Source: Escherichia phage OSYSP
Sequence record: MF402939
Reading direction: 5' to 3' (one strand)
DNA: 64,000 bases
The notes under the pieces were generated by a model that saw only the letters and a program-made list of their open reading frames with translations, was not told the DNA's origin and did no database searches. Positions 1-64,000 of the stretch are shown here, piece by piece. The position numbers and the translations under genes were made by a program. The stretch's first letter is position 1, and each line of letters opens with the position of its first letter.

Positions 1-6
1 TCTGCT

Positions 7-207
7 ATGGGTTTAATTGTTGCCCTAAATTTCTCTTTGTTCCATCCACGTGGTTTGGCTATATGTCGTATGCCTGATGATGGTTGTTCACCCCATCTTT
101 TACAGGTGGAAGATGATATTTGGGAGTACACTCCAGATATTCTCAAAGAAGCTAAAGAACAGTTAAACCATGTTGGGATCTATGTTCCAGGCTTGAATGA
201 TGAATGA
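7..207 (+). CDS. Small hypothetical protein, possibly the 3' end of a gene that starts upstream of the window (frame is open from position 1)
   Basis: ORF track; frame open to window edge; followed by a hairpin terminator. Confidence 0.3.
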   Translation: MGLIVALNFSLFHPRGLAICRMPDDGCSPHLLQVEDDIWEYTPDILKEAKEQLNHVGIYVPGLNDE

Positions 208-230
208 TTTTTATTAGCTGAACTCTGATT

Positions 231-256
231 ACCGAGTCATTTTGGCTCGGTTTTAT
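231..256 (+). terminator. Rho-independent terminator (ACCGAG ... CTCGGT stem followed by TTTT)
   Basis: Inverted repeat plus T-run read directly from the sequence. Confidence 0.5.
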
Positions 257-289
257 CCGTACTCAAGACCAATGATAGCACCATCCGGA

Positions 290-345
290 AAATTTTACTT
301 GCAGGATGCCCAAAATCTTGATATAATATTTATATTGAATTGAGA
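290..345 (+). promoter_or_regulatory. Early sigma70-type promoter (TATAAT at about 322-327) with the conserved downstream ATTGAGAGA leader module
   Basis: Match to the promoter module that recurs across the early region. Confidence 0.5.
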
Positions 346-826
346 GACATTAGTAAAAATTGATTTTGCTAATTTTTCTTGTTTACAATCCGCGATACGG
401 AACAGTTAGGCTGCCCCATTAAGGGTTGTTTTAACTGTTACGTGTTAGTTTTTAAACAAATAATTAATAGAATACTTAGCGATCTGCGTCCCGTAGGAAC
501 CCTGGTAAGGCCTCGAAGCAACCTAGATAGAGGTGGTTGTGAAGTGAGACGGGAGGAGTGAAAAACTCCGAGACGTGATTCTGTAAGTTATATTGCATCT
601 AGTATGAGCTAGTATATGAAGCATTAGGTGAGCAAATCTGGCTTAGCGGCCATCCTCAAGGATTTGTGCGGTATAGCAAAGCAGCAGCGCAGCGTGAAAG
701 TGGAAGTTGCCACCCCACTTCAGTATTTGCGATTAATTTGTTGAGAAATTGACAGTAACAGTTGTTCTATTCTTTCTGAATAGTCCTAAAGAAAACTTAT
801 TTCATTTCCAATACAGGAGTATTGTT

Positions 827-3616
827 GTGTTTTCAATCCTACAAGGTCATGCAGGATTTCATCGCGATTTAGCCACAGGCAATTGGCGAGAAGTTAAGGC
901 AGAAGATTATCTTTTTGCTAAAAGATTTTCCTCAAAGCATCCTGAAGGTAAACCAGCTTCAATGCCCTTCAAGTTTGATGTAATTGACGAAGTTGATCCT
1001 CAAACCCTAGTAGAAATGCTTCCTCTTATGAGACGTTTAACGTCTGATCCTCATATCGTTGCGGTACGAGGTAGATGTCTTGCACCTAAAAATAATGTGC
1101 GACGTAAGAAGGGCAACTTTAATGTATCTAATCCAAGTCATATAATCGCAATGGATGTGGATGGTATTGTAGATACAGGAGGTTGTAACAAGTTTGATCT
1201 TGTTGGCATGGCGCGTCATATTATTAGGATGTTGAATAGTATTAGTGAGGATATGTTTCCTCTTGATGCAGGGTTTATTGCTCATGCATCGTCTTCGGCT
1301 GGACTAAAACCAGGTATCCGAATGCATTTAATACTAGAATCTAATGTTAAAGTTACACAGGGTCAGATCAAGTTCTTATTTACATCTATCAACGAAAGTA
1401 GTAGACAAAAGTATGGTTTTGATATTGCCGACTTAGCTTATTACTCTTCAGTACAGCTCCACTATTTTGCAGATCCTTTATTTATTGATGGTATAGTTGA
1501 TCCGTTTAAAGCGGAGGATGCTTCACGTCTGGTATTTGTTAAGGGTTCTAAAGTAAATTTACCTAATAATCTAGTTGACTATGAAACAACTAGAGGGGAG
1601 TTTAAAGAGGAATTCTACTCTTTACTCGATCAAATTAAAGGTAAAAAAGCTGCCTCTGATAAAGTAGAAGAAACCATCAGCGAGTTAGAGGAAGCTGAGG
1701 ATGGTGTATATCTACGTATTATTCCTAAACTCTATCACCGAGCACTAGAGGATGGTGTAGATTTTGGTTGGCTAGAGAAGGAGATCCGCCCAGCTTTATC
1801 TGAGTATATTGCAACTAAAGATAATAGTCGTAATATTCAGGATTATTTTAATAACGGTCGAAAACAGGCTCTGAAAGCATTTGTTAATAATTCTAAACGT
1901 GATATACCTGATGTTTTAAAAGGTATTCCACTTAAAAAGCTAGAAACTAACTCTCTAGAAACAGATAATTTCTTGAAATTAAACACTGTGCCACCAGAAG
2001 GTTATATGACTTTTGTAAAAGCAAGTCTAGGTACAGGTAAAACCACGGCGGTTGTGCGTTGGTTAGATTCAGGAGTTATTAAAGGTAATTTCTTAGCAAT
2101 TACCAATACTAGGGCACTGGTGTCTTCAAATGCCAAGAAATTTAGTGCAGGACAATATGATAAGTCTGTAGATATGCTTAATTTTAAGCGTGGTGCTATT
2201 GACCGTATGTCCACAACTATCCACTCTTTACATAAGTTTAAGAGTTTTATTGGTCAAATTGATGCAATCTTTATCGATGAATGTGATGCAGTAATGAATG
2301 ACCTATTATTCGCCCCGGTTGTTAAGCAACGTCGTGAGTGTATTCAGGTTCTTCGTGATATTCTTGCAACTGCAAAAATCATTATACTATCCGATGGTGA
2401 TATTAGTGCGGAAACAATTGAAGCATATGGTTCTTTGATTGAGTTCGATAAACCAGTTGCATTCTATAATCATCACCGTAAGATGCTGTCAAAAGCCCAC
2501 GCTTATGAGTTTCCAGATGAATCCAGTATTTGGGTTGCACTTCAGACTTCTCTAGAGATGGGGGAGAAATCTATTCTAGTATCTGATTGTGGCCCTGATG
2601 AGCTGAATGAGAAGGGTATGGCACTGCGTCGTAACACGGGTGCGTTAGTTAAGGAAATCCATTCAAACTCTACCTCAGATGTGGATATTCGACGTATTCT
2701 GGATTATACAACTAATGAGCTAATTGATCAACAAATTGATTGCTTATTATGTAGTCCATCCGTAACGAGCGGTGTTGACTTCAACTATTTTGATAACGTA
2801 TTCGTTATTACTAGAACCAGTAATCAAGCGCCAAACATGCGTTTTCAAGCAATCAGGCGCGACCGTGGTGCTCAGAATATCTATTATTTTATTGATAAAT
2901 CCACTAGTGGGTTCTCTGCAGGTTCTGAACAATATAATATTGATGAAGGTTGGCTGGAGTTAGCACAGCAATTATACGCACGTCGTAGAGAGCTGGAATC
3001 TAGAAACTATACTAGTACCTTACGGTATTACTTGCTTGATCAGGGTGCAACTATTGATATTTTCAGCGAAAGCTGGGGAACTATTGAAGGTGCTGGTAAA
3101 GAATATACAGAAGAGCGAATCAAAGCTATTCTGCATTCAACTCCAGATTATTGTGCCCCACGTCATGCAGATGCATATGAAGCTAAACTACTTCTTGTTC
3201 GCTATTATCATCTTGAGTCTATTAAAGATGTAACAGTTGAGCATGTTGAACAATATATCAAAGATAAACCGAATGATCGAGCTGCATTCTTCCATAAGAT
3301 GCACGAGATGTTCTGGGAAGATATTAAAAAGTGTTCAAATGTGACCATTAAACCATTCATAGAGGCTCTGAAAGGTAAGAAGAAAGACTTCTTCCTTAAA
3401 ACAGGTCAGAGTGCTAACCCAAAATATGCTAGAATGTATCTTGGTATGATGGGTATTGGTAAGGATATGAACACTGAAAATATCGTAGACTGGTATAGAA
3501 CCTATTGTAAAATCGAGTGTATGCCAATTCCATATAAGTTCATGACTGACGAGGAAAAACATATGCACGATGAAGCAATGTCAGAGCTAGGTGCTAGAAA
3601 TGACAGTGAAGAATAA
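827..3616 (+). CDS. Large P-loop NTPase, putative replication-associated helicase or initiator; probable GTG start at 827 after an AGGAG Shine-Dalgarno
   Basis: Walker A (GTGKTT) and Walker B-like (IFIDECD) motifs in the ORF translation; position at the head of the replication module; ORF-track start at 749 looks like translated leader. Confidence 0.6.
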   Translation: MFSILQGHAGFHRDLATGNWREVKAEDYLFAKRFSSKHPEGKPASMPFKFDVIDEVDPQTLVEMLPLMRRLTSDPHIVAVRGRCLAPKNNVRRKKGNFNVSNPSHIIAMDVDGIVDTGGCNKFDLVGMARHIIRMLNSISEDMFPLDAGFIAHASSSAGLKPGIRMHLILESNVKVTQGQIKFLFTSINESSRQKYGFDIADLAYYSSVQLHYFADPLFIDGIVDPFKAEDASRLVFVKGSKVNLPNNLVDYETTRGEFKEEFYSLLDQIKGKKAASDKVEETISELEEAEDGVYLRIIPKLYHRALEDGVDFGWLEKEIRPALSEYIATKDNSRNIQDYFNNGRKQALKAFVNNSKRDIPDVLKGIPLKKLETNSLETDNFLKLNTVPPEGYMTFVKASLGTGKTTAVVRWLDSGVIKGNFLAITNTRALVSSNAKKFSAGQYDKSVDMLNFKRGAIDRMSTTIHSLHKFKSFIGQIDAIFIDECDAVMNDLLFAPVVKQRRECIQVLRDILATAKIIILSDGDISAETIEAYGSLIEFDKPVAFYNHHRKMLSKAHAYEFPDESSIWVALQTSLEMGEKSILVSDCGPDELNEKGMALRRNTGALVKEIHSNSTSDVDIRRILDYTTNELIDQQIDCLLCSPSVTSGVDFNYFDNVFVITRTSNQAPNMRFQAIRRDRGAQNIYYFIDKSTSGFSAGSEQYNIDEGWLELAQQLYARRRELESRNYTSTLRYYLLDQGATIDIFSESWGTIEGAGKEYTEERIKAILHSTPDYCAPRHADAYEAKLLLVRYYHLESIKDVTVEHVEQYIKDKPNDRAAFFHKMHEMFWEDIKKCSNVTIKPFIEALKGKKKDFFLKTGQSANPKYARMYLGMMGIGKDMNTENIVDWYRTYCKIECMPIPYKFMTDEEKHMHDEAMSELGARNDSEE

Positions 3617-3833
3617 AAAATGGGAAACAAGGAAGTTTCCAGTAAAAGAACGTAAAGTTCCTGTTTATGATACTTCGGAAAAGCTATGTAGGGTGGTACC
3701 GCACAGATTAGCTGGCATCCCTAACATATCCGAATGGTTACTTAAACAACGGAGGACTAACGTATCTCTTCGCATAGGGTTTGAGTTAGATAAAGTATAT
3801 GCTGAACTTTCTTCTTTGCTCAAAGAATCATAA
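3600..3833 (+). CDS. Small basic hypothetical protein overlapping the 3' end of the ATPase gene
   Basis: ORF track (3591..3833); ATG at 3600. Confidence 0.3.
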   Translation: MTVKNKKWETRKFPVKERKVPVYDTSEKLCRVVPHRLAGIPNISEWLLKQRRTNVSLRIGFELDKVYAELSSLLKES

Positions 3834-3900
3834 AAAATTTATTTGCTTTCAGGAAAATTTTTCTGTATAATAGATTCATAAATTTGAGAGAGGAGTTTAA
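3830..3900 (+). promoter_or_regulatory. T5 P-N25-like strong early promoter (TTGCTT -35, TATAAT -10, ATAAATTTGAGAGAGGAG leader)
   Basis: Sequence TTTATTTGCTTTCAGGAAAATTTTTCTGTATAATAGATTCATAAATTTGAGAGAGGAGTT matches the classical T5 N25 promoter as I recall it. Confidence 0.8.
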
Positions 3901-3902
3901 AT

Positions 3903-4607
3903 ATGGCTGGTTCTCACAGAAAGAAACATATCCATGAAATCCCGGATGAAGTCTTTAAAAAAGTTATAGAGCATCTGGAGAACGGTGGTACTAAGAAAGC
4001 AGCATGTGAAATGCTAGGCGTATCATCCAATCCAACTATGGAAAGGATGATTGAAGAGTGGCAAGACCGCCAGATTCAAGTTGCCGAAATGAAGAAAAAG
4101 AAACGTGGTACACTCATTGAAGGTATTGAGTTGGCCAACGTTATTGAACAGTATCTATCTGGCGATTCTTTTGAAGAGATTGCCGATCGTAATTACCGCT
4201 CTGTAGCAATGGTTAAATCTGTTCTGGAACGCTATGGTGCTCTGCTTCGTTTGAATGATATTGTAGATCCATTGAGTCCTCCAATTATTCCTGACGATGC
4301 TGTGGCAGAAGAATTTGAGGTAGGTGAGCTTGTTTGGGTTCCTGGATACCAGTGTATCGGTGAAATCAAAAAAGCAATGGATAACCCTGTTGGTTGTTAC
4401 CGTGTATGGCTCTTATCAGAAGGCAAACAACAGAACGTTCATTATATGAATTATGAGCTGGCTTCTGTTAAACACCTGGAAAAGCTAGGGGTTGATGTAA
4501 AGTCTCTGGGGTACAAATGGTCCCGGGAAGAAGTTATCACACTGATTAACGAAGCTGTTAAGGCTGCCTTGAAACTTGATAAAGATAAAGGAAAACGCCG
4601 TGAGTAG
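3903..4607 (+). CDS. Hypothetical early protein (234 aa)
   Basis: ORF directly downstream of the P-N25-like promoter and leader. Confidence 0.6.
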   Translation: MAGSHRKKHIHEIPDEVFKKVIEHLENGGTKKAACEMLGVSSNPTMERMIEEWQDRQIQVAEMKKKKRGTLIEGIELANVIEQYLSGDSFEEIADRNYRSVAMVKSVLERYGALLRLNDIVDPLSPPIIPDDAVAEEFEVGELVWVPGYQCIGEIKKAMDNPVGCYRVWLLSEGKQQNVHYMNYELASVKHLEKLGVDVKSLGYKWSREEVITLINEAVKAALKLDKDKGKRRE

Positions 4608-4851
4608 ACTAACTGATTTACTTAAAGATGGGGAAGTAAAAACGCTATATCGTAGAAGCTGGGATAACGATAATTACGGCTTAGTGTTACTAACTTTAGA
4701 TGCTGACTCGGATGTAGCTACTCAACATACCTGGGTAGCCGGTAACTATCCATATAGCGAGGCTGTTTCATTAACAGTATGCGAAGCTATTGCAGATGAT
4801 TGGGAGGTTGCCAGCATCGATGATATGCGTGCTGTTGGCCTGCTGGAGTAA
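4576..4851 (+). CDS. Hypothetical protein (91 aa)
   Basis: ORF track; start overlaps the upstream gene. Confidence 0.45.
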   Translation: MIKIKENAVSRLTDLLKDGEVKTLYRRSWDNDNYGLVLLTLDADSDVATQHTWVAGNYPYSEAVSLTVCEAIADDWEVASIDDMRAVGLLE

Positions 4852-4865
4852 CTACTTAAAAATTT

Positions 4866-4900
4866 CAGTTGCTTAATCCTACAATTCTTGATATAATATT
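4866..4900 (+). promoter_or_regulatory. Early promoter (TTGCTT ... TATAAT)
   Basis: Consensus -35/-10 hexamers read from the sequence. Confidence 0.55.
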
Positions 4901-4954
4901 CTCATAGTTTGAAAGAACTATTCTGTTTAATTCTTAATTAAGGAAATATAAAAT

Positions 4955-5365
4955 ATGACTACTCCAACTCAGTGGACTGATGAACTGTTCGAAAAAATGT
5001 CTTCCGAATACGTTGCTCGTATGGAGCAATTCCCAGAGGATGAACGTCCGGGTGTTAGCATGGAAATTGTTAGCGAAATTGCCCAGGAAAATGGTGTAAC
5101 TCCGAACGGTTTTCGTATGAAGCTGACTAAAGCAGGTTTGTATATCAAGAAAGCTGCTGGTTCTACTTCTAAATCTAGCGCATCTACTGGAGAAAAAGCT
5201 TCCGGTGGTTCTCGTACCTCCAAAGCCCAAGCTCATGCTGATCTTCGTTCAGCATTCTCTGATGCTGGCTTAGCGCCAGATTTTCTGGATGATGCAATTA
5301 TCGACAAACTGACCGGTAAAGCGGCTGCTCATCTGGCAGAAGCAATCCGAGCTATCACTAAGTAA
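4955..5365 (+). CDS. Hypothetical early protein with Ser/Ala-rich low-complexity C-terminal half
   Basis: ORF track; promoter upstream. Confidence 0.55.
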   Translation: MTTPTQWTDELFEKMSSEYVARMEQFPEDERPGVSMEIVSEIAQENGVTPNGFRMKLTKAGLYIKKAAGSTSKSSASTGEKASGGSRTSKAQAHADLRSAFSDAGLAPDFLDDAIIDKLTGKAAAHLAEAIRAITK

Positions 5366-5401
5366 TTTTAGATAAATCCACCAACAAAAGGAACTATAGC
5401 T

Positions 5402-5698
5402 ATGACTAAAGCTGAAATTATTGCACAGTGCGAAAAATTTGGTGAGTTTTATCTTCATTACGAGAAACTTCGTCAGAAAGGAACCACGTATCTTCAGGGT
5501 ACAATGGAATTTGATCCGGCCCAAGATAAATATCTGGCTGAGCGTATTAAACGCGAACGTATTCGTAAAGCGAAAGATGATGAAATCCTTGTCTTCTCTC
5601 GTACTAATGATAGCTTCCGTTTTATTCCTGTCGAGAAAGTTCGTCGTGTGACTAGCCTCCAATCAGAGTTAGATCGTGCTTCTCCAGTAGGCCGATAA
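5402..5698 (+). CDS. Hypothetical basic protein (98 aa)
   Basis: ORF track; terminator immediately downstream. Confidence 0.55.
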   Translation: MTKAEIIAQCEKFGEFYLHYEKLRQKGTTYLQGTMEFDPAQDKYLAERIKRERIRKAKDDEILVFSRTNDSFRFIPVEKVRRVTSLQSELDRASPVGR

Positions 5699-5708
5699 GA
5701 AAACAATT

Positions 5709-5731
5709 AGCCCCTATATGGGGCTTTTTGT
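5709..5731 (+). terminator. Rho-independent terminator (AGCCCC-TATAT-GGGGCT-TTTTT)
   Basis: Hairpin plus T-run. Confidence 0.7.
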
Positions 5732-5748
5732 GTATTTGGGATATGTAA

Positions 5749-6057
5749 ATGAGCGAACAGGTAAATCAAAACTATGAAGGACACGTTGATGACCAGTCCA
5801 TCATACTTTGGGAGAAGGAGGGGGAACAAGTAAGATTAACAGTATCTGAATTTCGTGGGAATCTATACATGGGTATTCGTTACTGGCTTCTTGATATTAA
5901 TGATGAGTGGTTTCCAACGAAATCTGGCTTCTCTTTTCCTTACACCCTAGAAACAACATCACAGCTTTTCTATGCGTTTACACAGATTCTTAGCGAATCT
6001 GAGGTTTTACATGAAGTACAGAAACGAGCTGAAGAACTCAAAGCCAAGAATGCCTAG
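5749..6057 (+). CDS. Hypothetical protein (102 aa)
   Basis: ORF track. Confidence 0.5.
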   Translation: MSEQVNQNYEGHVDDQSIILWEKEGEQVRLTVSEFRGNLYMGIRYWLLDINDEWFPTKSGFSFPYTLETTSQLFYAFTQILSESEVLHEVQKRAEELKAKNA

Positions 6058-6071
6058 TTCTTGGCTTTTTC
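6043..6071 (+). terminator. Rho-independent terminator (GCCAAGAA ... TTCTTGGC + TTTTTC)
   Basis: Hairpin plus T-run overlapping the stop codon. Confidence 0.65.
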
Positions 6072-6082
6072 TTTATAAATGT

Positions 6083-6125
6083 ATTTGCTTTCAACTCAGT
6101 TTTGTTATATAATATTTATATAAAT
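6083..6125 (+). promoter_or_regulatory. Early promoter with ATAAATT leader
   Basis: TTGCTT ... TATAAT consensus. Confidence 0.6.
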
Positions 6126-6144
6126 TAATGAGAGATATAAATAA

Positions 6145-7116
6145 ATGACTAATGTAAAAGAATTTATTAAACGCTGTCAAGAAGCATATTATCAAGGCAT
6201 GTCTTTAATCTCTGATGAGGAGTATGATCGCCTGGTAAAACGCTTCCCGTTAGAGGAAGAGATCGGGCCTAAGGGTGATATTCCACATCTATATCGTATG
6301 TATTCTTTACAGAAAGTTTACTATAACCGTGGAGATAAACCACCATTCAATCCTTTAGGTCAGGTGGAAACCGATAAGTTAGATGGTTGTGCAATTTCTC
6401 TGCTATATATTAATGGCGAATTTGTTCAAGCACTAACTCGTGGTAATGGTATTCTGGGGAATGATGTCACAAGCAACGTAAGATTGCTGAACATTCCTAA
6501 AAAGATTTCCCAAAAAGTACCTACTCAAATCACTGGTGAAGTTCTAATTACAAAAGAAGTAGAAAATAAACGTAACTTTGCCTCTGGTGCTATTAACCTC
6601 AAAGATAGCGATGCTTTCGTACAACGCATTGGAGAAGGCGGTTTAATCTTTGTTGCTTATGGTATCCAGTGTTCTGCTGAATCTGTAGGTATTACAGAAG
6701 CATATTTAAAAGATATGCTTTGGCTAGAGAATGAGAACTTCTTAACAGTCGTTAATGTGCGTTCCTTTTTTAAATGGATTCCGACGGACGGTAAAGTTGT
6801 TCGTATTAATGACAACAACAAATTCTTCCGCGAAGGCTGGACTAATAAATTCCCTCGTGGAGCATTCGCTATTAAAGAGGATGAAGAAGGCGAGATTACA
6901 ACTCTTACTAAAGTTGAATGGCAGGTAGGGGCTTCTGGTAAAGTAACTCCAGTTGGTTATTTCGAACCGGTAATTATTGATGATGCTACGATTGTTAAAG
7001 CGACTCTTAATAACGTTGATTATATTAACTCTCTCGATCTAGAGATCGGTTGCCAGATTCGAGTGATTCGTGCTGGTGGTGTAATCCCGTGCATAGTAGA
7101 GCGAGTATATGATTAA
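6145..7116 (+). CDS. NAD-dependent DNA ligase, N-terminal subunit (adenylation plus OB domains)
   Basis: KxDG adenylation motif (ETDKLDGCAISLLY) and LigA-like architecture in the translation. Confidence 0.8.
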   Translation: MTNVKEFIKRCQEAYYQGMSLISDEEYDRLVKRFPLEEEIGPKGDIPHLYRMYSLQKVYYNRGDKPPFNPLGQVETDKLDGCAISLLYINGEFVQALTRGNGILGNDVTSNVRLLNIPKKISQKVPTQITGEVLITKEVENKRNFASGAINLKDSDAFVQRIGEGGLIFVAYGIQCSAESVGITEAYLKDMLWLENENFLTVVNVRSFFKWIPTDGKVVRINDNNKFFREGWTNKFPRGAFAIKEDEEGEITTLTKVEWQVGASGKVTPVGYFEPVIIDDATIVKATLNNVDYINSLDLEIGCQIRVIRAGGVIPCIVERVYD

Positions 7117-7256
7117 TACATAACCCTTTGCTACCCATCTACCATATCGGAATTATAAAGTGGTTATTGACATTTTCGCCGCTTAGGTATATACTATTAT
7201 CATTCAGTTGAGGGATAGAAAGTTATGGCGAGGGTAAGCAAAGTTAGTTAAAATTG

Positions 7257-7300
7257 TAGTTGCTAAATGCTTAAATACTTGCTATAATATTTATATAAAT
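7257..7300 (+). promoter_or_regulatory. Early promoter sitting between the two ligase ORFs
   Basis: TTGCTA ... TATAAT plus ATAAATTGATAAGGAAG leader. Confidence 0.55.
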
Positions 7301-7318
7301 TGATAAGGAAGAAATTTG

Positions 7319-8095
7319 ATGAAAATCGAAATTCCAACACAATGTCCCTCTTGTGGTTCTAAGCTAGATCTTGTCAACGGACAATTATTCTGTCGTAATA
7401 AGTCCAACTGTCCAGCGCAATCAAGTAAGTTAATTGAGAACTTCTGTACAAAAATGAAGTTAAAGGGCTTTGGCCCGAAAACTATTGAAAAGCTGGAGCT
7501 GACTAAGATTTCAGAACTATTTTACCTAACCGAAGAAGATTTGGTTAGAGCCGTGGGTAGCAAGGTTGCCGCTAAGTTAATTAGCGAATTAAATACTAAA
7601 GTTCGTGGAGACATTGACTTTGGTTCAGTTCTCGGTTCTTTAGGAATCCCTCTAATTGGAGAGGTTGCAGCAAAGAAATTGTCCCAAAATTGCACCAGTT
7701 TTCAAGATGTGAGAGCTGATGGCAAAGCTGGAGAAAACTATAAAGCCTGGCTAAATTCCCCACAAGGCAAGGATGTTATCGAATTACCGTGGAAATTCTC
7801 AAATGGTATTAAGGGTGCTAAAGCTGACATCATTACTGATGGTCTAGTAGCCCAACCAAACGGAATAACGGTGTGTATTACCGGATCTTTGCAAGATTTT
7901 GCAAATCGAACGGATGCAACAAACTATTTAGAAGGTCTAGGATACACGGTTAAGAAATCCGTTACCAAAGACGTCAAATACCTAATCTGTGAGGATGAAT
8001 CGAAGCGTTCTTCCTCATCTTATAAGAAAGCCGAAACGAATGGGATAGAAATCCTGTCGATTAAAGAACTATTGGAGAAAAATAATAATGTCTAA
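7319..8095 (+). CDS. NAD-dependent DNA ligase, C-terminal subunit (Zn finger, HhH, BRCT-like)
   Basis: Cys4 motif CPSCGS...CRNKSNCPAQ; C-terminal BRCT-like region (ITGSL...KYLICEDE). Confidence 0.75.
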   Translation: MKIEIPTQCPSCGSKLDLVNGQLFCRNKSNCPAQSSKLIENFCTKMKLKGFGPKTIEKLELTKISELFYLTEEDLVRAVGSKVAAKLISELNTKVRGDIDFGSVLGSLGIPLIGEVAAKKLSQNCTSFQDVRADGKAGENYKAWLNSPQGKDVIELPWKFSNGIKGAKADIITDGLVAQPNGITVCITGSLQDFANRTDATNYLEGLGYTVKKSVTKDVKYLICEDESKRSSSSYKKAETNGIEILSIKELLEKNNNV

Positions 8096-8855
8096 ACTGA
8101 ACTGGAACGTAGAAGGTGTAACCGAGTCTCTGAAAGCAAAAGCCACTGCTCTGGGTGTTGCTGTAATCTCTCAAGAACAAGTAGCTGCTATCGCTGCTGA
8201 ACTGGCTGCTGAAACTGGCAAAGACGTTACCGCTCGCTCTGTTGGCTCTAAGCTGCGTAAAGAAGGTTTCGAAGTACAGAAAGCTAACGAAGTACAGAAA
8301 TCTCCGTGGACTCCTGAGCAGGAAGCTGAACTGGTTGATTTCCTGAACGCTCATGCTGGTCAGTATACCTATGCTGAAATCGCTGCTGCTGTAGCTGGTG
8401 GTCAATTTGGTGCTAGGCAGGTACAGGGTAAGATCCTGAGTCTGGAAATGACCGCTTCTGTTAAACCAACTGAAAAAGCAGCTGCTGTTCGTTCCTTCAC
8501 TCCTGATGAAGAAACTGATTTTGTTAATCAGGTTGTTGCTGGTGCTACTATTGAAGCTATCGCTGCTCACTTCGGTCGTAATATCAAGCAGATCCGTGGT
8601 AAAGCTCTGAGCCTGCTTCGTGAAGGTCGTATCGCTGCTATGCCGGTACAGGAAACTTCAAGTGCTAAAACTCGTGAAGATCTGCTAGAAGGTCTGGATC
8701 TGGTTAACATGACCGTTGCTGAGATCGCTGAGAAAACTGGTAAGTCTGAGCGTGGTGTTAAATCTATGTTGTCTCGTCGTGGTCTGGTTGCTAAGGACTA
8801 TGATGGTGCCGCTAAGCGTGCTAAACTGGATGCAAAAGCTGCGGCTGCTGAATAA
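8088..8855 (+). CDS. Ala-rich protein with internally duplicated helical modules; possible DNA-binding regulator
   Basis: ORF track; repeated AIAA...G(K/R) modules in the translation. Confidence 0.5.
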   Translation: MSKLNWNVEGVTESLKAKATALGVAVISQEQVAAIAAELAAETGKDVTARSVGSKLRKEGFEVQKANEVQKSPWTPEQEAELVDFLNAHAGQYTYAEIAAAVAGGQFGARQVQGKILSLEMTASVKPTEKAAAVRSFTPDEETDFVNQVVAGATIEAIAAHFGRNIKQIRGKALSLLREGRIAAMPVQETSSAKTREDLLEGLDLVNMTVAEIAEKTGKSERGVKSMLSRRGLVAKDYDGAAKRAKLDAKAAAAE

Positions 8856-8871
8856 TCTGGTAAATTAAACC

Positions 8872-8905
8872 TAAGGGGAGGGGGCTATGCTCCTTCCCCT
8901 TTTTG
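8872..8905 (+). terminator. Rho-independent terminator (AAGGGGA ... TCCCCTT + TTTT)
   Basis: Hairpin plus T-run. Confidence 0.7.
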
Positions 8906-8937
8906 CATTTAGAAGGCACGAAAGCGTGCAAAGGAGA

Positions 8938-10410
8938 ATGACCTTGTTTAACGTGCAAGCTGTAGTGTTGAAGATGCTTCTAGCTTCCGAACAGAAGCAA
9001 ATAGCATTGGAAACATTCTCAAAACTGCATAAAGATCATTTTAATGACGCTTTCTCCTCAATTTACCAAGCCGTCCAGAATTATTATAAAAAATATAACA
9101 CAATGCCGTCCATTGACGCACTGATGCTTGAGGCTAATAGGAACGCCCGCCTTTCTCAAGCTCTAGTCGTTTTAGCTAACACTCAAATTCCAGAAGTTAG
9201 CATGGAACAGGCACTTGAAGTCCTAGAGGCCGAGTATACACAGGATTTATTCCTGAAGCTTCTAGAAACAGACGTGCTTCAAGATTTAACAATGCTGGAT
9301 CAGGGAGAAATTCTTAACCGAGTTGCCTCCCTTCACTTAAAATTAGAAGAGAAAGTAACGAATACTGGAAAAGTATTCAACGCAGATAATATGCGTATTT
9401 TCCAGAGAGAAGAAGATACCAAACTGAACTTAATCGCTCTTGGTATTTGTAATGAGTTCGACGCTCAAATTGGTTTAGCTCGCACAGAAACGTTACTGCT
9501 TGGTGGTTGGCGTGGTACTGGTAAATCCATTATCTGTTCAAACATACAGGTTCAGCAATATTTGAATGGGGATATTGCTCCATACTTCTCAATTGAGATG
9601 AAAGAACATGAAGTATTTAGACGTAATCTAGCCATGTTAGCTGGTGTATCAGCACTAGCAATGCGTAATAATACTCTAGAAGGTGCAGCTCTGTTGAGAT
9701 TAGCCAGAACTAGAGCTAGGATGTTTAACGGTGGTGAAGAGCTCTTCGATAACTTCGTTAAACAGTATACAATGGCTAAGATGAGTGATTTCTACGACAT
9801 GGAGAGTAAGCTAATAGAAGGGTATGAGCTACATACTCCTATGATTATTGTTTATGACCCTGAGCTGTCTATTACAACAGTTGACGTAGAATTAAATAAA
9901 TTAGTTGCTAGATATGGGGATAAAGTTACAGTAGCTTTACTGGACTATATTAACCAAACCCGACTTCCAGACTCTAAAACCATTGATATGTATGACTGGA
10001 AAGAACAGATGGTTGTTAGCTCGTCTTTCAAATCTATCTGCCAGAAACATAACGTGGCTGGTGTAGCTCCTTACCAGATTGATCAAGATGGTAGAACACG
10101 TATGTCAAAAGGGATTCTTGATTCCGCAGACATGGCTGCTAATCTTAATGCTGCAAAAGCTGATAATGGTCAAGGTGCTATTATGTTTGACTTCGTTAAG
10201 ACTCGTTCTTCTGATAGCGTGAAGTTTATGCCTAAAATGAACTGGGAAACCCTGCGGATGGATAACACTACCAACCTAGCAATGGAAGATATATCTCAAA
10301 TGGAAGCTGAGTTCGTTATCCCTATTGAGAAGGATAAGCCGGCTCAATCTAAACGTGCTAAGAAAGACAAAGCTGAAAATTCAACAGGTGAACAGGCCAG
10401 CGATATATGA
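8938..10410 (+). CDS. Putative DnaB-like/RecA-fold replicative helicase
   Basis: Walker A GWRGTGKS; AAGGAG Shine-Dalgarno before ATG at 8938; lies directly upstream of primase. Confidence 0.55.
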   Translation: MTLFNVQAVVLKMLLASEQKQIALETFSKLHKDHFNDAFSSIYQAVQNYYKKYNTMPSIDALMLEANRNARLSQALVVLANTQIPEVSMEQALEVLEAEYTQDLFLKLLETDVLQDLTMLDQGEILNRVASLHLKLEEKVTNTGKVFNADNMRIFQREEDTKLNLIALGICNEFDAQIGLARTETLLLGGWRGTGKSIICSNIQVQQYLNGDIAPYFSIEMKEHEVFRRNLAMLAGVSALAMRNNTLEGAALLRLARTRARMFNGGEELFDNFVKQYTMAKMSDFYDMESKLIEGYELHTPMIIVYDPELSITTVDVELNKLVARYGDKVTVALLDYINQTRLPDSKTIDMYDWKEQMVVSSSFKSICQKHNVAGVAPYQIDQDGRTRMSKGILDSADMAANLNAAKADNGQGAIMFDFVKTRSSDSVKFMPKMNWETLRMDNTTNLAMEDISQMEAEFVIPIEKDKPAQSKRAKKDKAENSTGEQASDI

Positions 10411-11297
10411 GTAGAATAACAGAACTACTTGATCTGAAAGGCATTGAATATAAAGACACAGGTGGGGACATCCTCATCTGTTGTCTCAATCCAGATCATG
10501 ACGATAAACACCCAAGTTTGCGTATTGACCCTGAAACAGGTATTATGCACTGCTTGAGTTGTGGCTTCGGTAAAGGTATACCGAGCATTTACCATTATTT
10601 TAATGAGACTCAGTACCGACAGTCCCCAAGGCTATCGCAAGTACGTAAAAAGATTTCAGAGATTAGGAATGGATCAACGAATCTTGCAATTCCTGAATCT
10701 GCTTACCTTTTCGAAGGTGATTTCCGAGGTATAAGTTCTAAGACCTTGAAGAAATATTTTGCTTTCCAACACCAAGCAGACTGGGAAGGCAGAATTGTAT
10801 TCCCAATCACAGATGCTGTTGGACGCAATATCCTATTTTTGGGTCGTTCTATAAACAGTTCTGCCCCTCCTAAATACTTAGTAAAACCAAAACAAGTTTC
10901 ACCGCCAATTTTTCCTGTACGATATAATACTCCAGTCCTTATTCTAGTTGAAGGCATCTTTGATATGCTGAACCTAGAGGATAATGGTATAGACTATGCT
11001 TCTTGCTGCTTTGGTACACATCAGTTTACTTCGGATAACATTGCAGATAAGTTCAGTCCTTATATTATCGCCGGTGTAAAAGTTGTTGTTATCTTACTAG
11101 ATAATGATGCTTCTGGTAATAAAGCTGCCCAGGCTCTAGCAAAATTAATTCGTACAAAAACACGTTTAACACCTGTAGTTGCTAACTTCTTACTTCCAGA
11201 GGGTAAGGATCCTGGTGATTTAAATAAAGAAGAAGTCGATACGTTAGCAAAACGTATTGAAATTTTAGTTGCTGAATCACTTAAAGATTTGGTATAA
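10407..11297 (+). CDS. DNA primase (zinc-ribbon plus TOPRIM)
   Basis: CxxxxH...CxxC zinc motif and TOPRIM-like EGIFD / LLDNDASG motifs. Confidence 0.75.
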   Translation: MSRITELLDLKGIEYKDTGGDILICCLNPDHDDKHPSLRIDPETGIMHCLSCGFGKGIPSIYHYFNETQYRQSPRLSQVRKKISEIRNGSTNLAIPESAYLFEGDFRGISSKTLKKYFAFQHQADWEGRIVFPITDAVGRNILFLGRSINSSAPPKYLVKPKQVSPPIFPVRYNTPVLILVEGIFDMLNLEDNGIDYASCCFGTHQFTSDNIADKFSPYIIAGVKVVVILLDNDASGNKAAQALAKLIRTKTRLTPVVANFLLPEGKDPGDLNKEEVDTLAKRIEILVAESLKDLV

Positions 11298-11300
11298 TAT
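11285..11300 (+). promoter_or_regulatory. Extended -10 promoter (TGGTATAAT)
   Basis: TGnTATAAT motif. Confidence 0.4.
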
Positions 11301-11359
11301 ATTGGTAAGTTAGAGAAGAAACACTGAAGTTATACTTACTTACCAAGAGGAGATTAAAT

Positions 11360-13927
11360 TTGAAAATCGCAGTAGTTGATAAAGCTCTAAATAACACTCG
11401 TTACGATAAACATTTCCAGCTATACGGCGAGGAAGTTGATGTATTCCATATGTGTAACGAGAAGTTGTCCGGTCGTTTGCTCAAAAAGCATATTACTATC
11501 GGGACTCCGGAAAACCCATTTGACCCGAATGATTATGATTTTGTTATACTGGTAGGTGCCGAACCTTTTCTGTACTTTGCAGGTAAGAAAGGTATTGGTG
11601 ATTATACCGGTAAACGTGTAGAGTATAATGGATATGCTAACTGGATTGCTAGTATCAGCCCAGCCCAGTTACACTTTAAACCTGAAATGAAACCAGTTTT
11701 TGATGCAACAGTAGAGAATATCCACGATATTATCAATGGTCGTGAGAAGATTGCAAAAGCTGGTGATTACCGTCCTATTACTGACCCTGACGAGGCAGAA
11801 GAATATATCAAGATGGTGTATAATATGGTTATCGGACCTGTCGCATTCGACTCCGAAACCTCAGCACTATACTGTCGAGATGGTTATCTGCTTGGTGTTT
11901 CTATATCTCACCAAGAGTATCAGGGTGTATATATTGATTCTGATTGTCTCACAGAGGTTGCAGTATATTATCTCCAGAAAATTCTAGATAGTGAAAACCA
12001 CACTATTGTTTTTCACAACTTGAAGTTTGATATGCACTTTTATAAGTACCATCTGGGACTTACTTTTGATAAAGCACATAAAGAACGCAGGCTCCATGAT
12101 ACCATGTTGCAGCACTATGTTCTAGATGAACGTCGTGGTACTCATGGCTTGAAATCTCTAGCAATGAAGTATACCGATATGGGTGACTATGACTTCGAAC
12201 TAGATAAGTTCAAAGATGATTACTGCAAAGCACATAAAATCAAGAAAGAAGATTTCACCTATGATTTAATTCCATTTGATATTATGTGGCCGTATGCTGC
12301 GAAAGATACAGATGCTACTATACGTTTGCACAACTTCTTTTTACCAAAAATTGAGAAGAATGAAAAACTTTGCAGTCTGTACTATGATGTTTTGATGCCT
12401 GGTTGCGTATTCTTGCAACGTGTTGAGGATCGTGGAGTACCTATCTCTATTGATCGTTTGAAAGAAGCTCAGTATCAATTGACCCATAATTTGAATAAAG
12501 CCCGTGAGAAACTGTACACTTATCCAGAAGTTAAACAGCTAGAACAAGGTCAGAATGAAGCATTTAACCCGAACTCTGTTAAGCAACTTCGTGTTCTTCT
12601 GTTCGATTATGTTGGTTTGACTCCAACTGGTAAGTTAACAGATACGGGTGCAGATTCTACAAACGCAGAAGCTCTGAATGAGTTGGCAACCCAGCATCCT
12701 ATTGCTAAAACTCTTCTAGAGATTCGTAAGCTGACTAAGCTGATCTCTACTTATGTTGAGAAGATTCTACTGAGTATTGATGCAGATGGTTGCATTCGTA
12801 CTGGTTTCCATGAACATATGACTACTTCTGGTCGTCTGAGTTCTTCTGGTAAACTGAACCTGCAACAGCTACCTCGTGATGAATCTATTATTAAGGGTTG
12901 TGTAGTTGCACCACCTGGATACCGTGTAATCGCGTGGGACTTAACAACTGCGGAAGTTTACTATGCTGCTGTTCTATCTGGTGATAGAAATATGCAACAA
13001 GTATTTATCAACATGAGAAATGAACCCGATAAATACCCTGACTTCCACTCTAACATCGCCCACATGGTATTTAAATTGCAATGTGAACCTCGTGATGTTA
13101 AGAAGCTGTTCCCAGCTCTACGTCAGGCAGCTAAGGCAATTACCTTTGGTATTTTGTATGGTTCTGGCCCGGCTAAAGTAGCACATTCTGTTAACGAAGC
13201 ATTGCTAGAGCAAGCAGCCAAAACTGGTGAACCGTTTGTTGAATGTACTGTTGCAGATGCTAAAGAGTACATTGAGACTTACTTTAGTCAATTCCCACAG
13301 CTTAAGCGTTGGATTGATAAGTGCCACGATCAGATCAAGAATCATGGGTTTATCTATAGTCACTTTGGTCGTAAACGTCGTCTGCATAATATCCATTCCG
13401 AAGACCGTGGCGTTCAGGGTGAAGAAATTCGTTCTGGATTTAACGCAATCATTCAGTCTGCTTCTTCTGATAGTCTCCTTTTAGGTGCTGTAGATGCAGA
13501 TAATGAGATCATTTCTCTTGGCTTAGAACAAGAGATGAAGATTGTTATGCTGGTTCATGACTCCGTAGTTGCTATTGTTCGCGAGGATTTGATCGACCAG
13601 TACAATGAAATCCTGATTCGTAATATTCAGAAAGACCGTGGTATCAGTATTCCTGGCTGTCCTATTGGTATTGATTCAGATTCTGAAGCTGGAGGTTCTC
13701 GTGACTATTCTTGTGGTAAGATGAAGAAACAGCATCCATCAATTGCTTGTATTGATGATGACGAATATACTCGTTACGTTAAAGAAATGCTACTTGATGC
13801 AGATTTCGAGTATAAGAAATTAGCTGCAATGGATAAAGAACATCCAGACCACAGCAAGTACAAGGATGATAAGTTTATTGCTGTATGTAAAGATCTGGAT
13901 AACGTGAAAAGGATTCTCGGTGCTTAA
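11360..13927 (+). CDS. Family A DNA polymerase with 3'-5' exonuclease domain (855 aa, TTG start)
   Basis: Exo motif FDSETS, pol motif A (DLTTAE), motif B (KAITFGILYGSG), motif C (VHDS); length matches the T5 polymerase. Confidence 0.95.
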   Translation: MKIAVVDKALNNTRYDKHFQLYGEEVDVFHMCNEKLSGRLLKKHITIGTPENPFDPNDYDFVILVGAEPFLYFAGKKGIGDYTGKRVEYNGYANWIASISPAQLHFKPEMKPVFDATVENIHDIINGREKIAKAGDYRPITDPDEAEEYIKMVYNMVIGPVAFDSETSALYCRDGYLLGVSISHQEYQGVYIDSDCLTEVAVYYLQKILDSENHTIVFHNLKFDMHFYKYHLGLTFDKAHKERRLHDTMLQHYVLDERRGTHGLKSLAMKYTDMGDYDFELDKFKDDYCKAHKIKKEDFTYDLIPFDIMWPYAAKDTDATIRLHNFFLPKIEKNEKLCSLYYDVLMPGCVFLQRVEDRGVPISIDRLKEAQYQLTHNLNKAREKLYTYPEVKQLEQGQNEAFNPNSVKQLRVLLFDYVGLTPTGKLTDTGADSTNAEALNELATQHPIAKTLLEIRKLTKLISTYVEKILLSIDADGCIRTGFHEHMTTSGRLSSSGKLNLQQLPRDESIIKGCVVAPPGYRVIAWDLTTAEVYYAAVLSGDRNMQQVFINMRNEPDKYPDFHSNIAHMVFKLQCEPRDVKKLFPALRQAAKAITFGILYGSGPAKVAHSVNEALLEQAAKTGEPFVECTVADAKEYIETYFSQFPQLKRWIDKCHDQIKNHGFIYSHFGRKRRLHNIHSEDRGVQGEEIRSGFNAIIQSASSDSLLLGAVDADNEIISLGLEQEMKIVMLVHDSVVAIVREDLIDQYNEILIRNIQKDRGISIPGCPIGIDSDSEAGGSRDYSCGKMKKQHPSIACIDDDEYTRYVKEMLLDADFEYKKLAAMDKEHPDHSKYKDDKFIAVCKDLDNVKRILGA

Positions 13928-14417
13928 TTTCAAATTGCCCGTCTATGCGTTACGGGCGTTTGTATCAATTGAGCAAGAAGGTGATTATTCCGTAATTACA
14001 ACAAGGTATAATAAATATGTGCTAGATAACAGGAAGTTGCCTGGCACGTTTTCTCAACGTAGGCTTATTCTATTTGAGAAACGGAAAGAATTACCATACA
14101 AGCTCTACCCTATTAGAGGTAGAATATCAATGTTGTCTCAATTAGTTGGGTCAAAGCGTAGCCAATTTATAGATTCTGATGGAAATCTTATTAACTGGAA
14201 GAAAACTACGTTCTATGATGTTGTCACCTCTAAAGTTTTGCATTCAGCTAGAATTTATAATGGAAAATACCAATGCTATGTGGCTAAAGTCCCTTATCCA
14301 TTTGTATTATCCTATGTTCCAGCTTATATAAGCTATATTCTGGTAAATAATAGCCATGTTATTTATCAAGTCCATCAAGAGGAGCCTGAAATTCCTAGAC
14401 TTAGAATAAAATTATGA
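13920..14417 (+). CDS. Hypothetical protein (165 aa)
   Basis: ORF track; translationally coupled to neighbours. Confidence 0.5.
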   Translation: MLNFKLPVYALRAFVSIEQEGDYSVITTRYNKYVLDNRKLPGTFSQRRLILFEKRKELPYKLYPIRGRISMLSQLVGSKRSQFIDSDGNLINWKKTTFYDVVTSKVLHSARIYNGKYQCYVAKVPYPFVLSYVPAYISYILVNNSHVIYQVHQEEPEIPRLRIKL

Positions 14418-15766
14418 AGGTTGTTATATCTAATAAAGCCTATTTCAAGCCCGATGATGAACTTTGGGATTATTGTAGTAAGCAAACCACTTATCACATA
14501 GAGACAATGACTAGTAAATACCCTATTATGTATAAGAATAGTGGTGTTGTTGCCAAAGAGATTAAGTGGATTCCTATTACGCGTCTGGACTTACTAGATG
14601 CTAAAGGAGTAAAATACGAATTAGTCGATAAACGTACATTAGCTCCGGTAGACATACCAAAACCTAAGTTCAAATTGCGCGAAGAAGATCAACTTCCAAT
14701 ATACGAAGAGTGCGATGATACCTGTATTATTAATGGTAAGCCTGGATTTGGTAAAACTATCCTAGCCCTTGCACTTGCGTATAAATTTGGTCAGAAAACT
14801 TTGGTAATCTGTACGAATACATCCATTCGTGAAATGTGGGCGGCAGAAGTTCGTAAATGGTTTGGGTTTGAACCAGGCATCATAGGTTCTGGGAAATACA
14901 ATATTGATCCACCAATTGTAGTCAGTAATATTCAAACAGTGAATAAACACGCGAATAATCTTTCTAAAGTATTCGGTACTGTTATAGTTGATGAAGTTCA
15001 CCATTGTGTGGCTACAACTTTCACTAACTTCCTAGAAATATCATGTGCTCGCTATAAAATTGGACTATCCGGTACACTAAAACGAAAAGATGGTTTACAA
15101 GTTATGTTCAAAGATTTCTTTGGATATAAGATATTTAGCCCGCCGGTTAATAATACTGTTGCACCTACAATCCATAGGTACTCCGTGCCTGTTGAGCTAT
15201 CAGGAAACCAAAACGTGCCGTGGGCATTACGTGCTAACGATGTGTATAATCATCCTGAATATCGAGAGACTATTATAAACCTAGCACATTTATATGTGAA
15301 TATGGGACATAAAGTACTCATTGTAAGTGATAGAACAGAGTTAATCCAAACAGTACTAGAAGCACTATCTCAGAGAGGAGTCACAACCTATGAGATTATT
15401 GGCGCAACTCACTTAGATGACCGATTAAAAATTCAGGAAGATATAGCAAAAGGTGGGCCTTGTGTGCTTGCAGCAGCTCAAAGTATCTTCTCTGAGGGTA
15501 TTTCCCTTAATGAGCTATCTTGTTTAATAATGGGAAGCCTTATTAATAATGAATCTCTCATTGAACAGCTTGCAGGCCGTGTTCAACGTATTGTCGATGG
15601 TAAACTCGACCCTATTGTTGTAGATCTAATTATGAAAGGTGGCACTGGACTAAGACAGGCTTCTGGACGTATGGCAGTATATCGTAACAACGGGTGGAAA
15701 ACTATTACTATGACTCCGGAGAAAGCAGTTCAATTAGCTAAAATTGCATTTGGCAACAGCTCATAA
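14414..15766 (+). CDS. SF2 DNA helicase (D10-like)
   Basis: Walker A GKPGFGKT and DEVHH box. Confidence 0.85.
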   Translation: MKVVISNKAYFKPDDELWDYCSKQTTYHIETMTSKYPIMYKNSGVVAKEIKWIPITRLDLLDAKGVKYELVDKRTLAPVDIPKPKFKLREEDQLPIYEECDDTCIINGKPGFGKTILALALAYKFGQKTLVICTNTSIREMWAAEVRKWFGFEPGIIGSGKYNIDPPIVVSNIQTVNKHANNLSKVFGTVIVDEVHHCVATTFTNFLEISCARYKIGLSGTLKRKDGLQVMFKDFFGYKIFSPPVNNTVAPTIHRYSVPVELSGNQNVPWALRANDVYNHPEYRETIINLAHLYVNMGHKVLIVSDRTELIQTVLEALSQRGVTTYEIIGATHLDDRLKIQEDIAKGGPCVLAAAQSIFSEGISLNELSCLIMGSLINNESLIEQLAGRVQRIVDGKLDPIVVDLIMKGGTGLRQASGRMAVYRNNGWKTITMTPEKAVQLAKIAFGNSS

Positions 15767-15769
15767 ATG

Positions 15770-15800
15770 ATGTATAATATATACATAAATTTGAGAGAGA
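15770..15800 (+). promoter_or_regulatory. Early promoter (TATAAT + CATAAATTTGAGAGAGAG leader)
   Basis: Match to the recurring promoter module. Confidence 0.5.
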
Positions 15801-15849
15801 GAAAGTTTCGGATTGATAAGAAAGTCCGAAGCAGAAAAATAAAAATTTT

Positions 15850-15895
15850 AGTTGCTAAATTCTCTCGAAATCTAGTATAATATATACATAAATTC
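15850..15895 (+). promoter_or_regulatory. Early promoter (TTGCTA ... TATAAT + CATAAATTCGAGGAG leader)
   Basis: Consensus hexamers. Confidence 0.6.
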
Positions 15896-15988
15896 GAGGA
15901 GAAAACAAAAATTAAATTCTTCGATTATGAAAAGCTATACTTACTAGCTAGAGGAAATTCCGACCTAATTATTAAGCTATTCAAAAGA

Positions 15989-16273
15989 ATGCTTACGGAG
16001 CCTGATGCTCACCAATTATTGGTCGGTTCCTCATTCATTTTGAATGAATCAACAATAGTTGATAATCCAAATAAATTGTCTAATAGACAACTGGCAGAAT
16101 ATCTAGGAATTTTAAGTCTACGAAATTATGCCGAATACAAGTTTACAAACGATCCTAGTTTGGACATACAATATGTTCCAGTATGGATACCACGTTTAGT
16201 AATCGACACTAACCCACTAATCGCAATTAACAAATCGAAATTAATCTTTAAAGAGGAAATAAAATATGGCTAA
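15989..16273 (+). CDS. Hypothetical protein (94 aa)
   Basis: ORF track. Confidence 0.4.
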   Translation: MLTEPDAHQLLVGSSFILNESTIVDNPNKLSNRQLAEYLGILSLRNYAEYKFTNDPSLDIQYVPVWIPRLVIDTNPLIAINKSKLIFKEEIKYG

Positions 16274-17039
16274 GTCTTGGGGCGAAACTACTGGCGGTTC
16301 TAACGATAAAATCGAATTCCTGAAGTTCAACAACGGTATCACTCGTGTTCGTATCGTTTCTGGTGTTCTTCCACGTTATGTCTATTGGCTGACTAATAAA
16401 GAGGGTAGCGTAGCTCCTTTCGAATGTCTCCGTTTTAACCGTGACAAAGAGAGTTTTGTTCGTGGTAAAGCTGATCCGGTTCATGAGATGGGCTTCTTTG
16501 AGAAAGAGCTGGATAAAGATGGTAATCGCGTTCCGCTGAAACCGAAGAAAAACTATATCGCTTTTGTTATCGACCGTTCTGATAACAAACTGAAAGTAAT
16601 GGAAGTCAAAGCTACTATTCTGAAAGGCATCCAGTCTATCATGAAGCAGTTGAATCTGGCAACTCCGTTTGATATTGATATTTCTATCGAGAAAAAAGGT
16701 AAAGGTTTCGATACTGAGTATGATGTACAGCAGATTGCTGCTATGCAGTTCCAGATTAAGCTGCAAGATCCTAACAGTGCAGAATCTAAGCAATATGCTG
16801 CGGATGTAGATCTGATTGGTGAAGCTATGTGTGACGAAGATGGCGACATCATTAAGTTCGAAAAAGTTCCTTCTCTGGAACAAACTTATCCGGTTCCTAC
16901 CTATGAAGAGCAGAAAGAAGCAATTCAAGCCTTCATGGAAGGTCGTGAGAATAAAGATGATGATGCCAAGTCTGGTAACAGCACTGCTGGTTCCCAGAAA
17001 GGTATTGATCACGAAGCTGCAAGCGATCTGGATGACTAA
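16266..17039 (+). CDS. Putative ssDNA-binding or other DNA-binding protein with acidic C-terminal tail
   Basis: Acidic C-terminus (…DHEAASDLDD); location inside the replication/recombination module. Confidence 0.35.
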   Translation: MAKSWGETTGGSNDKIEFLKFNNGITRVRIVSGVLPRYVYWLTNKEGSVAPFECLRFNRDKESFVRGKADPVHEMGFFEKELDKDGNRVPLKPKKNYIAFVIDRSDNKLKVMEVKATILKGIQSIMKQLNLATPFDIDISIEKKGKGFDTEYDVQQIAAMQFQIKLQDPNSAESKQYAADVDLIGEAMCDEDGDIIKFEKVPSLEQTYPVPTYEEQKEAIQAFMEGRENKDDDAKSGNSTAGSQKGIDHEAASDLDD

Positions 17040-17044
17040 TAAAT

Positions 17045-17070
17045 AGAGGGGCTTCGGCCCCTTTCTTTTT
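17045..17070 (+). terminator. Rho-independent terminator (GGGGC-TTCG-GCCCC + TTTCTTTTT)
   Basis: Hairpin plus T-run. Confidence 0.75.
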
Positions 17071-17075
17071 AACCA

Positions 17076-18053
17076 ATGAGAATATTATTTAGTGCTGATC
17101 ATCATATCAAACTAGGACAGGATAAAGTTCCAAAGGAATGGCAGAAGCGTCGCTTCCTGATGCTAGGAGAACGGTTAAATGATATATTCCATAATCATAA
17201 CTGTGATCTTCATATTGCTGGTGGTGATATACTTGATGTTGCCGACCCGTCGTCAGAAGAAATAGAACTGCTTGAACAGTTCATGTCAAGACTTGACCAT
17301 CCAGGCAAAATCTTTACTGGAAATCATGAAATGTTAACTAAAACCATTTCGTGTCTATATCATTATGCGGGGGTTATTAATAAAGTAACTAGTGGGAAGT
17401 GGGAAGTAATTACCAAACCATATCGTTCCCCTGAATTTGATATTGTTCCGTATGATGAAATCCATAAGTCTAAGTGGAAACCATCTGAATCAAAACTATG
17501 TTTCACGCATGTTCGTGGTGAAATCCCTCCACATGTAAAACCAGAAATTGATCTAACTAAGTACAACTGTTATGATACTGTAATTGCTGGCGATTTACAT
17601 TCTTATACTAATAGCCAGACTATCGGATCTACTAGACTCCTCTACCCAGGGTCTCCATTAACTACATCGTTCCATAGAGAACGCACAAAAGGTACAAATG
17701 GTTGCTTTATCATTGATACCGACACATTAAAAGTAGAATGGATTGAACTAGGTGATTTACCACAACTGATCCGTAAAACAATCGGAGCAGGTGAAGAGAT
17801 GGAACCTAGTGATTATGATCGTGTAGTCTACGAAGTTACTGGTGACGTTGTTCAATTAAAGTCTATCAAAGACTCTGATTTATTAGATAAGAAGATTAAC
17901 CATCGAGTTACTAAAGATGCTAAGTTAAATCTTGTTGATCTTGATATGTTGGGCGAACTTGAACTTTACTTCCGTGAAGTCGAGAAGCTATCTCAAGGCG
18001 ACATTGATAGAATCTTGGCTAGAGCTGCGAAATATGTCAAAGATTACAATTAA
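17076..18053 (+). CDS. SbcD/Mre11-like metallophosphoesterase nuclease
   Basis: Calcineurin-like phosphoesterase motifs (SADHH, GGD, GNHE). Confidence 0.8.
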   Translation: MRILFSADHHIKLGQDKVPKEWQKRRFLMLGERLNDIFHNHNCDLHIAGGDILDVADPSSEEIELLEQFMSRLDHPGKIFTGNHEMLTKTISCLYHYAGVINKVTSGKWEVITKPYRSPEFDIVPYDEIHKSKWKPSESKLCFTHVRGEIPPHVKPEIDLTKYNCYDTVIAGDLHSYTNSQTIGSTRLLYPGSPLTTSFHRERTKGTNGCFIIDTDTLKVEWIELGDLPQLIRKTIGAGEEMEPSDYDRVVYEVTGDVVQLKSIKDSDLLDKKINHRVTKDAKLNLVDLDMLGELELYFREVEKLSQGDIDRILARAAKYVKDYN

Positions 18054-19872
18054 GACACTAAAATTTAGTAACGTTATGTCTTACGGTAAGGACATCGTAA
18101 TTCATTTCGATAAGAATCCAGTTACTCAACTAATCGGTGGCAATGGGCTAGGGAAATCTACTATCGCCACGGTTATAGAAGAGCTGTTCTATAATAAGAA
18201 CTCACGTGGTATTAAGAAAGATGCTCTGTTCTCTTGGTCTTCTCCGAAAAAAGAGTATGATATGCACGCTTACTTCTCAAAAGATGAAGATGAGTATGAA
18301 TTGCATAAAGTAGTTAAATCAACTGCTAAGGTTACACTCATTAAGAATGGAGAAGATATTAGTGGGCATACGGCAACCCAAACATATAAGATGATTGAAG
18401 AAATTATGGGGGGTGACTTTCAAACATTCACCAAACTGATTTATCAATCAGTGGGTTCTAATCTAGACTTCCTAAAAGCAACAGATGCAACACGTAAGGC
18501 TTTTCTTGTTAACTTGTTCAATCAAGAGCAATACAAAGAAATGTCAGAAACTATTAAGGCTGACCGTAAAGAAATAGCAAATACCTTAAATAATTTGCAG
18601 GGCCAGATGGCTGTAATTACGAAAATCCTTAATGGAAAAAATAATCTAGGAACTTTGCAGGAACCTGTAGAGGTGCCGGAGTTTGATGAAGAGCCATTAG
18701 CACAAGAACTTACTGAATCGAAAATTAAGGCGGCATTAGCCAAGTCTCAAGAGGCTAATATTACTAAGTTGCGTAATTTGGACAAAGCTGTACAAGTTGC
18801 CGAACAATCTTTCGAACCTTTCAAAAATTTGCCCGCGCCCACCGACCAAAGTGAAGAGATCTCGAGTGTTACGCGTGACCTAACGATTGTGACCTCACGT
18901 GCGAGCGAAGTTAAGAAACGTTATCAGAAGTTCAAGCAAGAGGCTTCAAATACTGAATGCCCTACTTGCGGTACTCATCTGGATACAACTGCTGCCCAAA
19001 AAGCAATGGATATGGCTAGAACAGAATATGATCCTCTGTTCAAAGAGAAGCAATCTCTTGAAGCTAAGCTAGAACAGTTGAAGAAAGAACAACTTGAGTA
19101 CGTTGCGTATACTAGAGCAAAGGATGCTTTGGATAAAGCGGTGGTAGCTAGAGACGAGTTCAAAAATTCAATGAGTGATGCTTCTTTTGAAGAACTCAAT
19201 GTGCAAATCCTACAGGTGCAAATCCGACAATTAGAACAGGAAATCGCTGATGGCCGCTCTAAGGTTGCAATTGCCAAAGAGCATAATGCAAATGTCGAAT
19301 TAGCCAACGCAAAATATAAAGCGAAACTAGAACAGATTGAGAAAGCTGAAGCAGAAATGTCTGAGATTACTTCCAAACTTGATGGAGTAGCCGAAGCTGT
19401 AGCTGATCTTGATATTCTAATTGCTGCTTTGAAAAATCTGGTGGGATATAAACTAGAGCATAGTGTGAAAGTATTCGAAGAATTAATTAATAAATACCTT
19501 TCTATTATGACTGGAGGTAAATTCGCACTTGGATTTGAACTTGATGAAACGAAGTTACAAGTAGTAATCTTCAATGATGGAAATCGTACCAGTATGGAGA
19601 ACTGCTCTACTGGTCAGCAAAGTAGAATTAATCTAGCAACCCTGTTAGCTATTCGTATGCTGTTAACATCTATTAGTAAAGTTAATATTAATCTTCTATT
19701 CCTTGATGAAGTAATTAGCTTTATTGATACGAAAGGACTTGATACTCTCGTTGAACTATTAAATGAGGAAGAAAGTCTAAATTCTATCATTGTTTCTCAT
19801 GGGCATACGCATCCATTAGCTCATAAGATTACTGTCAAAAAAGATGCAGAAGGATTTTCCTACTTAGAATAA
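18034..19872 (+). CDS. SbcC/Rad50-like ATPase
   Basis: Walker A GGNGLGKST, coiled-coil middle with CPTCG zinc hook, C-terminal ABC signature/D-loop (LLFLDEV). Confidence 0.85.
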   Translation: MSKITIKTLKFSNVMSYGKDIVIHFDKNPVTQLIGGNGLGKSTIATVIEELFYNKNSRGIKKDALFSWSSPKKEYDMHAYFSKDEDEYELHKVVKSTAKVTLIKNGEDISGHTATQTYKMIEEIMGGDFQTFTKLIYQSVGSNLDFLKATDATRKAFLVNLFNQEQYKEMSETIKADRKEIANTLNNLQGQMAVITKILNGKNNLGTLQEPVEVPEFDEEPLAQELTESKIKAALAKSQEANITKLRNLDKAVQVAEQSFEPFKNLPAPTDQSEEISSVTRDLTIVTSRASEVKKRYQKFKQEASNTECPTCGTHLDTTAAQKAMDMARTEYDPLFKEKQSLEAKLEQLKKEQLEYVAYTRAKDALDKAVVARDEFKNSMSDASFEELNVQILQVQIRQLEQEIADGRSKVAIAKEHNANVELANAKYKAKLEQIEKAEAEMSEITSKLDGVAEAVADLDILIAALKNLVGYKLEHSVKVFEELINKYLSIMTGGKFALGFELDETKLQVVIFNDGNRTSMENCSTGQQSRINLATLLAIRMLLTSISKVNINLLFLDEVISFIDTKGLDTLVELLNEEESLNSIIVSHGHTHPLAHKITVKKDAEGFSYLE

Positions 19873-19875
19873 AAC

Positions 19876-20358
19876 ATGGCTGTAGATAGTAGAGAGAAAG
19901 GTAAACGTGGTGAATATCAGGTAAGGGATATTCTACGTGAGCGTACAGGTCTTGAGTGGGAACGTGTTCCTGGCTCTGGTGCTTTTGGCCAGAGCCACGG
20001 ACTGAAGGGTGACATCTACCTTCCACCACAAAGCGGACACATTAGTAAATACTGCTTCGAAGTTAAGTGGTATAAAGATGATAATATATCAAGTAATTTA
20101 TTTAATGTTGGTGAATCCACTCTAGAGAAGTGGTGGCAGCAGTGCTCACGTGAAGGTGAGCAGATGAACTCCAAACCTGCATTAATATTCAAAAAAGACA
20201 GAGGACAGTGGTTAATAGCTTTGGATAGCTCAGACCCGATGGTTGACAACTTAATGAGTCGTACCCATATGGTGTTAAATAAGAAAGGCATGGAAATCGT
20301 AATCGGTTTATTTGAGCCGTGGCTACATAATGCATCTGTTGAGGACTTAATTAAATAA
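19876..20358 (+). CDS. Holliday junction resolvase-like PD-(D/E)xK nuclease
   Basis: Hjc-like pattern EKGKRGE ... GDIY ... FEVK. Confidence 0.6.
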   Translation: MAVDSREKGKRGEYQVRDILRERTGLEWERVPGSGAFGQSHGLKGDIYLPPQSGHISKYCFEVKWYKDDNISSNLFNVGESTLEKWWQQCSREGEQMNSKPALIFKKDRGQWLIALDSSDPMVDNLMSRTHMVLNKKGMEIVIGLFEPWLHNASVEDLIK

Positions 20359-21233
20359 TGAGTAAATCCTGGGGAAAATTTATTGAAGAAGAGGAAGCTG
20401 AAATGGCTTCCCGTCGTAACCTAATGATTGTCGATGGAACTAACTTAGGCTTTCGCTTCAAACATAACAACAGTAAAAAACCATTTGCCTCAAGTTATGT
20501 TTCCACTATTCAATCTTTAGCAAAATCCTACTCCGCAAGAACTACGATTGTTCTAGGTGATAAGGGGAAATCTGTATTTCGTCTAGAACATCTACCAGAG
20601 TATAAAGGTAATCGTGATGAAAAGTATGCACAACGTACAGAAGAAGAGAAAGCACTGGATGAACAGTTCTTTGAGTATTTGAAAGATGCTTTCGAGTTGT
20701 GTGAAACTACATTCCCAACTTTTACCATTCGTGGTGTAGAAGCAGATGATATGGCAGCTTATATTGTTAAACTCATCGGGCATCTTTATGATCACGTTTG
20801 GTTGATTTCTACCGATGGTGACTGGGATACGTTATTAACGGATAAAGTTTCTCGATTTTCTTTTACTACACGTCGTGAGTATCATCTTCGTGATATGTAT
20901 GAACATCATAATGTTGATGATGTTGAGCAGTTTATCTCCCTGAAAGCAATTATGGGTGATCTAGGGGATAATATTCGCGGCGTTGAAGGTATTGGGGCAA
21001 AACGCGGATATAATATTATTCGTGAGTTTGGTAACGTACTAGATATTATTGATCAGCTTCCACTGCCTGGAAAACAGAAATATATACAGAATCTGAATGC
21101 ATCGGAAGAACTGCTTTTCCGAAACTTGATTCTGGTTGATTTACCGACGTATTGTGTAGATGCTATTGCTGCCGCAGGGCAAGATGTATTAGATAAATTT
21201 ACAAAAGATATTTTGGAGATTGCAGGACAATGA
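20358..21233 (+). CDS. Flap endonuclease / 5'-3' exonuclease (D15-like, 291 aa)
   Basis: N-terminal LMIVDGTNLGFR motif typical of 5' nucleases; size and position. Confidence 0.85.
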   Translation: MSKSWGKFIEEEEAEMASRRNLMIVDGTNLGFRFKHNNSKKPFASSYVSTIQSLAKSYSARTTIVLGDKGKSVFRLEHLPEYKGNRDEKYAQRTEEEKALDEQFFEYLKDAFELCETTFPTFTIRGVEADDMAAYIVKLIGHLYDHVWLISTDGDWDTLLTDKVSRFSFTTRREYHLRDMYEHHNVDDVEQFISLKAIMGDLGDNIRGVEGIGAKRGYNIIREFGNVLDIIDQLPLPGKQKYIQNLNASEELLFRNLILVDLPTYCVDAIAAAGQDVLDKFTKDILEIAGQ

Positions 21234-21676
21234 TTAAAATTAAATTAACTCACCCAGATTGTATGCCTAAGATTGGTTCCGAAGATGCCGCAGGTATGGA
21301 TCTGCGAGCATTCTTTGGTACTAACCCTGCCGCAGATTTACGTGCTATTGCACCAGGCAAATCCTTAATGATTGACACCGGTGTCGCGGTGTCAATTCCG
21401 CGAGGCTGGTTCGGTTTGGTGGTTCCTCGTAGCTCTTTAGGTAAGCGCCATTTGATGATTGCAAACACCGCAGGGGTGATCGACTCAGACTATCGTGGTA
21501 CTATTAAGATGAACCTCTATAATTACGGTTCTGAAATGCAAACTCTGGAGAATTTCGAGAGACTTTGTCAGCTAGTAGTGCTACCACACTATTCAACTCG
21601 TAATTTTGAAATAGTTGACGAACTAGAGGAGACTATTCGTGGAGAAGGTGGATTTGGAAGCTCAGGAAGCAAATAA
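21230..21676 (+). CDS. dut: dUTP diphosphatase
   Basis: dUTPase motifs AAGMDLRA, RSSLG, GVIDSDYRG, GGFGSSG. Confidence 0.9.
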   Translation: MIKIKLTHPDCMPKIGSEDAAGMDLRAFFGTNPAADLRAIAPGKSLMIDTGVAVSIPRGWFGLVVPRSSLGKRHLMIANTAGVIDSDYRGTIKMNLYNYGSEMQTLENFERLCQLVVLPHYSTRNFEIVDELEETIRGEGGFGSSGSK

Positions 21677-21692
21677 TTTTACTGATCCTAAT

Positions 21693-21896
21693 ATGGTAGG
21701 TATTGATACTAATATGTCGGCTTATCAGATTAAAACTGAACCAGAAAAGTATGTACTGAAAACAGACAAAGAAGGTAATGTTACTTTCTGGGATCCTGAA
21801 GGTTTTGTGGAGCTTTGTACTAATAGTGACAACGAGCATTTAAAAATACTATTAACCATTTATAATCTTGGTATTATAGAAGGTTGTAGAAGCTAG
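21693..21896 (+). CDS. Small hypothetical protein (start uncertain)
   Basis: ORF track (21639..21896), trimmed to the first ATG after the dut stop. Confidence 0.3.
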   Translation: MVGIDTNMSAYQIKTEPEKYVLKTDKEGNVTFWDPEGFVELCTNSDNEHLKILLTIYNLGIIEGCRS

Positions 21897-21901
21897 TTAT
21901 A

Positions 21902-21940
21902 GAAAAACCCCAGCGGATTTTGTCCGCTGGGGTTTCTTTT
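21902..21940. terminator. Bidirectional rho-independent terminator between convergent early and late transcription units
   Basis: CCCCAGCGGA-TTTTG-TCCGCTGGGG flanked by an A-run and a T-run. Confidence 0.8.
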
Positions 21941-21953
21941 TACTATGTATACA

Positions 21954-24863
21954 TTATGAGTTATCTGGCTTAATGAGCTCACTCACAAGTTTTTTCAGTT
22001 CGGTTAATTCTTGCTCAAGTTTGTTAACTTTATCAGCTTGATAACGAAATGCACAAGCTAAATCCGCCATAATTACGTTATTATCAAGAGCTAATGTATC
22101 GTCCGCTTTATCAACAACAATTTGACGGTCTACATATTCTTCACCTTCTTCATTAACACCTATAACATCTGCAAAAATATCCCCGCCAGGAATTAATTTT
22201 ACATATTCCGGGTCTATTTTTAGTAGGTCTTGGGCTATTAAACCAAATCGCTGGATGTTGCTTCCATTGTATTTAAACATTGTAGGCAGCCACTGCATAA
22301 CGCGATCATAGCTTTCTTTTCCATCTGTATAAATTATATCATGCTTTAAATCTCTGTCAGAGTTGGCGGCCTTTTGAAAAATGAAATTTCCACTTGATGA
22401 CCATGTAGTTATATCGTTTGATGCTGGCTGAAACTGGAAGTTACAGAAAAAATTGCCATCACCACGAAGCCTTAACGAGCAAAAAGGCCAAGCATTATTT
22501 CCCTGTGGGATAAGACCCCAAGTTGCACGAATTGGATAACCACCAGTTGATTGTGTACCCCATGAAAGTCCAGGCGCCCATCCACCATCATTGTTAGGAA
22601 TAATCTCGCCCCAAACAAGAGCATTACCCCAATAGTTAGGATCATCCCAGCCCATTTGTTGGGTTTTGCCAGTGTATTGGGCGGAATGAGTTCTGCCGTC
22701 AGGGTAAAACTTGTGCATATAGGCCTGTATCCCTGCTTGATACAATTCTATTCCAAAAGATTCAATGTGTGTGTCGCCTCTTCTGATTAAACCAGCGATA
22801 GCGTAATCGTCATACCAATTGTAACGACTTACACCAGTCCATGTGTTTATGGGTGGATTCATGGTTGAAAATAGTTGTGACGCATTGCGTTCATTCCCGT
22901 CTGCATAAATACCAGCCCCCGGAGCTAATGAGATTGATTTTGCTCCTGAAAAAGTACCATTTTCATTAAATTGATAATAGTGAAACAAGTTATTATGAAA
23001 CACACCTATTGTATGTTTTCCTACGCCTACTTGAGTTTCGAAATAAGACTGAGAAGAACCAATATCCTCGCCTTGTGTGTTCTTTAATTTTGAATGGTAT
23101 ATACCTGCGTTTGCAGTATTTGCATTTTCCGTTTCATTTTCAACATTAAGGCTTAGAAATTTTGGTGCATGTTTTTCGCCAAGTCCTATATTGTTTCTAA
23201 TACCATTCGCATCCTTAGCACCCGTACCACCAAATTGAATACCTAGTGGTAGCCATTGATTGGTTGTAGCATCATAAACGCCCCAATGATCCCCACCATC
23301 TGGAATGGTTAGATACTTGTTTTTATTTGGGGAATATAAAACTGTTTCACCAGAAGTCTGAAACAGCCTATCAACTCCTAAATTATATCTAGCACCTTCA
23401 AGTGTATCCGCTCCAGTACCACCAGCAATAATTGATAATGGAAGAGATTCCCATGAGATACCATCACCATTTATGTTTTTCTGGAGTACAATAAGCCCAT
23501 CATCTCGCATAACAAATCTATATAATCTATTATGCGAGTATAAAAAAGTATGAACCCCATCCTGCACAAGTGAGTCTATAAGGAGCGTCTGACGAGAAGC
23601 ATTAATATCCGACAGATCTGAAAGATTATTTTCTTTTAGTAACGATTTACCAATAATACCTTCAGCTTTTCCAGCAGCCACTTCTGCACGTCCAGCGTCG
23701 GTAGATGCGCTTTGTGCGCTACTAGCAGCATTACTAGCTTGTTGCCCGGCCTCAACAGCACTGTTACCCGCTTGTGTAGCGGAAATAGCAGCGGCGTCTT
23801 TTAGCACGGTAGTTTCGGACACAGCGGCATCCTTAATTGCTTGCGTCTCGCTTACTGCACTATCCTTAATAGTCTGTGTGTCAGACTTTAATTTTTCAAC
23901 ATCTGCTTTTAAAGCTGTTGTTTCACCTACAGCGGCATCCTTAATTGCTTGCGTCTCGCTTACTGCACTATCCTTAATAGTCTGTGTGTCAGACTTTAAT
24001 TTTTCAACATCTGCTTTTAAAGCTGTTGTTTCACCTACAGCGCTATCTTTAATTAGTTGAGTATCTGATTTTAGTTGCTCAACATCTGATTTTAAGCCTT
24101 GAATAGTGGTTACTGACTGACTAGCTGAGGTTGCAGAACTAGCTGCGTTAGTCTCACTATCTTTGGCTTTAGTCTCACTAGTTTTAGCATTTGTTTCACT
24201 AGTTTTAGCATTTGTTTCAGAGGTTTTTGCAGCAGACGCTGATGTAGCAGCTTGTGTAGAGAATGTTTCCGCCTCATTCCTAAAACCACTGGAATCCGCA
24301 GCGGAAGCGGCAGCATTAGTCTCACTGATTTTTGCTTTATCTTCACTAATTTTTGCAACAGCAGCAGATGCAGCAGCATTAGTCTCACTGATTTTTGCTT
24401 TATCTTCACTAGCCTTTGCATTAATTTCGCTAGTTTTAGCTTTATCTTCACTAGCCTTTGCATTAATTTCGCTAGTTTTAGCTTTATCTTCACTAGTCTT
24501 TGCATTAGTTTCGGATATTTTAGCTGCTGCAGCGGATTCTGCAGACTTATTGGCTGACGTTGCGGACTGAGTAGCAGAAGTAGCTGATTGGGTAGCCGAT
24601 GCTTCAGAAGCTTCCGCGGAAATCGCAGCTTCCTGTTCAGAATTCTTAGCATTAAGCTCTGAAGTCTTAGCAGCTATTTCAGAATCTTTTGCAGCCGCAG
24701 CAGATTTAGCAGTGGCCTCTATAGAAGATACTAACTCATTAGCAGTAATAGAGCTAATAGAATTTCCAAGAGTTACTGTGTATCTAGGAAATTTACTAGC
24801 AGTAGCTTTAGTATCATCAATATTTAATATTTGTTGTACAATAATCTTAGTAGTTATTGCCAT
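21954..24863 (-). CDS. L-shaped tail fibre (pb1-like) with Ala/Ser/Thr/Lys-rich repetitive shaft and C-terminal intramolecular chaperone (peptidase S74-like)
   Basis: Tandem repeats in the translation; C-terminal SDRDLKHD ... GLIAQDL motif; position after dut as in T5-like phages. Confidence 0.8.
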   Translation of the reverse strand: MAITTKIIVQQILNIDDTKATASKFPRYTVTLGNSISSITANELVSSIEATAKSAAAAKDSEIAAKTSELNAKNSEQEAAISAEASEASATQSATSATQSATSANKSAESAAAAKISETNAKTSEDKAKTSEINAKASEDKAKTSEINAKASEDKAKISETNAAASAAVAKISEDKAKISETNAAASAADSSGFRNEAETFSTQAATSASAAKTSETNAKTSETNAKTSETKAKDSETNAASSATSASQSVTTIQGLKSDVEQLKSDTQLIKDSAVGETTALKADVEKLKSDTQTIKDSAVSETQAIKDAAVGETTALKADVEKLKSDTQTIKDSAVSETQAIKDAAVSETTVLKDAAAISATQAGNSAVEAGQQASNAASSAQSASTDAGRAEVAAGKAEGIIGKSLLKENNLSDLSDINASRQTLLIDSLVQDGVHTFLYSHNRLYRFVMRDDGLIVLQKNINGDGISWESLPLSIIAGGTGADTLEGARYNLGVDRLFQTSGETVLYSPNKNKYLTIPDGGDHWGVYDATTNQWLPLGIQFGGTGAKDANGIRNNIGLGEKHAPKFLSLNVENETENANTANAGIYHSKLKNTQGEDIGSSQSYFETQVGVGKHTIGVFHNNLFHYYQFNENGTFSGAKSISLAPGAGIYADGNERNASQLFSTMNPPINTWTGVSRYNWYDDYAIAGLIRRGDTHIESFGIELYQAGIQAYMHKFYPDGRTHSAQYTGKTQQMGWDDPNYWGNALVWGEIIPNNDGGWAPGLSWGTQSTGGYPIRATWGLIPQGNNAWPFCSLRLRGDGNFFCNFQFQPASNDITTWSSSGNFIFQKAANSDRDLKHDIIYTDGKESYDRVMQWLPTMFKYNGSNIQRFGLIAQDLLKIDPEYVKLIPGGDIFADVIGVNEEGEEYVDRQIVVDKADDTLALDNNVIMADLACAFRYQADKVNKLEQELTELKKLVSELIKPDNS
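23850..24560. repeat. Tandem direct DNA repeats inside the tail-fibre gene (roughly 40-60 bp units, several copies)
   Basis: Repeated blocks such as GCATTAGTCTCACTGATTTTTGCTTTATCTTCACTA and CTTTGCATTAATTTCGCTAGTTTTAGCTTTATCTTCACTAGC. Confidence 0.8.
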
Positions 24864-25285
24864 TATCTAGTTACCCCATCACTGATAAATACTTTACCCT
24901 CCATTATACGAAAAGAACTAATAGCTGATCCTATGACGTCTCGTGTCATAATTATATCATAGTATCCTGCAAAACGTTGGCGAGGGTTATACTTATCTCT
25001 CTCTTTGGTAGCTTTTTCGCCAATATTATCTACTGCCTCTACAGGTAAACTTATAGCTATAGCACCTTGAGCAGCATCAGTAATTTTAGTAGTAAAAGAT
25101 GCCAAAGTTTCCGCATTCTCATCAAGCCCGGCCTTTATAGTACCCCTTAGGGAATACCCTGTTAAGTTAACAGGGGTATTTGTAGGTGGATAAGTACTAT
25201 CATCAACATCTAAGAATTGCATCATTAGACCATAAGGTACTTTCTCATCTATCACTAAGTCTATAACTCTATTTTCAGTACTCAT
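24863..25285 (-). CDS. Tail collar protein (p132-like, 140 aa)
   Basis: Size and synteny with the T5-like tail tip module. Confidence 0.55.
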
Positions 25286-25291
25286 TATTTA

Positions 25292-27364
25292 TTACCTTAT
25301 ATGGATATACCCACTATTTAGGTCTATCTTCATCTTGTAGTATGCCTCAGGATTTCCTGATAACGCAGCGTTCCTATCATAAATGATGTTAACACCGATC
25401 TGAGATAAGAAAGCATTTCCTGCTACAATTTTATCTGCCGTCACCGTCCCGTTAACAATCATGTTTCCGTGGAGAACCATTGCAGGGTTAACCCAACCAG
25501 ACCCGTTCCATTGCCTTGTAAATGCTGATTGTGGGGCATTACTGTTAAATTCAGTTAATACATCATATTTAACTGGAGGAGAACCGAAGTTACTTTGAAA
25601 GAAGGAATTAGCTTGTCCATCATCCCAACCACCTAAACCTGCTATACCTACAGAGTACATCCCAGGACCACGTTGTCCATCATGCCCTATAGTACCTTCA
25701 GTACCACTCCACTGAACCACATCTGACCAGCTAGTACCCTCTAATAACCTATTAGTAACTGGATCAAGTGTACCCGTAGTCGCATAGATATTTTGTGTCA
25801 TATCTGTACGGTTAGGTGGAGTTTTTGACCAACCAGGAGGTGGATAATCTTGTTCTAGTGGTTTAGCAGGTAGAGATGTTGCTAACTTATAAACAAATAC
25901 TGTCTGTTTACCTTGTAAACCAGTTTCAATATCTACGTCACCATTTGGTGTCCCAATTACTACACCACTAGAGATACGCAAGGTAGTACCATCATAACGT
26001 ATCCATTGTGTAGCGTTACCAATGTCTAATTTAGCTTTGGCAGAGGTATTATCCATACCCATCCAAATACCGGAGTTATTATCCCCCCAAGATTTACCTT
26101 GAGTGTAAATTGCTGGGTTATCCTTACCAGATAAGTTAGTCATAATAAAGTTCGCAGCATTAATATCTCTAGTAATTACTTTACCATCAACGTTAACAAC
26201 ACGGTTTATAGGGTCGAAAGAAATAGGTGCTTTTCCTTCTTCATCCAGTAGACCAATGTTAATAGCACCAGTAGCTGCGTCGATTAAGAATGTCTGTCTC
26301 CAGATTTCTCCATCTTTCATGCTACCCTTAATAAAGGCATAATTAACGTCAATACCTGTCTCATTGACAAAGCTATTGTCTAGAGGAGTATCTTCATTCA
26401 ATATAAATGTTACAGGAGCTGATTCTGTTATATCTTGCTTATTTGGTCCCCAGGCAATTGATGATACCTTAAAAGTATGCTCAACTTTCCATGGGAATGA
26501 TATAATCGTTGCAGCTCTAGCAGCCCCAACGTTTATCTTTTGAGCTTTATCCCAGCCAGTCTTAGCGTATTCTTCAGAGTTTATATAAGTAACCAGAAAT
26601 TCACGGACATTAGCACCCGCACCACGTTCCCAGTCCCACTCTATTCTGACATCATATCGTTCCTTACCATCTGCAATTCGTGCAGCTTTAAAGGCAATGT
26701 TAGTAGGTGCAGTAGGTGGTACAAAATTATAAGCTACAGTGAAAACGCTAGGATATTCATAATAACCAGATGAGTCAACTGTAACACCATCTGGCATCGT
26801 AACTTGACCAGATATTCTGATCTTATAGTCGCCAACGGGAACACCACCAAATTTGATAGTAGGTCCCAGCGCGCCTATATAGTATTTAACCCATTCACTA
26901 TCTTCTGATGCAGTACTTTTTAATTCAATAGTGCAGTAACTAGCTTCACCAGTAGTCTCTACAACAACTATTGGAGCACCAACACCAACGTCAACGGGTT
27001 CTGATTCAGATCTTGCTGCAGTAATTATTGGCTTTTCCTTTGTTCTAAAGTTAGTTTCATTAGAGAGGTTTATACCAATTTTTGCATTTAAAAGTTCTGA
27101 GTCGATAATTGAATCATAGAAAGCCCCCTGAACCTGGTAGGTGGTTGAGGGGGTTAAATTATTAATCATTACGAAGAAAGTATCTATACCGGTATAATCA
27201 CGTCTATCTATACTTTCTCCTATTTTTAACCAAAAAGATCTACCAATAACATCATAATCAGTATAAATGGAGTGCTGGACATAAGCCAAAGTATATCCAG
27301 TCATTATACTATTTAAGACCATTTTGGCTGGTGCATTATTTGAAATCATTAAATGGATGCCCAC
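25292..27364 (-). CDS. Tail tip / central fibre protein (pb4-like)
   Basis: Size (690 aa) and synteny. Confidence 0.6.
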   Translation of the reverse strand: MGIHLMISNNAPAKMVLNSIMTGYTLAYVQHSIYTDYDVIGRSFWLKIGESIDRRDYTGIDTFFVMINNLTPSTTYQVQGAFYDSIIDSELLNAKIGINLSNETNFRTKEKPIITAARSESEPVDVGVGAPIVVVETTGEASYCTIELKSTASEDSEWVKYYIGALGPTIKFGGVPVGDYKIRISGQVTMPDGVTVDSSGYYEYPSVFTVAYNFVPPTAPTNIAFKAARIADGKERYDVRIEWDWERGAGANVREFLVTYINSEEYAKTGWDKAQKINVGAARAATIISFPWKVEHTFKVSSIAWGPNKQDITESAPVTFILNEDTPLDNSFVNETGIDVNYAFIKGSMKDGEIWRQTFLIDAATGAINIGLLDEEGKAPISFDPINRVVNVDGKVITRDINAANFIMTNLSGKDNPAIYTQGKSWGDNNSGIWMGMDNTSAKAKLDIGNATQWIRYDGTTLRISSGVVIGTPNGDVDIETGLQGKQTVFVYKLATSLPAKPLEQDYPPPGWSKTPPNRTDMTQNIYATTGTLDPVTNRLLEGTSWSDVVQWSGTEGTIGHDGQRGPGMYSVGIAGLGGWDDGQANSFFQSNFGSPPVKYDVLTEFNSNAPQSAFTRQWNGSGWVNPAMVLHGNMIVNGTVTADKIVAGNAFLSQIGVNIIYDRNAALSGNPEAYYKMKIDLNSGYIHIR

Positions 27365-30198
27365 TCCACAGACTGTTCTCCATCATCCCCTTCTGCCCTA
27401 ATACGAAAATACAATTTTCTATTTATACCTAGAGCACCGCTGTTCTGGAGAGCAAAGTCTGCCTTATTATATGTTAATAAATAGTCATAAGTATACTGAT
27501 TTTCAATACGTACACTTCTTAACATCCTATTTTGTGAATCGTGTATTTCAAGGGTATAAAATATACTCTCTATTATATCTTCTTCAGGTATTCTATCCCA
27601 GGCTAGTTTCACATCTGGGCCAACAAACTCAGTTACATCTCCAGAAGCAGTATTAGTTACCCTAAAATTAGATACTACACTAAGGTTTTTAGCAGAGTTA
27701 AGTTCTATAGACAGAGTCACCGGGGAACTTCTTCTACCATTAATATCTACTGCCCTTATCTCAAATATAGCCAGACCTGCTGGTTCCCCAATTATTTCTT
27801 GGACCATACGTTCGTTAGGATTGGTCTCTAACTGTTGTATTATGTAAGGTTCGGCATGGCCTGAGTGCACAATAGAGTAGTAAACTACATTATTGGTTAG
27901 ACTCGGAAGCCAGGATAACTCACCATTTTTACCTATAGAGCCTACTAAACCGCCAGGAGTAGGAGTATATTTAAAGTCTCTAGGAGGAAGGACATTGTTA
28001 CTAATATCAGGAATATCATTACCGCTATTATCAACCTGCTCAGAGTTGATGAATACATCCTCTCCATACTCCTGTAAGGTAACATTTATCTTACCCTCTC
28101 TAGAGTTTTCAACCTCATCAACTAGGAAATACTTTTTGTTCCACCCGTAACGGTCATACGTGAATGCAATAGCATCATTGGGTTCAATCCCTATGAACTG
28201 GTATGGTAATGAGAAAGAAAGTGTTCTTGAGTATCTGGATTTCTTAAGTTCTCTATCCGCAAAACTTCTTGCAGTATAGTAGTTAGTAATATTAGCAAAA
28301 GATAGTTGTAATTTTTTATCTAGGTTCTTGTCCTGTTCCTTATACTTGGAATTATAGAATGTAATAGAATTAGTTTTCCAGCTAAGGGCGGGATCTACGA
28401 TAGATGCTTGAACTGAGTTGAATTTATTTCTACCAGTAGTATCTGATAGCTCCAAATCACCGTAAGTATCTAGAAAATTAATCTCTAAGGGAGTATTAGA
28501 GTATTTTTCTACAGTAACCCTATACTGACCAGATAAATTGTTAATAGCCCCACCATAGGACTCTAACAAACCTTGCACATTTTTAAATACTGATTCAGAT
28601 GTATCCAAAATAGTATTCATTTGTACTATTTGTCTATTTTCTGCTAGTGGATCAGTCCACCCAACGTATCTCCAATATGGCTGCCAAGATACCTGATAGG
28701 ATTCATCTATAATATCTAAAATAGCTGCCTCCTGTATTAATTGCTGAAGAGGGAACTGATCAATGGTAATATTAGCGCCATATCTATCAGAGGTTAAGTA
28801 ATCAAGTGTTTGCCAAATACCATTTAAACTAGTACTATTAGCAGTTACTCTACCATCAGAATGATAGACTTTTACTTTTTTACCTTGAATTTCAGCACTA
28901 ACTTCTGGAATCTCAGTCCTATTTTCATTAATAGTGAAGCGCACCACTGCGTATGCAGTATCTAGTAGCTTATATCTAGCATCCCAGTACTCCGGCCCAT
29001 TGCCATTCATATTCTGAAGGTAGAATCCACGTTCTTTAGCTATATCTACTAGTACTTCAGAGGCTGTTTGATCAGATTTTCCGTGATAAGTCCAAATCCT
29101 TATGTCACCATTTCCATCATTATACTTATACTCTTGACCATGGACGGATGGACTACTAGAAGAGGTTCCAGATGCTATCCTCTGCATTGTATCTCCTGCT
29201 ATTTTTTTAGTACCAAAGCAGGTTCTAGCGGAGCTATCATTAGCATCTACGCAGATCATAGGATTATCACCGAAGGAGAAATCAAGAAAACCATCAATCT
29301 CCCCCTCAGCAAAGGCGTATACGACATAAACTATGTTGGGATTGTGTAGTTCTGTATCAGCAAAAATAGGTATTCCAGGAATTTTTTGAACCCCATAAAC
29401 CACCGGTATGTATTTAGCAGCAAGGTTAAAATCTATATCCACTTCCTTAGTGACAGTTTCATAGTATTTTTTAAGGCTGTAGCTTCTAGATAAACCAAAT
29501 AATTTTTTCTTTGATTTTAGCTTGTATCTTTCTTCTTGAACCTGATATTTTGCTAGGATAGAGATACTTTTATTAGAGTGGAAGAAGCCGTAGTCTTCTT
29601 GATACTCTGGTCTTTTAGCACCATTAGATGGTACTAACTGTCCAGCTACAACTTCAAGCCCCCTATGGGAAGCGTCATCAGTATATCTACCATTAACTCT
29701 ATCAAAGTCATAGAATTGGTTAGAACAATTCCAGGTAATTGTAGAGGTTCCTACTCCAGAGGTACTAATGTTATCTTTAATACCCCCTCCAGTAATCCTC
29801 CCCCTAAAATATAGTAAAGGACCATTTGTATCTGGGTCTACTGGCAGAATAGAACCATCTTCAGTAATAATTGCTTGATGAATTGATACGGTTCTATCTA
29901 AGAAGGATACACCATTTTGTACTAGTTTTAGTACTTCATCCTGAGCTGTACCAGTAATAGTAAAAGATAGACTACCAATAGATAAATCTCTATTTTGTTT
30001 ATGTGAGCTAATAGACTTAACTTTACCCGCCTGGTATAAGATGCCATTATATAGTACATCCCTAAAATAATCAGTTAAATAAATAAAAGCAGTACTAGTA
30101 CCAGTAGAGCCAGGTAACTCTAGAGAAATTAGACTAGCAGTTTTTATTCTGCTATTATTTTTTAAGTAGTTTCTAGCACTATCTAGTATTTTTTTCAT
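27349..30198 (-). CDS. Baseplate hub / tail tip protein (pb3-like, 949 aa)
   Basis: Length and position match the T5-like baseplate hub. Confidence 0.65.
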   Translation of the reverse strand: MKKILDSARNYLKNNSRIKTASLISLELPGSTGTSTAFIYLTDYFRDVLYNGILYQAGKVKSISSHKQNRDLSIGSLSFTITGTAQDEVLKLVQNGVSFLDRTVSIHQAIITEDGSILPVDPDTNGPLLYFRGRITGGGIKDNISTSGVGTSTITWNCSNQFYDFDRVNGRYTDDASHRGLEVVAGQLVPSNGAKRPEYQEDYGFFHSNKSISILAKYQVQEERYKLKSKKKLFGLSRSYSLKKYYETVTKEVDIDFNLAAKYIPVVYGVQKIPGIPIFADTELHNPNIVYVVYAFAEGEIDGFLDFSFGDNPMICVDANDSSARTCFGTKKIAGDTMQRIASGTSSSSPSVHGQEYKYNDGNGDIRIWTYHGKSDQTASEVLVDIAKERGFYLQNMNGNGPEYWDARYKLLDTAYAVVRFTINENRTEIPEVSAEIQGKKVKVYHSDGRVTANSTSLNGIWQTLDYLTSDRYGANITIDQFPLQQLIQEAAILDIIDESYQVSWQPYWRYVGWTDPLAENRQIVQMNTILDTSESVFKNVQGLLESYGGAINNLSGQYRVTVEKYSNTPLEINFLDTYGDLELSDTTGRNKFNSVQASIVDPALSWKTNSITFYNSKYKEQDKNLDKKLQLSFANITNYYTARSFADRELKKSRYSRTLSFSLPYQFIGIEPNDAIAFTYDRYGWNKKYFLVDEVENSREGKINVTLQEYGEDVFINSEQVDNSGNDIPDISNNVLPPRDFKYTPTPGGLVGSIGKNGELSWLPSLTNNVVYYSIVHSGHAEPYIIQQLETNPNERMVQEIIGEPAGLAIFEIRAVDINGRRSSPVTLSIELNSAKNLSVVSNFRVTNTASGDVTEFVGPDVKLAWDRIPEEDIIESIFYTLEIHDSQNRMLRSVRIENQYTYDYLLTYNKADFALQNSGALGINRKLYFRIRAEGDDGEQSVEWASI

Positions 30199-30809
30199 AA
30201 ACTTTCCCGTAAATTTAATGAGATGCCGGAATATGTTCCGTTATTATTTAATGTAGATCCGAAAGCATCACCATTCATGAGTTTTGTTCTAAACAGTATC
30301 CCATTAAATACTGGTTTTTCAGCTCCAGTAGTCGTTACAAATAAATCAGGGTATACGTTAATAGACCATGAATTACCAGATCTATTAAATGATGTTATTT
30401 TATAAACTTTTGGGTGATTGGATAATTTAAATAAATCACCTGGTTTAGGGATGCCGGTAAGAACACCTTTTGTATCCATAGTAATATTGGAACCTTTTTG
30501 TCCTGCTGGTATATTTACTAAGTTAGTATTGCCCCTAACCCTAAAAGCCTCATACTGAGGTAATATAACATCAATGTAGCCTCCTGTCCTCTTATACTCT
30601 AGAATAAAGGAATCTAGAACACTATATTCATCAGGAAACAATTCTGGGTAAGAAATATTTATACCCCAGTACTGAGCAGATACCTTAACTTCGTTAACTT
30701 TACCATTAGGTAACTCATCACGAATTACTGGGTCATTATCAATCAGGTTAACACTTTCGAATCCTAATCCTGAAAGTTCTGGATTCGTGTATGGGTCTGG
30801 TAATCTCAT
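30195..30809 (-). CDS. Distal tail protein (Dit, pb9-like, 204 aa)
   Basis: Size and position immediately downstream of the tape measure gene. Confidence 0.65.
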   Translation of the reverse strand: MRLPDPYTNPELSGLGFESVNLIDNDPVIRDELPNGKVNEVKVSAQYWGINISYPELFPDEYSVLDSFILEYKRTGGYIDVILPQYEAFRVRGNTNLVNIPAGQKGSNITMDTKGVLTGIPKPGDLFKLSNHPKVYKITSFNRSGNSWSINVYPDLFVTTTGAEKPVFNGILFRTKLMNGDAFGSTLNNNGTYSGISLNLRESL

Positions 30810-30887
30810 AGTTAATTTCTCCTCTTAGATACAATTATTATAATAGTATTAGAAAATTTTATCAAGAAATTTTTATTTTTCCATATA

Positions 30888-30913
30888 GAAAAGGAGGACT
30901 CAAAGTCCTCCTC
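30888..30913 (-). terminator. Hairpin terminator after the tape measure gene (GGAGGAC ... GTCCTCC + T-run), followed by a TATGGAAAAATAAAAA element
   Basis: Read from the minus strand. Confidence 0.5.
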
Positions 30914-30918
30914 CAGTT

Positions 30919-33900
30919 TTAAGAATTTCCTAGTGTTTTTAGGCTAGCACCATTCTCATTCAGAGCTAGTTCTACTGCATCCCTCAGAGCACCGCTATTA
31001 CTAGAGGCGAACTCTCTAAAACTAGCAGCATCCATAGCACTAATATTCAGGATGATAGGTCTTCCTGAGATTGAATTAGAGGAATTTTTTAACTCATCAT
31101 TAGGTGTAGCTTTCATAGGAATCATAGGTGTAATTACTTCTGTACCATGTTCTCCCATCTGGTAGCTAACCCCTGGGTACATATTACCACCTTCGGCACG
31201 AGGCACAAATGAATTAGCATTACCAATACCTTGATCACCACGTATATAGGATAGTTCCCCAGCGTTAGCAGACATAGATACATCAATGTTCTTCTGACGC
31301 TCTCCAAGAGTTAAATAACTAGTAGTATCCGCTCCAGAATCTGCAATACTTGACATACTAGAGGCAGAGGATGCCTGCGCTAATGCCAGAGCACCTGCTA
31401 ATCCTGCCGCTACCATCAGAGGGATAGAGAACGGGTATGGTACAGCTGTTGCTGCCTGCATAACTGCTACTGCAGTTTGGATGATAATCTGCTTCTTAGC
31501 TGCATCTTGTTGAATCTTCAGCTTTTCAGCTTCTAGCTTCTTCAATTTAGCTTTAGATGCTTCTGATTTACCATCACGTTTCTGCTCCGCTGCGATAGCT
31601 GCATCAATAGCACTAACCTGCTGACTAGTACTGTATTGAATCATAGAAGCCACAGTTTGCATACCAGAAGCAATCAAGGAAGTAGTATCTAGAGATCCCT
31701 GAGAGAACTGAATCATAGCATTAGTTAAGTTACCCATACTTTGTGCTACTGCAGTTGCTTCAGAATTTAGCTCAGATAGCTTAGAGATTGCTTGGTCATA
31801 AGAAGCCATTCTATTTTGCATATCAGCAAAATCTTTATCTTCTCCAGATAATCCCGTTGTAGGAGTGTACACAGCACCTACAGAGGATCCTACCTGTTGT
31901 TGCATTTGAGCATTACGTTGCGCCGTTAAAGCAGACATTTGAGCCCTTGTCTTAGCTATTTCAGCATTCCAGCGCATTTGCTCGTTAGCATTACCTTTGG
32001 TAAGTTCTTTCATCTGAGTATAAAAATCTAACTGCATTTCCATTTTTTGCATTTCCCCTGCCAGAGGGAACATGGAAGTTAGAGTATTTTCAAAGGCTTC
32101 TTGCCTTTTACTGGTCATTTCAGCTTGCTGATCCTGACGGAATTTCCATATTTCACGTTCAATTTGAGCTTGAGAACGTCTAGACTGTTCAGCCTCTTTC
32201 TGTTTATCAGCCTGTTTTGTATACCATTCGTACTTCTCTTTTTCAATGGTCAATTCAAGATTTAACTGTGCTAGACGATACTGAGTATCTGTCATAGTAC
32301 GGTTATTTAAGAGAGCTATCTCACGATCTACACCAAGAATTTTATCTGTGTAATCCTTGACCTTCTTCTGAGCTTCCATACCCTGATTAGTAAGTTTAAG
32401 TTTCTCCAGCTGAATTTTTTCAATTTCTTTCTCAACAGCTTTATTTCCCTGGTTTGTTTGAAGAACACGGCGTAAAGCAGCTTCTTGCTCTTCTAACTGT
32501 TGGAGTTCTAAACGTCTACCAGCTTCCTGAGCCTTTTCCTTATCCTTAGTTTGATTATACACATCAGCTATTTTCTGTTGAACTGCTAACTGATTTTTAG
32601 TTTCATTACCAGTTAGTTTAACATACTCAGATAGAGCCTGAGATGCAGTTTTCATTTCAGACAGGGTGTTATAACCCAGGTTAAGGTTTTTAACATATTC
32701 ATCGGCACTCTTACCGGTACCTAAGGATAGAGATTCTATATTTTTTATAGCATCTGCCAAAGTAGCACTAGTTTTAGCAGCAGTATCTGTATTATGAGCA
32801 ACGTTCTGTATATCATTAGCTAAGTCACTAGCCGTTTTCTTAGTCTGATTGTACGCTTTCTGCTGCTCAGTTAGTCCTTTTAATACAGTAGAGTTAAAAT
32901 CGTATACAGCATCAGGATCAGTAGTATCTCTCTGTAGATTAATTTGCTTCTGAAACTCTGGACTAGCCTTTGCAGCAGCGGCACCAGCAGCTTGATACGC
33001 TGATTTCCAAGCATTGAGATTCTCTGTAGAATCCTCTACTTCCTTACCAAGTCTAGTTACTTGTAGACCCATAGCTGCAGTTTCTGCTACAAATTGCTTA
33101 TTGGCCTCCGAAGCACCTGCTGCTGCAAGACCAACAGGAATACCTTCACCAACTTGACGTATAGCTAATTTTGTATAGAAATCTGCTTGTTCCATTCGTT
33201 TATCAAACTCAGATTTTAGCTTATTACGCTTATCAAGAGATTCCTTATACATATCTAGAGCTTTATTATAGCCTTCTTCAGAAGCAGCTAAACTTAAAGC
33301 AACAGCACCAACGTTGGTAGGGTCTATCTGTCTATTAGTTTTTTCTTGGGCCCTAGCTGCTTCAGCAGATATAGAAGCCTGAGATGTATAAAATACTGTG
33401 TTGATAGCATCAATTACTGGCCCTAAATACTTAGCAGCAGCTTGTTGTATTTTTCTTAGTGCAGCATCTGCATTAGCAGCAAATTGCTCCCACGGAGTTG
33501 CACGTAGTACTTCATCTAGGTAGCCAAAACGCTTAGTAGATTCAGCAATTACCGCGTTAGCGTATGCTTGTTGCTTCTGGAAAGTGGTAAGACTATTAAC
33601 ATTATATGTTATACCTGTGTTTGCAGCATTTAACTGTTTAACATAATCAGCGTATGCATCATTAAGACGGATGGTGACACCCAGCTCATCCAGAAGTTCG
33701 ATTTCTTGTTTAGATACGCCCTTAATTACACGGTTAAGTGCATCAGTCATATCAACGCCAAGAACAGCAGCCGCACGACGAGCTACTAAACCAAATTTAT
33801 TAAGTTGTTCGGCATCAAATCCATAAGCAGATGCTGAAGATGCCTGTCTCATTGCTTCCTCAAAAGAAATAGCATATCCAGCAGCTTCTTGTAGTGATCT

Positions 33901-34602
33901 AGCAAGGGTCTGAACAGGAGTACCTGTCTGAGTACCTACTATAACACCAAATTTTTCTAGACGATTTAGCTGATCACCTAGTTTAAGTTGTTCAAATGCT
34001 GATTGCAAAACGAAGATGTTGGAAGCAAGAGCTGCGTACATAATAGGTAGACTACCACCGATCTTAGCCATTGCCGCAAAATCACGAGTTGCACCACGTG
34101 CTGAACCAGAAGTATTACCAATAGCTCTAGAAGCTCTACCAGCGGCACCAGCAGTATCATTAAAACCCCTAGCTGTGCCACCTAATGCTCTATTAGTATC
34201 ATATAATCTATCCTGGACTTTTTCTGTTGCAGCTGCAACATCATTACCCATTGTTTTAACAGATCTAGAAACTCCATCGAATCCAATTTCTAGTTTATCT
34301 GTTACTTCAATAAGCTGGATAGCTAGGTAATCTAGTTTATCACCAATATCATTAATAGATTTGGTGATACCAGCCATACCCCTACTAGCTTGCATTTTAG
34401 TAAGACTTTTTGCTGCTCTGTCTGCTGCCCTCTCAATGGAATAAAGAGTTTTGGGCATTTTACCTAACTGCTCATTTGTTAGTTCGGAAGCAGCAGCAGC
34501 ATTTTCCAACGCATCAGATACGTTTTCAATAGACTTTGCAGTACGAGTTGCCCCCTTCTGTTTAACGTCTATTAGTAATTCTCGTATTAGCTTATCAGTC
34601 AT
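30919..34602 (-). CDS. Tail tape measure protein (pb2-like, 1227 aa)
   Basis: Length; long coiled-coil regions; position between chaperone genes and Dit. Confidence 0.85.
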   Translation of the reverse strand: MTDKLIRELLIDVKQKGATRTAKSIENVSDALENAAAASELTNEQLGKMPKTLYSIERAADRAAKSLTKMQASRGMAGITKSINDIGDKLDYLAIQLIEVTDKLEIGFDGVSRSVKTMGNDVAAATEKVQDRLYDTNRALGGTARGFNDTAGAAGRASRAIGNTSGSARGATRDFAAMAKIGGSLPIMYAALASNIFVLQSAFEQLKLGDQLNRLEKFGVIVGTQTGTPVQTLARSLQEAAGYAISFEEAMRQASSASAYGFDAEQLNKFGLVARRAAAVLGVDMTDALNRVIKGVSKQEIELLDELGVTIRLNDAYADYVKQLNAANTGITYNVNSLTTFQKQQAYANAVIAESTKRFGYLDEVLRATPWEQFAANADAALRKIQQAAAKYLGPVIDAINTVFYTSQASISAEAARAQEKTNRQIDPTNVGAVALSLAASEEGYNKALDMYKESLDKRNKLKSEFDKRMEQADFYTKLAIRQVGEGIPVGLAAAGASEANKQFVAETAAMGLQVTRLGKEVEDSTENLNAWKSAYQAAGAAAAKASPEFQKQINLQRDTTDPDAVYDFNSTVLKGLTEQQKAYNQTKKTASDLANDIQNVAHNTDTAAKTSATLADAIKNIESLSLGTGKSADEYVKNLNLGYNTLSEMKTASQALSEYVKLTGNETKNQLAVQQKIADVYNQTKDKEKAQEAGRRLELQQLEEQEAALRRVLQTNQGNKAVEKEIEKIQLEKLKLTNQGMEAQKKVKDYTDKILGVDREIALLNNRTMTDTQYRLAQLNLELTIEKEKYEWYTKQADKQKEAEQSRRSQAQIEREIWKFRQDQQAEMTSKRQEAFENTLTSMFPLAGEMQKMEMQLDFYTQMKELTKGNANEQMRWNAEIAKTRAQMSALTAQRNAQMQQQVGSSVGAVYTPTTGLSGEDKDFADMQNRMASYDQAISKLSELNSEATAVAQSMGNLTNAMIQFSQGSLDTTSLIASGMQTVASMIQYSTSQQVSAIDAAIAAEQKRDGKSEASKAKLKKLEAEKLKIQQDAAKKQIIIQTAVAVMQAATAVPYPFSIPLMVAAGLAGALALAQASSASSMSSIADSGADTTSYLTLGERQKNIDVSMSANAGELSYIRGDQGIGNANSFVPRAEGGNMYPGVSYQMGEHGTEVITPMIPMKATPNDELKNSSNSISGRPIILNISAMDAASFREFASSNSGALRDAVELALNENGASLKTLGNS

Positions 34603-34614
34603 GTTTTATTTTTC

Positions 34615-34652
34615 CCAATAAAAAAGGCTCTGGGCAAATCACCCAGAGCCAA
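34615..34652 (-). terminator. Hairpin plus T-run (GGCTCTGGG ... CCCAGAGCC, TTTTTT) followed by ATTGGGAAAAATAAAAC and the tape measure start codon
   Basis: Read from the minus strand. Confidence 0.5.
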
Positions 34653-34685
34653 GCCTCATCGTGGAACGCCCATTGGAGGAAACTT

Positions 34686-35054
34686 TTACCGTGCACGAGA
34701 TCTAGCATGTGGCTTAACGTTAGGAATCCTTCCGTTTTGCGGTTTATGCTTCTCAGCACGCTTACGTGCAGCATCTACAGCTTTAGCATCAAATATATTG
34801 ATAATGTGTAGAACAAATTCTTTTTCTATAGGATCAGTAATCCCATAAATATCAAATAAAACACCTAATGCAGCCTTATCCTTACCTATAAAAATAGGAA
34901 AGTCACCCGGTATGAAACAGTCAATCAGACTGTTATAAATATTCATACTAATAGATACAATAGGTGGAAAATCTTCGAGTTCAACAGGCATAGCCTTTGG
35001 ATCAGGTTCTATACCCATTGACTCGCAAAGTATTAAATATTGTTGTTTAGTCAT
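34686..35054 (-). CDS. Tail assembly chaperone, downstream ORF (possible frameshift partner)
   Basis: Position between tail tube genes and tape measure; its frame is open upstream across the preceding stop. Confidence 0.45.
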   Translation of the reverse strand: MTKQQYLILCESMGIEPDPKAMPVELEDFPPIVSISMNIYNSLIDCFIPGDFPIFIGKDKAALGVLFDIYGITDPIEKEFVLHIINIFDAKAVDAARKRAEKHKPQNGRIPNVKPHARSRAR

Positions 35055-35115
35055 TTTAGATGCTGAGCTTTTAATACATTTGTCTGCAAAATCAGCAACA
35101 GCATCTAGGAGTTCT

Positions 35116-35520
35116 TTACGCTTTTGGGCTACGAAAAGTGTCTAAGTGGAACACTGTCTGGTTGATCCAAGAATCAAACGCAGCAGAGTTCTGCATGAGC
35201 ATTACAGCGTTATCGCGGCTAAAAGGAACTTCAGTAGCAGGATCAGCATCTGTTTCAATCAGCATCAGTTTTTCAACGTCACCAACAGTTAAGCCAGTCC
35301 AGCCTTTAATAGCTGCGTCAACAAAGGCTTCAATGAACTTATCGTCATCCTGTACCTGAATCAAAGTACCGTTAACCCATTCATCGCGTTTAGCAGAGGA
35401 AATAACACGTTTAGAAGTAGCACGAGACATGTAGTTAAGTTCTAATTTAAAGTTCGGCATACCTGGGTAGGAAAGAGTAATAGTACGAGTATCAAGAGTA
35501 ATATCTTTTAAATTAATCAT
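35116..35520 (-). CDS. Tail assembly chaperone (134 aa)
   Basis: Position; acidic small protein upstream of tape measure. Confidence 0.45.
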   Translation of the reverse strand: MINLKDITLDTRTITLSYPGMPNFKLELNYMSRATSKRVISSAKRDEWVNGTLIQVQDDDKFIEAFVDAAIKGWTGLTVGDVEKLMLIETDADPATEVPFSRDNAVMLMQNSAAFDSWINQTVFHLDTFRSPKA

Positions 35521-36416
35521 TTTTTAATTTCTCCAAAGAAATCTATTCTCACTGGGTCTGAAGAAGCAGTAGGTATAATATCCCACTCAACTCTATACAC
35601 ATCTGAGAACTCTAGGCGTTTTGTAATACGTGCTGAAGGAAAATCTATAGAAATATTATTATTTCTTATCGTTAAAGGTACATCTATCTCCGGTTCTATA
35701 TTATAAACCATATCTCCTGCAAAACGTTTTAAGTAGTACAGAGAAATGGTTGCCGAAGCATTCATTTCAGTTACATAGGCTCTTTTATTATTATAAATTT
35801 TATTTATATCAAAAACACTCTTATCCTCTCTCCAGGAGCACTGCTGCTGGAAAGATAAAGAGGCAGAAATAAGACCGGGTAAGATGCTGCCATTAGTAGA
35901 AGCTATTACTGGGCTGTAAGACATTACTTCACCCTGTATAATAGAAGCTGCTTCTCTATACGTAGATACTTCTGAGAATTTCCCAGACTCAATACCAACA
36001 TTAAGAATTGGTATGTTCTTATCTAAAGAAAAATCTACCGTAGATACATAACAGTTTTCAAAATATACACAGTTATTATCTTTGTTTACTATATAGATAT
36101 TGAACATAATAGGTTCAATATTACTACTATATAGTGGGAGTAAGAAAGTATTACCTTTTCTATCAAAACCTAACCATTCAAAGAAGTTAGCTTCAGTAAG
36201 AGTATTACTAAAATTTACTGCTAGAGAGATAGAAGAGGGGGTTTGAGCATTTATAATAGAGTCTGCATAGTTAGTTCTACGATGAACAGTCCTACGAAGA
36301 GTCTTGAATTCCTCGTAGGAAGTCTGTATATCATAGTTTGATAGGGCATCAAAATGAAATGCCCTACCATCATACTCAACTATAACTTTTGACTCTCTCA
36401 TTAGAGAGTAGTACAT
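35517..36416 (-). CDS. Tail protein (p140-like, 299 aa)
   Basis: Size and synteny. Confidence 0.5.
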   Translation of the reverse strand: MYYSLMRESKVIVEYDGRAFHFDALSNYDIQTSYEEFKTLRRTVHRRTNYADSIINAQTPSSISLAVNFSNTLTEANFFEWLGFDRKGNTFLLPLYSSNIEPIMFNIYIVNKDNNCVYFENCYVSTVDFSLDKNIPILNVGIESGKFSEVSTYREAASIIQGEVMSYSPVIASTNGSILPGLISASLSFQQQCSWREDKSVFDINKIYNNKRAYVTEMNASATISLYYLKRFAGDMVYNIEPEIDVPLTIRNNNISIDFPSARITKRLEFSDVYRVEWDIIPTASSDPVRIDFFGEIKK

Positions 36417-36420
36417 TTAA

Positions 36421-37818
36421 TTAGCCACCTGCTGTTACAGTAATCTGTTTAGTACCTTTAACTCCAGAACCATCTTTAGCAGTAGCTTCTACAGTTACTT
36501 CACCAGTTTTAGTGGTGTCCGCAGTTAATAGGCCAGATTCTGGATCAATTGTAGCTGCATCACCGGCAGTGATAGCCCAAGTAACTTCCTTATTCTTTGC
36601 GGAAGAAGGAGTAACTTCAACACTCATTTGAAGAGTAGCCGAGTTATTTACTGTAGTAGCATCACCAGCAGATTTAACAGTAATTGCGGTTACAGCATTA
36701 GTAGCACCATCACCATTAACAATCAAGTTATTAATAGTTGTTTTGGTATATTTACTAGAGAAGCCTAAGTAACCTTCGTCACCAGCATCCAGATCAGATG
36801 GAATAGCTTTAAACTCTACTGAAGTACCAAGTACATCATCAGTTTCAATAGTAGGAATATTAACGTGTGCTTGTTTAGCTACCAGAATAGCCGCAGGACG
36901 TTCTTCATCGTATTCACCACCAAGTACTAGAGCAATTTCGAAGCGGTTAACTACCTTCAGAGTTTTGATAAGATCTTTATACAGCTCCATAGAACCAAGA
37001 GACTTATCATTCAGATAAGCAGTTAATGAACCAGTTAATTCAAAAGCACCAGTAAATGAACCAATTGGAATATTAACACGAGACATAATATTCGGGGTTA
37101 GGTACGTGATGTTGTTATTAATAGTGAAAGTACCACCAGTAATAGGAATATCATAAGACTTATTGGTATCCATGTCTTTGATCTTCAAGATCGTTAGTTT
37201 GTTCTTAATATAAGAACCCTGGATAGTCATATAAGTTTCATCATCAATACCTAACTCATCTGGGTCAAATGGTTGCGCATCCAGAGGAATGAGCTGATTA
37301 CCATTACCAGACCAAGTTACACGGCCAATATCTTCGATATCAACGTTAACTTCTGCCTGATTAATCTGACAGGAATCGATATAACTCCATGCTTTATCAG
37401 TCAGAATATAAATATGTAACATTGCTAACTCATGGTAGGAGTTATCTTTGAAGTTAACCATGAAGTTAGCTTCGTTATTGTGTGCCCCTGTATTACCTTC
37501 TAAGTTAATAGCTTTACCACTAGAAAGTGCATGCCATAACATATAGTCAGGAACGATTTGCTTCTGATCATCTTTATTGATATAGGGCAGGATGTAAGTA
37601 GAGAAACTCCACTCAGCCGCGTTTAAAGAGTCATTAAAACGTTTAGAACCACGAGTTGGACGCGGACCAGCTTCATTAACAGTAATATCTGTTGAGTTAC
37701 TGTCCTGACCCCAAGAAATATCATCCTGAACTAGAATCTCTTGCGTGTTGGTCTTATTATGACCAGTCTTAACCGTAGACACGAAGATTCGAGTATTACG
37801 TAATAGTTGTAAAGACAT
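36421..37818 (-). CDS. Major tail tube protein (pb6-like, 465 aa) with C-terminal Ig-like domain
   Basis: Length; C-terminal Ig-like (Big_2-type) segment; position. Confidence 0.75.
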   Translation of the reverse strand: MSLQLLRNTRIFVSTVKTGHNKTNTQEILVQDDISWGQDSNSTDITVNEAGPRPTRGSKRFNDSLNAAEWSFSTYILPYINKDDQKQIVPDYMLWHALSSGKAINLEGNTGAHNNEANFMVNFKDNSYHELAMLHIYILTDKAWSYIDSCQINQAEVNVDIEDIGRVTWSGNGNQLIPLDAQPFDPDELGIDDETYMTIQGSYIKNKLTILKIKDMDTNKSYDIPITGGTFTINNNITYLTPNIMSRVNIPIGSFTGAFELTGSLTAYLNDKSLGSMELYKDLIKTLKVVNRFEIALVLGGEYDEERPAAILVAKQAHVNIPTIETDDVLGTSVEFKAIPSDLDAGDEGYLGFSSKYTKTTINNLIVNGDGATNAVTAITVKSAGDATTVNNSATLQMSVEVTPSSAKNKEVTWAITAGDAATIDPESGLLTADTTKTGEVTVEATAKDGSGVKGTKQITVTAGG

Positions 37819-37844
37819 TTAATTATTTTCTCCTAATCTGTAAC

Positions 37845-38330
37845 TTATCTGCGAAGTGACCTACGTGGAGGCTGATACCTCACTGTTACATTTATTTCTG
37901 CTAAACCATATGGGGCCAGTAGACCCTCATCTGTACTAACTGATGTAATGCTCATATCAGTCGCCTCACATGGGAAGGTCGATCCATTAGGTTTACTAAC
38001 AGTATATTCTAAATTTCCACCTGTGTCAATAACGGTTTTTATATCCGCTACGAGTTTTTCAAGTTGCTCTTGAATGTCTGTTTTCTCTTTATCATACACC
38101 AGGATAGGAAGTTCTAAAAACATCCATTGTTGACCTGAGGGAAGATACTGCCCAGTTTCAGTTCCGATATGAACTGCAACATAAGGAAACTCTCGTATCT
38201 CCTCAAACTTATAAGTTTGACGTGAGACGTTTCCATACAAGTTATTAAAATATTCATCTGGTTGAGAGCCATCCATTTGTTTGGCTATTCGGTCAACCAG
38301 AGCTTGTGCTATACTTGTTCTGTGATCCAT
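37845..38330 (-). CDS. Tail terminator / completion protein (161 aa)
   Basis: Synteny between connector genes and tail tube. Confidence 0.45.
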   Translation of the reverse strand: MDHRTSIAQALVDRIAKQMDGSQPDEYFNNLYGNVSRQTYKFEEIREFPYVAVHIGTETGQYLPSGQQWMFLELPILVYDKEKTDIQEQLEKLVADIKTVIDTGGNLEYTVSKPNGSTFPCEATDMSITSVSTDEGLLAPYGLAEINVTVRYQPPRRSLRR

Positions 38331-38333
38331 TTA

Positions 38334-39101
38334 TTAGGTTCCTTGATTAACCTTAATTTTGTACCTGGAGTGAATTAAGTCTCTTGCAGCTTTAGCTATC
38401 GCCTCTCCAATTAGTCTTTGGGGGTTTCTAGCACCTGGGTAGGGTCGTAATGACAATCTTCGATATGTAGATACTGCAGGATTAAATACTGAATATGGAC
38501 GTACCATATAATTATATGTAACATTTAATTCAGGAGAACCTTTGCTAGTTCCAGCATCTCTAAGCATAACATCTTTAACTTTTAGAGAATTTGCAAAACG
38601 ACCTGTTCTAAATTTAAGTGGAGCTCCTGCTTTTTTCATATCCTTTATTAAGTATTCTTTAGCAACCAACTCCAGAATAACCTTCATATTACTATTTGAT
38701 ACAAAACGACCAGAGGCACCTGTTACTGCACCAGAATATCCATCTTCTACGTCTCTAGGATCCCCAAAGTTTACTTGAACTCTACCAGTAGAACGTTTTT
38801 TACCTACAGAGGATTTTTTACCAGCGGTTGCTTGAATAAGACTTTCTAAAGCACCTAAGTCTCCTGTTAGATCTAAGCTAGAAGAAACTGCTTTTAGAAT
38901 AGAAGCGGTCCTAACATTAAGGAGATCTTGGGATACAGGTTTTGAGAACTTAAAAGATACCTGAGCAACAGTACCATCCCTAGTAGGATCTTTTAGTCCT
39001 GTTTCAACAGAGTATACAACAGTATTCTTATTGTTCTCGGAACGCCCAACATTATCTAGCTGCTCCTTAATAATTTGTGTAGCTAAATCAGAAAGAGACA
39101 T
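38334..39101 (-). CDS. Head-tail connector / tail completion protein (255 aa)
   Basis: Synteny. Confidence 0.4.
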   Translation of the reverse strand: MSLSDLATQIIKEQLDNVGRSENNKNTVVYSVETGLKDPTRDGTVAQVSFKFSKPVSQDLLNVRTASILKAVSSSLDLTGDLGALESLIQATAGKKSSVGKKRSTGRVQVNFGDPRDVEDGYSGAVTGASGRFVSNSNMKVILELVAKEYLIKDMKKAGAPLKFRTGRFANSLKVKDVMLRDAGTSKGSPELNVTYNYMVRPYSVFNPAVSTYRRLSLRPYPGARNPQRLIGEAIAKAARDLIHSRYKIKVNQGT

Positions 39102-39613
39102 TATACTCTCCTGTAAACTTCAATAATAGTACGAATATGCTCTGGAATACCAGATTTAGTATTATTAAATGTAACCGTTTCCCCACCAATTGTTTTAGCT
39201 TGACGGTAATCCTGTTTATGCCAATGATCTACTAGCATACATGCTGCAAGTTTGAGATCCTCAGGAATTGGGTTAAATCCACCTTGTGTGTACTCTACAT
39301 CCATATAACCTTCTGGAGGACTAAATTTAAGAAGTATAACCCCATCAGAGTACAGCCTATATTGCTCAGGGTCTATCTCCTTATCATTAATAGTCATTTT
39401 GGTCACTGAAGTAGCCGAGGGAGAGCTTAAAAAGTATTTTTTACGAGTAGGTTTTGTATTGATTAACTGGTCTACCGCATCAGCATCATCCATACCTAAA
39501 AGGCTAGTAATCAGCGCATTGGCAGCAGTAATCATCATTTCTACTCCAGACTCTAGTTCAGGTCGTTTTAACCCGCCGTATAATCTATAGTCTTCAGCTG
39601 TGATTATTTGCAT
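39101..39613 (-). CDS. Head completion / head-tail adaptor protein (170 aa)
   Basis: Synteny directly downstream of the capsid gene. Confidence 0.4.
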   Translation of the reverse strand: MQIITAEDYRLYGGLKRPELESGVEMMITAANALITSLLGMDDADAVDQLINTKPTRKKYFLSSPSATSVTKMTINDKEIDPEQYRLYSDGVILLKFSPPEGYMDVEYTQGGFNPIPEDLKLAACMLVDHWHKQDYRQAKTIGGETVTFNNTKSGIPEHIRTIIEVYRRV

Positions 39614-39625
39614 TTATTTTTCCCA

Positions 39626-39650
39626 ATAAAAAAGAGAGCCGAAGCTCTCC
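39626..39650 (-). terminator. Terminator after the capsid gene (GAGAGC-TTCG-GCTCTC + TTTTTT) followed by ATTGGGAAAAATAA and a start codon
   Basis: Read from the minus strand. Confidence 0.6.
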
Positions 39651-39671
39651 TTATCGGCTGAAAAGCCTGTA

Positions 39672-41048
39672 TTAAGATGCAGCGTAAGCACCAGATACAA
39701 CGCCATTTGCAAAGTAACGTTGCAGGTTAACACGCTGAGTAACGTAGTATGCGTCACGCTGTTTACCAGCTTGGCGCTCACGTTCAACAGTAACAGCACG
39801 CTGGCGTGGCATTACGAAGTTATCTTTATAAACAATAACTGCGAACTCTGCGGAAGTAGCTTTAGCTGGGAAGTATTCTGAAACTACAACCGGCAGACCA
39901 TAAATACGACCAACCTGACCCTGCAGTTTAACAGCATCATTACCAACTTGGGCAACATCCTGCCATTCTTCATCTTCCAGCAGATCGTAGTAAGCATCCA
40001 TAGATACAATCAGTACCAGTTTGGACAGTTTCAGACCATGGCGGCCCAGTTTACGACGCAGTTTAGAGATAGTTTTAGCAGTTACCAGTACGGAACCATC
40101 AGCTTTAGCTTCAGTAATAACTTTAGCACTATCTTCACTAGCAAGAGTCAGCAGACCTTTCGGCTTACCGGAACCATCACCAGTCATGAAGGCTTCTTCA
40201 ATAGAAACAGCGTGTGCTTCAATCAGACGCTTACGAAGCAGTGGCAGCAGGGAGAAGATTGCATCTTCTTCAGTTTCATCAGTAATGAAGGATTTAGCAG
40301 CCAGTTTGTAAGTACTGAAGTGGATCTCTTTAAGAGCTCCTTTAACTTCCTCACCAGTAGTTGTATCGGTACCATAAGTAGAAGCAGCAACCCAAGTAGC
40401 TTTACCAGCATCCGGTTCAACCAGCATAGTAAGAATCTTACTGGACATCGGCAGTTCTTCGAACAGTGCGCCAACTACCAGCTCTTTCTGCAGGTCACGG
40501 ATAATACGCTGAGAGAAAATAGTTTCATAGCTTTCACTAGAAACTTCTACAGAAGAAGACTGATTCACTGCTTTCAGGTGTCTCTGACCATGCTCGGTCT
40601 CGAATACGCCTTTTTCCATTACATAAGATAACAGAACCAGTTTTTCAACTTCATCTTCAAAGTTTTCCTGAGTACCGTACAGTGCTTTAGCAACACTATC
40701 ACCAACGAAGGAACGACCTTCACGAGCTGTTAGCAGAGATTTGATTTCGTCTTGAAGACCGACAATAGTTTCCTGTTGTTTTTCTACAGTTTGTGCAAAC
40801 AGTTCTGCGCTCTTCTTAGATTTCTCATCCAGAGACTTAACCAGATCCAGAGCCTCTTCCAGACGCTTACGGTCTTCACCAACAGCTTTAGAAACCAGGT
40901 CATTCATACGAGCCAGTTCTTTTTCTTCCTGCTCTTTACGCATACGTTCAGCTTCCTGAGCTTTCTGAGCAGCGGTCAGACCTTCCAGAGATTTAGCCAG
41001 ATCACCCAGACCAAGTTCTTCTTTCAGCTTATTAATATCAATAGTCAT
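39672..41048 (-). CDS. Major capsid protein (pb8-like, 458 aa) with N-terminal coiled-coil scaffold (delta) domain
   Basis: Length; charged coiled-coil N-terminal ~150 aa; downstream of prohead protease. Confidence 0.85.
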   Translation of the reverse strand: MTIDINKLKEELGLGDLAKSLEGLTAAQKAQEAERMRKEQEEKELARMNDLVSKAVGEDRKRLEEALDLVKSLDEKSKKSAELFAQTVEKQQETIVGLQDEIKSLLTAREGRSFVGDSVAKALYGTQENFEDEVEKLVLLSYVMEKGVFETEHGQRHLKAVNQSSSVEVSSESYETIFSQRIIRDLQKELVVGALFEELPMSSKILTMLVEPDAGKATWVAASTYGTDTTTGEEVKGALKEIHFSTYKLAAKSFITDETEEDAIFSLLPLLRKRLIEAHAVSIEEAFMTGDGSGKPKGLLTLASEDSAKVITEAKADGSVLVTAKTISKLRRKLGRHGLKLSKLVLIVSMDAYYDLLEDEEWQDVAQVGNDAVKLQGQVGRIYGLPVVVSEYFPAKATSAEFAVIVYKDNFVMPRQRAVTVERERQAGKQRDAYYVTQRVNLQRYFANGVVSGAYAAS

Positions 41049-41065
41049 TTTTAAATAATTCTCCG

Positions 41066-41698
41066 TTATTCTTTAACGTAGCCTAAAGCTATCGCAAGTT
41101 TTTCTAGTTCAGAAAGATTACGTTCTTGAGCTGGGACAGCTTTAGAACTTATTGCAGTAAAAGATTTACGCCATTCAGTATAATCATGACCATTCATGCT
41201 CTTAGCGAGATTGAATGTTGAGTCCTGATTACAAGGTACAGAAACTACCGAAACTTCGTATAGTTCTAAATCTTTAATAATAAATATATCAGTAGCTTCA
41301 TCCCACTCTGCATCTAGGCAGCGGAATCCGATACTAAAAGTTTTCAGTACACCGTTTTTAATTAGTGAAAAGATAGCCGGGTCAGAACTTTCATAGATCT
41401 CGCATTCGATTTCGAGACCCATTTCAGTAGGGTTAAGATCAATACACTTACCGATTGGACGACGATGATCGTGTCCGAAAAGAATAATCGGGTTTTTCAT
41501 ATAGTTAGTAAGTGCATTAGATGTTTTCCACGCAGAAGCAGGAATTACATCACCAGCGCGATCTTTACTAATTGTATTAGCGAATCCACGGATTTTTACA
41601 ACGCCCTCTTTGGATTCGCTATCAATAGATTTAATATAAGCATCTAAATGAACGGGTGCTGATTTTAACTTGTTATAGTCAATAGCAGCTTGTGTCAT
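41066..41698 (-). CDS. Prohead maturation protease (210 aa)
   Basis: Size and position between decoration and capsid genes. Confidence 0.65.
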   Translation of the reverse strand: MTQAAIDYNKLKSAPVHLDAYIKSIDSESKEGVVKIRGFANTISKDRAGDVIPASAWKTSNALTNYMKNPIILFGHDHRRPIGKCIDLNPTEMGLEIECEIYESSDPAIFSLIKNGVLKTFSIGFRCLDAEWDEATDIFIIKDLELYEVSVVSVPCNQDSTFNLAKSMNGHDYTEWRKSFTAISSKAVPAQERNLSELEKLAIALGYVKE

Positions 41699-41701
41699 TT
41701 A

Positions 41702-42196
41702 TTAGCCTCCAGGAACAGTAGGATTAACTGTCACAGCACATGCAGTAGAATCCTTACTTACTTGCTTACTATCTGTTACAGTTACTTTATAAGAACCGGC
41801 ATCCCCAGCTGCTGCTGTAGGCTTAGTATAGGTAGCTCCTGAAGCATCCGGAATAGGAGAACCATCTTTAGTCCATGCATAAGTATATGGACCAGTACCA
41901 CCAGTTGCAGTAACAGAAAGTGTTAATGCTGCTCCCTCTTCAACTGACATGCTAGCAGTTAAATCTTTAGAAAGAGTTAACGGTGGGGCCGGTGGAGTAG
42001 GAGGAACTGCTTTACCATAAGCCTCTACAAATTTCTTCCATACTTTACGGTTAGTATGCGCAGATGAAAGCCCTAGTTCTCTACGCAGAAAAGCATAGCT
42101 AGGAACATATTTATGCGCAGCAACCGTAGCAAAGAAGATATGAGATTCTGGCAGTTTTTCACCAAAAATGGTCTTTAGACCATTATAATCAATCAT
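41702..42196 (-). CDS. Capsid decoration protein with C-terminal Ig-like domain (pb10-like, 164 aa)
   Basis: Ig-like motif (GPYTYAW ... GSYKVTVTD); size. Confidence 0.65.
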   Translation of the reverse strand: MIDYNGLKTIFGEKLPESHIFFATVAAHKYVPSYAFLRRELGLSSAHTNRKVWKKFVEAYGKAVPPTPPAPPLTLSKDLTASMSVEEGAALTLSVTATGGTGPYTYAWTKDGSPIPDASGATYTKPTAAAGDAGSYKVTVTDSKQVSKDSTACAVTVNPTVPGG

Positions 42197-43410
42197 TCTT
42201 TATCTCCCTCGGTGGAACCTTGAGGTCTACCACCTTCTTGACCAGATACACCTGTTGCAGAACCAGCAACGTTAGCAGGAATACGAATCCTATCCATCTG
42301 CTCATCATCTAAAGGTTCCAGGTTCAGCTCTAAACGAGCTTCGTTACCAGTCATAATACCATTATTAACCAATGAGGTTAAATGTTTAGCCTCAGCTTCT
42401 TTATCTGGTGTTAATGCAGCTACCTCCTTAGTATTAGGGGTAATCTTATAACCAAAAAAGAAAGTAAGAGAACTAGTCAGTTTGTTCAGCATAGGAATGA
42501 TAGTCATATAATAGAACAATTCGATGTTTGGTCGAATATTCGCATTATTACCACCATCAAGCAGTACTTGCGGAACTCCAAAGGCTAGACAAATAGATTT
42601 ATTAAATCCTTCGATGTCTTCCTTAAAGTCTAGATCTTTAAAAGAGGATATTTGGGAGTACGGTTTAGCTTTCATACCACCATCTAGAATCAGGACAGAA
42701 GACTGACCAGTACTAGGATTATAATCGAGTTGTAATTCTTCTTGTTTACGCTCACGCAATTTCTTGTTCAGGATTTCATCCGTCTCAAGAATAAGACCAA
42801 TCACGGTTCCATTATCTAGGAATTTCTCTTTAAAGTTAAGCATCTTGGAACGCTTCTCAAGAGAATCAATAACAGTAGCAACACGAGATTGTCCAGAAAT
42901 TTGAGAATTTGTGCCGCACACGTAACTGTTATCCTTTATAAAGATAATCTCATCTACGCGATAGTCTATCTGATTATTAAATATAAATTTTTTGATAAAC
43001 TTATTGGCATCTGCCTCGACCTGCATAAGAGCAGCCGGGACATGGTAAAGCGATGTGCCATCCCAATAGATGTATGCACAACCTTCAAAAAGTAGGTCAG
43101 TGACTACAAGTCTACGGAATGTGCTTATATCCATGAATGGATTAGGTCGTACATTTAAGAGAGTGTCTAGAGTCTTTGTTTTGACGCCATTAGCGTACGT
43201 AACAATATTATATTTATCTCCGACAGTATAAGAACACTCCGCCGCACTATCTATAACCATATTGGCAGTTCGATTGAGAATCTCAATCTTGCTATAGGCT
43301 TGTCCAGTGGTAAAAGGCTTACGGTTAGTGCGATGACTAACTGGTTCCATGTCTCTTATAATACGTTGACCCGGATTTAACTTTTCAGTAATCCAGCTTT
43401 TTAAACCCAT
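42193..43410 (-). CDS. Portal protein (405 aa)
   Basis: Size and position between terminase and protease. Confidence 0.75.
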   Translation of the reverse strand: MGLKSWITEKLNPGQRIIRDMEPVSHRTNRKPFTTGQAYSKIEILNRTANMVIDSAAECSYTVGDKYNIVTYANGVKTKTLDTLLNVRPNPFMDISTFRRLVVTDLLFEGCAYIYWDGTSLYHVPAALMQVEADANKFIKKFIFNNQIDYRVDEIIFIKDNSYVCGTNSQISGQSRVATVIDSLEKRSKMLNFKEKFLDNGTVIGLILETDEILNKKLRERKQEELQLDYNPSTGQSSVLILDGGMKAKPYSQISSFKDLDFKEDIEGFNKSICLAFGVPQVLLDGGNNANIRPNIELFYYMTIIPMLNKLTSSLTFFFGYKITPNTKEVAALTPDKEAEAKHLTSLVNNGIMTGNEARLELNLEPLDDEQMDRIRIPANVAGSATGVSGQEGGRPQGSTEGDKE

Positions 43411-43847
43411 TATAAGAACCTTGCGAATCCTGATTTTATTTCAGTCTTGACTTGTGTCTTTTCTTGAGGATTCTGTAATTTGTCTTTCTGCTTTTGAACC
43501 CATGCTTTCTGTTTATTAGCAGAAAATAATGGAGGTTCTTTCGTGTAAACCTTATGTAATAGTTGGTGATGGTGTACACAAAGGGTAACAGTGTCTTCTA
43601 CTAGCTCATGCCTATATCGATCATAGAATGCCGTCCTATTTGAAAGGACTGTTTCTTCGTCAGTGAAATCCAATTGGAGTTCTTTAGCAAATTTTTTAAC
43701 TAGTAGAGACACCGTATGGTAATGATGAAGCTCTAATTCTTCAGCACAACCGCAGATAGCACATTGAGAGTCTTTTTTATATTGACTTTTTATTCCGTCT
43801 CTCATAAGGGATATAGCATCGCGTTTATATTTTATATTGCTTGCCAT
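43410..43847 (-). CDS. HNH-type endonuclease / zinc-binding protein; start taken at the ATG preceded by GAGGAG
   Basis: CAICGC ... HHYH ... CVHHHQLLH motif pattern. Confidence 0.55.
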   Translation of the reverse strand: MASNIKYKRDAISLMRDGIKSQYKKDSQCAICGCAEELELHHYHTVSLLVKKFAKELQLDFTDEETVLSNRTAFYDRYRHELVEDTVTLCVHHHQLLHKVYTKEPPLFSANKQKAWVQKQKDKLQNPQEKTQVKTEIKSGFARFL

Positions 43848-43961
43848 AGTGTTCTCCTCAACTGTATGAATATAGTATACATAATCGTATCGAATTTGTA
43901 AAGGGGATTTTAAAATACAGGAATGGGATACCAACTGAGTAGTATCCCATCCTATACTTAT

Positions 43962-45278
43962 TTATTTACCACGGGAAATAGAGTAAATTCCATAGCGGAG
44001 CGCATCACAAAGGTGAGAGTTAGCATCATGACGTGGTTTTTCACGTGATAATTTCTCTTCACCTTCTTGGAAGTCCCACTTATAGTTCTGCAATGCATGA
44101 ATTAGGGAGGAACATGAGGCATCTACAATAATCTTGCCCTGCTGAAATAACGCTTGCAAACATGCTAGGCCATCTAGAACAGATTTTTTAGCTGGAGCTG
44201 ATGCAATTTCATGCTCATAAGCTAAGTCCTGGCGGAACTGAGCAGCGGCAGAGTCAACAAAAATACGATCAACTTTATAACGATCTATACAGTGCTGAAT
44301 ATAAGCAGCATGCTGAGCTGTAGTTTTCTCCACCTGCTGGTACTCTTCTAATACATAGTAAGTATCCGTATCGTAATGATATTTAATAGTAAGAACTGCT
44401 GTAGGATCACGATAACCAACGTCAATACCAAGCAACGTTTCGAATGCTTCATCATCTTTAAAGAAGTGGCGCATACCTTTGAGGTCTTTAACATGATCGA
44501 TAGCATTAAAAGTATCAAAGATCTGGCCTTCAAATACAGAGAAGTCAGCCTCGTATTCCTGGCGGAAGTAGTTTTTACTAACTGTACGACGTGCTTCCTC
44601 AATGTCATTCAAATCAGCACGTGGGTTATCACGATATGTACCATGAATAGATACCCAGTTAGGCAACGTATCATCAAATCCGTAGGCGTAAAACTCTTTA
44701 AACCAGTTACCCCCACGAGGGGTGGAAATAAATAGAGCCTTAGAATTAGGTTTATCTAGAGTAGGACGCAGCTGAACCCTGAAGGCATCACCACCCACAT
44801 CGGAAATTGCCGCCTCGTCAAAGATGATAAAATCATATGAACGTCCAACTGCGGAGTCAGCCTGAGCCGCGGAAGCTAGTTTAAATAGGGAACCATTTGC
44901 CAGTTCAATCTCTTTATCTTTAGCGTTTTCACGTTCGGTTTGTAGGCCGTACTTCTTAATAAGACCACGAATCTGAGACCACCCGATATTGGCCAGTGAG
45001 TAGTTAGGGGCAACTACTAGTACCTTCACATTAGGTTCCAGCAATTTTAGGAACCCAAGAGTATATGCGATGAAGGATTTACCTACACGGCGTGATACAC
45101 ACGCCGTTACAAAACGATGTCTAGGGTCCTCTAGAGCATTAATAATCGCTATTTGAGGGCCATTAGGTGTAATACCCTCTTGTGCTAGTATTCCCGAAAC
45201 AGGTAGACGGAAGAAACGTTTGTCTATTCCGAAATCAATAACATCTACTGTGTTAACGTAGGGTCTTGATACTTCCAT
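43962..45278 (-). CDS. Terminase large subunit (438 aa)
   Basis: Walker A-like RRVGKS near the N-terminus; size; position. Confidence 0.85.
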   Translation of the reverse strand: MEVSRPYVNTVDVIDFGIDKRFFRLPVSGILAQEGITPNGPQIAIINALEDPRHRFVTACVSRRVGKSFIAYTLGFLKLLEPNVKVLVVAPNYSLANIGWSQIRGLIKKYGLQTERENAKDKEIELANGSLFKLASAAQADSAVGRSYDFIIFDEAAISDVGGDAFRVQLRPTLDKPNSKALFISTPRGGNWFKEFYAYGFDDTLPNWVSIHGTYRDNPRADLNDIEEARRTVSKNYFRQEYEADFSVFEGQIFDTFNAIDHVKDLKGMRHFFKDDEAFETLLGIDVGYRDPTAVLTIKYHYDTDTYYVLEEYQQVEKTTAQHAAYIQHCIDRYKVDRIFVDSAAAQFRQDLAYEHEIASAPAKKSVLDGLACLQALFQQGKIIVDASCSSLIHALQNYKWDFQEGEEKLSREKPRHDANSHLCDALRYGIYSISRGK

Positions 45279-45760
45279 TACTTCTTACCTCCAGTAGCTA
45301 GGGAAGTAATTAAGTCCATGTAGTTTTGATCCCCAGCTCCAGCAATAATATTATTCTGGATGTTGGTCTGATTGGCTGGAGTACGGGCTGCTGCCTTCAC
45401 TTTCTCCAGTTCTACCATCATTTTCATTTCTTCCATCTTCATCTTGTGTGCCTTCCAGAGAATGTTCATAATATCCTGGTCAGAACCCATGCCGGTTTCT
45501 TCTAGTTCCTCCAGCTTACGCTTGATAACTTCATCCAGAACACCAAATAAACGATCCCTATTACGGAAACCACTCTCCATAAAAATATCATTTAAGTAGT
45601 TCTTAACTTCACTACGATTCATAATATCTCGGAAAGCAATTTCTGACATTCCAAGACTACGTGCGGCAGAAGGCACATCGCTGCCACACTGTAAATAAGC
45701 TTCAATCACATCCATCCCCTCAGGGGACATAAGATCTGGTACTAATACATCATTTGCCAT
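45278..45760 (-). CDS. Terminase small subunit (160 aa)
   Basis: Position immediately upstream of and coupled to the large subunit gene. Confidence 0.6.
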
Positions 45761-45770
45761 ATTTCCTCCT

Positions 45771-47558
45771 TTAGGTAAGGCGTTGAACTGTTACTCTTAA
45801 TCTCGGTAGGAAAATAGCTGCAGCCTCATCAGCGTGAATAATTACGCCCAATTCAGCATTACCATTTCCTAGATTTTTAATAGTATAAATATATCCGTTT
45901 CTTCTAAATGTTAACTCATCAGGTCTACTTGCCCAAGTTTGAGTATAGCTGTATGCAGTAGTGGAGTGATAAGGGACTAAGTATCCAGGAGGTAAGGTTA
46001 ATATTTGATGGAATATTCCATCACCTTCCGTGTAACTATGCTGTCTTCTTCCTTGTACTTGCCAAGCAACACCACCATATGTGCGTATAGCTCCTCCTGC
46101 GGTATTAATATTCCCCATGATAACTTCAGTAGTTAATATTACTGTTGCGTTAGCGTTAGGCAATCCTAATCCTATGGTGGCCAAAGCTCTATAGTAGTTA
46201 CCTGCTCCAGGATATGTTGGAGTTATATCATCGCCAACGTAAGTGCTAGCAACATTATTAGGAAATAGTCTTAAGGGTACAGTACTAGGACTCCACACAG
46301 CTCCATGCTCATTACCTATAGTGTTATTACTTGAGTTTACGTACCATTGCTTACCCGCTCCGAATTTGTAAATACTAATTTGAGACTTAGCCCCTCCATA
46401 ATCTACGGGAGACCATAAAGATCCATTACTAGATCCTACAATTTCACAGCGCGCAGTAGTATCCCCGAAGGCTCCAGTGTACGCTGCGTTATTTCCAATG
46501 TACTCCATATCTGGCCTATAGCCTAAGTTACCAAAAGCATTTTGGTTGATAAACTTATATCCAGTATTTGGTAAACTAACCCCTTTTATAGTAAAATTAG
46601 ATGGAGTTATAAGTATATCTGACCCAGTAAATGGATTACCGGATACGCCCATATTACCATTAGAGTACCTTAGATTAAGTACATACCAAATAACTTTGGT
46701 AGGTGTAATATTATAACCATCCTGCACATATACTTTCTTAGCGGCCTGTGCTGCTAGATTAGATGTTGAACCTTTACATATATAAACCTTATCAGGGTAA
46801 GTAGGAGATTGGTACAATAAGTTAACATTATCGGGTACTGTGCCTTTTTTACCTACGTAACTTCGTATATTAGAGTTACAAACGTAAAAACAATTATGCC
46901 CTCTATGGGCGGCCCCTATAGGAGCTTGCCAGTTAGGATGCCAGTAGTCAGCATTACCACCGTCTATAGGTACTGTAGACGCTCCCGCTGGAAATCCTGC
47001 TAAAGTCCATGCCCTACCTATAGCCTCACCAGCATATGCTCCTCCCGGCCTATATAAATTAAACCCGGAGGCTTGAGATATAGTACCTCCTGTACCTTGC
47101 CTAGCAATTGATTCTTCATGGCCTAAACCAGAGTTATAAATATAGGTGCCATGTGCTAAACTATTACCTGATGCAAAAGCTGACGTAAGACCTACTTCTG
47201 CACCTGCCCTACCAATAGGCGGATCTTCAAAAAATGTAGTAAATTGACCAACTTGAGATTGAGTACCATTAAGAAAAGCCCTATGAGTACCATTAATCTC
47301 AATAGCAGTTAGTATAACTCTACCTGGGTCATTGGATTTAATATTTATTATGTCAGAAGGCATCTGACATACAAAAAACCCATTTCCGGCATTACCTAGC
47401 CCAGCCTCGTAAGTACCATCAACTAGGACAAATGGCATATCACTATGAAAAATACTATTGGCATTTGGACTATAGTGACGATTAATGTCACCCCCAGATT
47501 CAGTATTTAAAGATAGTACGGTCTTACCATCGCTATACTTTCCAGCGAAAAAACCCAT
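45771..47558 (-). CDS. Receptor-binding protein (pb5/Oad-like, 595 aa)
   Basis: Position after terminase and divergent to the lipoprotein gene, as in T5-like phages; Gly/Asn/Tyr-rich. Confidence 0.65.
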
Positions 47559-47583
47559 ATAATCTCCTATTATAAAAATGTAT

Positions 47584-47625
47584 TTGCTTTTATCCCTCTA
47601 TTTTGCTATAATAGACTCATAAATT
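47584..47625 (+). promoter_or_regulatory. Strong early-type promoter for the lipoprotein gene
   Basis: TTGCTT - 17 bp - TATAAT followed by CATAAATTAGAAATGGAGAG leader. Confidence 0.65.
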
Positions 47626-47643
47626 AGAAATGGAGAGATAAAT

Positions 47644-47910
47644 ATGAAAAAGTTTGTGATTGCACTAGTTGCCGCAGTTATGTTGTCTGGTTGTGCACCT
47701 GCCCCCAAACCATTTTGTACGGGATTTGTAAAATCTTTTGGCGGTGCGGGAGAGGAGCATTACGGCCTCAAGGTTCAAAAAGTTCGTATTAAGGGAGATC
47801 GCTTTCCAGTAGTACAGCTCCGTACTAAGTTTGGGTGGTGGGATCTCAGTCAGTTTGACCTTAAATACGGTGATTGTAAATTTAAACTAGAGCAATCTAA
47901 CTACCTGTAA
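47644..47910 (+). CDS. llp: Lytic-conversion lipoprotein (Llp-like receptor-blocking lipoprotein, 88 aa)
   Basis: Signal peptide with lipobox LSGC; divergent from the receptor-binding protein gene. Confidence 0.75.
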   Translation: MKKFVIALVAAVMLSGCAPAPKPFCTGFVKSFGGAGEEHYGLKVQKVRIKGDRFPVVQLRTKFGWWDLSQFDLKYGDCKFKLEQSNYL

Positions 47911-48023
47911 TTAGTATAAAGCAAAAAGACATCCAAGTAAACTAAATTTTTTATTTCTTGGACGGTATACTGGCAGAAACCACTATATAAGAAAAGTAGA
48001 AGTCCTTCTAGGAAGTCGCAAGC

Positions 48024-48215
48024 ATGGTTGGTTATGCACAAACTATAAAATATTTTAAATACCACACTTATAGGAGCATGAAAGATATGTCAAACAAAAG
48101 AAAGAGTAGGCGCGGAGAAGTGTACGATAGTTGGATTAATAGTTTTGGATTCGGAACTATCCTATTCTTTATTTTCGTAGGTTTTTGGTTAGCAGCTATG
48201 GCGGGGTGGATTTAA
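48024..48215 (+). CDS. Small membrane protein with C-terminal transmembrane helix
   Basis: ORF track; hydrophobic C-terminus (ILFFIFVGFWLAAMAGW). Confidence 0.45.
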   Translation: MVGYAQTIKYFKYHTYRSMKDMSNKRKSRRGEVYDSWINSFGFGTILFFIFVGFWLAAMAGWI

Positions 48216-48322
48216 TGGAATGGGTAATTATTGCGTTGCTAGGGATTGTGATTATTGGGCAATGTATTTTAGATAATCACTTAGCTAGAATTGAAACTTT
48301 ACTAACGGAGAAACGTAAATGA
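48215..48322 (+). CDS. Unannotated micro-ORF (about 35 aa, MEWVIIALLGIVIIGQCIL...), single transmembrane helix
   Basis: Hand translation; start overlaps the previous stop (TAATG) and its stop overlaps the next start (ATGA). Confidence 0.35.
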   Translation: MEWVIIALLGIVIIGQCILDNHLARIETLLTEKRK

Positions 48323-48513
48323 TGGAAGTAGTAGCTACACTAATAGTAATACTAGTCTGGGCAACTTTCATTGTTTCTTATAACGCGTATGTTCGCCTAA
48401 AAACTCTAGAGGCCCAGGTAAAGCAGCAACAATTTGCACTAGAAAAATTAGTAGAGCTTCAACGCTGTGATAGTACCCGTATTCTGCAAATTGAGAGGGA
48501 ATTAGATGTTTAG
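48319..48513 (+). CDS. Small membrane protein (transmembrane helix plus coiled coil)
   Basis: ORF track; hydrophobic N-terminus. Confidence 0.45.
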   Translation: MMEVVATLIVILVWATFIVSYNAYVRLKTLEAQVKQQQFALEKLVELQRCDSTRILQIERELDV

Positions 48514-48751
48514 TATTATAATTGCTTTTATTATCGGGATACTCACGGGAGTTTTCGGAATGACTGCGGCAATCAACAAGCATCGTAAATATATTGCGGA
48601 AGTATCGCGGGAGATTGCGGAAAGGGAGCGGAAGTTTGATGAGAAACGTGCGGAGTTCGAACGAGAGTGGTCGGACGGTTCTCGGGCGTCGCGGAAGAGA
48701 TTCCGTGAGTTCAGACCAGAATACAGGTTTGATGACCCTTCTATGCGCTAA
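48506..48751 (+). CDS. Small membrane protein (N-terminal transmembrane helix, charged Arg/Glu-rich tail)
   Basis: ORF track. Confidence 0.45.
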   Translation: MFSIIIAFIIGILTGVFGMTAAINKHRKYIAEVSREIAERERKFDEKRAEFEREWSDGSRASRKRFREFRPEYRFDDPSMR

Positions 48752-48854
48752 TTTGACTTTTGCCAATTTCTTTGGATTACGTACGCGTGGGTGTGTCCAG
48801 TGGCCCCCCAGATGAGAATGAGTCTCATTACCGCCTGGTACTTAGCAGGCTAAT

Positions 48855-48887
48855 AGTCCCGGCATGTTATCATTACACACCGGGACT
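48855..48887. other. Stem-loop (AGTCCCGG ... CCGGGACT) next to the ATGAGAATGAGTCTCAT and TTAGCAGGCTAA motifs
   Basis: Inverted repeat read from the sequence. Confidence 0.4.
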
Positions 48888-48903
48888 ATTTCAACTTTAA
48901 TTA

Positions 48904-49680
48904 CTACGCAACTTTTAATTTCTCAATATATTGTTGCGGGCTGCAACTATATTCTGCGCGTTCTTCTTCGGTCATACCTTCCCAACATAATTGCAGGCGG
49001 TCGGCTAGGAACTGATAATCATTATCATCCTCAAGAGATTCATCGATAAAGGTTTCACCTATCAATGTAACCCCAATCGATAGAATATCGTTAACGGCTT
49101 GTGCGTCCAGCGTTTTAAATCCGTATGATGCCGCCGCTGATAGCACGCCTTTATGATCATCAATCATCGTGAAATCAGCGTTCGGATATAATTGTTTAAA
49201 TAACTCAAAGTAATGGCTTTTATAAATAGCGTCTTTGCTGTGGTATATTTCGCTAACTTTATCAGCCTCAAAATATTTGTGTAGTGTATCGCGGGAAAAT
49301 ACACGGATATTACTATCCCCACGCCCTCGCAATCCTTGTTTACGCAAATAATAATAATCCGACTTGCTCATCAGTCGAGCGGTGCAAATAATGTTTAATG
49401 TATTTGCGTCATTCATGCACTGGCGCATATATGTAACAAGGGGCAATAAAGTATCTTGCATTATTAAATCATGTTTGCAGGCTTCATTTTTATACTTATT
49501 TAAATCTAAATTGCCCTCGCTATCAAAGCAAGGCGCTACACGATGGAAAGAATTAATGATAGTGCCGTCCAGATCCCAAATCATGACGCGGGAAATATGC
49601 GGGAAATTACGGGTAATATTCATTTTAACTTGATTCATTTTGTTACGTTCTCCATTAAAGGGATTTAGTTTATCCAGCAT
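48904..49680 (-). CDS. dmp: HAD-family 5'-deoxyribonucleotidase (Dmp-like); true start possibly at 49638
   Basis: HAD motif I (IWDLDGTI); position next to the A1-like gene. Confidence 0.6.
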   Translation of the reverse strand: MLDKLNPFNGERNKMNQVKMNITRNFPHISRVMIWDLDGTIINSFHRVAPCFDSEGNLDLNKYKNEACKHDLIMQDTLLPLVTYMRQCMNDANTLNIICTARLMSKSDYYYLRKQGLRGRGDSNIRVFSRDTLHKYFEADKVSEIYHSKDAIYKSHYFELFKQLYPNADFTMIDDHKGVLSAAASYGFKTLDAQAVNDILSIGVTLIGETFIDESLEDDNDYQFLADRLQLCWEGMTEEERAEYSCSPQQYIEKLKVA

Positions 49681-49718
49681 TGCCCGCTATTTATCAGCGG
49701 GCAATAATAAATCAACTA

Positions 49719-50111
49719 TTAAAGACCATAAGCCAACGCATCAGCGATAAAACTAATATCTTCACCTGATACGCTGGAACGAATCCCCGCACAAGTATAT
49801 ACTTTTGCGCTGATCAATTGATCATCGAGGCAAGCGGGGCAAGGCGCGACAACTGCAAAGGCTAGGCCGGATTTTACGGCGTCGATGATAATCGTTTCTT
49901 GTTTCACAGTATCAACATAAACACCTTTTGCTTTAATATGGCTGGTTAGTTTACCTTGCATATATGCAAAGGTAGTAACCTGCAAAGCGTCATTAAAATC
50001 TAATAGGTCATCAATAACGTGCCCCGCCTCGACGTGGTAACGTTCACCATTAGAATAAACCAGAACAATTGAGGACTGAGCGCGATCGAATGGAATATTT
50101 TGCTTTTTCAT
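49719..50111 (-). CDS. Hypothetical pre-early protein (130 aa)
   Basis: ORF track. Confidence 0.5.
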   Translation of the reverse strand: MKKQNIPFDRAQSSIVLVYSNGERYHVEAGHVIDDLLDFNDALQVTTFAYMQGKLTSHIKAKGVYVDTVKQETIIIDAVKSGLAFAVVAPCPACLDDQLISAKVYTCAGIRSSVSGEDISFIADALAYGL

Positions 50112-50149
50112 ATTTATAAAACTCCAATTAGTTTAATAATGGATTTAAT

Positions 50150-50407
50150 TTATTTGATAATAATCTGCATCTGGTACGGCGTTAATTCACCGTTTACGGG
50201 TAAATTATTATCGCTCAGCCACTCATAAAAAGCGTCATCGTCATCAAAAGGAACAATATCGTTATCACGGGAATCGACGGAAATAATACCATCCGTATTA
50301 GTTTTGGCGGCTAGGATAGGCCCGAAGCTGTAAACTTTATCAGATTCCATTTCATCCGGTGAAATGAATACTTTTTCGTCTAATGTTTTGGGAAGAGTAA
50401 CTTTCAT
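50150..50407 (-). CDS. Small strongly acidic protein (85 aa); DNA-mimic / anti-defence candidate
   Basis: Large excess of Asp/Glu over Lys/Arg, including a DDDD run. Confidence 0.45.
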   Translation of the reverse strand: MKVTLPKTLDEKVFISPDEMESDKVYSFGPILAAKTNTDGIISVDSRDNDIVPFDDDDAFYEWLSDNNLPVNGELTPYQMQIIIK

Positions 50408-50462
50408 TTAATTTAGCTCCTATAATAGCGGCTATATTTCAAGCCGCTAGGGTATTAATTAT

Positions 50463-52127
50463 TTACGCGAAAAATTTACCGTTTTTAAAGTCGATCAAAG
50501 TGCGCTGACCGTTTGCATAGGTAATAACATGCGTTTGCGTCCAGCTTGACGCGCCAACGTTGTAACCCATGTCCAGACTACCAGCTACGCCAGCGGTATA
50601 TACCCCGCCGTAAATGCTTGCCGTATGAGTATGCCCCGTGTTTAATTTGCCCAATTTCTTAAACTGTTTAGGATTGCCACGGCTGCCGTTAATGCCATTG
50701 TGACCGTGTACGCCGCACTCGATGCCTGCAATTTTAAATGATTGGTCAGTTGTTAGGAAAATGGCGTTAAATTCACAACCTGCAACCTTACGCAGCGCAT
50801 AATCAAGCACGTTGAAAGTATCGTCATGATCACCGATTGCCGCGTAAATTGCAGCATTTAGGCGGTGATATAGTTCCGCGTTTGCGGGATCGTCTTTAAT
50901 GTTAGCATTACGATCATCAAGCCAACGGGATAGCGCTAAATCGTGGTTTGATTCCACGATGATTGTTTGAGAAAAATCGCGCTCCATTGACTCCAGCACG
51001 CGCCCCGTATCGATGAGATCATCCAGAACCTTATCACGTCCGGCGGCGTATTGTTTTGCTAGGAATACACCCGAAGCGCGGTTGTGATGGTTGCGGGATG
51101 TAAAATCATGCACGTCATGAATAAACTGATATTTAGGCTTGAGAATATCAAGCAAGCTATTTTCGCCAGCCCATGACGCAACGGCGCAATCGTCATCTAA
51201 TTTTTCGGCGTGAATATCGCCATATTGCAAGCCTAAAACATGCCCCGATGTTTCATAACATCCGGCGGGAGTGGCGCAAATATTCAAATCGTAAAACACG
51301 CCGCTTTCGTCCATCGTTTCAAGCTGGCGAACAAAAAATTCTCCGTCTTCGTCAAACTCAACAACAAGCGCACCGAAATTATGCAGCGCCTCGGCCTTTT
51401 GTCCTGCTTTCTGCTGGATGTAATTTTTTAGGGTTGCCGTTCCAGTTGAATACATACGACGCACTACTTCACCTTTTAAAGCTGGCACGCTTTCGGCGGT
51501 AATTTTAGCGTGACCAATTGCCAGACCTTCCAGATTAAGCGCCGTTGCAGTTTCAGCGAATCCAGAAAGCGGATAATCTGCGGTTGGCAAAACGTTAATT
51601 TCAGCCATGAAAGCAAAACGGCGGTTATTTAAAAACACGTTTTTATTGCAGATATATTTGTCAAATGCGGAATCATATTTTATTCCTTCTGCACCCTCGC
51701 CATTTTGAAAACCGTTTTTGTTATAAATAAACTTGCTAACCAGCAAATCAGCGCCGATATATTTAGCAAATTGCTCCAGTGAGGCTAAAAAGTTTTTATG
51801 CGGGAAAGTATTATTCTGAATCGACGTAATAATAAAGCGTTTACCCTGCTTTACTTCCCATTGCTCAACCGTGCTAGAAACAATCCCCGCCGCTTCTGGA
51901 CGCTCATCGTTTTTAATGGCTTTTGCTACTTTCGCCGCTTTCGGTTTAGCTGGTTTATTTGCTTCCAACCAGTCGCAGATAGCGGTCGAGTGTTTTGTTG
52001 TATCGTAGACCGCTTTTGATATATCGTCGCAGACCTCCAGTTTAGTAGCGCGCAGACGTTTACCATAGAAATTAAAGTCAGCGGCCATTTTCAGGATAAC
52101 GGTTTGTTTTTCTGCGGAAATAATCAT
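50463..52127 (-). CDS. A1: A1-like pre-early protein with metallophosphoesterase domain (554 aa)
   Basis: Phosphoesterase motifs (GDIH, SNHD, GHNG, GHTH) in the C-terminal half; size close to T5 A1; adjacent to the A2-like and dmp-like genes. Confidence 0.65.
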   Translation of the reverse strand: MIISAEKQTVILKMAADFNFYGKRLRATKLEVCDDISKAVYDTTKHSTAICDWLEANKPAKPKAAKVAKAIKNDERPEAAGIVSSTVEQWEVKQGKRFIITSIQNNTFPHKNFLASLEQFAKYIGADLLVSKFIYNKNGFQNGEGAEGIKYDSAFDKYICNKNVFLNNRRFAFMAEINVLPTADYPLSGFAETATALNLEGLAIGHAKITAESVPALKGEVVRRMYSTGTATLKNYIQQKAGQKAEALHNFGALVVEFDEDGEFFVRQLETMDESGVFYDLNICATPAGCYETSGHVLGLQYGDIHAEKLDDDCAVASWAGENSLLDILKPKYQFIHDVHDFTSRNHHNRASGVFLAKQYAAGRDKVLDDLIDTGRVLESMERDFSQTIIVESNHDLALSRWLDDRNANIKDDPANAELYHRLNAAIYAAIGDHDDTFNVLDYALRKVAGCEFNAIFLTTDQSFKIAGIECGVHGHNGINGSRGNPKQFKKLGKLNTGHTHTASIYGGVYTAGVAGSLDMGYNVGASSWTQTHVITYANGQRTLIDFKNGKFFA

Positions 52128-52223
52128 ATTAATAAAACTCCATTAAAGGGATTAAAAACGTTTGTTATTGGCAAATATTGCCAAATATAACGCCTTGAAT
52201 AATAGGCGTTATAATTTGCAACA

Positions 52224-52421
52224 TTAATTTAAAGGCATAAGGCTAGAACTAACACCACAAGCAACGGCGGCAATAAAACAAATCAGACCTAAACGCTTTG
52301 CCAATTTAGACTTACGTTTAAAATAATATGAGTCTAAATCATTTTGAAAATAAGCGAATAATAACGAGGCCGCCATAATAAATAAGCCTAGAATGAGGGA
52401 TTCAGTAGGGTAAAAGATCAT
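52224..52421 (-). CDS. Small two-helix membrane protein (65 aa)
   Basis: ORF track; two hydrophobic segments. Confidence 0.4.
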   Translation of the reverse strand: MIFYPTESLILGLFIMAASLLFAYFQNDLDSYYFKRKSKLAKRLGLICFIAAVACGVSSSLMPLN

Positions 52422-52477
52422 TTTAAAACTCCAGTCAAAGGGAAATTATAGTGGGGAATATTCCCCACTAATTAAAT

Positions 52478-52885
52478 TTATTCGCCTGCGGCTTGTTTTA
52501 CTTCATCGGCAACGCCTAACAGTTGCGCCACGGCGTCCAGTGTTTCAAGTTTTGCACTTTCCAGACTTGCCAGATCATCGGCGTCTTTGATAATGCCGGA
52601 ATCAATAGCATGTTTAGCGATAACGCGTACATAGTGAGCTTTGCGGATTGAGCTACCGCCGCCAACTTTGCGCGGCTTATCGCTTTTCTGATACGCTTTC
52701 GCGCTGGTCAATTTTGACCGAACGGATACGGGAGAAGCCGCGCCCACTGCTTTTGCAATCTCTTTTAAACCGTAGCTATTTGCGAAATCTAAACCGTTTT
52801 CATTGATTAACTGCTGATACATGGAAACGGCTTTTTGGGTGTTTTCTTCATTCCAAGCAAATTTTGCGGTTTTAACGTTAGTCAT
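52478..52885 (-). CDS. A2: A2-like pre-early DNA-binding protein (135 aa)
   Basis: Size and position next to the A1-like gene; basic segment. Confidence 0.5.
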   Translation of the reverse strand: MTNVKTAKFAWNEENTQKAVSMYQQLINENGLDFANSYGLKEIAKAVGAASPVSVRSKLTSAKAYQKSDKPRKVGGGSSIRKAHYVRVIAKHAIDSGIIKDADDLASLESAKLETLDAVAQLLGVADEVKQAAGE

Positions 52886-52983
52886 GGTAAAAACTCCTAT
52901 TAGTTTAATTTAAGGGATAAGATTAACATAGTGTTAATCATTATATTCCCCATATTTCAGAGGAATATAAAGTTAACACTAAA

Positions 52984-53235
52984 TTATAACACAGCTTCCC
53001 ATTTTTCGTTACGCTGTACAACCTTTACAACGTCGCCGGATTTAACGCGAACGCTAAAAACGGTTTTGCCGTTGTTACTACGTTCATTTTCAGCGTATAC
53101 CGCGTCGATTGTATCAAACGGCATAAGCGCCGCACCTTTAATACGTTCGGCTTTTCCGGTTAGTTCATCCGTTTTAGTAACGAAAGGAATAAAAACGGAT
53201 TGACCAATTTTAGGCGCGGTAATAACGTTTTTCAT
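52984..53235 (-). CDS. Hypothetical pre-early protein (83 aa)
   Basis: ORF track. Confidence 0.45.
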   Translation of the reverse strand: MKNVITAPKIGQSVFIPFVTKTDELTGKAERIKGAALMPFDTIDAVYAENERSNNGKTVFSVRVKSGDVVKVVQRNEKWEAVL

Positions 53236-53462
53236 AATATAAACTCCTAGTTATTTGGGGATTGTTCCGCATTACCTGCTAGAAAGTAGCAGGTAATAAG
53301 CAACAATCCGCTCACCGCTATAATCAATTTAAAGAACTCCATGCAGGCCGCTATATCCCAGTTAGGGGGCGGGACACATTATGGTAAGTGCCGACCGTCA
53401 GATTTTATCAAGTTATCGCTCTTATCGAACTGAGTACATCTTAAAGCCTATCGGCTAGGTTG

Positions 53463-53666
53463 TCAAACAATTTTTTGCAGTTTTTTATAATTCTCTTTCA
53501 AGTCAATCATAATATTTCGCCAGATCATTTCTAAACCTTGCTGGCGGCCTTTCTTGTACTGCGTGAATCGGTATTTTACCGATCTTTGCGCTACTGTCAA
53601 CAAATTTTTTGTTTTGCTGTCCAGTGCCTTGCTAGGTTTACCAGTGATCAATAAAGTTTGTTTCAT
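53463..53666 (-). CDS. Small basic protein (67 aa), possibly DNA-binding
   Basis: ORF track; Lys/Arg-rich. Confidence 0.4.
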   Translation of the reverse strand: MKQTLLITGKPSKALDSKTKNLLTVAQRSVKYRFTQYKKGRQQGLEMIWRNIMIDLKENYKKLQKIV

Positions 53667-54091
53667 ATCTGCGATTCCTTATAATGTATAAGTTTACCGC
53701 CGATAGACTTTAAGATGTACCCAATTTTTAAAGAGCGCGGCGGTAAACTTCCCGCCGTGTAGTTCGTCATTGCCGCCCTACGAGATAAATAATAAGGGAT
53801 TCACAAAAATGGCGCAACCTTATTTTTGTAAAGAAACGTAAAGACAAATGCCACCGGACACCGTGCGGCGACCTGGGCGCGACGCACTAAAATTAAAAGA
53901 AACGGGCGCGCGAATACCACAAAACATAGCAGATAGGCAAGTAATTTTTTCATTTATATTTGCTTTGCCCTACTTGACAAAATCTAAAAAACTCGTGGTA
54001 GCGATAAACGAGGGTAGGCAATGCAATGGCATGGCTAAAAACTTCATCGCGTTCTAGGGCGTTTTAGGCGCATTCTAGCCTTGTTGATAAC

Positions 54092-54534
54092 TTATCCCCA
54101 GAAGCAAAAATGAAATTTTCCTAGTTATCCACTTGACTTTTATTTTCCAGTGGATAACTACTTATTTTATAAAATAAATTAATTGACTTTTATTTGTTAG
54201 TATGCGTCGGAAAGATAGCAGACTAATAATTGCTAGGATGATAATCATGCTGGTGGATTGTAACGGCTTAAATTATTAGCAGACTATTAATCACGGAAAA
54301 TCTCATTAGCCAACTAACTATTTCATGATATATAATATACTTATAAATTAAGGAGAAATAATAATTATAAGAAATAATAGCTACAGTAAATATTAACTAT
54401 AAGAAACTATCGGCCTAAGTGAGAACCACTATCATTTAAGTTATCCACAACGTTATCCACAGCACAAAATGATTTGACATAATAGGCGGTGATATAAGGA
54501 CTTTTACACAGACTTATCCACAGCTTATCCTACT
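54092..54534. promoter_or_regulatory. DnaA-box cluster in the divergent intergenic region (perfect TTATCCACA at 54441, 54453, 54514; variants at 54092, 54125, 54150 inverted, 54526)
   Basis: Direct match to the 9-mer DnaA box consensus. Confidence 0.7.
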
Positions 54535-54549
54535 GTATAAATATACAAG
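54508..54549 (+). repeat. Left arm of a 42-bp inverted repeat (ACAGACTTATCCACAG..TATCCTACTGTATAAATATACA), with DnaA box and -10-like TATAAAT
   Basis: Reverse complement of 58209-58250, identical except 2 central bases (hand-aligned). Confidence 0.8.
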
Positions 54550-54815
54550 GTAAAAAGGTAGTGTTAACAACTGCAATCAATTTTAAGCGGCCTAAAACGC
54601 TTTCTAACGAGCTAAATGCGGTGGGGTAATATTAAAGTAAAGTCTTCACCCGTCGCCCTGGTGGCTTCACTGTGTTTTGCTCTTTATTGCACCGCTGCGC
54701 GGTTAGCATAAAACTAGGCGCTAGGCAAGGAAAATAAAAAGGTAAAATAATATTTGCCCCTAGAAAGAAAATACCTTTATCATTCACTCACCGATTAACG
54801 AGGGAGGCCGAACAA

Positions 54816-55808
54816 ATGAGGCTTTATAAACCAGATAACGCAACCGTCTTAAAAGGTGCATTGCGCAACCTGCTGGATGGTAGCAGAACAACCAGCATTA
54901 AACATTTTGTTTTCAATATTGAAACACTTCATCGTAATTTTCTTGATGATTACGATGCTTATAATATGAATAGTTTTCTACCGTTATATAATCAAGGGGC
55001 AACGCTTGTTTTATATAATCAGGAATCTCACTTGCTTACTAGTCGAGGGCCAGATACTGATTTTATTATAGTGAAAGGCAGTACAGTAAAAGCCTATGAT
55101 GCGGGGGCGGGCTTAGAAGTTTTCACGATAGAAAATTATGAGCCTTATGATAAGGATCTTTATGACGTAGAAAATTTTCTCGATTCATTTTGGCGTTATT
55201 TATCAATTGGGTGGAATCGATCAGATTATCACGGGTATCGTTTTGCGGCTATAATGGCTTTTGATGATAACGGTAATTTTTTGCTACCGTCGGAATTATA
55301 CCCGTATGTATATAATGATTTAATAGAGGAGGCTGGTTTTACTTTCTGGAAAGATGAAGATCAGCCTATTGACAACACGGAAAAACATGCTGTAAATTCT
55401 AACACTCAAAGCGTTAACACTCAAACTACTGAAAATAAAGGGAAAAATACTATGACCAAGATCGCTAACATCGTTGCCGCTAATAAATCCGCTGTTGTAA
55501 ACGCTGCAAAACTGGAAGCGGGTAAAATTGCACTGACTCAAATCACGAAAGTAGCGGCTAAAAAACCGCCGTTTATTATCAAGGGTTATATTGATACGCC
55601 GATTGGTCGGGTAGTGATTGCCAACCTGCTGAGTGTAGCGGTTGACCAGTACGCCCCGAGTAACCAGAAAGCGAAAGCGGTAGCAGGAGCGGCTATGGAA
55701 GCGGCAATGCTAGAAATGGTGCAAAGTTTTAACATCGCTGAAATGATCGATGAAATGGTAAAAGGTATCGATATTTCTACTTTCACCGTTAACAACGAAA
55801 GCGAGTAA
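54816..55808 (+). CDS. Hypothetical pre-early protein (330 aa)
   Basis: ORF track; GGAGG Shine-Dalgarno upstream. Confidence 0.6.
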   Translation: MRLYKPDNATVLKGALRNLLDGSRTTSIKHFVFNIETLHRNFLDDYDAYNMNSFLPLYNQGATLVLYNQESHLLTSRGPDTDFIIVKGSTVKAYDAGAGLEVFTIENYEPYDKDLYDVENFLDSFWRYLSIGWNRSDYHGYRFAAIMAFDDNGNFLLPSELYPYVYNDLIEEAGFTFWKDEDQPIDNTEKHAVNSNTQSVNTQTTENKGKNTMTKIANIVAANKSAVVNAAKLEAGKIALTQITKVAAKKPPFIIKGYIDTPIGRVVIANLLSVAVDQYAPSNQKAKAVAGAAMEAAMLEMVQSFNIAEMIDEMVKGIDISTFTVNNESE

Positions 55809-55872
55809 TAATATTAAGCGGGGATTGTTACCCCGCTTTAATGTTCCCTTGTTAATTAATAGGAGGCTAATT

Positions 55873-56367
55873 ATGTCAGAAGAAAAATATGGCTTCTCAC
55901 TGGGAGAAGTGAGCACGGCTAAACACGATATGATCATTTTGGTCGATTGTCATACTGGCTATTGCGGAGAAGGCTGGACGGAGGAACATTTTGTTCCAGC
56001 TGGCTGTAATCTGGACGCTTTCGCTCAGGAAATGGCTGTTGATAATGCTTCTCGTTTCGGTAGCGATGGCTATGAAGACGAGGAAACTGGCGAATGGTAT
56101 GAAAATGAAAACGTATACGCTAGTCTTTATCATTATCAATTAAGTAAATCCGGCGCATATGTAAACGGCGGCGATCCTATTAATTCCATCATGAGATTAA
56201 TTATTAAACATGGTGGCGTCGAGATAATTGATAACAAAGCGGTAATATACGCAAACCGATTAAAACAGCTTGTTTATATTCCTGATAATACCCGATGGGA
56301 TGAATATGCTGTTTTGCATGACGAATTGAAACGATGTTTCAATATTGAATCCTTACAAGTAGTCTAA
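55873..56367 (+). CDS. Hypothetical acidic protein (about 164 aa, start at MSEEKYG)
   Basis: AGGAGG Shine-Dalgarno 6 nt before ATG at 55873. Confidence 0.55.
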   Translation: MSEEKYGFSLGEVSTAKHDMIILVDCHTGYCGEGWTEEHFVPAGCNLDAFAQEMAVDNASRFGSDGYEDEETGEWYENENVYASLYHYQLSKSGAYVNGGDPINSIMRLIIKHGGVEIIDNKAVIYANRLKQLVYIPDNTRWDEYAVLHDELKRCFNIESLQVV

Positions 56368-56472
56368 TGTAAAGTTTTGTAAAGGTCGCCTTTTATGGTG
56401 GCCTTTTTTGTTATAATGCTTTTACACCAAAACGGTGGATTGAAAATTTTCCCAAAAATTTGGAGGCTTAAA

Positions 56473-56703
56473 ATGGTTGCATACTCTTCTGCTAGTCATC
56501 TGTTTACCGCGCAAGGCTGGGTATCTAATCGCGTCATCATTCATGAAATGGTGCAGGAGTTCGGCATTGCTAAAACTTACACTACCATTCAGGAACTATA
56601 CAACGCCGATAAAATCGATCAGCAAACGGCTGGCTTTTTGCTGGATACCCTGAAGGCGGAACATTGCACCAAAAAACAAGCCGCTAAAATTGTTTTAATG
56701 TAA
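56473..56703 (+). CDS. Hypothetical protein (about 76 aa, start at MVAYSS)
   Basis: GGAGG Shine-Dalgarno before ATG at 56473. Confidence 0.5.
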   Translation: MVAYSSASHLFTAQGWVSNRVIIHEMVQEFGIAKTYTTIQELYNADKIDQQTAGFLLDTLKAEHCTKKQAAKIVLM

Positions 56704-56749
56704 TTAATAACGGGGCGTTATTTTCGCCCCGCTAACTAGGAGAATGAAA

Positions 56750-56899
56750 ATGGTTATTTTTCGAGCTATTCTGGCAGGTATCTTGGGCGCTATTTTATCG
56801 TTGTTTGCAATAGCTTTCGGTGTTCACGCCGTTATTGTCGGCGCGGGTATCGCCGTTTTTTCTTATCTGCTGGGCTGCATGATTAGTAAAGGAGAATAA
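56750..56899 (+). CDS. Unannotated hydrophobic micro-protein (49 aa, MVIFRAILAGILGAILSLFAIAFGVHAVIVGAGIAVFSYLLGCMISKGE)
   Basis: Hand translation; AGGAG Shine-Dalgarno; stop lies 2 nt before the next ATG. Confidence 0.5.
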   Translation: MVIFRAILAGILGAILSLFAIAFGVHAVIVGAGIAVFSYLLGCMISKGE

Positions 56900-56901
56900 A
56901 A

Positions 56902-57114
56902 ATGATCCGCAACGTTTCTCTTGCTCGTTCGAAAGGCTTTAAGCTGGTGGACGTTAACACGTTCGAGCGTGAAGATTGTAAAATCGAATATGTAGCGCGG
57001 AATAAAAACGCCTTTCGTGTTACCGAGAAAAAATTCGATAAGCGCGGCAACGTGGTCGCTGAAACGGTTAAACATTTTGCCACCTTTTACGCTGCGTTTC
57101 GTGGGGTACTATGA
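56902..57114 (+). CDS. Hypothetical basic protein (70 aa)
   Basis: ORF track. Confidence 0.5.
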   Translation: MIRNVSLARSKGFKLVDVNTFEREDCKIEYVARNKNAFRVTEKKFDKRGNVVAETVKHFATFYAAFRGVL

Positions 57115-57236
57115 AAAGCGTTATCATTATTAGCCTTGCAATGGTTGGCGGTTTTACCGCCACCTTATTTAAAAATGATCCCCTTTTACTGGGGATTTTT
57201 ATGCTTTTATCTGGCTATCTGATTGGGAGGTTATAA
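57111..57236 (+). CDS. Unannotated hydrophobic micro-protein (41 aa, MKSVIIISLAMVGGFTATLFKNDPLLLGIFMLLSGYLIGRL)
   Basis: Hand translation; ATGA start/stop overlap with the upstream gene. Confidence 0.5.
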   Translation: MKSVIIISLAMVGGFTATLFKNDPLLLGIFMLLSGYLIGRL

Positions 57237-57237
57237 A

Positions 57238-57582
57238 ATGGTAATTTATGAAGGCAATCGTTTTGTTGCTAATTGCCGTCCTGCATTGCTAGCAAATTAC
57301 TTAAATCAGCTTTCACCAGCTTATAAGGGCGTTATTAATATTTATGAGGGCAAAGTGCATTATAAGGTTAATGCGGTCGTTGCCCGTGAACTAGCGTTTC
57401 AATTTTTGACCTTTGCATCTTGTGACGTTCAGGTTATGGGTGAGGCGTTAATTGCAGAAAATGAAGATGATTTTATTAACATTTTTCGCAAGATATGCAC
57501 CGAGCGCCTGATCATGAAAGGCGCTTATATTCAATCCACTGCGGATAGTATTGAAACAGCGTTTCGAAAGGTGGCGCAATGA
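57238..57582 (+). CDS. Hypothetical protein (about 114 aa, start at MVIYEG)
   Basis: GGGAGG Shine-Dalgarno before ATG at 57238. Confidence 0.5.
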   Translation: MVIYEGNRFVANCRPALLANYLNQLSPAYKGVINIYEGKVHYKVNAVVARELAFQFLTFASCDVQVMGEALIAENEDDFINIFRKICTERLIMKGAYIQSTADSIETAFRKVAQ

Positions 57583-57737
57583 AAAAGTTTTTAATAGCTG
57601 GCATGTTTCCGTTGTTGCCTTATGTAATTTGCTGGGCTTTATATGCTCATGGTGCTAGTGTTCCCGGTGTGGCTTCATTTGGTGTATCGGCGGGCTTTCT
57701 AGCTGGACTATTGGCAAGCGTATATTTACGCAAATAA
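57579..57737 (+). CDS. Unannotated hydrophobic micro-protein (52 aa, MKKFLIAGMFPLLPYVICWALYAHGASVPGVASFGVSAGFLAGLLASVYLRK)
   Basis: Hand translation; ATGA overlap with the upstream gene. Confidence 0.5.
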   Translation: MKKFLIAGMFPLLPYVICWALYAHGASVPGVASFGVSAGFLAGLLASVYLRK

Positions 57738-57756
57738 TTAATAACGGAGCGTTATT

Positions 57757-57951
57757 ATGAGCAATAAAATTGTTGTAACCAAAATCAGTACAATGGTTGA
57801 TGTTTTTTACGTGCCCGATACGCCGGAGAATCGGCGAGCGGTCGAGCGTGGCGAGTATGATAAAGTGATTTATGATCACGATGGTTACTATCAACATTTG
57901 GTGGATTCCTACGGGGAGGAGGAAAAAATCACGCATCGACTACCAGACTAA
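57757..57951 (+). CDS. Small acidic protein (64 aa)
   Basis: ORF track. Confidence 0.5.
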   Translation: MSNKIVVTKISTMVDVFYVPDTPENRRAVERGEYDKVIYDHDGYYQHLVDSYGEEEKITHRLPD

Positions 57952-57992
57952 TAATCACGGGGCGCAACTACCAGGGAGTGCCCCCAATTCTC

Positions 57993-58087
57993 AAATGAGA
58001 ATCATTCTCATTTGACTGCGCCCGCGATGGTTAGCCTGCTAATGATTAGGGTGTTACGTGTCGCCTTGTGTGATCGTTAGCAGGCTA
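57993..58087. repeat. Palindromic elements: AAATGAGAATCATTCTCATTT and a 12-bp inverted pair TTAGCCTGCTAA / TTAGCAGGCTAA
   Basis: Read from the sequence; related motifs occur at 48812-48853. Confidence 0.7.
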
Positions 58088-58208
58088 ACTAATTTTTAAG
58101 CCTCCTCCAATTTTGCCCTTGTTTTAGTACCCCCACCAAAATTAAACGCGTTAGAATGCGATCTAGGACGTTTTAGCGGTATACTAGAATTATTCACTAC
58201 ATAGGAAT

Positions 58209-58250
58209 ACTGTATATTTATACAGTAGGATATCCTGTGGATAAGTCTGT
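58209..58250 (-). repeat. Right arm of the 42-bp inverted repeat (reverse orientation), includes DnaA box TGTGGATAA at 58236; a second box at 58309
   Basis: Hand-computed reverse complement matches 54508-54549. Confidence 0.8.
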
Positions 58251-58334
58251 TAATAACGCCTCAAAATGGCTAGGATTCTGTCAAATCAAATCGTGCTGTT
58301 AATAAGTCTGTGGATAACTTAAATAACAGTGTTT

Positions 58335-58510
58335 CTCACTTCCATTCTTAAATGAGAATCATTATCATTCGCAGTCCACTGTCTAACCGATAATCATTTC
58401 CTTTCTTAAATGAGAATCATTTCACTTTTTGAATAGTTCTCATTTCCTTTCTTAAATGAGAATAATTATCATTCGCATTCCACTTCTTAAATGATAATGA
58501 TTCTCATTCA
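58335..58510. repeat. Cluster of at least 4 copies of TTCTTAAATGAGAAT(C/A)ATT in direct and inverted orientation
   Basis: Read from the sequence. Confidence 0.75.
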
Positions 58511-58515
58511 AAGTC

Positions 58516-58533
58516 GCAGGGCAATTGCCCTGC
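58516..58533. repeat. Perfect 18-bp palindrome GCAGGGCAATTGCCCTGC
   Basis: Self-complementary by inspection. Confidence 0.85.
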
Positions 58534-58538
58534 GCTTT

Positions 58539-59141
58539 TGTGCAAATCCGACATTGCTCCACGGGTGTTACGTGCGGGCATGTATGTGCGAATCCGACAA
58601 TTTTTGGTAGTGTGCGAATCCGACCCTAAAAACTTTTGTGATGTGCGAATCCAACAATGAATTTTCCCAAAAACTCCAGCAATCACGAACTGCGTTCGAA
58701 TCCTGTGGGATATGTGCAAATCCGACACGGTTTTTCTAGGATTAAGATGTGCAAATCCGACAAGATTTTTGTGACTTCGATGAGAGGGTGTGTGATTGTA
58801 TAGGTTTGAGGAGAAGATGAGAGAGCGAGAAAAGTTTGGGAGGCTAGAAGGATGCGGGCGCAGGATTGGTGCGGAGCACCTGATTTGCGGGGATTTTGGG
58901 GAAGAGTTGAGATAATTTGGGAAGATTTGAGATAGGTGCAGAAAAAGTAAAATTTTATTAGCAAAATGGGGCAAAATAGCTTGACAAGTGAAAATTTCTG
59001 TGGCTCTAAAAACTCAGGCAATCATGGGCCTTCGGCCCGAAATAATGCTGCCATTTTCAAGAGATTATATGTTCCTAAAAACTTAGGCGTTTGTGCAAAT
59101 CCGACCATAAATTTCTAGGAACACAATGTACAAATCCGACA
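58539..59141 (+). repeat. Iteron-like array: 8 same-orientation copies of 15-bp TGTGC(G/A)AATCCGAC(A/C) at 58539, 58585, 58611, 58642, 58713, 58748, 59092, 59127
   Basis: Direct repeats located by hand; copy 4 carries CCAACA and copy 8 TGTACA variants. Confidence 0.8.
58790..58945. repeat. Purine-rich (G/A) strand-asymmetric tract with short GAGATA / TTGGG repeats
   Basis: Read from the sequence. Confidence 0.6.
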
Positions 59142-59169
59142 GTAATTTCTGGAAATGTGTTTTCAAAAA

Positions 59170-59240
59170 ATGTCTCCTAGAAATAACCGCCCTCCCTATA
59201 ACCGCCCTGTATTAACCGCCCTGTATTAACCGCCTATTGC
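59170..59240. repeat. Short tandem repeats (A/T)TAACCGCC(CT), 4 copies, flanked by TTCTAGGAA / TTCCTAGAA inverted motifs
   Basis: Read from the sequence. Confidence 0.65.
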
Positions 59241-59662
59241 TAGAGTTTCTAGGAATATGAAAACCGCCTGAGTTGACTAGAGAAACAGATTTAAAGTTTA
59301 ATGTAAACTCTAGAGTTAGTGCTCAACTATTCCTAGAAACTTAGGAGTCTAGAAGAAAGTGTTGTGCCATCCTAGCAGATGAGCGGCAACAGGTGTATCA
59401 TCTTGAACACAAATATTGCCTTTAAATATTTTTAGTTATTTAAAAGTAAATATACCCCCATTTCATGAGAGCTTACTCGTGGGGCGCGTGAGTATTACGG
59501 AAGACTTAGTAATTAGATCTATACTCGTGCTGTCGCAACGTATAGACGTAATACTAAGTGTAATAATCATCGCCCCTAGAGTTCAAAACAAGAGTTGTTT
59601 TTAATCTATGAGATTATTATAACATGTGCCGCAATGAGTTGTCAAGAAGATTTTGTTAATGT

Positions 59663-60019
59663 TTATACATCTCCTTCGAAATTGGTATTGGGATCGTAAA
59701 TCTTTTTGGCTCCTGTATTTAATAGGAATCGTTCTGCAAGTTGTGGGTGAATATCAAAGAACTCTGTACATCCTTCGAATCCCTTTAAATTACAGCGGTA
59801 TTTCTTAAAGTAGATATGAGCAGCGGCTTCTAGATCTCTAGGGTTATGGGTTTCATAGATTCCATACACATATAAATCGTCAAAACCTCGATAGACTATC
59901 TTATCTAAGTTTAGAGTTTGAATCCTATTATGTGGATTCATGCTAATACCGATCTTTGTTCTCTTAGGGATCTTTGTCAGATCCCTGTTCGCAAGAATAT
60001 ATACTTTATATAGTGACAT
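59663..60019 (-). CDS. T5orf172 / GIY-YIG-like domain protein (118 aa)
   Basis: Pattern VYILAN ... KIGIS.NP..R resembles the T5orf172 (GIY-YIG superfamily) signature. Confidence 0.45.
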   Translation of the reverse strand: MSLYKVYILANRDLTKIPKRTKIGISMNPHNRIQTLNLDKIVYRGFDDLYVYGIYETHNPRDLEAAAHIYFKKYRCNLKGFEGCTEFFDIHPQLAERFLLNTGAKKIYDPNTNFEGDV

Positions 60020-60737
60020 TCTTTCTAGCCTTTAGATAGATTCCTTTAGATGCTAAATAAATATATGTAGCAAGGAATGAAGATGTAGATCCTGTTTCTT
60101 CAAGAGTAATAGATCCCTTTGCATAACGCTTGGTTCTAGGAGCCTGGTTAAGCACAAGCGCAGTGAGACTACCTAATCCTAGAGCATCCATTAGACGTTT
60201 GAAGGAGTCCTTTTCATCATGGATAGCGTATAGGATATAATCTTCCGCTGTAGTAAGTTCTATGTCACGATGATGTGCCACTGCAATCCGTGCTACTACA
60301 GCTCCAATCGTTCTATAAATATCTTCAAACGTGATACTAGTTTCAAATGCTAACGCTGGAAGATGATCGAACTTACATTTCTTAGGCGGAATGTATAATT
60401 GTTCTGGATATGCTTCTAATGCTTCTCTAGCGGATGTTTCTCTATAAGCCGGGAGAGGTTCATCAATGATAACATGGATATAGTTTCCCATGTGACCTTT
60501 AGCAGTGGGGTCTAAAGACTTGAGGAGTTTATTCATATCAACGTAAGAATAAGCAAGGTCGGCTTTTGCTGCTTTGTTATCATACTTAATCTTACCACCC
60601 TCCCATCTAGCTGGGAACATTTCGCAAACAAACATTACTGCATGTTTCTCTTCAGTGGTTAAATCAGAGAAACAGCGATGATCAGCCCCCTTAGCGAGGG
60701 CTAGAATATTCTTAAACTTTACAGCCAAATCTTTCAT
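60006..60737 (-). CDS. Hypothetical early protein (243 aa)
   Basis: ORF track; coupled to neighbours. Confidence 0.55.
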   Translation of the reverse strand: MKDLAVKFKNILALAKGADHRCFSDLTTEEKHAVMFVCEMFPARWEGGKIKYDNKAAKADLAYSYVDMNKLLKSLDPTAKGHMGNYIHVIIDEPLPAYRETSAREALEAYPEQLYIPPKKCKFDHLPALAFETSITFEDIYRTIGAVVARIAVAHHRDIELTTAEDYILYAIHDEKDSFKRLMDALGLGSLTALVLNQAPRTKRYAKGSITLEETGSTSSFLATYIYLASKGIYLKARKNVTI

Positions 60738-61357
60738 TAATTACCTCTCTTATCTTCATTAATGACAGCTCCCAACGCTTCCATAATTGCATCTTCTAAA
60801 CTTCCATGTTTACTAGGATTATTAAAATGAATAGTACAAACAGAACCCCTAGAAACTCCAGCATCCGCAGGTGCTACGCTTCGCATATCAGATTCAAAAG
60901 CTTCTTGGGTATGTTGCAACTGTACAGAAGGGCCGTAATCTTCACCAAACTTATATGACTTCGTACTACTTACCACACCCCCACAAGGAACATTGTGCAT
61001 ATCCGACATTAATCTTTTATCGGAGTTATTCAGCATTGAGATTGTCCCTGACTGCCATGGATCTCTAATAGTCACTGGAGTACTAGGGCGGTTCACCTCA
61101 GTCTTCACAAGTTTGTACCCTGCATCGATTAGTGCATTAATCAGGTTATCCGCCGGGATGCGAGCCGTACCAAAAATCTTACGAGCGTTGTTGAGCCTAC
61201 CTTCAAAATCTTTACATGCTTTAATATTAGTGTGTGCAAAGGTTAGCTTCATAGATTTGAACTGTACAGTGGCAGTTAAATCTTTAAAGCTATAATCCCA
61301 CGTATTCAGTTCATGATCTGGTACTACTTGAATAGATTGTTGTGCATATAAAGTCAT
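60737..61357 (-). CDS. Hypothetical early protein (206 aa)
   Basis: ORF track. Confidence 0.55.
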   Translation of the reverse strand: MTLYAQQSIQVVPDHELNTWDYSFKDLTATVQFKSMKLTFAHTNIKACKDFEGRLNNARKIFGTARIPADNLINALIDAGYKLVKTEVNRPSTPVTIRDPWQSGTISMLNNSDKRLMSDMHNVPCGGVVSSTKSYKFGEDYGPSVQLQHTQEAFESDMRSVAPADAGVSRGSVCTIHFNNPSKHGSLEDAIMEALGAVINEDKRGN

Positions 61358-61542
61358 TATTTATTCCCCAGTTTGTCTAACAGCTTATGAGCTGCTAGAT
61401 TATATTGTTTAAGTTCACGATTAAGAATTTGGTTCTCACACTTTAACTCTAAATTCTTATTATTAAGAATATTGCAGATTAGTAGAAGTGCTAGTATAAC
61501 TAGCAGAGAACCTACGAGCATTAAAAGAAAAAGAGTTTCCAT
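61357..61542 (-). CDS. Small membrane protein (transmembrane helix plus coiled coil, 61 aa)
   Basis: ORF track; hydrophobic N-terminus. Confidence 0.45.
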   Translation of the reverse strand: METLFLLMLVGSLLVILALLLICNILNNKNLELKCENQILNRELKQYNLAAHKLLDKLGNK

Positions 61543-61775
61543 TATTTAACTCCCATGTAACGTTTGAGATATATGATGAAGTCTTCTGCTGTATGCTCTA
61601 CGCTACCTTGAGCTACAAATAGCTTGAGGGCTTCACGTTGTAGTTTAAGAGCAGCCAACTCACCACGTAATTTTATTAGATCTTCTGCTAGTTCTCTAGC
61701 TCTACGCATAATAGCAAAAGATACAAGTACTACGATGAATAACATAACTACTAAAATAATTGCTATGATTTCCAT
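61542..61775 (-). CDS. Small membrane protein (transmembrane helix plus coiled coil, 77 aa)
   Basis: ORF track. Confidence 0.45.
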   Translation of the reverse strand: MEIIAIILVVMLFIVVLVSFAIMRRARELAEDLIKLRGELAALKLQREALKLFVAQGSVEHTAEDFIIYLKRYMGVK

Positions 61776-62053
61776 ATTAACATCCAGCTTTTATCACACA
61801 TTTGGGCATGATCTATCAGTTCATTCATTGATGTATTGTTATCATAAATGCACTCTAGTATATACCTTCTGTCAAATTCGTCAACCAAATATTCTACATT
61901 ATTTATTACTACTTTATACAGATCTGGGACTAGAGAGCATGTATTTGGTATGGGGCGACTGCTTAAGTCTATTTCATTATAGCCCCATGTTGTTTTAAAT
62001 AGTTTGTTACTAAGTGCTGCTAATGGATTTGACCATATAATATAGCTACTCAC
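61763..62053 (-). CDS. Hypothetical protein (96 aa)
   Basis: ORF track. Confidence 0.4.
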   Translation of the reverse strand: MSSYIIWSNPLAALSNKLFKTTWGYNEIDLSSRPIPNTCSLVPDLYKVVINNVEYLVDEFDRRYILECIYDNNTSMNELIDHAQMCDKSWMLIWKS

Positions 62054-62492
62054 TATTTATCTCCATTCTTAACTTTGAAAACTTATTATACCAAACTATA
62101 TGATTATCGTCAATTACAAATTTATGATAACATGCTGGTACGGTATAAGTTCCATAATCCGTGACACGCTGCACAACCTTGTGTACACACAGTCGACAAC
62201 CATGCCCTTCTAAATGAGATCTAGCAGTCTGCCAGTAATAACCATCATGATCTGGACAATAAATCTCGACTTGTTGCTGCATTGTTTTATAATTTACACG
62301 CTCATACCCAAAGAAAGCTCCATGAGCTGCAACGGCTTTCTTGATAAATATAAGGTTTAGTGCTTCTTGTTGAAAGTCGGGGTGTAGCTGCTTAATCTTA
62401 GTTCTATTAATAGACCCATCCGATTTTACGAATCTATTTATAGGGAAGTTGTTAGCTTCCTCGATTAATAATTCATTTACTTTTTCTCTCAT
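62046..62492 (-). CDS. Hypothetical Cys/His-containing protein (start taken at MREKVNELL)
   Basis: ORF track (62046..62594), trimmed to an internal ATG that removes the overlap with the upstream gene. Confidence 0.4.
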   Translation of the reverse strand: MREKVNELLIEEANNFPINRFVKSDGSINRTKIKQLHPDFQQEALNLIFIKKAVAAHGAFFGYERVNYKTMQQQVEIYCPDHDGYYWQTARSHLEGHGCRLCVHKVVQRVTDYGTYTVPACYHKFVIDDNHIVWYNKFSKLRMEINSE

Positions 62493-62493
62493 A

Positions 62494-62697
62494 CTAAATA
62501 GTCTCACAGCTAAGGTGGAAACATTCGTAAGCATCTCCAGTAAACTCTTTATCTTGTAGTATACACTTAGCCTGGTCTTCCGGTACTCCAACATCTAATA
62601 ATTGTTGTTTACTTGGCTTTTCAGCGAATACTTTTACAAAATACTCACCATCCTGATTATACTCATTTATATCTCTAGTAAGGACATACACTTGCAT
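62494..62697 (-). CDS. Hypothetical protein (67 aa)
   Basis: ORF track. Confidence 0.4.
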   Translation of the reverse strand: MQVYVLTRDINEYNQDGEYFVKVFAEKPSKQQLLDVGVPEDQAKCILQDKEFTGDAYECFHLSCETI

Positions 62698-62753
62698 TTG
62701 AAGTTCCTTGAAAACACAAAAGGCCAGAACAATTAAGTCCTGGCCTCCTAAAA

Positions 62754-63125
62754 TTAATGAAGTTGTTTACCACTTCTTAACATAGTGGCCGTTTCCATAA
62801 GACCTAGCGTAGCATCACGCTTATTGATCTGTTTACCAAGTTCATCAGTACGTTTACTGATGTAAGCATTAATAGCCATATTCATAGCTGTAGCGAGATC
62901 TTCTTTGGTTATCTCTTCATCGTCTAAAGCTAATTTAGCCAAAGAATCAAATGTGCTAGAGAGTCCTATAAGATCTGAGGTTTCTCCCGCCAAAATAGGA
63001 TTAATATTATCTACTGTTACTTCTAGCATGGAGTTGACAATATCTTCACCGTCTATTAGACCAGTTTCAATATTACTCTCCCACTCCTTCATCTGCTCCA
63101 ATAATGGATTTTTCTTTTCTGTCAT
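62754..63125 (-). CDS. Hypothetical acidic protein (start taken at MTEKKNPLL)
   Basis: ORF track (62754..63191), trimmed. Confidence 0.4.
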   Translation of the reverse strand: MTEKKNPLLEQMKEWESNIETGLIDGEDIVNSMLEVTVDNINPILAGETSDLIGLSSTFDSLAKLALDDEEITKEDLATAMNMAINAYISKRTDELGKQINKRDATLGLMETATMLRSGKQLH

Positions 63126-63534
63126 GGTAGAGGTTTCCTGTGTCAGTCGGTAAGAAGGATGATTGCGTTTTAGGTGGATGTTGCTTAGCAATCCAGTTAA
63201 GAATCAGCACGCGACTAGGAACAATATCGGTGTTATACCAAAAATCGTGAACCCATTGACGAGCATCTTCAAACTTACCAAATTTATATGCTTTCTTAAA
63301 CAATTCAAATCCAAAACAATCTGGTGTAAAGTCTACTTCGCGATATTGAATTACTTTAGAACCAGTTAGGTCTTGGATCGCTGCATTAATTTCTGTATGC
63401 GAGAATTTTGTTTCATGAAACTTATTAAAGAATCGGTAGTTGAAGCGTCCGTTCGTTTCGACAAACAACTGGATGAAGAGATCGTTAAATTGGTTATCAA
63501 ACCAGTAATTCTGTAGTTGTTGTAGTGCTGTCAT
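63073..63534 (-). CDS. Hypothetical protein (153 aa)
   Basis: ORF track. Confidence 0.45.
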   Translation of the reverse strand: MTALQQLQNYWFDNQFNDLFIQLFVETNGRFNYRFFNKFHETKFSHTEINAAIQDLTGSKVIQYREVDFTPDCFGFELFKKAYKFGKFEDARQWVHDFWYNTDIVPSRVLILNWIAKQHPPKTQSSFLPTDTGNLYHDRKEKSIIGADEGVGE

Positions 63535-63731
63535 TTACGAACTCCGTTAATTTCCACGATGATGCCTTCGTACATAAAAGGAAGTAGTTCAGAAGTGTAG
63601 AAGATATTTTCCGTTATTCCTAGATGTCGAAAAAGTATATTAAATAATGCTGTTAGAAATACAATCTGAGGCAGTAATACAAAATACTCAGTTATAATCT
63701 TTGGTGCCTGATAAACAAGACGTTTTACCAT
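63531..63731 (-). CDS. Small membrane protein (66 aa)
   Basis: ORF track; hydrophobic core. Confidence 0.4.
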   Translation of the reverse strand: MVKRLVYQAPKIITEYFVLLPQIVFLTALFNILFRHLGITENIFYTSELLPFMYEGIIVEINGVRK

Positions 63732-64000
63732 TGTTTTTAAGTCTCCTTATTACTTTGGCCTGCTCCACAATAATGAAAACTGCGAGCACTAATAGTGCTA
63801 TTAGTCCCGCAGTAATTGGTACTAAATCAATCATGGTAGACGCCATACGTAATTAGCTGTCTGTAGGATCTTAGGTGTGTCATTATGATACATTACTACA
63901 GACTTTGGTGAGTAGCTATCAGCTAGTTCTTTACGAATCATTTCACACTCTTCACCAGTATCAATATTTTTAACTATCACTTTCATATTAAGTGGTGTTA

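What the first reader, a model, noticed from the sequence alone, without database searches (positions are those of the whole stretch)
58790..59350. Purine-rich strand-asymmetric tract plus AACCGCC tandem repeats and TTCTAGGAA palindromes
Downstream of the first six iterons is a 150-bp stretch that is almost entirely G/A on the plus strand. It is followed by four tandem (A/T)TAACCGCC(CT) units and several TTCTAGGAA / TTCCTAGAA copies in both orientations. Such asymmetry and repeat density is unusual for coding DNA and consistent with a structural DNA element (injection arrest, nick site or origin).
Basis: seen in the sequence. Interest (0 to 1): 0.45.

Follow-up and report, generated by a model that had tools for sequence, protein, structure and literature searches.

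The report
T5-type terminal-repeat boundary, non-coding repeat region
The flagged stretch is the right-hand part of the conserved non-coding repeat region already described in phage T5, and it straddles the point where the 10-kb terminal repeat, and so the packaged DNA molecule, ends; it most likely helps define and cut genome ends.

Summary
The window is a T5-like phage (Demerecviridae). The finding lies in a 1.7-kb non-coding block, 86-92% identical to T5 "Repeat Region 3" (annotated as the injection stop signal).

**Observation:** real but overstated. The tract is 70% purine, not "almost entirely G/A". Its true signature is C depletion: GC skew is +0.73, the most extreme value in the 64 kb. 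Four tandem TAACCGCC units and three TTCTAGGAA copies are confirmed and exceed chance.

the right boundary of the direct terminal repeat falls inside the finding, at 59006|59007 (CTGTGGCTC|TAAAAA). Three independent end determinations map there: the T5 record end and PhageTerm ends in two other genera. The G-rich tract is therefore the last ~240 bp of virion DNA. The AACCGCC and CTAG repeats lie just outside the repeat.

**Conservation:** a similar layout recurs in Klebsiella and Vibrio relatives whose sequence has otherwise diverged. The order is iterons, G-rich tract, TTGACA, cut, palindrome, iterons, CTAG repeats.

**Rejected for this stretch:** coding sequence, nick site (the T5 nick maps to 58535/6), G-quadruplex, triplex, Chi and Rfam RNA.

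**Best reading (inferred):** a cis-acting module for genome-end formation and packaging. An injection-stop role and Rho-type transcription insulation remain rivals.

The element is already known; interest is modest.

The parts
58539..58761 (+). Six direct 'DRD' iterons TGTGC(A/G)AATCC(G/A)AC at 58539, 58585, 58611, 58642, 58713 and 58748. They lie inside the terminal repeat, upstream of the tract (context for the finding).
   Evidence: Regex positions; repeat families D2/D3; named DRD in Davison 2020. Related iterons flank the boundary in KpGranit, phi 3 and Ceto.
58770..59006 (+). G-rich, C-poor strand-asymmetric tract (A 30%, C 8%, G 35%, T 26%). It is the last ~240 bp of the direct terminal repeat.
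   Evidence: Composition. Most extreme GC skew of the window (+0.73). The same composition is found in T5, KpGranit and phi 3 and Ceto. Not coding.
58896..58934 (+). Two tandem 19-20-nt units, TTGGGGAAGAGTTGAGATA and TTTGGGAAGATTTGAGATA, with a weaker copy at 58806. T/G-run units also occur in the tracts of KpGranit, phi 3 and Ceto.
   Evidence: Family D6; phi 3 repeats TTGGGGAAAGTAAAATTGGG; KpGranit G-runs spaced 8-12 nt.
58858..58864 (+). GCGCAGG, a match to the extended T5 nick consensus, but on the strand T5 does not nick. Not conserved in Epseptimavirus, so probably not functional.
58981..58986 (+). TTGACA hexamer 20 nt inside the repeat boundary. It is conserved in 26/26 T5-like relatives and in KpGranit. 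Ceto has TTGACA 14 nt before its record end.
   Evidence: No acceptable -10 element was found by the promoter scan.
58998..59012 (.). Terminal-repeat right boundary (the right physical genome end): CTGTGGCTC|TAAAAA, cut between 59006 and 59007.
   Evidence: The T5 record ends ...TTCTGTGGCTC. Right-repeat copies in six records end at window 59004-59007. PhageTerm repeat ends of KpGranit and Sw2 map to 59006. The surrounding block 58950-59049 is 94-100% conserved.
59026..59038 (.). Palindrome GGGCC-TTC-GGCCC, 20 nt outside the boundary and invariant in 26 relatives. KpGranit has a different palindrome (CACGGTG-ACA-CACCGTG) at the same place. Ceto has a near-palindrome TTGAACCGGTGTCAA.
   Evidence: It is not followed by a T-run on either strand.
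59092..59140 (+). Two further DRD iterons (59092-59105 and 59127-59140), outside the terminal repeat, with TTCTAGGAA (59113-59121) between them.
59176..59268 (+). CCTAGAAAT, then four tandem TAACCGCC units (59184, 59199, 59213, 59227), then a fifth AACCGCC (59262). The first two units (ATAACCGCCCTCCC and ATAACCGCCCTGTAT) are present in most of the 25 relatives, with single-base variants in some. Copies three to five vary.
   Evidence: KpGranit keeps ATAACCGCCCTCCC and AACCGCCCTGTAT about 400 bp right of its repeat end.
59244..59341 (.). Inverted repeat AGTTTCTAGGAATA / TATTCCTAGAAACT (perfect 14-nt arms, 70 nt apart) with nested CTAGAG/CTCTAG. The interior varies among relatives.
   Evidence: Pair I9. 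As a DNA strand it folds at -17.3 kcal/mol, z = -4.0. Interior identity is 0.3-0.56 with indels.
59330..59409 (.). Highly conserved 80-bp block beginning TTCCTAGAAACTTAGGAGTCTAGAAG. Function unknown.
   Evidence: Identity 0.94-0.97 across 26 sequences.

Best explanation
**Shown.**
- The finding is the right half of the conserved non-coding 'Repeat Region 3' of T5-like phages.
- It straddles the right boundary of the ~10.2-kb direct terminal repeat at 59006|59007.
- The G-rich, C-poor tract (58770-59006) is the last ~240 bp of that repeat. In the virion it occurs twice: once internally, and once as the extreme right end of the DNA, with the G-rich strand ending 3' at the terminus.
- The palindrome, two more iterons, the AACCGCC array and the CTAG palindromes lie just outside the repeat, before the first leftward early genes.

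**Inferred mechanism.** This is the cis-acting module for genome-end formation and packaging.
- Replicating DNA is expected to carry the repeat-to-unique junction.
- Terminase would cut at the near-invariant CTGTGGCTC|TAAAAA site.
- Sequence-specific proteins would position the cut by binding the same-orientation iterons on both sides, the AACCGCC array and the palindrome.
- T5 ejects its left end first. Under the last-in-first-out rule, the right end is then packaged first, so the G-rich tract would be the first DNA threaded into the capsid, a position like cosB next to cosN in lambda.
- Which proteins bind, and what the strand asymmetry itself contributes, is unknown.
For: **Orthology.** The region is 86-92% identical over 1.8 kb to T5 and more than 140 T5-like records (alignment). 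It matches the repeat inventory of Davison 2020 (bioRxiv 10.1101/866236), who notes that the region overruns the repeat by 270 bp.

**Boundary.**
- The T5 record ends at ...CTGTGGCTC.
- Six right-repeat copies end at window 59004-59007.
- PhageTerm ends in Sugarlandvirus KpGranit and Epseptimavirus Sw2 map to exactly 59006.

**Conservation.**
- It peaks at the boundary: 58950-59049 is 0.94-1.00 identical in 26 sequences.
- In Klebsiella phages only window 58913-59013 remains alignable by BLAST; most of those hits span 58935-59012.
- The block is present in 12 of 12 relatives, while flanking genes are mosaic, with aligned fractions as low as 0.08.

**Layout conserved where sequence is not.** KpGranit and Ceto show iterons, a G-rich C-poor tract, TTGACA, the cut, a palindrome, then more iterons. 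phi 3 shows the iterons, the tract and CTAG repeats.

**Variability at the cut.** The three bases just before the cut are the most variable in the 40 bp around it, including 1-nt insertions.

**Left boundary.** It also appears sequence-specified: TTACACATGAAGGTGTGT is shared by T5 and KpGranit.

**Last-in-first-out.** This is the generally accepted rule (abstract of PMC10287942).
Against: - There is no direct evidence that terminase or any other protein binds here. No experimental mapping of a T5 packaging site was found in the literature searches.
- I found no motif shared by the left and right boundaries, so a single recognition sequence is not evident.
- The termini of this particular phage are inferred by homology, not measured. 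Two records place the repeat end elsewhere: Kenya-K38 28 bp earlier, and chee158 about 210 bp earlier.
- Nucleotide identity of the block among close relatives is no higher than that of flanking genes where those are present.
- The T5 packaging direction is inferred from the last-in-first-out rule, which has been challenged in vitro for lambda (PMC10287942).
- The strand asymmetry has no demonstrated role in any terminase system that I know of.
Confidence: 0.5

Rival explanations
1. The stretch is part of the injection stop signal, or of the signal that restarts transfer. Its DNA features would hold the genome after the first 8% has entered, or would be the sites where the pre-early proteins A1 and A2 act to resume transfer.
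For: - The T5 GenBank record annotates iss as 9140-10149, which maps to window 57943-58936 and covers most of the tract.
- The whole repeat region is treated as the iss region in the literature, and its mechanism is still unresolved.
- Geometry (speculative): the nominal shear point (AY587007 coordinate 9618) maps near window 58500. A DT57C tail tube of 40 rings x 41.84 A is 167 nm, about 490 bp of B-DNA (PMC10713586). If shear occurs at the cell surface, the DNA at the neck and portal during the pause would be near 59000, close to the boundary module.
Against: - Davison places the likely iss left of the shear point, at the DnaA-box inverted repeat and the DRE repeats (window ~58200-58510).
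- The tract starts ~290 bp right of the shear point.
- The AACCGCC and CTAG part lies outside the terminal repeat.
- The 7.9% shear estimate carries an uncertainty of several hundred bp.
- The deepest conservation centres on the repeat end, which an arrest function does not predict.
Confidence: 0.2
2. The strand-asymmetric tract is a transcription insulator between convergent units. Leftward transcripts entering from the early region would be C-rich and G-poor (C 35%, G 8% over 237 nt), the composition of a Rho loading (rut) site. Rho would then stop antisense transcription into the pre-early genes.
For: - Composition.
- Composition, rather than sequence, is what is conserved in KpGranit, phi 3 and Ceto, as expected for rut sites.
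- The tract lies between rightward pre-early genes and leftward early genes in the window, T5, KpGranit and phi 3.
- A perfect leftward sigma-70 promoter lies at 59645->59616. Only a weak terminator-like hairpin (59472-59454) separates it from the tract.
Against: - No transcript data were examined.
- This reading does not explain the iterons, the near-invariant boundary block, the palindrome or the AACCGCC array.
- It does not explain why the tract always ends at the genome terminus (T5, Sw2, KpGranit, Ceto).
- It is compatible with, rather than exclusive of, the end-formation reading.
Confidence: 0.15
3. The stretch is a replication origin or priming element: iterons plus DnaA boxes plus a G-rich tract that forms an R-loop with rightward transcripts.
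For: - There are eight same-orientation iterons and DnaA boxes at 58236 and 58309.
- An AT-rich stretch lies at 58940-58975.
- The G-rich non-template strand would favour R-loops for rightward transcription (inference only).
Against: - The DnaA boxes lie 500 bp outside the finding.
- No initiator gene is adjacent.
- Davison cites electron-microscopy mapping of T5 origins near the genome centre and argues against a replication role.
- Two terminator-like palindromic hairpins (58030-58089 and 58515-58534) precede the tract on the rightward strand.
Confidence: 0.05
4. The stretch is a site of the specific single-strand nicks carried by T5 virion DNA.
For: GCGCAGG at 58858 matches the extended consensus shared by the four annotated T5 major nicks, PuPu|GCGC(A/G)GG. 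That heptamer occurs only three times in the 64 kb counting both strands.
Against: - The match is on the plus strand, whereas all annotated T5 nicks are on the minus strand. The minus-strand context (CCT|GCGCCC) fails the purine requirement.
- The motif is replaced by GCGCATG or GCAGC in many relatives.
- The true nick orthologue is at 58535/58536.
Confidence: 0.03

Closest known systems
Phage T5 'Repeat Region 3' / injection stop signal region (Heusterspreute et al. 1987; Wang et al. 2005; Davison 2015 and bioRxiv 10.1101/866236)
   Same: It is a direct orthologue. Identity is 86-87% over the whole block. The order of elements is the same: DnaA-box inverted repeat, DRE repeats, hairpin with the nick site, DRD iterons, repeat end, more DRD iterons, short repeats. 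The position is the same, between the last pre-early ORF and the first leftward early gene.
   Different: This phage has four or five AACCGCC units where T5 has three. It lacks the ninth DRD iteron that T5 carries inside the CTAG inverted repeat. In the papers I could read, no function is assigned to the right-hand part, and neither the G-rich tract nor the conservation of the cut site is discussed.
Phage T7 concatemer junction (terminal repeat flanked by arrays of short repeats; pac sequences; RNA polymerase pausing at the junction). Recalled from my own knowledge of Dunn & Studier 1983, Chung & Hinkle 1990 and Zhang & Studier 2004; not checked here.
   Same: Both have precise direct terminal repeats whose boundary is flanked by arrays of short same-orientation repeats and an inverted repeat. 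Both have a promoter-type element near the junction: a TTGACA hexamer here, phage promoters in T7.
   Different: The repeat is 10 kb here against 160 bp in T7. The phages are unrelated and share no sequence similarity. T5 uses host RNA polymerase. No experimental link between these sequences and packaging exists for T5.
Lambda cos (cosN nicking site flanked by cosB and cosQ)
   Same: The layout is analogous: a short conserved cut site, with protein-binding repeats on the side that would be packaged first and further elements on the other side.
   Different: T5 ends carry long terminal repeats, not 12-nt cohesive ends. No IHF-type or R-site motifs were looked for or seen. The analogy is positional only.
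Iteron/DnaA-box plasmid and chromosomal origins
   Same: Both have multiple same-orientation 14-15-nt iterons, nearby DnaA boxes and an AT-rich stretch.
   Different: There is no adjacent initiator gene. The DnaA boxes lie outside the finding. T5 origins were mapped elsewhere, according to Davison.

Membership tests
T5 Repeat Region 3 / iss region | Sequence homology to T5 coordinates ~9140-10550 (AY543070) | tested here: met
   Window 58790-59350 aligns to T5 10003-10551; identity is 86-87%.
T5 Repeat Region 3 / iss region | Non-coding block at the right end of the left terminal repeat, between pre-early ORFs and leftward early genes | tested here: met
   ORF map; T5, K38 and HdH2 annotations; ORFs not conserved.
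T5 Repeat Region 3 / iss region | Same ordered set of repeats (DnaA-box inverted repeat, DRE, DRD iterons, short repeats beyond the repeat end) | tested here: met
T5 Repeat Region 3 / iss region | Arrests DNA transfer after the first ~8% of the genome | not testable with these tools
   Needs blender or shear experiments. The nominal shear point maps ~290 bp left of the finding.
Direct-terminal-repeat boundary / terminase cut site | Coincides with the physical end of virion DNA | tested here: met
   Met by homology only: T5 record end, six right-repeat copies, PhageTerm ends of KpGranit and Sw2. Not measured for this phage.
Direct-terminal-repeat boundary / terminase cut site | Cut-site sequence conserved across relatives | tested here: met
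   CTGTGGCTCTAAAAA is identical in T5, the window and KpGranit. The block is 94-100% conserved in 26 sequences.
Direct-terminal-repeat boundary / terminase cut site | Bound and cleaved by the phage terminase | not testable with these tools
   No biochemical data were found.
T5 single-strand nick site | Consensus 5'-N-Pu|GCGC-N on the nicked (minus) strand | tested here: not met
   The only GCGC in the finding (58858) has a pyrimidine before it on the minus strand. It fits only on the plus strand and is not conserved.
Iteron/DnaA-type replication origin | DnaA boxes plus an initiator gene plus an unwinding element at the site | tested here: not met
   There is no DnaA box within 58790-59350 and no initiator gene nearby. 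Literature places the origins mid-genome.
G-quadruplex / triplex (H-DNA) / Chi | Four G3+ runs with loops of 7 nt or less; a long mirror-repeat homopurine run; GCTGGTGG | tested here: not met
   The window and T5 tracts have no G4 motif, no purine run longer than 10 nt, and no Chi within one mismatch.
Known structured RNA (Rfam) | Covariance-model match | tested here: not met
   Only two chance-level hits (E = 0.11 and 0.33), both outside the finding. None in KpGranit or phi 3.

The most novel reading that the evidence does not exclude
The stretch contains the packaging and end-formation site of T5-like phages, for which I found no mapping. Its layout would be conserved across Demerecviridae subfamilies: iterons on both sides, a G-rich strand running 3' to the terminus, a sigma-70 -35-type TTGACA 14-20 nt inside the cut, a near-invariant cut site, and a palindrome just outside. 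Host RNA polymerase or another TTGACA-binding factor might mark the junction for terminase, much as T7 RNA polymerase pausing does at the T7 concatemer junction. The same module might also be the DNA lying at the neck and portal during the two-step-injection pause.
Probability: 0.3. Interest if true: 0.55.

Novelty: already known. Interest (0 to 1): 0.33.

Why it matters
T5 is a classic model phage, and two of its features remain unexplained. One is how DNA transfer stops after 8% of the genome. The other is how 10-kb terminal repeats are cut and regenerated from replicating DNA. Both questions point to this one non-coding region.

Two results give concrete mutagenesis targets. First, the repeat boundary is a near-invariant sequence. 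Second, its surrounding layout (G-rich tract, TTGACA, palindrome, flanking iterons) recurs in Klebsiella and Vibrio relatives.

There is also a practical use. Many T5-like genome records are circularly permuted or carry hypothetical genes called over this tract. The motif CTGTGGCTC|TAAAAA could be used to orient and trim such assemblies.

Tried and rejected
- **Coding.** The minus-strand ORFs 58504-58974 and 58683-59021 and the plus-strand ORF 58966-59118 were tested. The two minus-strand ORFs show frameshifting indels, stops and no codon-position bias in 25 relatives. None of the three matches Pfam or PHROGs.\n- **Known RNA family.** Nothing credible in Rfam.\n- **Promoter at TTGACA 58981.** The scan finds no acceptable -10 element. 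Overall, promoter-like and terminator-like counts in the region equal shuffle expectation.\n- **G-quadruplex, triplex, Chi.** Absent from the window and T5 tracts. A G4 motif exists only in KpGranit, so it is not conserved.\n- **Helical phasing.** Only weak 10-nt autocorrelation: 0.14-0.17 for AA/TT in the window and T5, and 0.22 for GG in KpGranit. Not convincing.\n- **Strand folding of the tract.** Unremarkable, z = -1.4.\n- **Motif shared by the left and right repeat boundaries.** None found by inspection.\n- **Nick site within the finding.** Rejected.\n- **phi 3 as an independent boundary.** Its annotated repeat end falls inside an iteron within a ~105-bp tandem duplication and looks unreliable.\n- **Literature on a T5 packaging site or T7 junction details.** Nothing usable was found. 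Davison 2015 is not held.

Full report
**What the window is.** The 1.8 kb around the finding matches 446 phage records. Nearly all are T5-like Salmonella or Escherichia phages, at 80-95% identity. The 5'-deoxynucleotidase (dmp) gene encoded at 48904-49680 is 100% identical in protein sequence to that of Salmonella phage MET_P1_100_107.

Alignment with T5 (AY543070), Kenya-K38 and HdH2 shows that 57950-59650 is the large non-coding block at the right end of the left terminal repeat. The window also runs continuously from the right end of the unique region into the repeat: T5 110790-112300 aligns to window 48051-49548. So the window comes from a permuted assembly with a single, collapsed copy of the terminal repeat. 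That copy spans about 48795 to 59006.

**Checking the observation.**
- The tract is real, but it is not "almost entirely G/A". 58790-58950 is 70% purine with 24% T.
- The exceptional property is C depletion. 58782-58931 has 64 G and 10 C, giving a GC skew of +0.73. That is the most extreme value in the whole window, 4.7 sd from the mean.
- Four TAACCGCC units spaced 14-15 nt, plus a fifth AACCGCC, are confirmed. So are three TTCTAGGAA copies in both orientations. Both motifs are significantly enriched.
- Six iterons precede the tract and two follow it, all in the same orientation.

The right boundary of the direct terminal repeat lies inside the finding, between 59006 and 59007 (CTGTGGCTC|TAAAAA).
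- The T5 record ends with ...TTCTGTGGCTC.
- The right-repeat copies of six records end at window 59004-59007.
- Two boundaries determined from sequencing reads with PhageTerm, in different genera, map to exactly 59006. These are KpGranit (Sugarlandvirus) and Sw2 (Epseptimavirus).
- Two other records place the boundary 28 bp and about 210 bp earlier. I take these to be less precise.

It follows that the G-rich tract is the last ~240 bp of the repeat. In the virion it is therefore also the extreme right end of the DNA, with the G-rich strand ending 3' at the terminus. The AACCGCC array and the CTAG palindromes lie 180-335 bp outside the repeat, in unique DNA.

**Not coding.** The long minus-strand ORFs (156 and 112 aa) exist because a pyrimidine-rich strand has few stop codons. 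In 25 relatives they carry indels of 1, 2, 7 or 11 nt, one to five in-frame stops, and no third-position excess. They match no Pfam or PHROG family. Several GenBank records nevertheless annotate hypothetical proteins here.

**Conservation.**
- In a 26-sequence alignment the best-conserved segments are 58950-59049 (0.94-1.00; the boundary plus a palindrome GGGCC-TTC-GGCCC), 59170-59209 (the first two AACCGCC units) and 59330-59409.
- 59210-59329 is variable, with changes in copy number.
- The three bases just before the cut are the most variable in the 40 bp around it.
- The block is present in 12 of 12 relatives examined. Neighbouring genes come and go, with aligned fractions as low as 0.08. 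This agrees with Davison's remark that the region is better kept than the flanking ORFs.
- Nucleotide identity within the block is, however, no higher than in flanking genes where these are present.

**Deeper relatives.**
- In Klebsiella Sugarlandvirus phages only window 58913-59013 can still be aligned by BLAST, with most of those hits spanning 58935-59012. The layout survives all the same. It comprises ATGTGCAnATCCGAC iterons on both sides, a G-rich C-poor tract, TTGACA, the identical CTGTGGCTC|TAAAAA, a different palindrome at the same offset, and ATAACCGCCCTCCC with AACCGCCCTGTAT further right.
- Vibrio phage Ceto (subfamily Ermolyevavirinae) has iterons, a tract with 10% C, and TTGACA 14 nt before its record end. 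A near-palindrome follows just outside, then more iterons and CTAG-rich DNA.
- Vibrio phage phi 3 has the same components, but its annotated boundary looks unreliable.
- Tract composition is similar in the window, T5, KpGranit and phi 3: C 8-12% and GC skew 0.52-0.64; Ceto's tract has C 10%.

**Relation to the literature.** This is T5 "Repeat Region 3" (AY587007 9194-10409). [quoted passage not shown] It is treated as the region holding the injection stop signal. [quoted passage not shown] Neither of these papers assigns a role to the right-hand part, discusses the G-rich tract, or links the region to terminase. Further searches turned up no such link.

- Nick site. The four annotated T5 major nicks share PuPu|GCGC(A/G)GG on the minus strand. 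The orthologue of the 7.9% nick is at 58535/58536, outside the finding. The single GCGC inside the finding fits the consensus only on the other strand and is not conserved.
- Origin. The finding has no DnaA box and no initiator gene is nearby. Published origins are mid-genome.
- Injection arrest. The T5 record's iss feature reaches window 58936, but the nominal shear point maps near 58500, and Davison places the likely signal to its left.

**Mechanism I commit to.** The shown parts are the identity, the position and the conservation pattern. The inferred part is function: a cis-acting module for genome-end formation and packaging.
- Terminase would cut at the conserved site.
- Proteins bound to the flanking iterons, the palindrome and the AACCGCC array would position the cut.
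- T5 ejects its left end first. Last-in-first-out is the accepted rule. The right end would therefore be packaged first, which puts the G-rich tract where packaging starts.

I give this 0.5. The identity and the boundary are near certain; the terminase role is unproven.

**Rivals.**
- A role in the injection pause or restart (0.2). One speculative point in its favour: a 167-nm tail tube holds about 490 bp, which would put the boundary near the neck during the pause.
- A Rho-type insulator (0.15). Leftward RNA over the tract would be 35% C and 8% G.
- A replication origin (0.05).
- A nick site (0.03).

**Other structural ideas rejected.** G-quadruplex, triplex and Chi are absent. Helical phasing is weak. 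Folding of the tract is unremarkable.

**Verdict.** The finding is a genuine, conserved, non-coding element. It is an orthologue of an already described T5 region, so novelty is low. The added value is threefold: the precise placement of the repeat boundary inside it, the near-invariant cut-site motif, and the family-wide layout. Together these make the packaging and injection-stop hypotheses directly testable.

Noticed in passing
window 59440-59650, minus strand: A perfect sigma-70 promoter (TTGACA-18-TATAAT with an upstream TG, 59645->59616) is followed by RNA that folds into a ~100-nt hairpin: -55.9 kcal/mol against -31.6 +/- 3.6 for shuffles, z = -6.8. A terminator-like hairpin follows at 59472-59454. 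T5-type and Sw2-type relatives carry non-homologous sequences at the same place that fold equally well (z = -6.2 and -6.6). The promoter is also present in KpGranit and Ceto. This is a candidate small-RNA or long-hairpin module. T5 has no annotation here and Rfam gives no hit.
   Followed up: partly
window 58515-58536; also 31380 and 18840 (minus strand): The orthologue of the T5 7.9% major nick lies at 58535/58536, at the foot of the hairpin CGCAGGGCAATTGCCCTGCG. The four annotated T5 nicks share an extended consensus, PuPu|GCGC(A/G)GG. Related minus-strand matches occur at 31380 (GCGCAGG heptamer) and 18840 (full consensus) and may be further nick sites.
   Followed up: partly
window ~48794/48795: This is the left boundary of the terminal repeat (GGGTG|TGTCCAGTGG). 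The sequence just outside it, TTACACATGAAGGTGTGT, is shared by T5 and KpGranit. The left end therefore also looks sequence-specified, but with no obvious similarity to the right boundary.
   Followed up: partly
window 59004-59006: The three bases immediately before the repeat boundary (CTC, ATC, CCC, or with one extra base) are the most variable in the 40 bp around the cut, within an otherwise highly conserved ~100-bp block across 26 relatives.
   Followed up: yes
window 59663-60737, minus strand: Two genes next to the non-coding block are present in only about 1 of 12 relatives. The 118-aa product has a T5orf172/MUG113 domain, and homing endonucleases are annotated at this position in relatives.
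   Followed up: partly
L020 and L023 (phage H8 and a relative), between window 58631 and 58695: These two relatives carry an extra ~530-580 bp within the iteron array. Its content was not examined.
   Followed up: no
window 59330-59409: An 80-bp block, TTCCTAGAAACTTAGGAGTCTAGAAGAAAGTGTTGTGCCATCCTAGCAGATGAGCGGCAACAGGTGTATCATCTTGAACA, is 94-97% conserved in 26 relatives. No ORF and no obvious structure explains it.
   Followed up: no
GenBank records of relatives (for example MN218191 6131-6661, MN187969 46959-47489, MH631454 9607-9928): Hypothetical proteins are annotated over the G-rich tract and across the repeat boundary. By the frame-conservation test these are almost certainly spurious.
   Followed up: yes
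L046 / L045 (Vibrio phage phi 3, NC_028895): The annotated terminal-repeat end falls inside an iteron within a ~105-bp tandem duplication. By analogy with Ceto and T5, the true end may instead lie after the G-rich tract, near L046 ~1345.
   Followed up: partly
whole window: Chi sites (GCTGGTGG) are strand-biased, with five on the plus strand (7072, 8394, 17217, 54249, 56943) and one on the minus strand (23419). Under the textbook orientation rule for Chi, the plus-strand sites would be the ones active against RecBCD entering from the right genome end.
   Followed up: no
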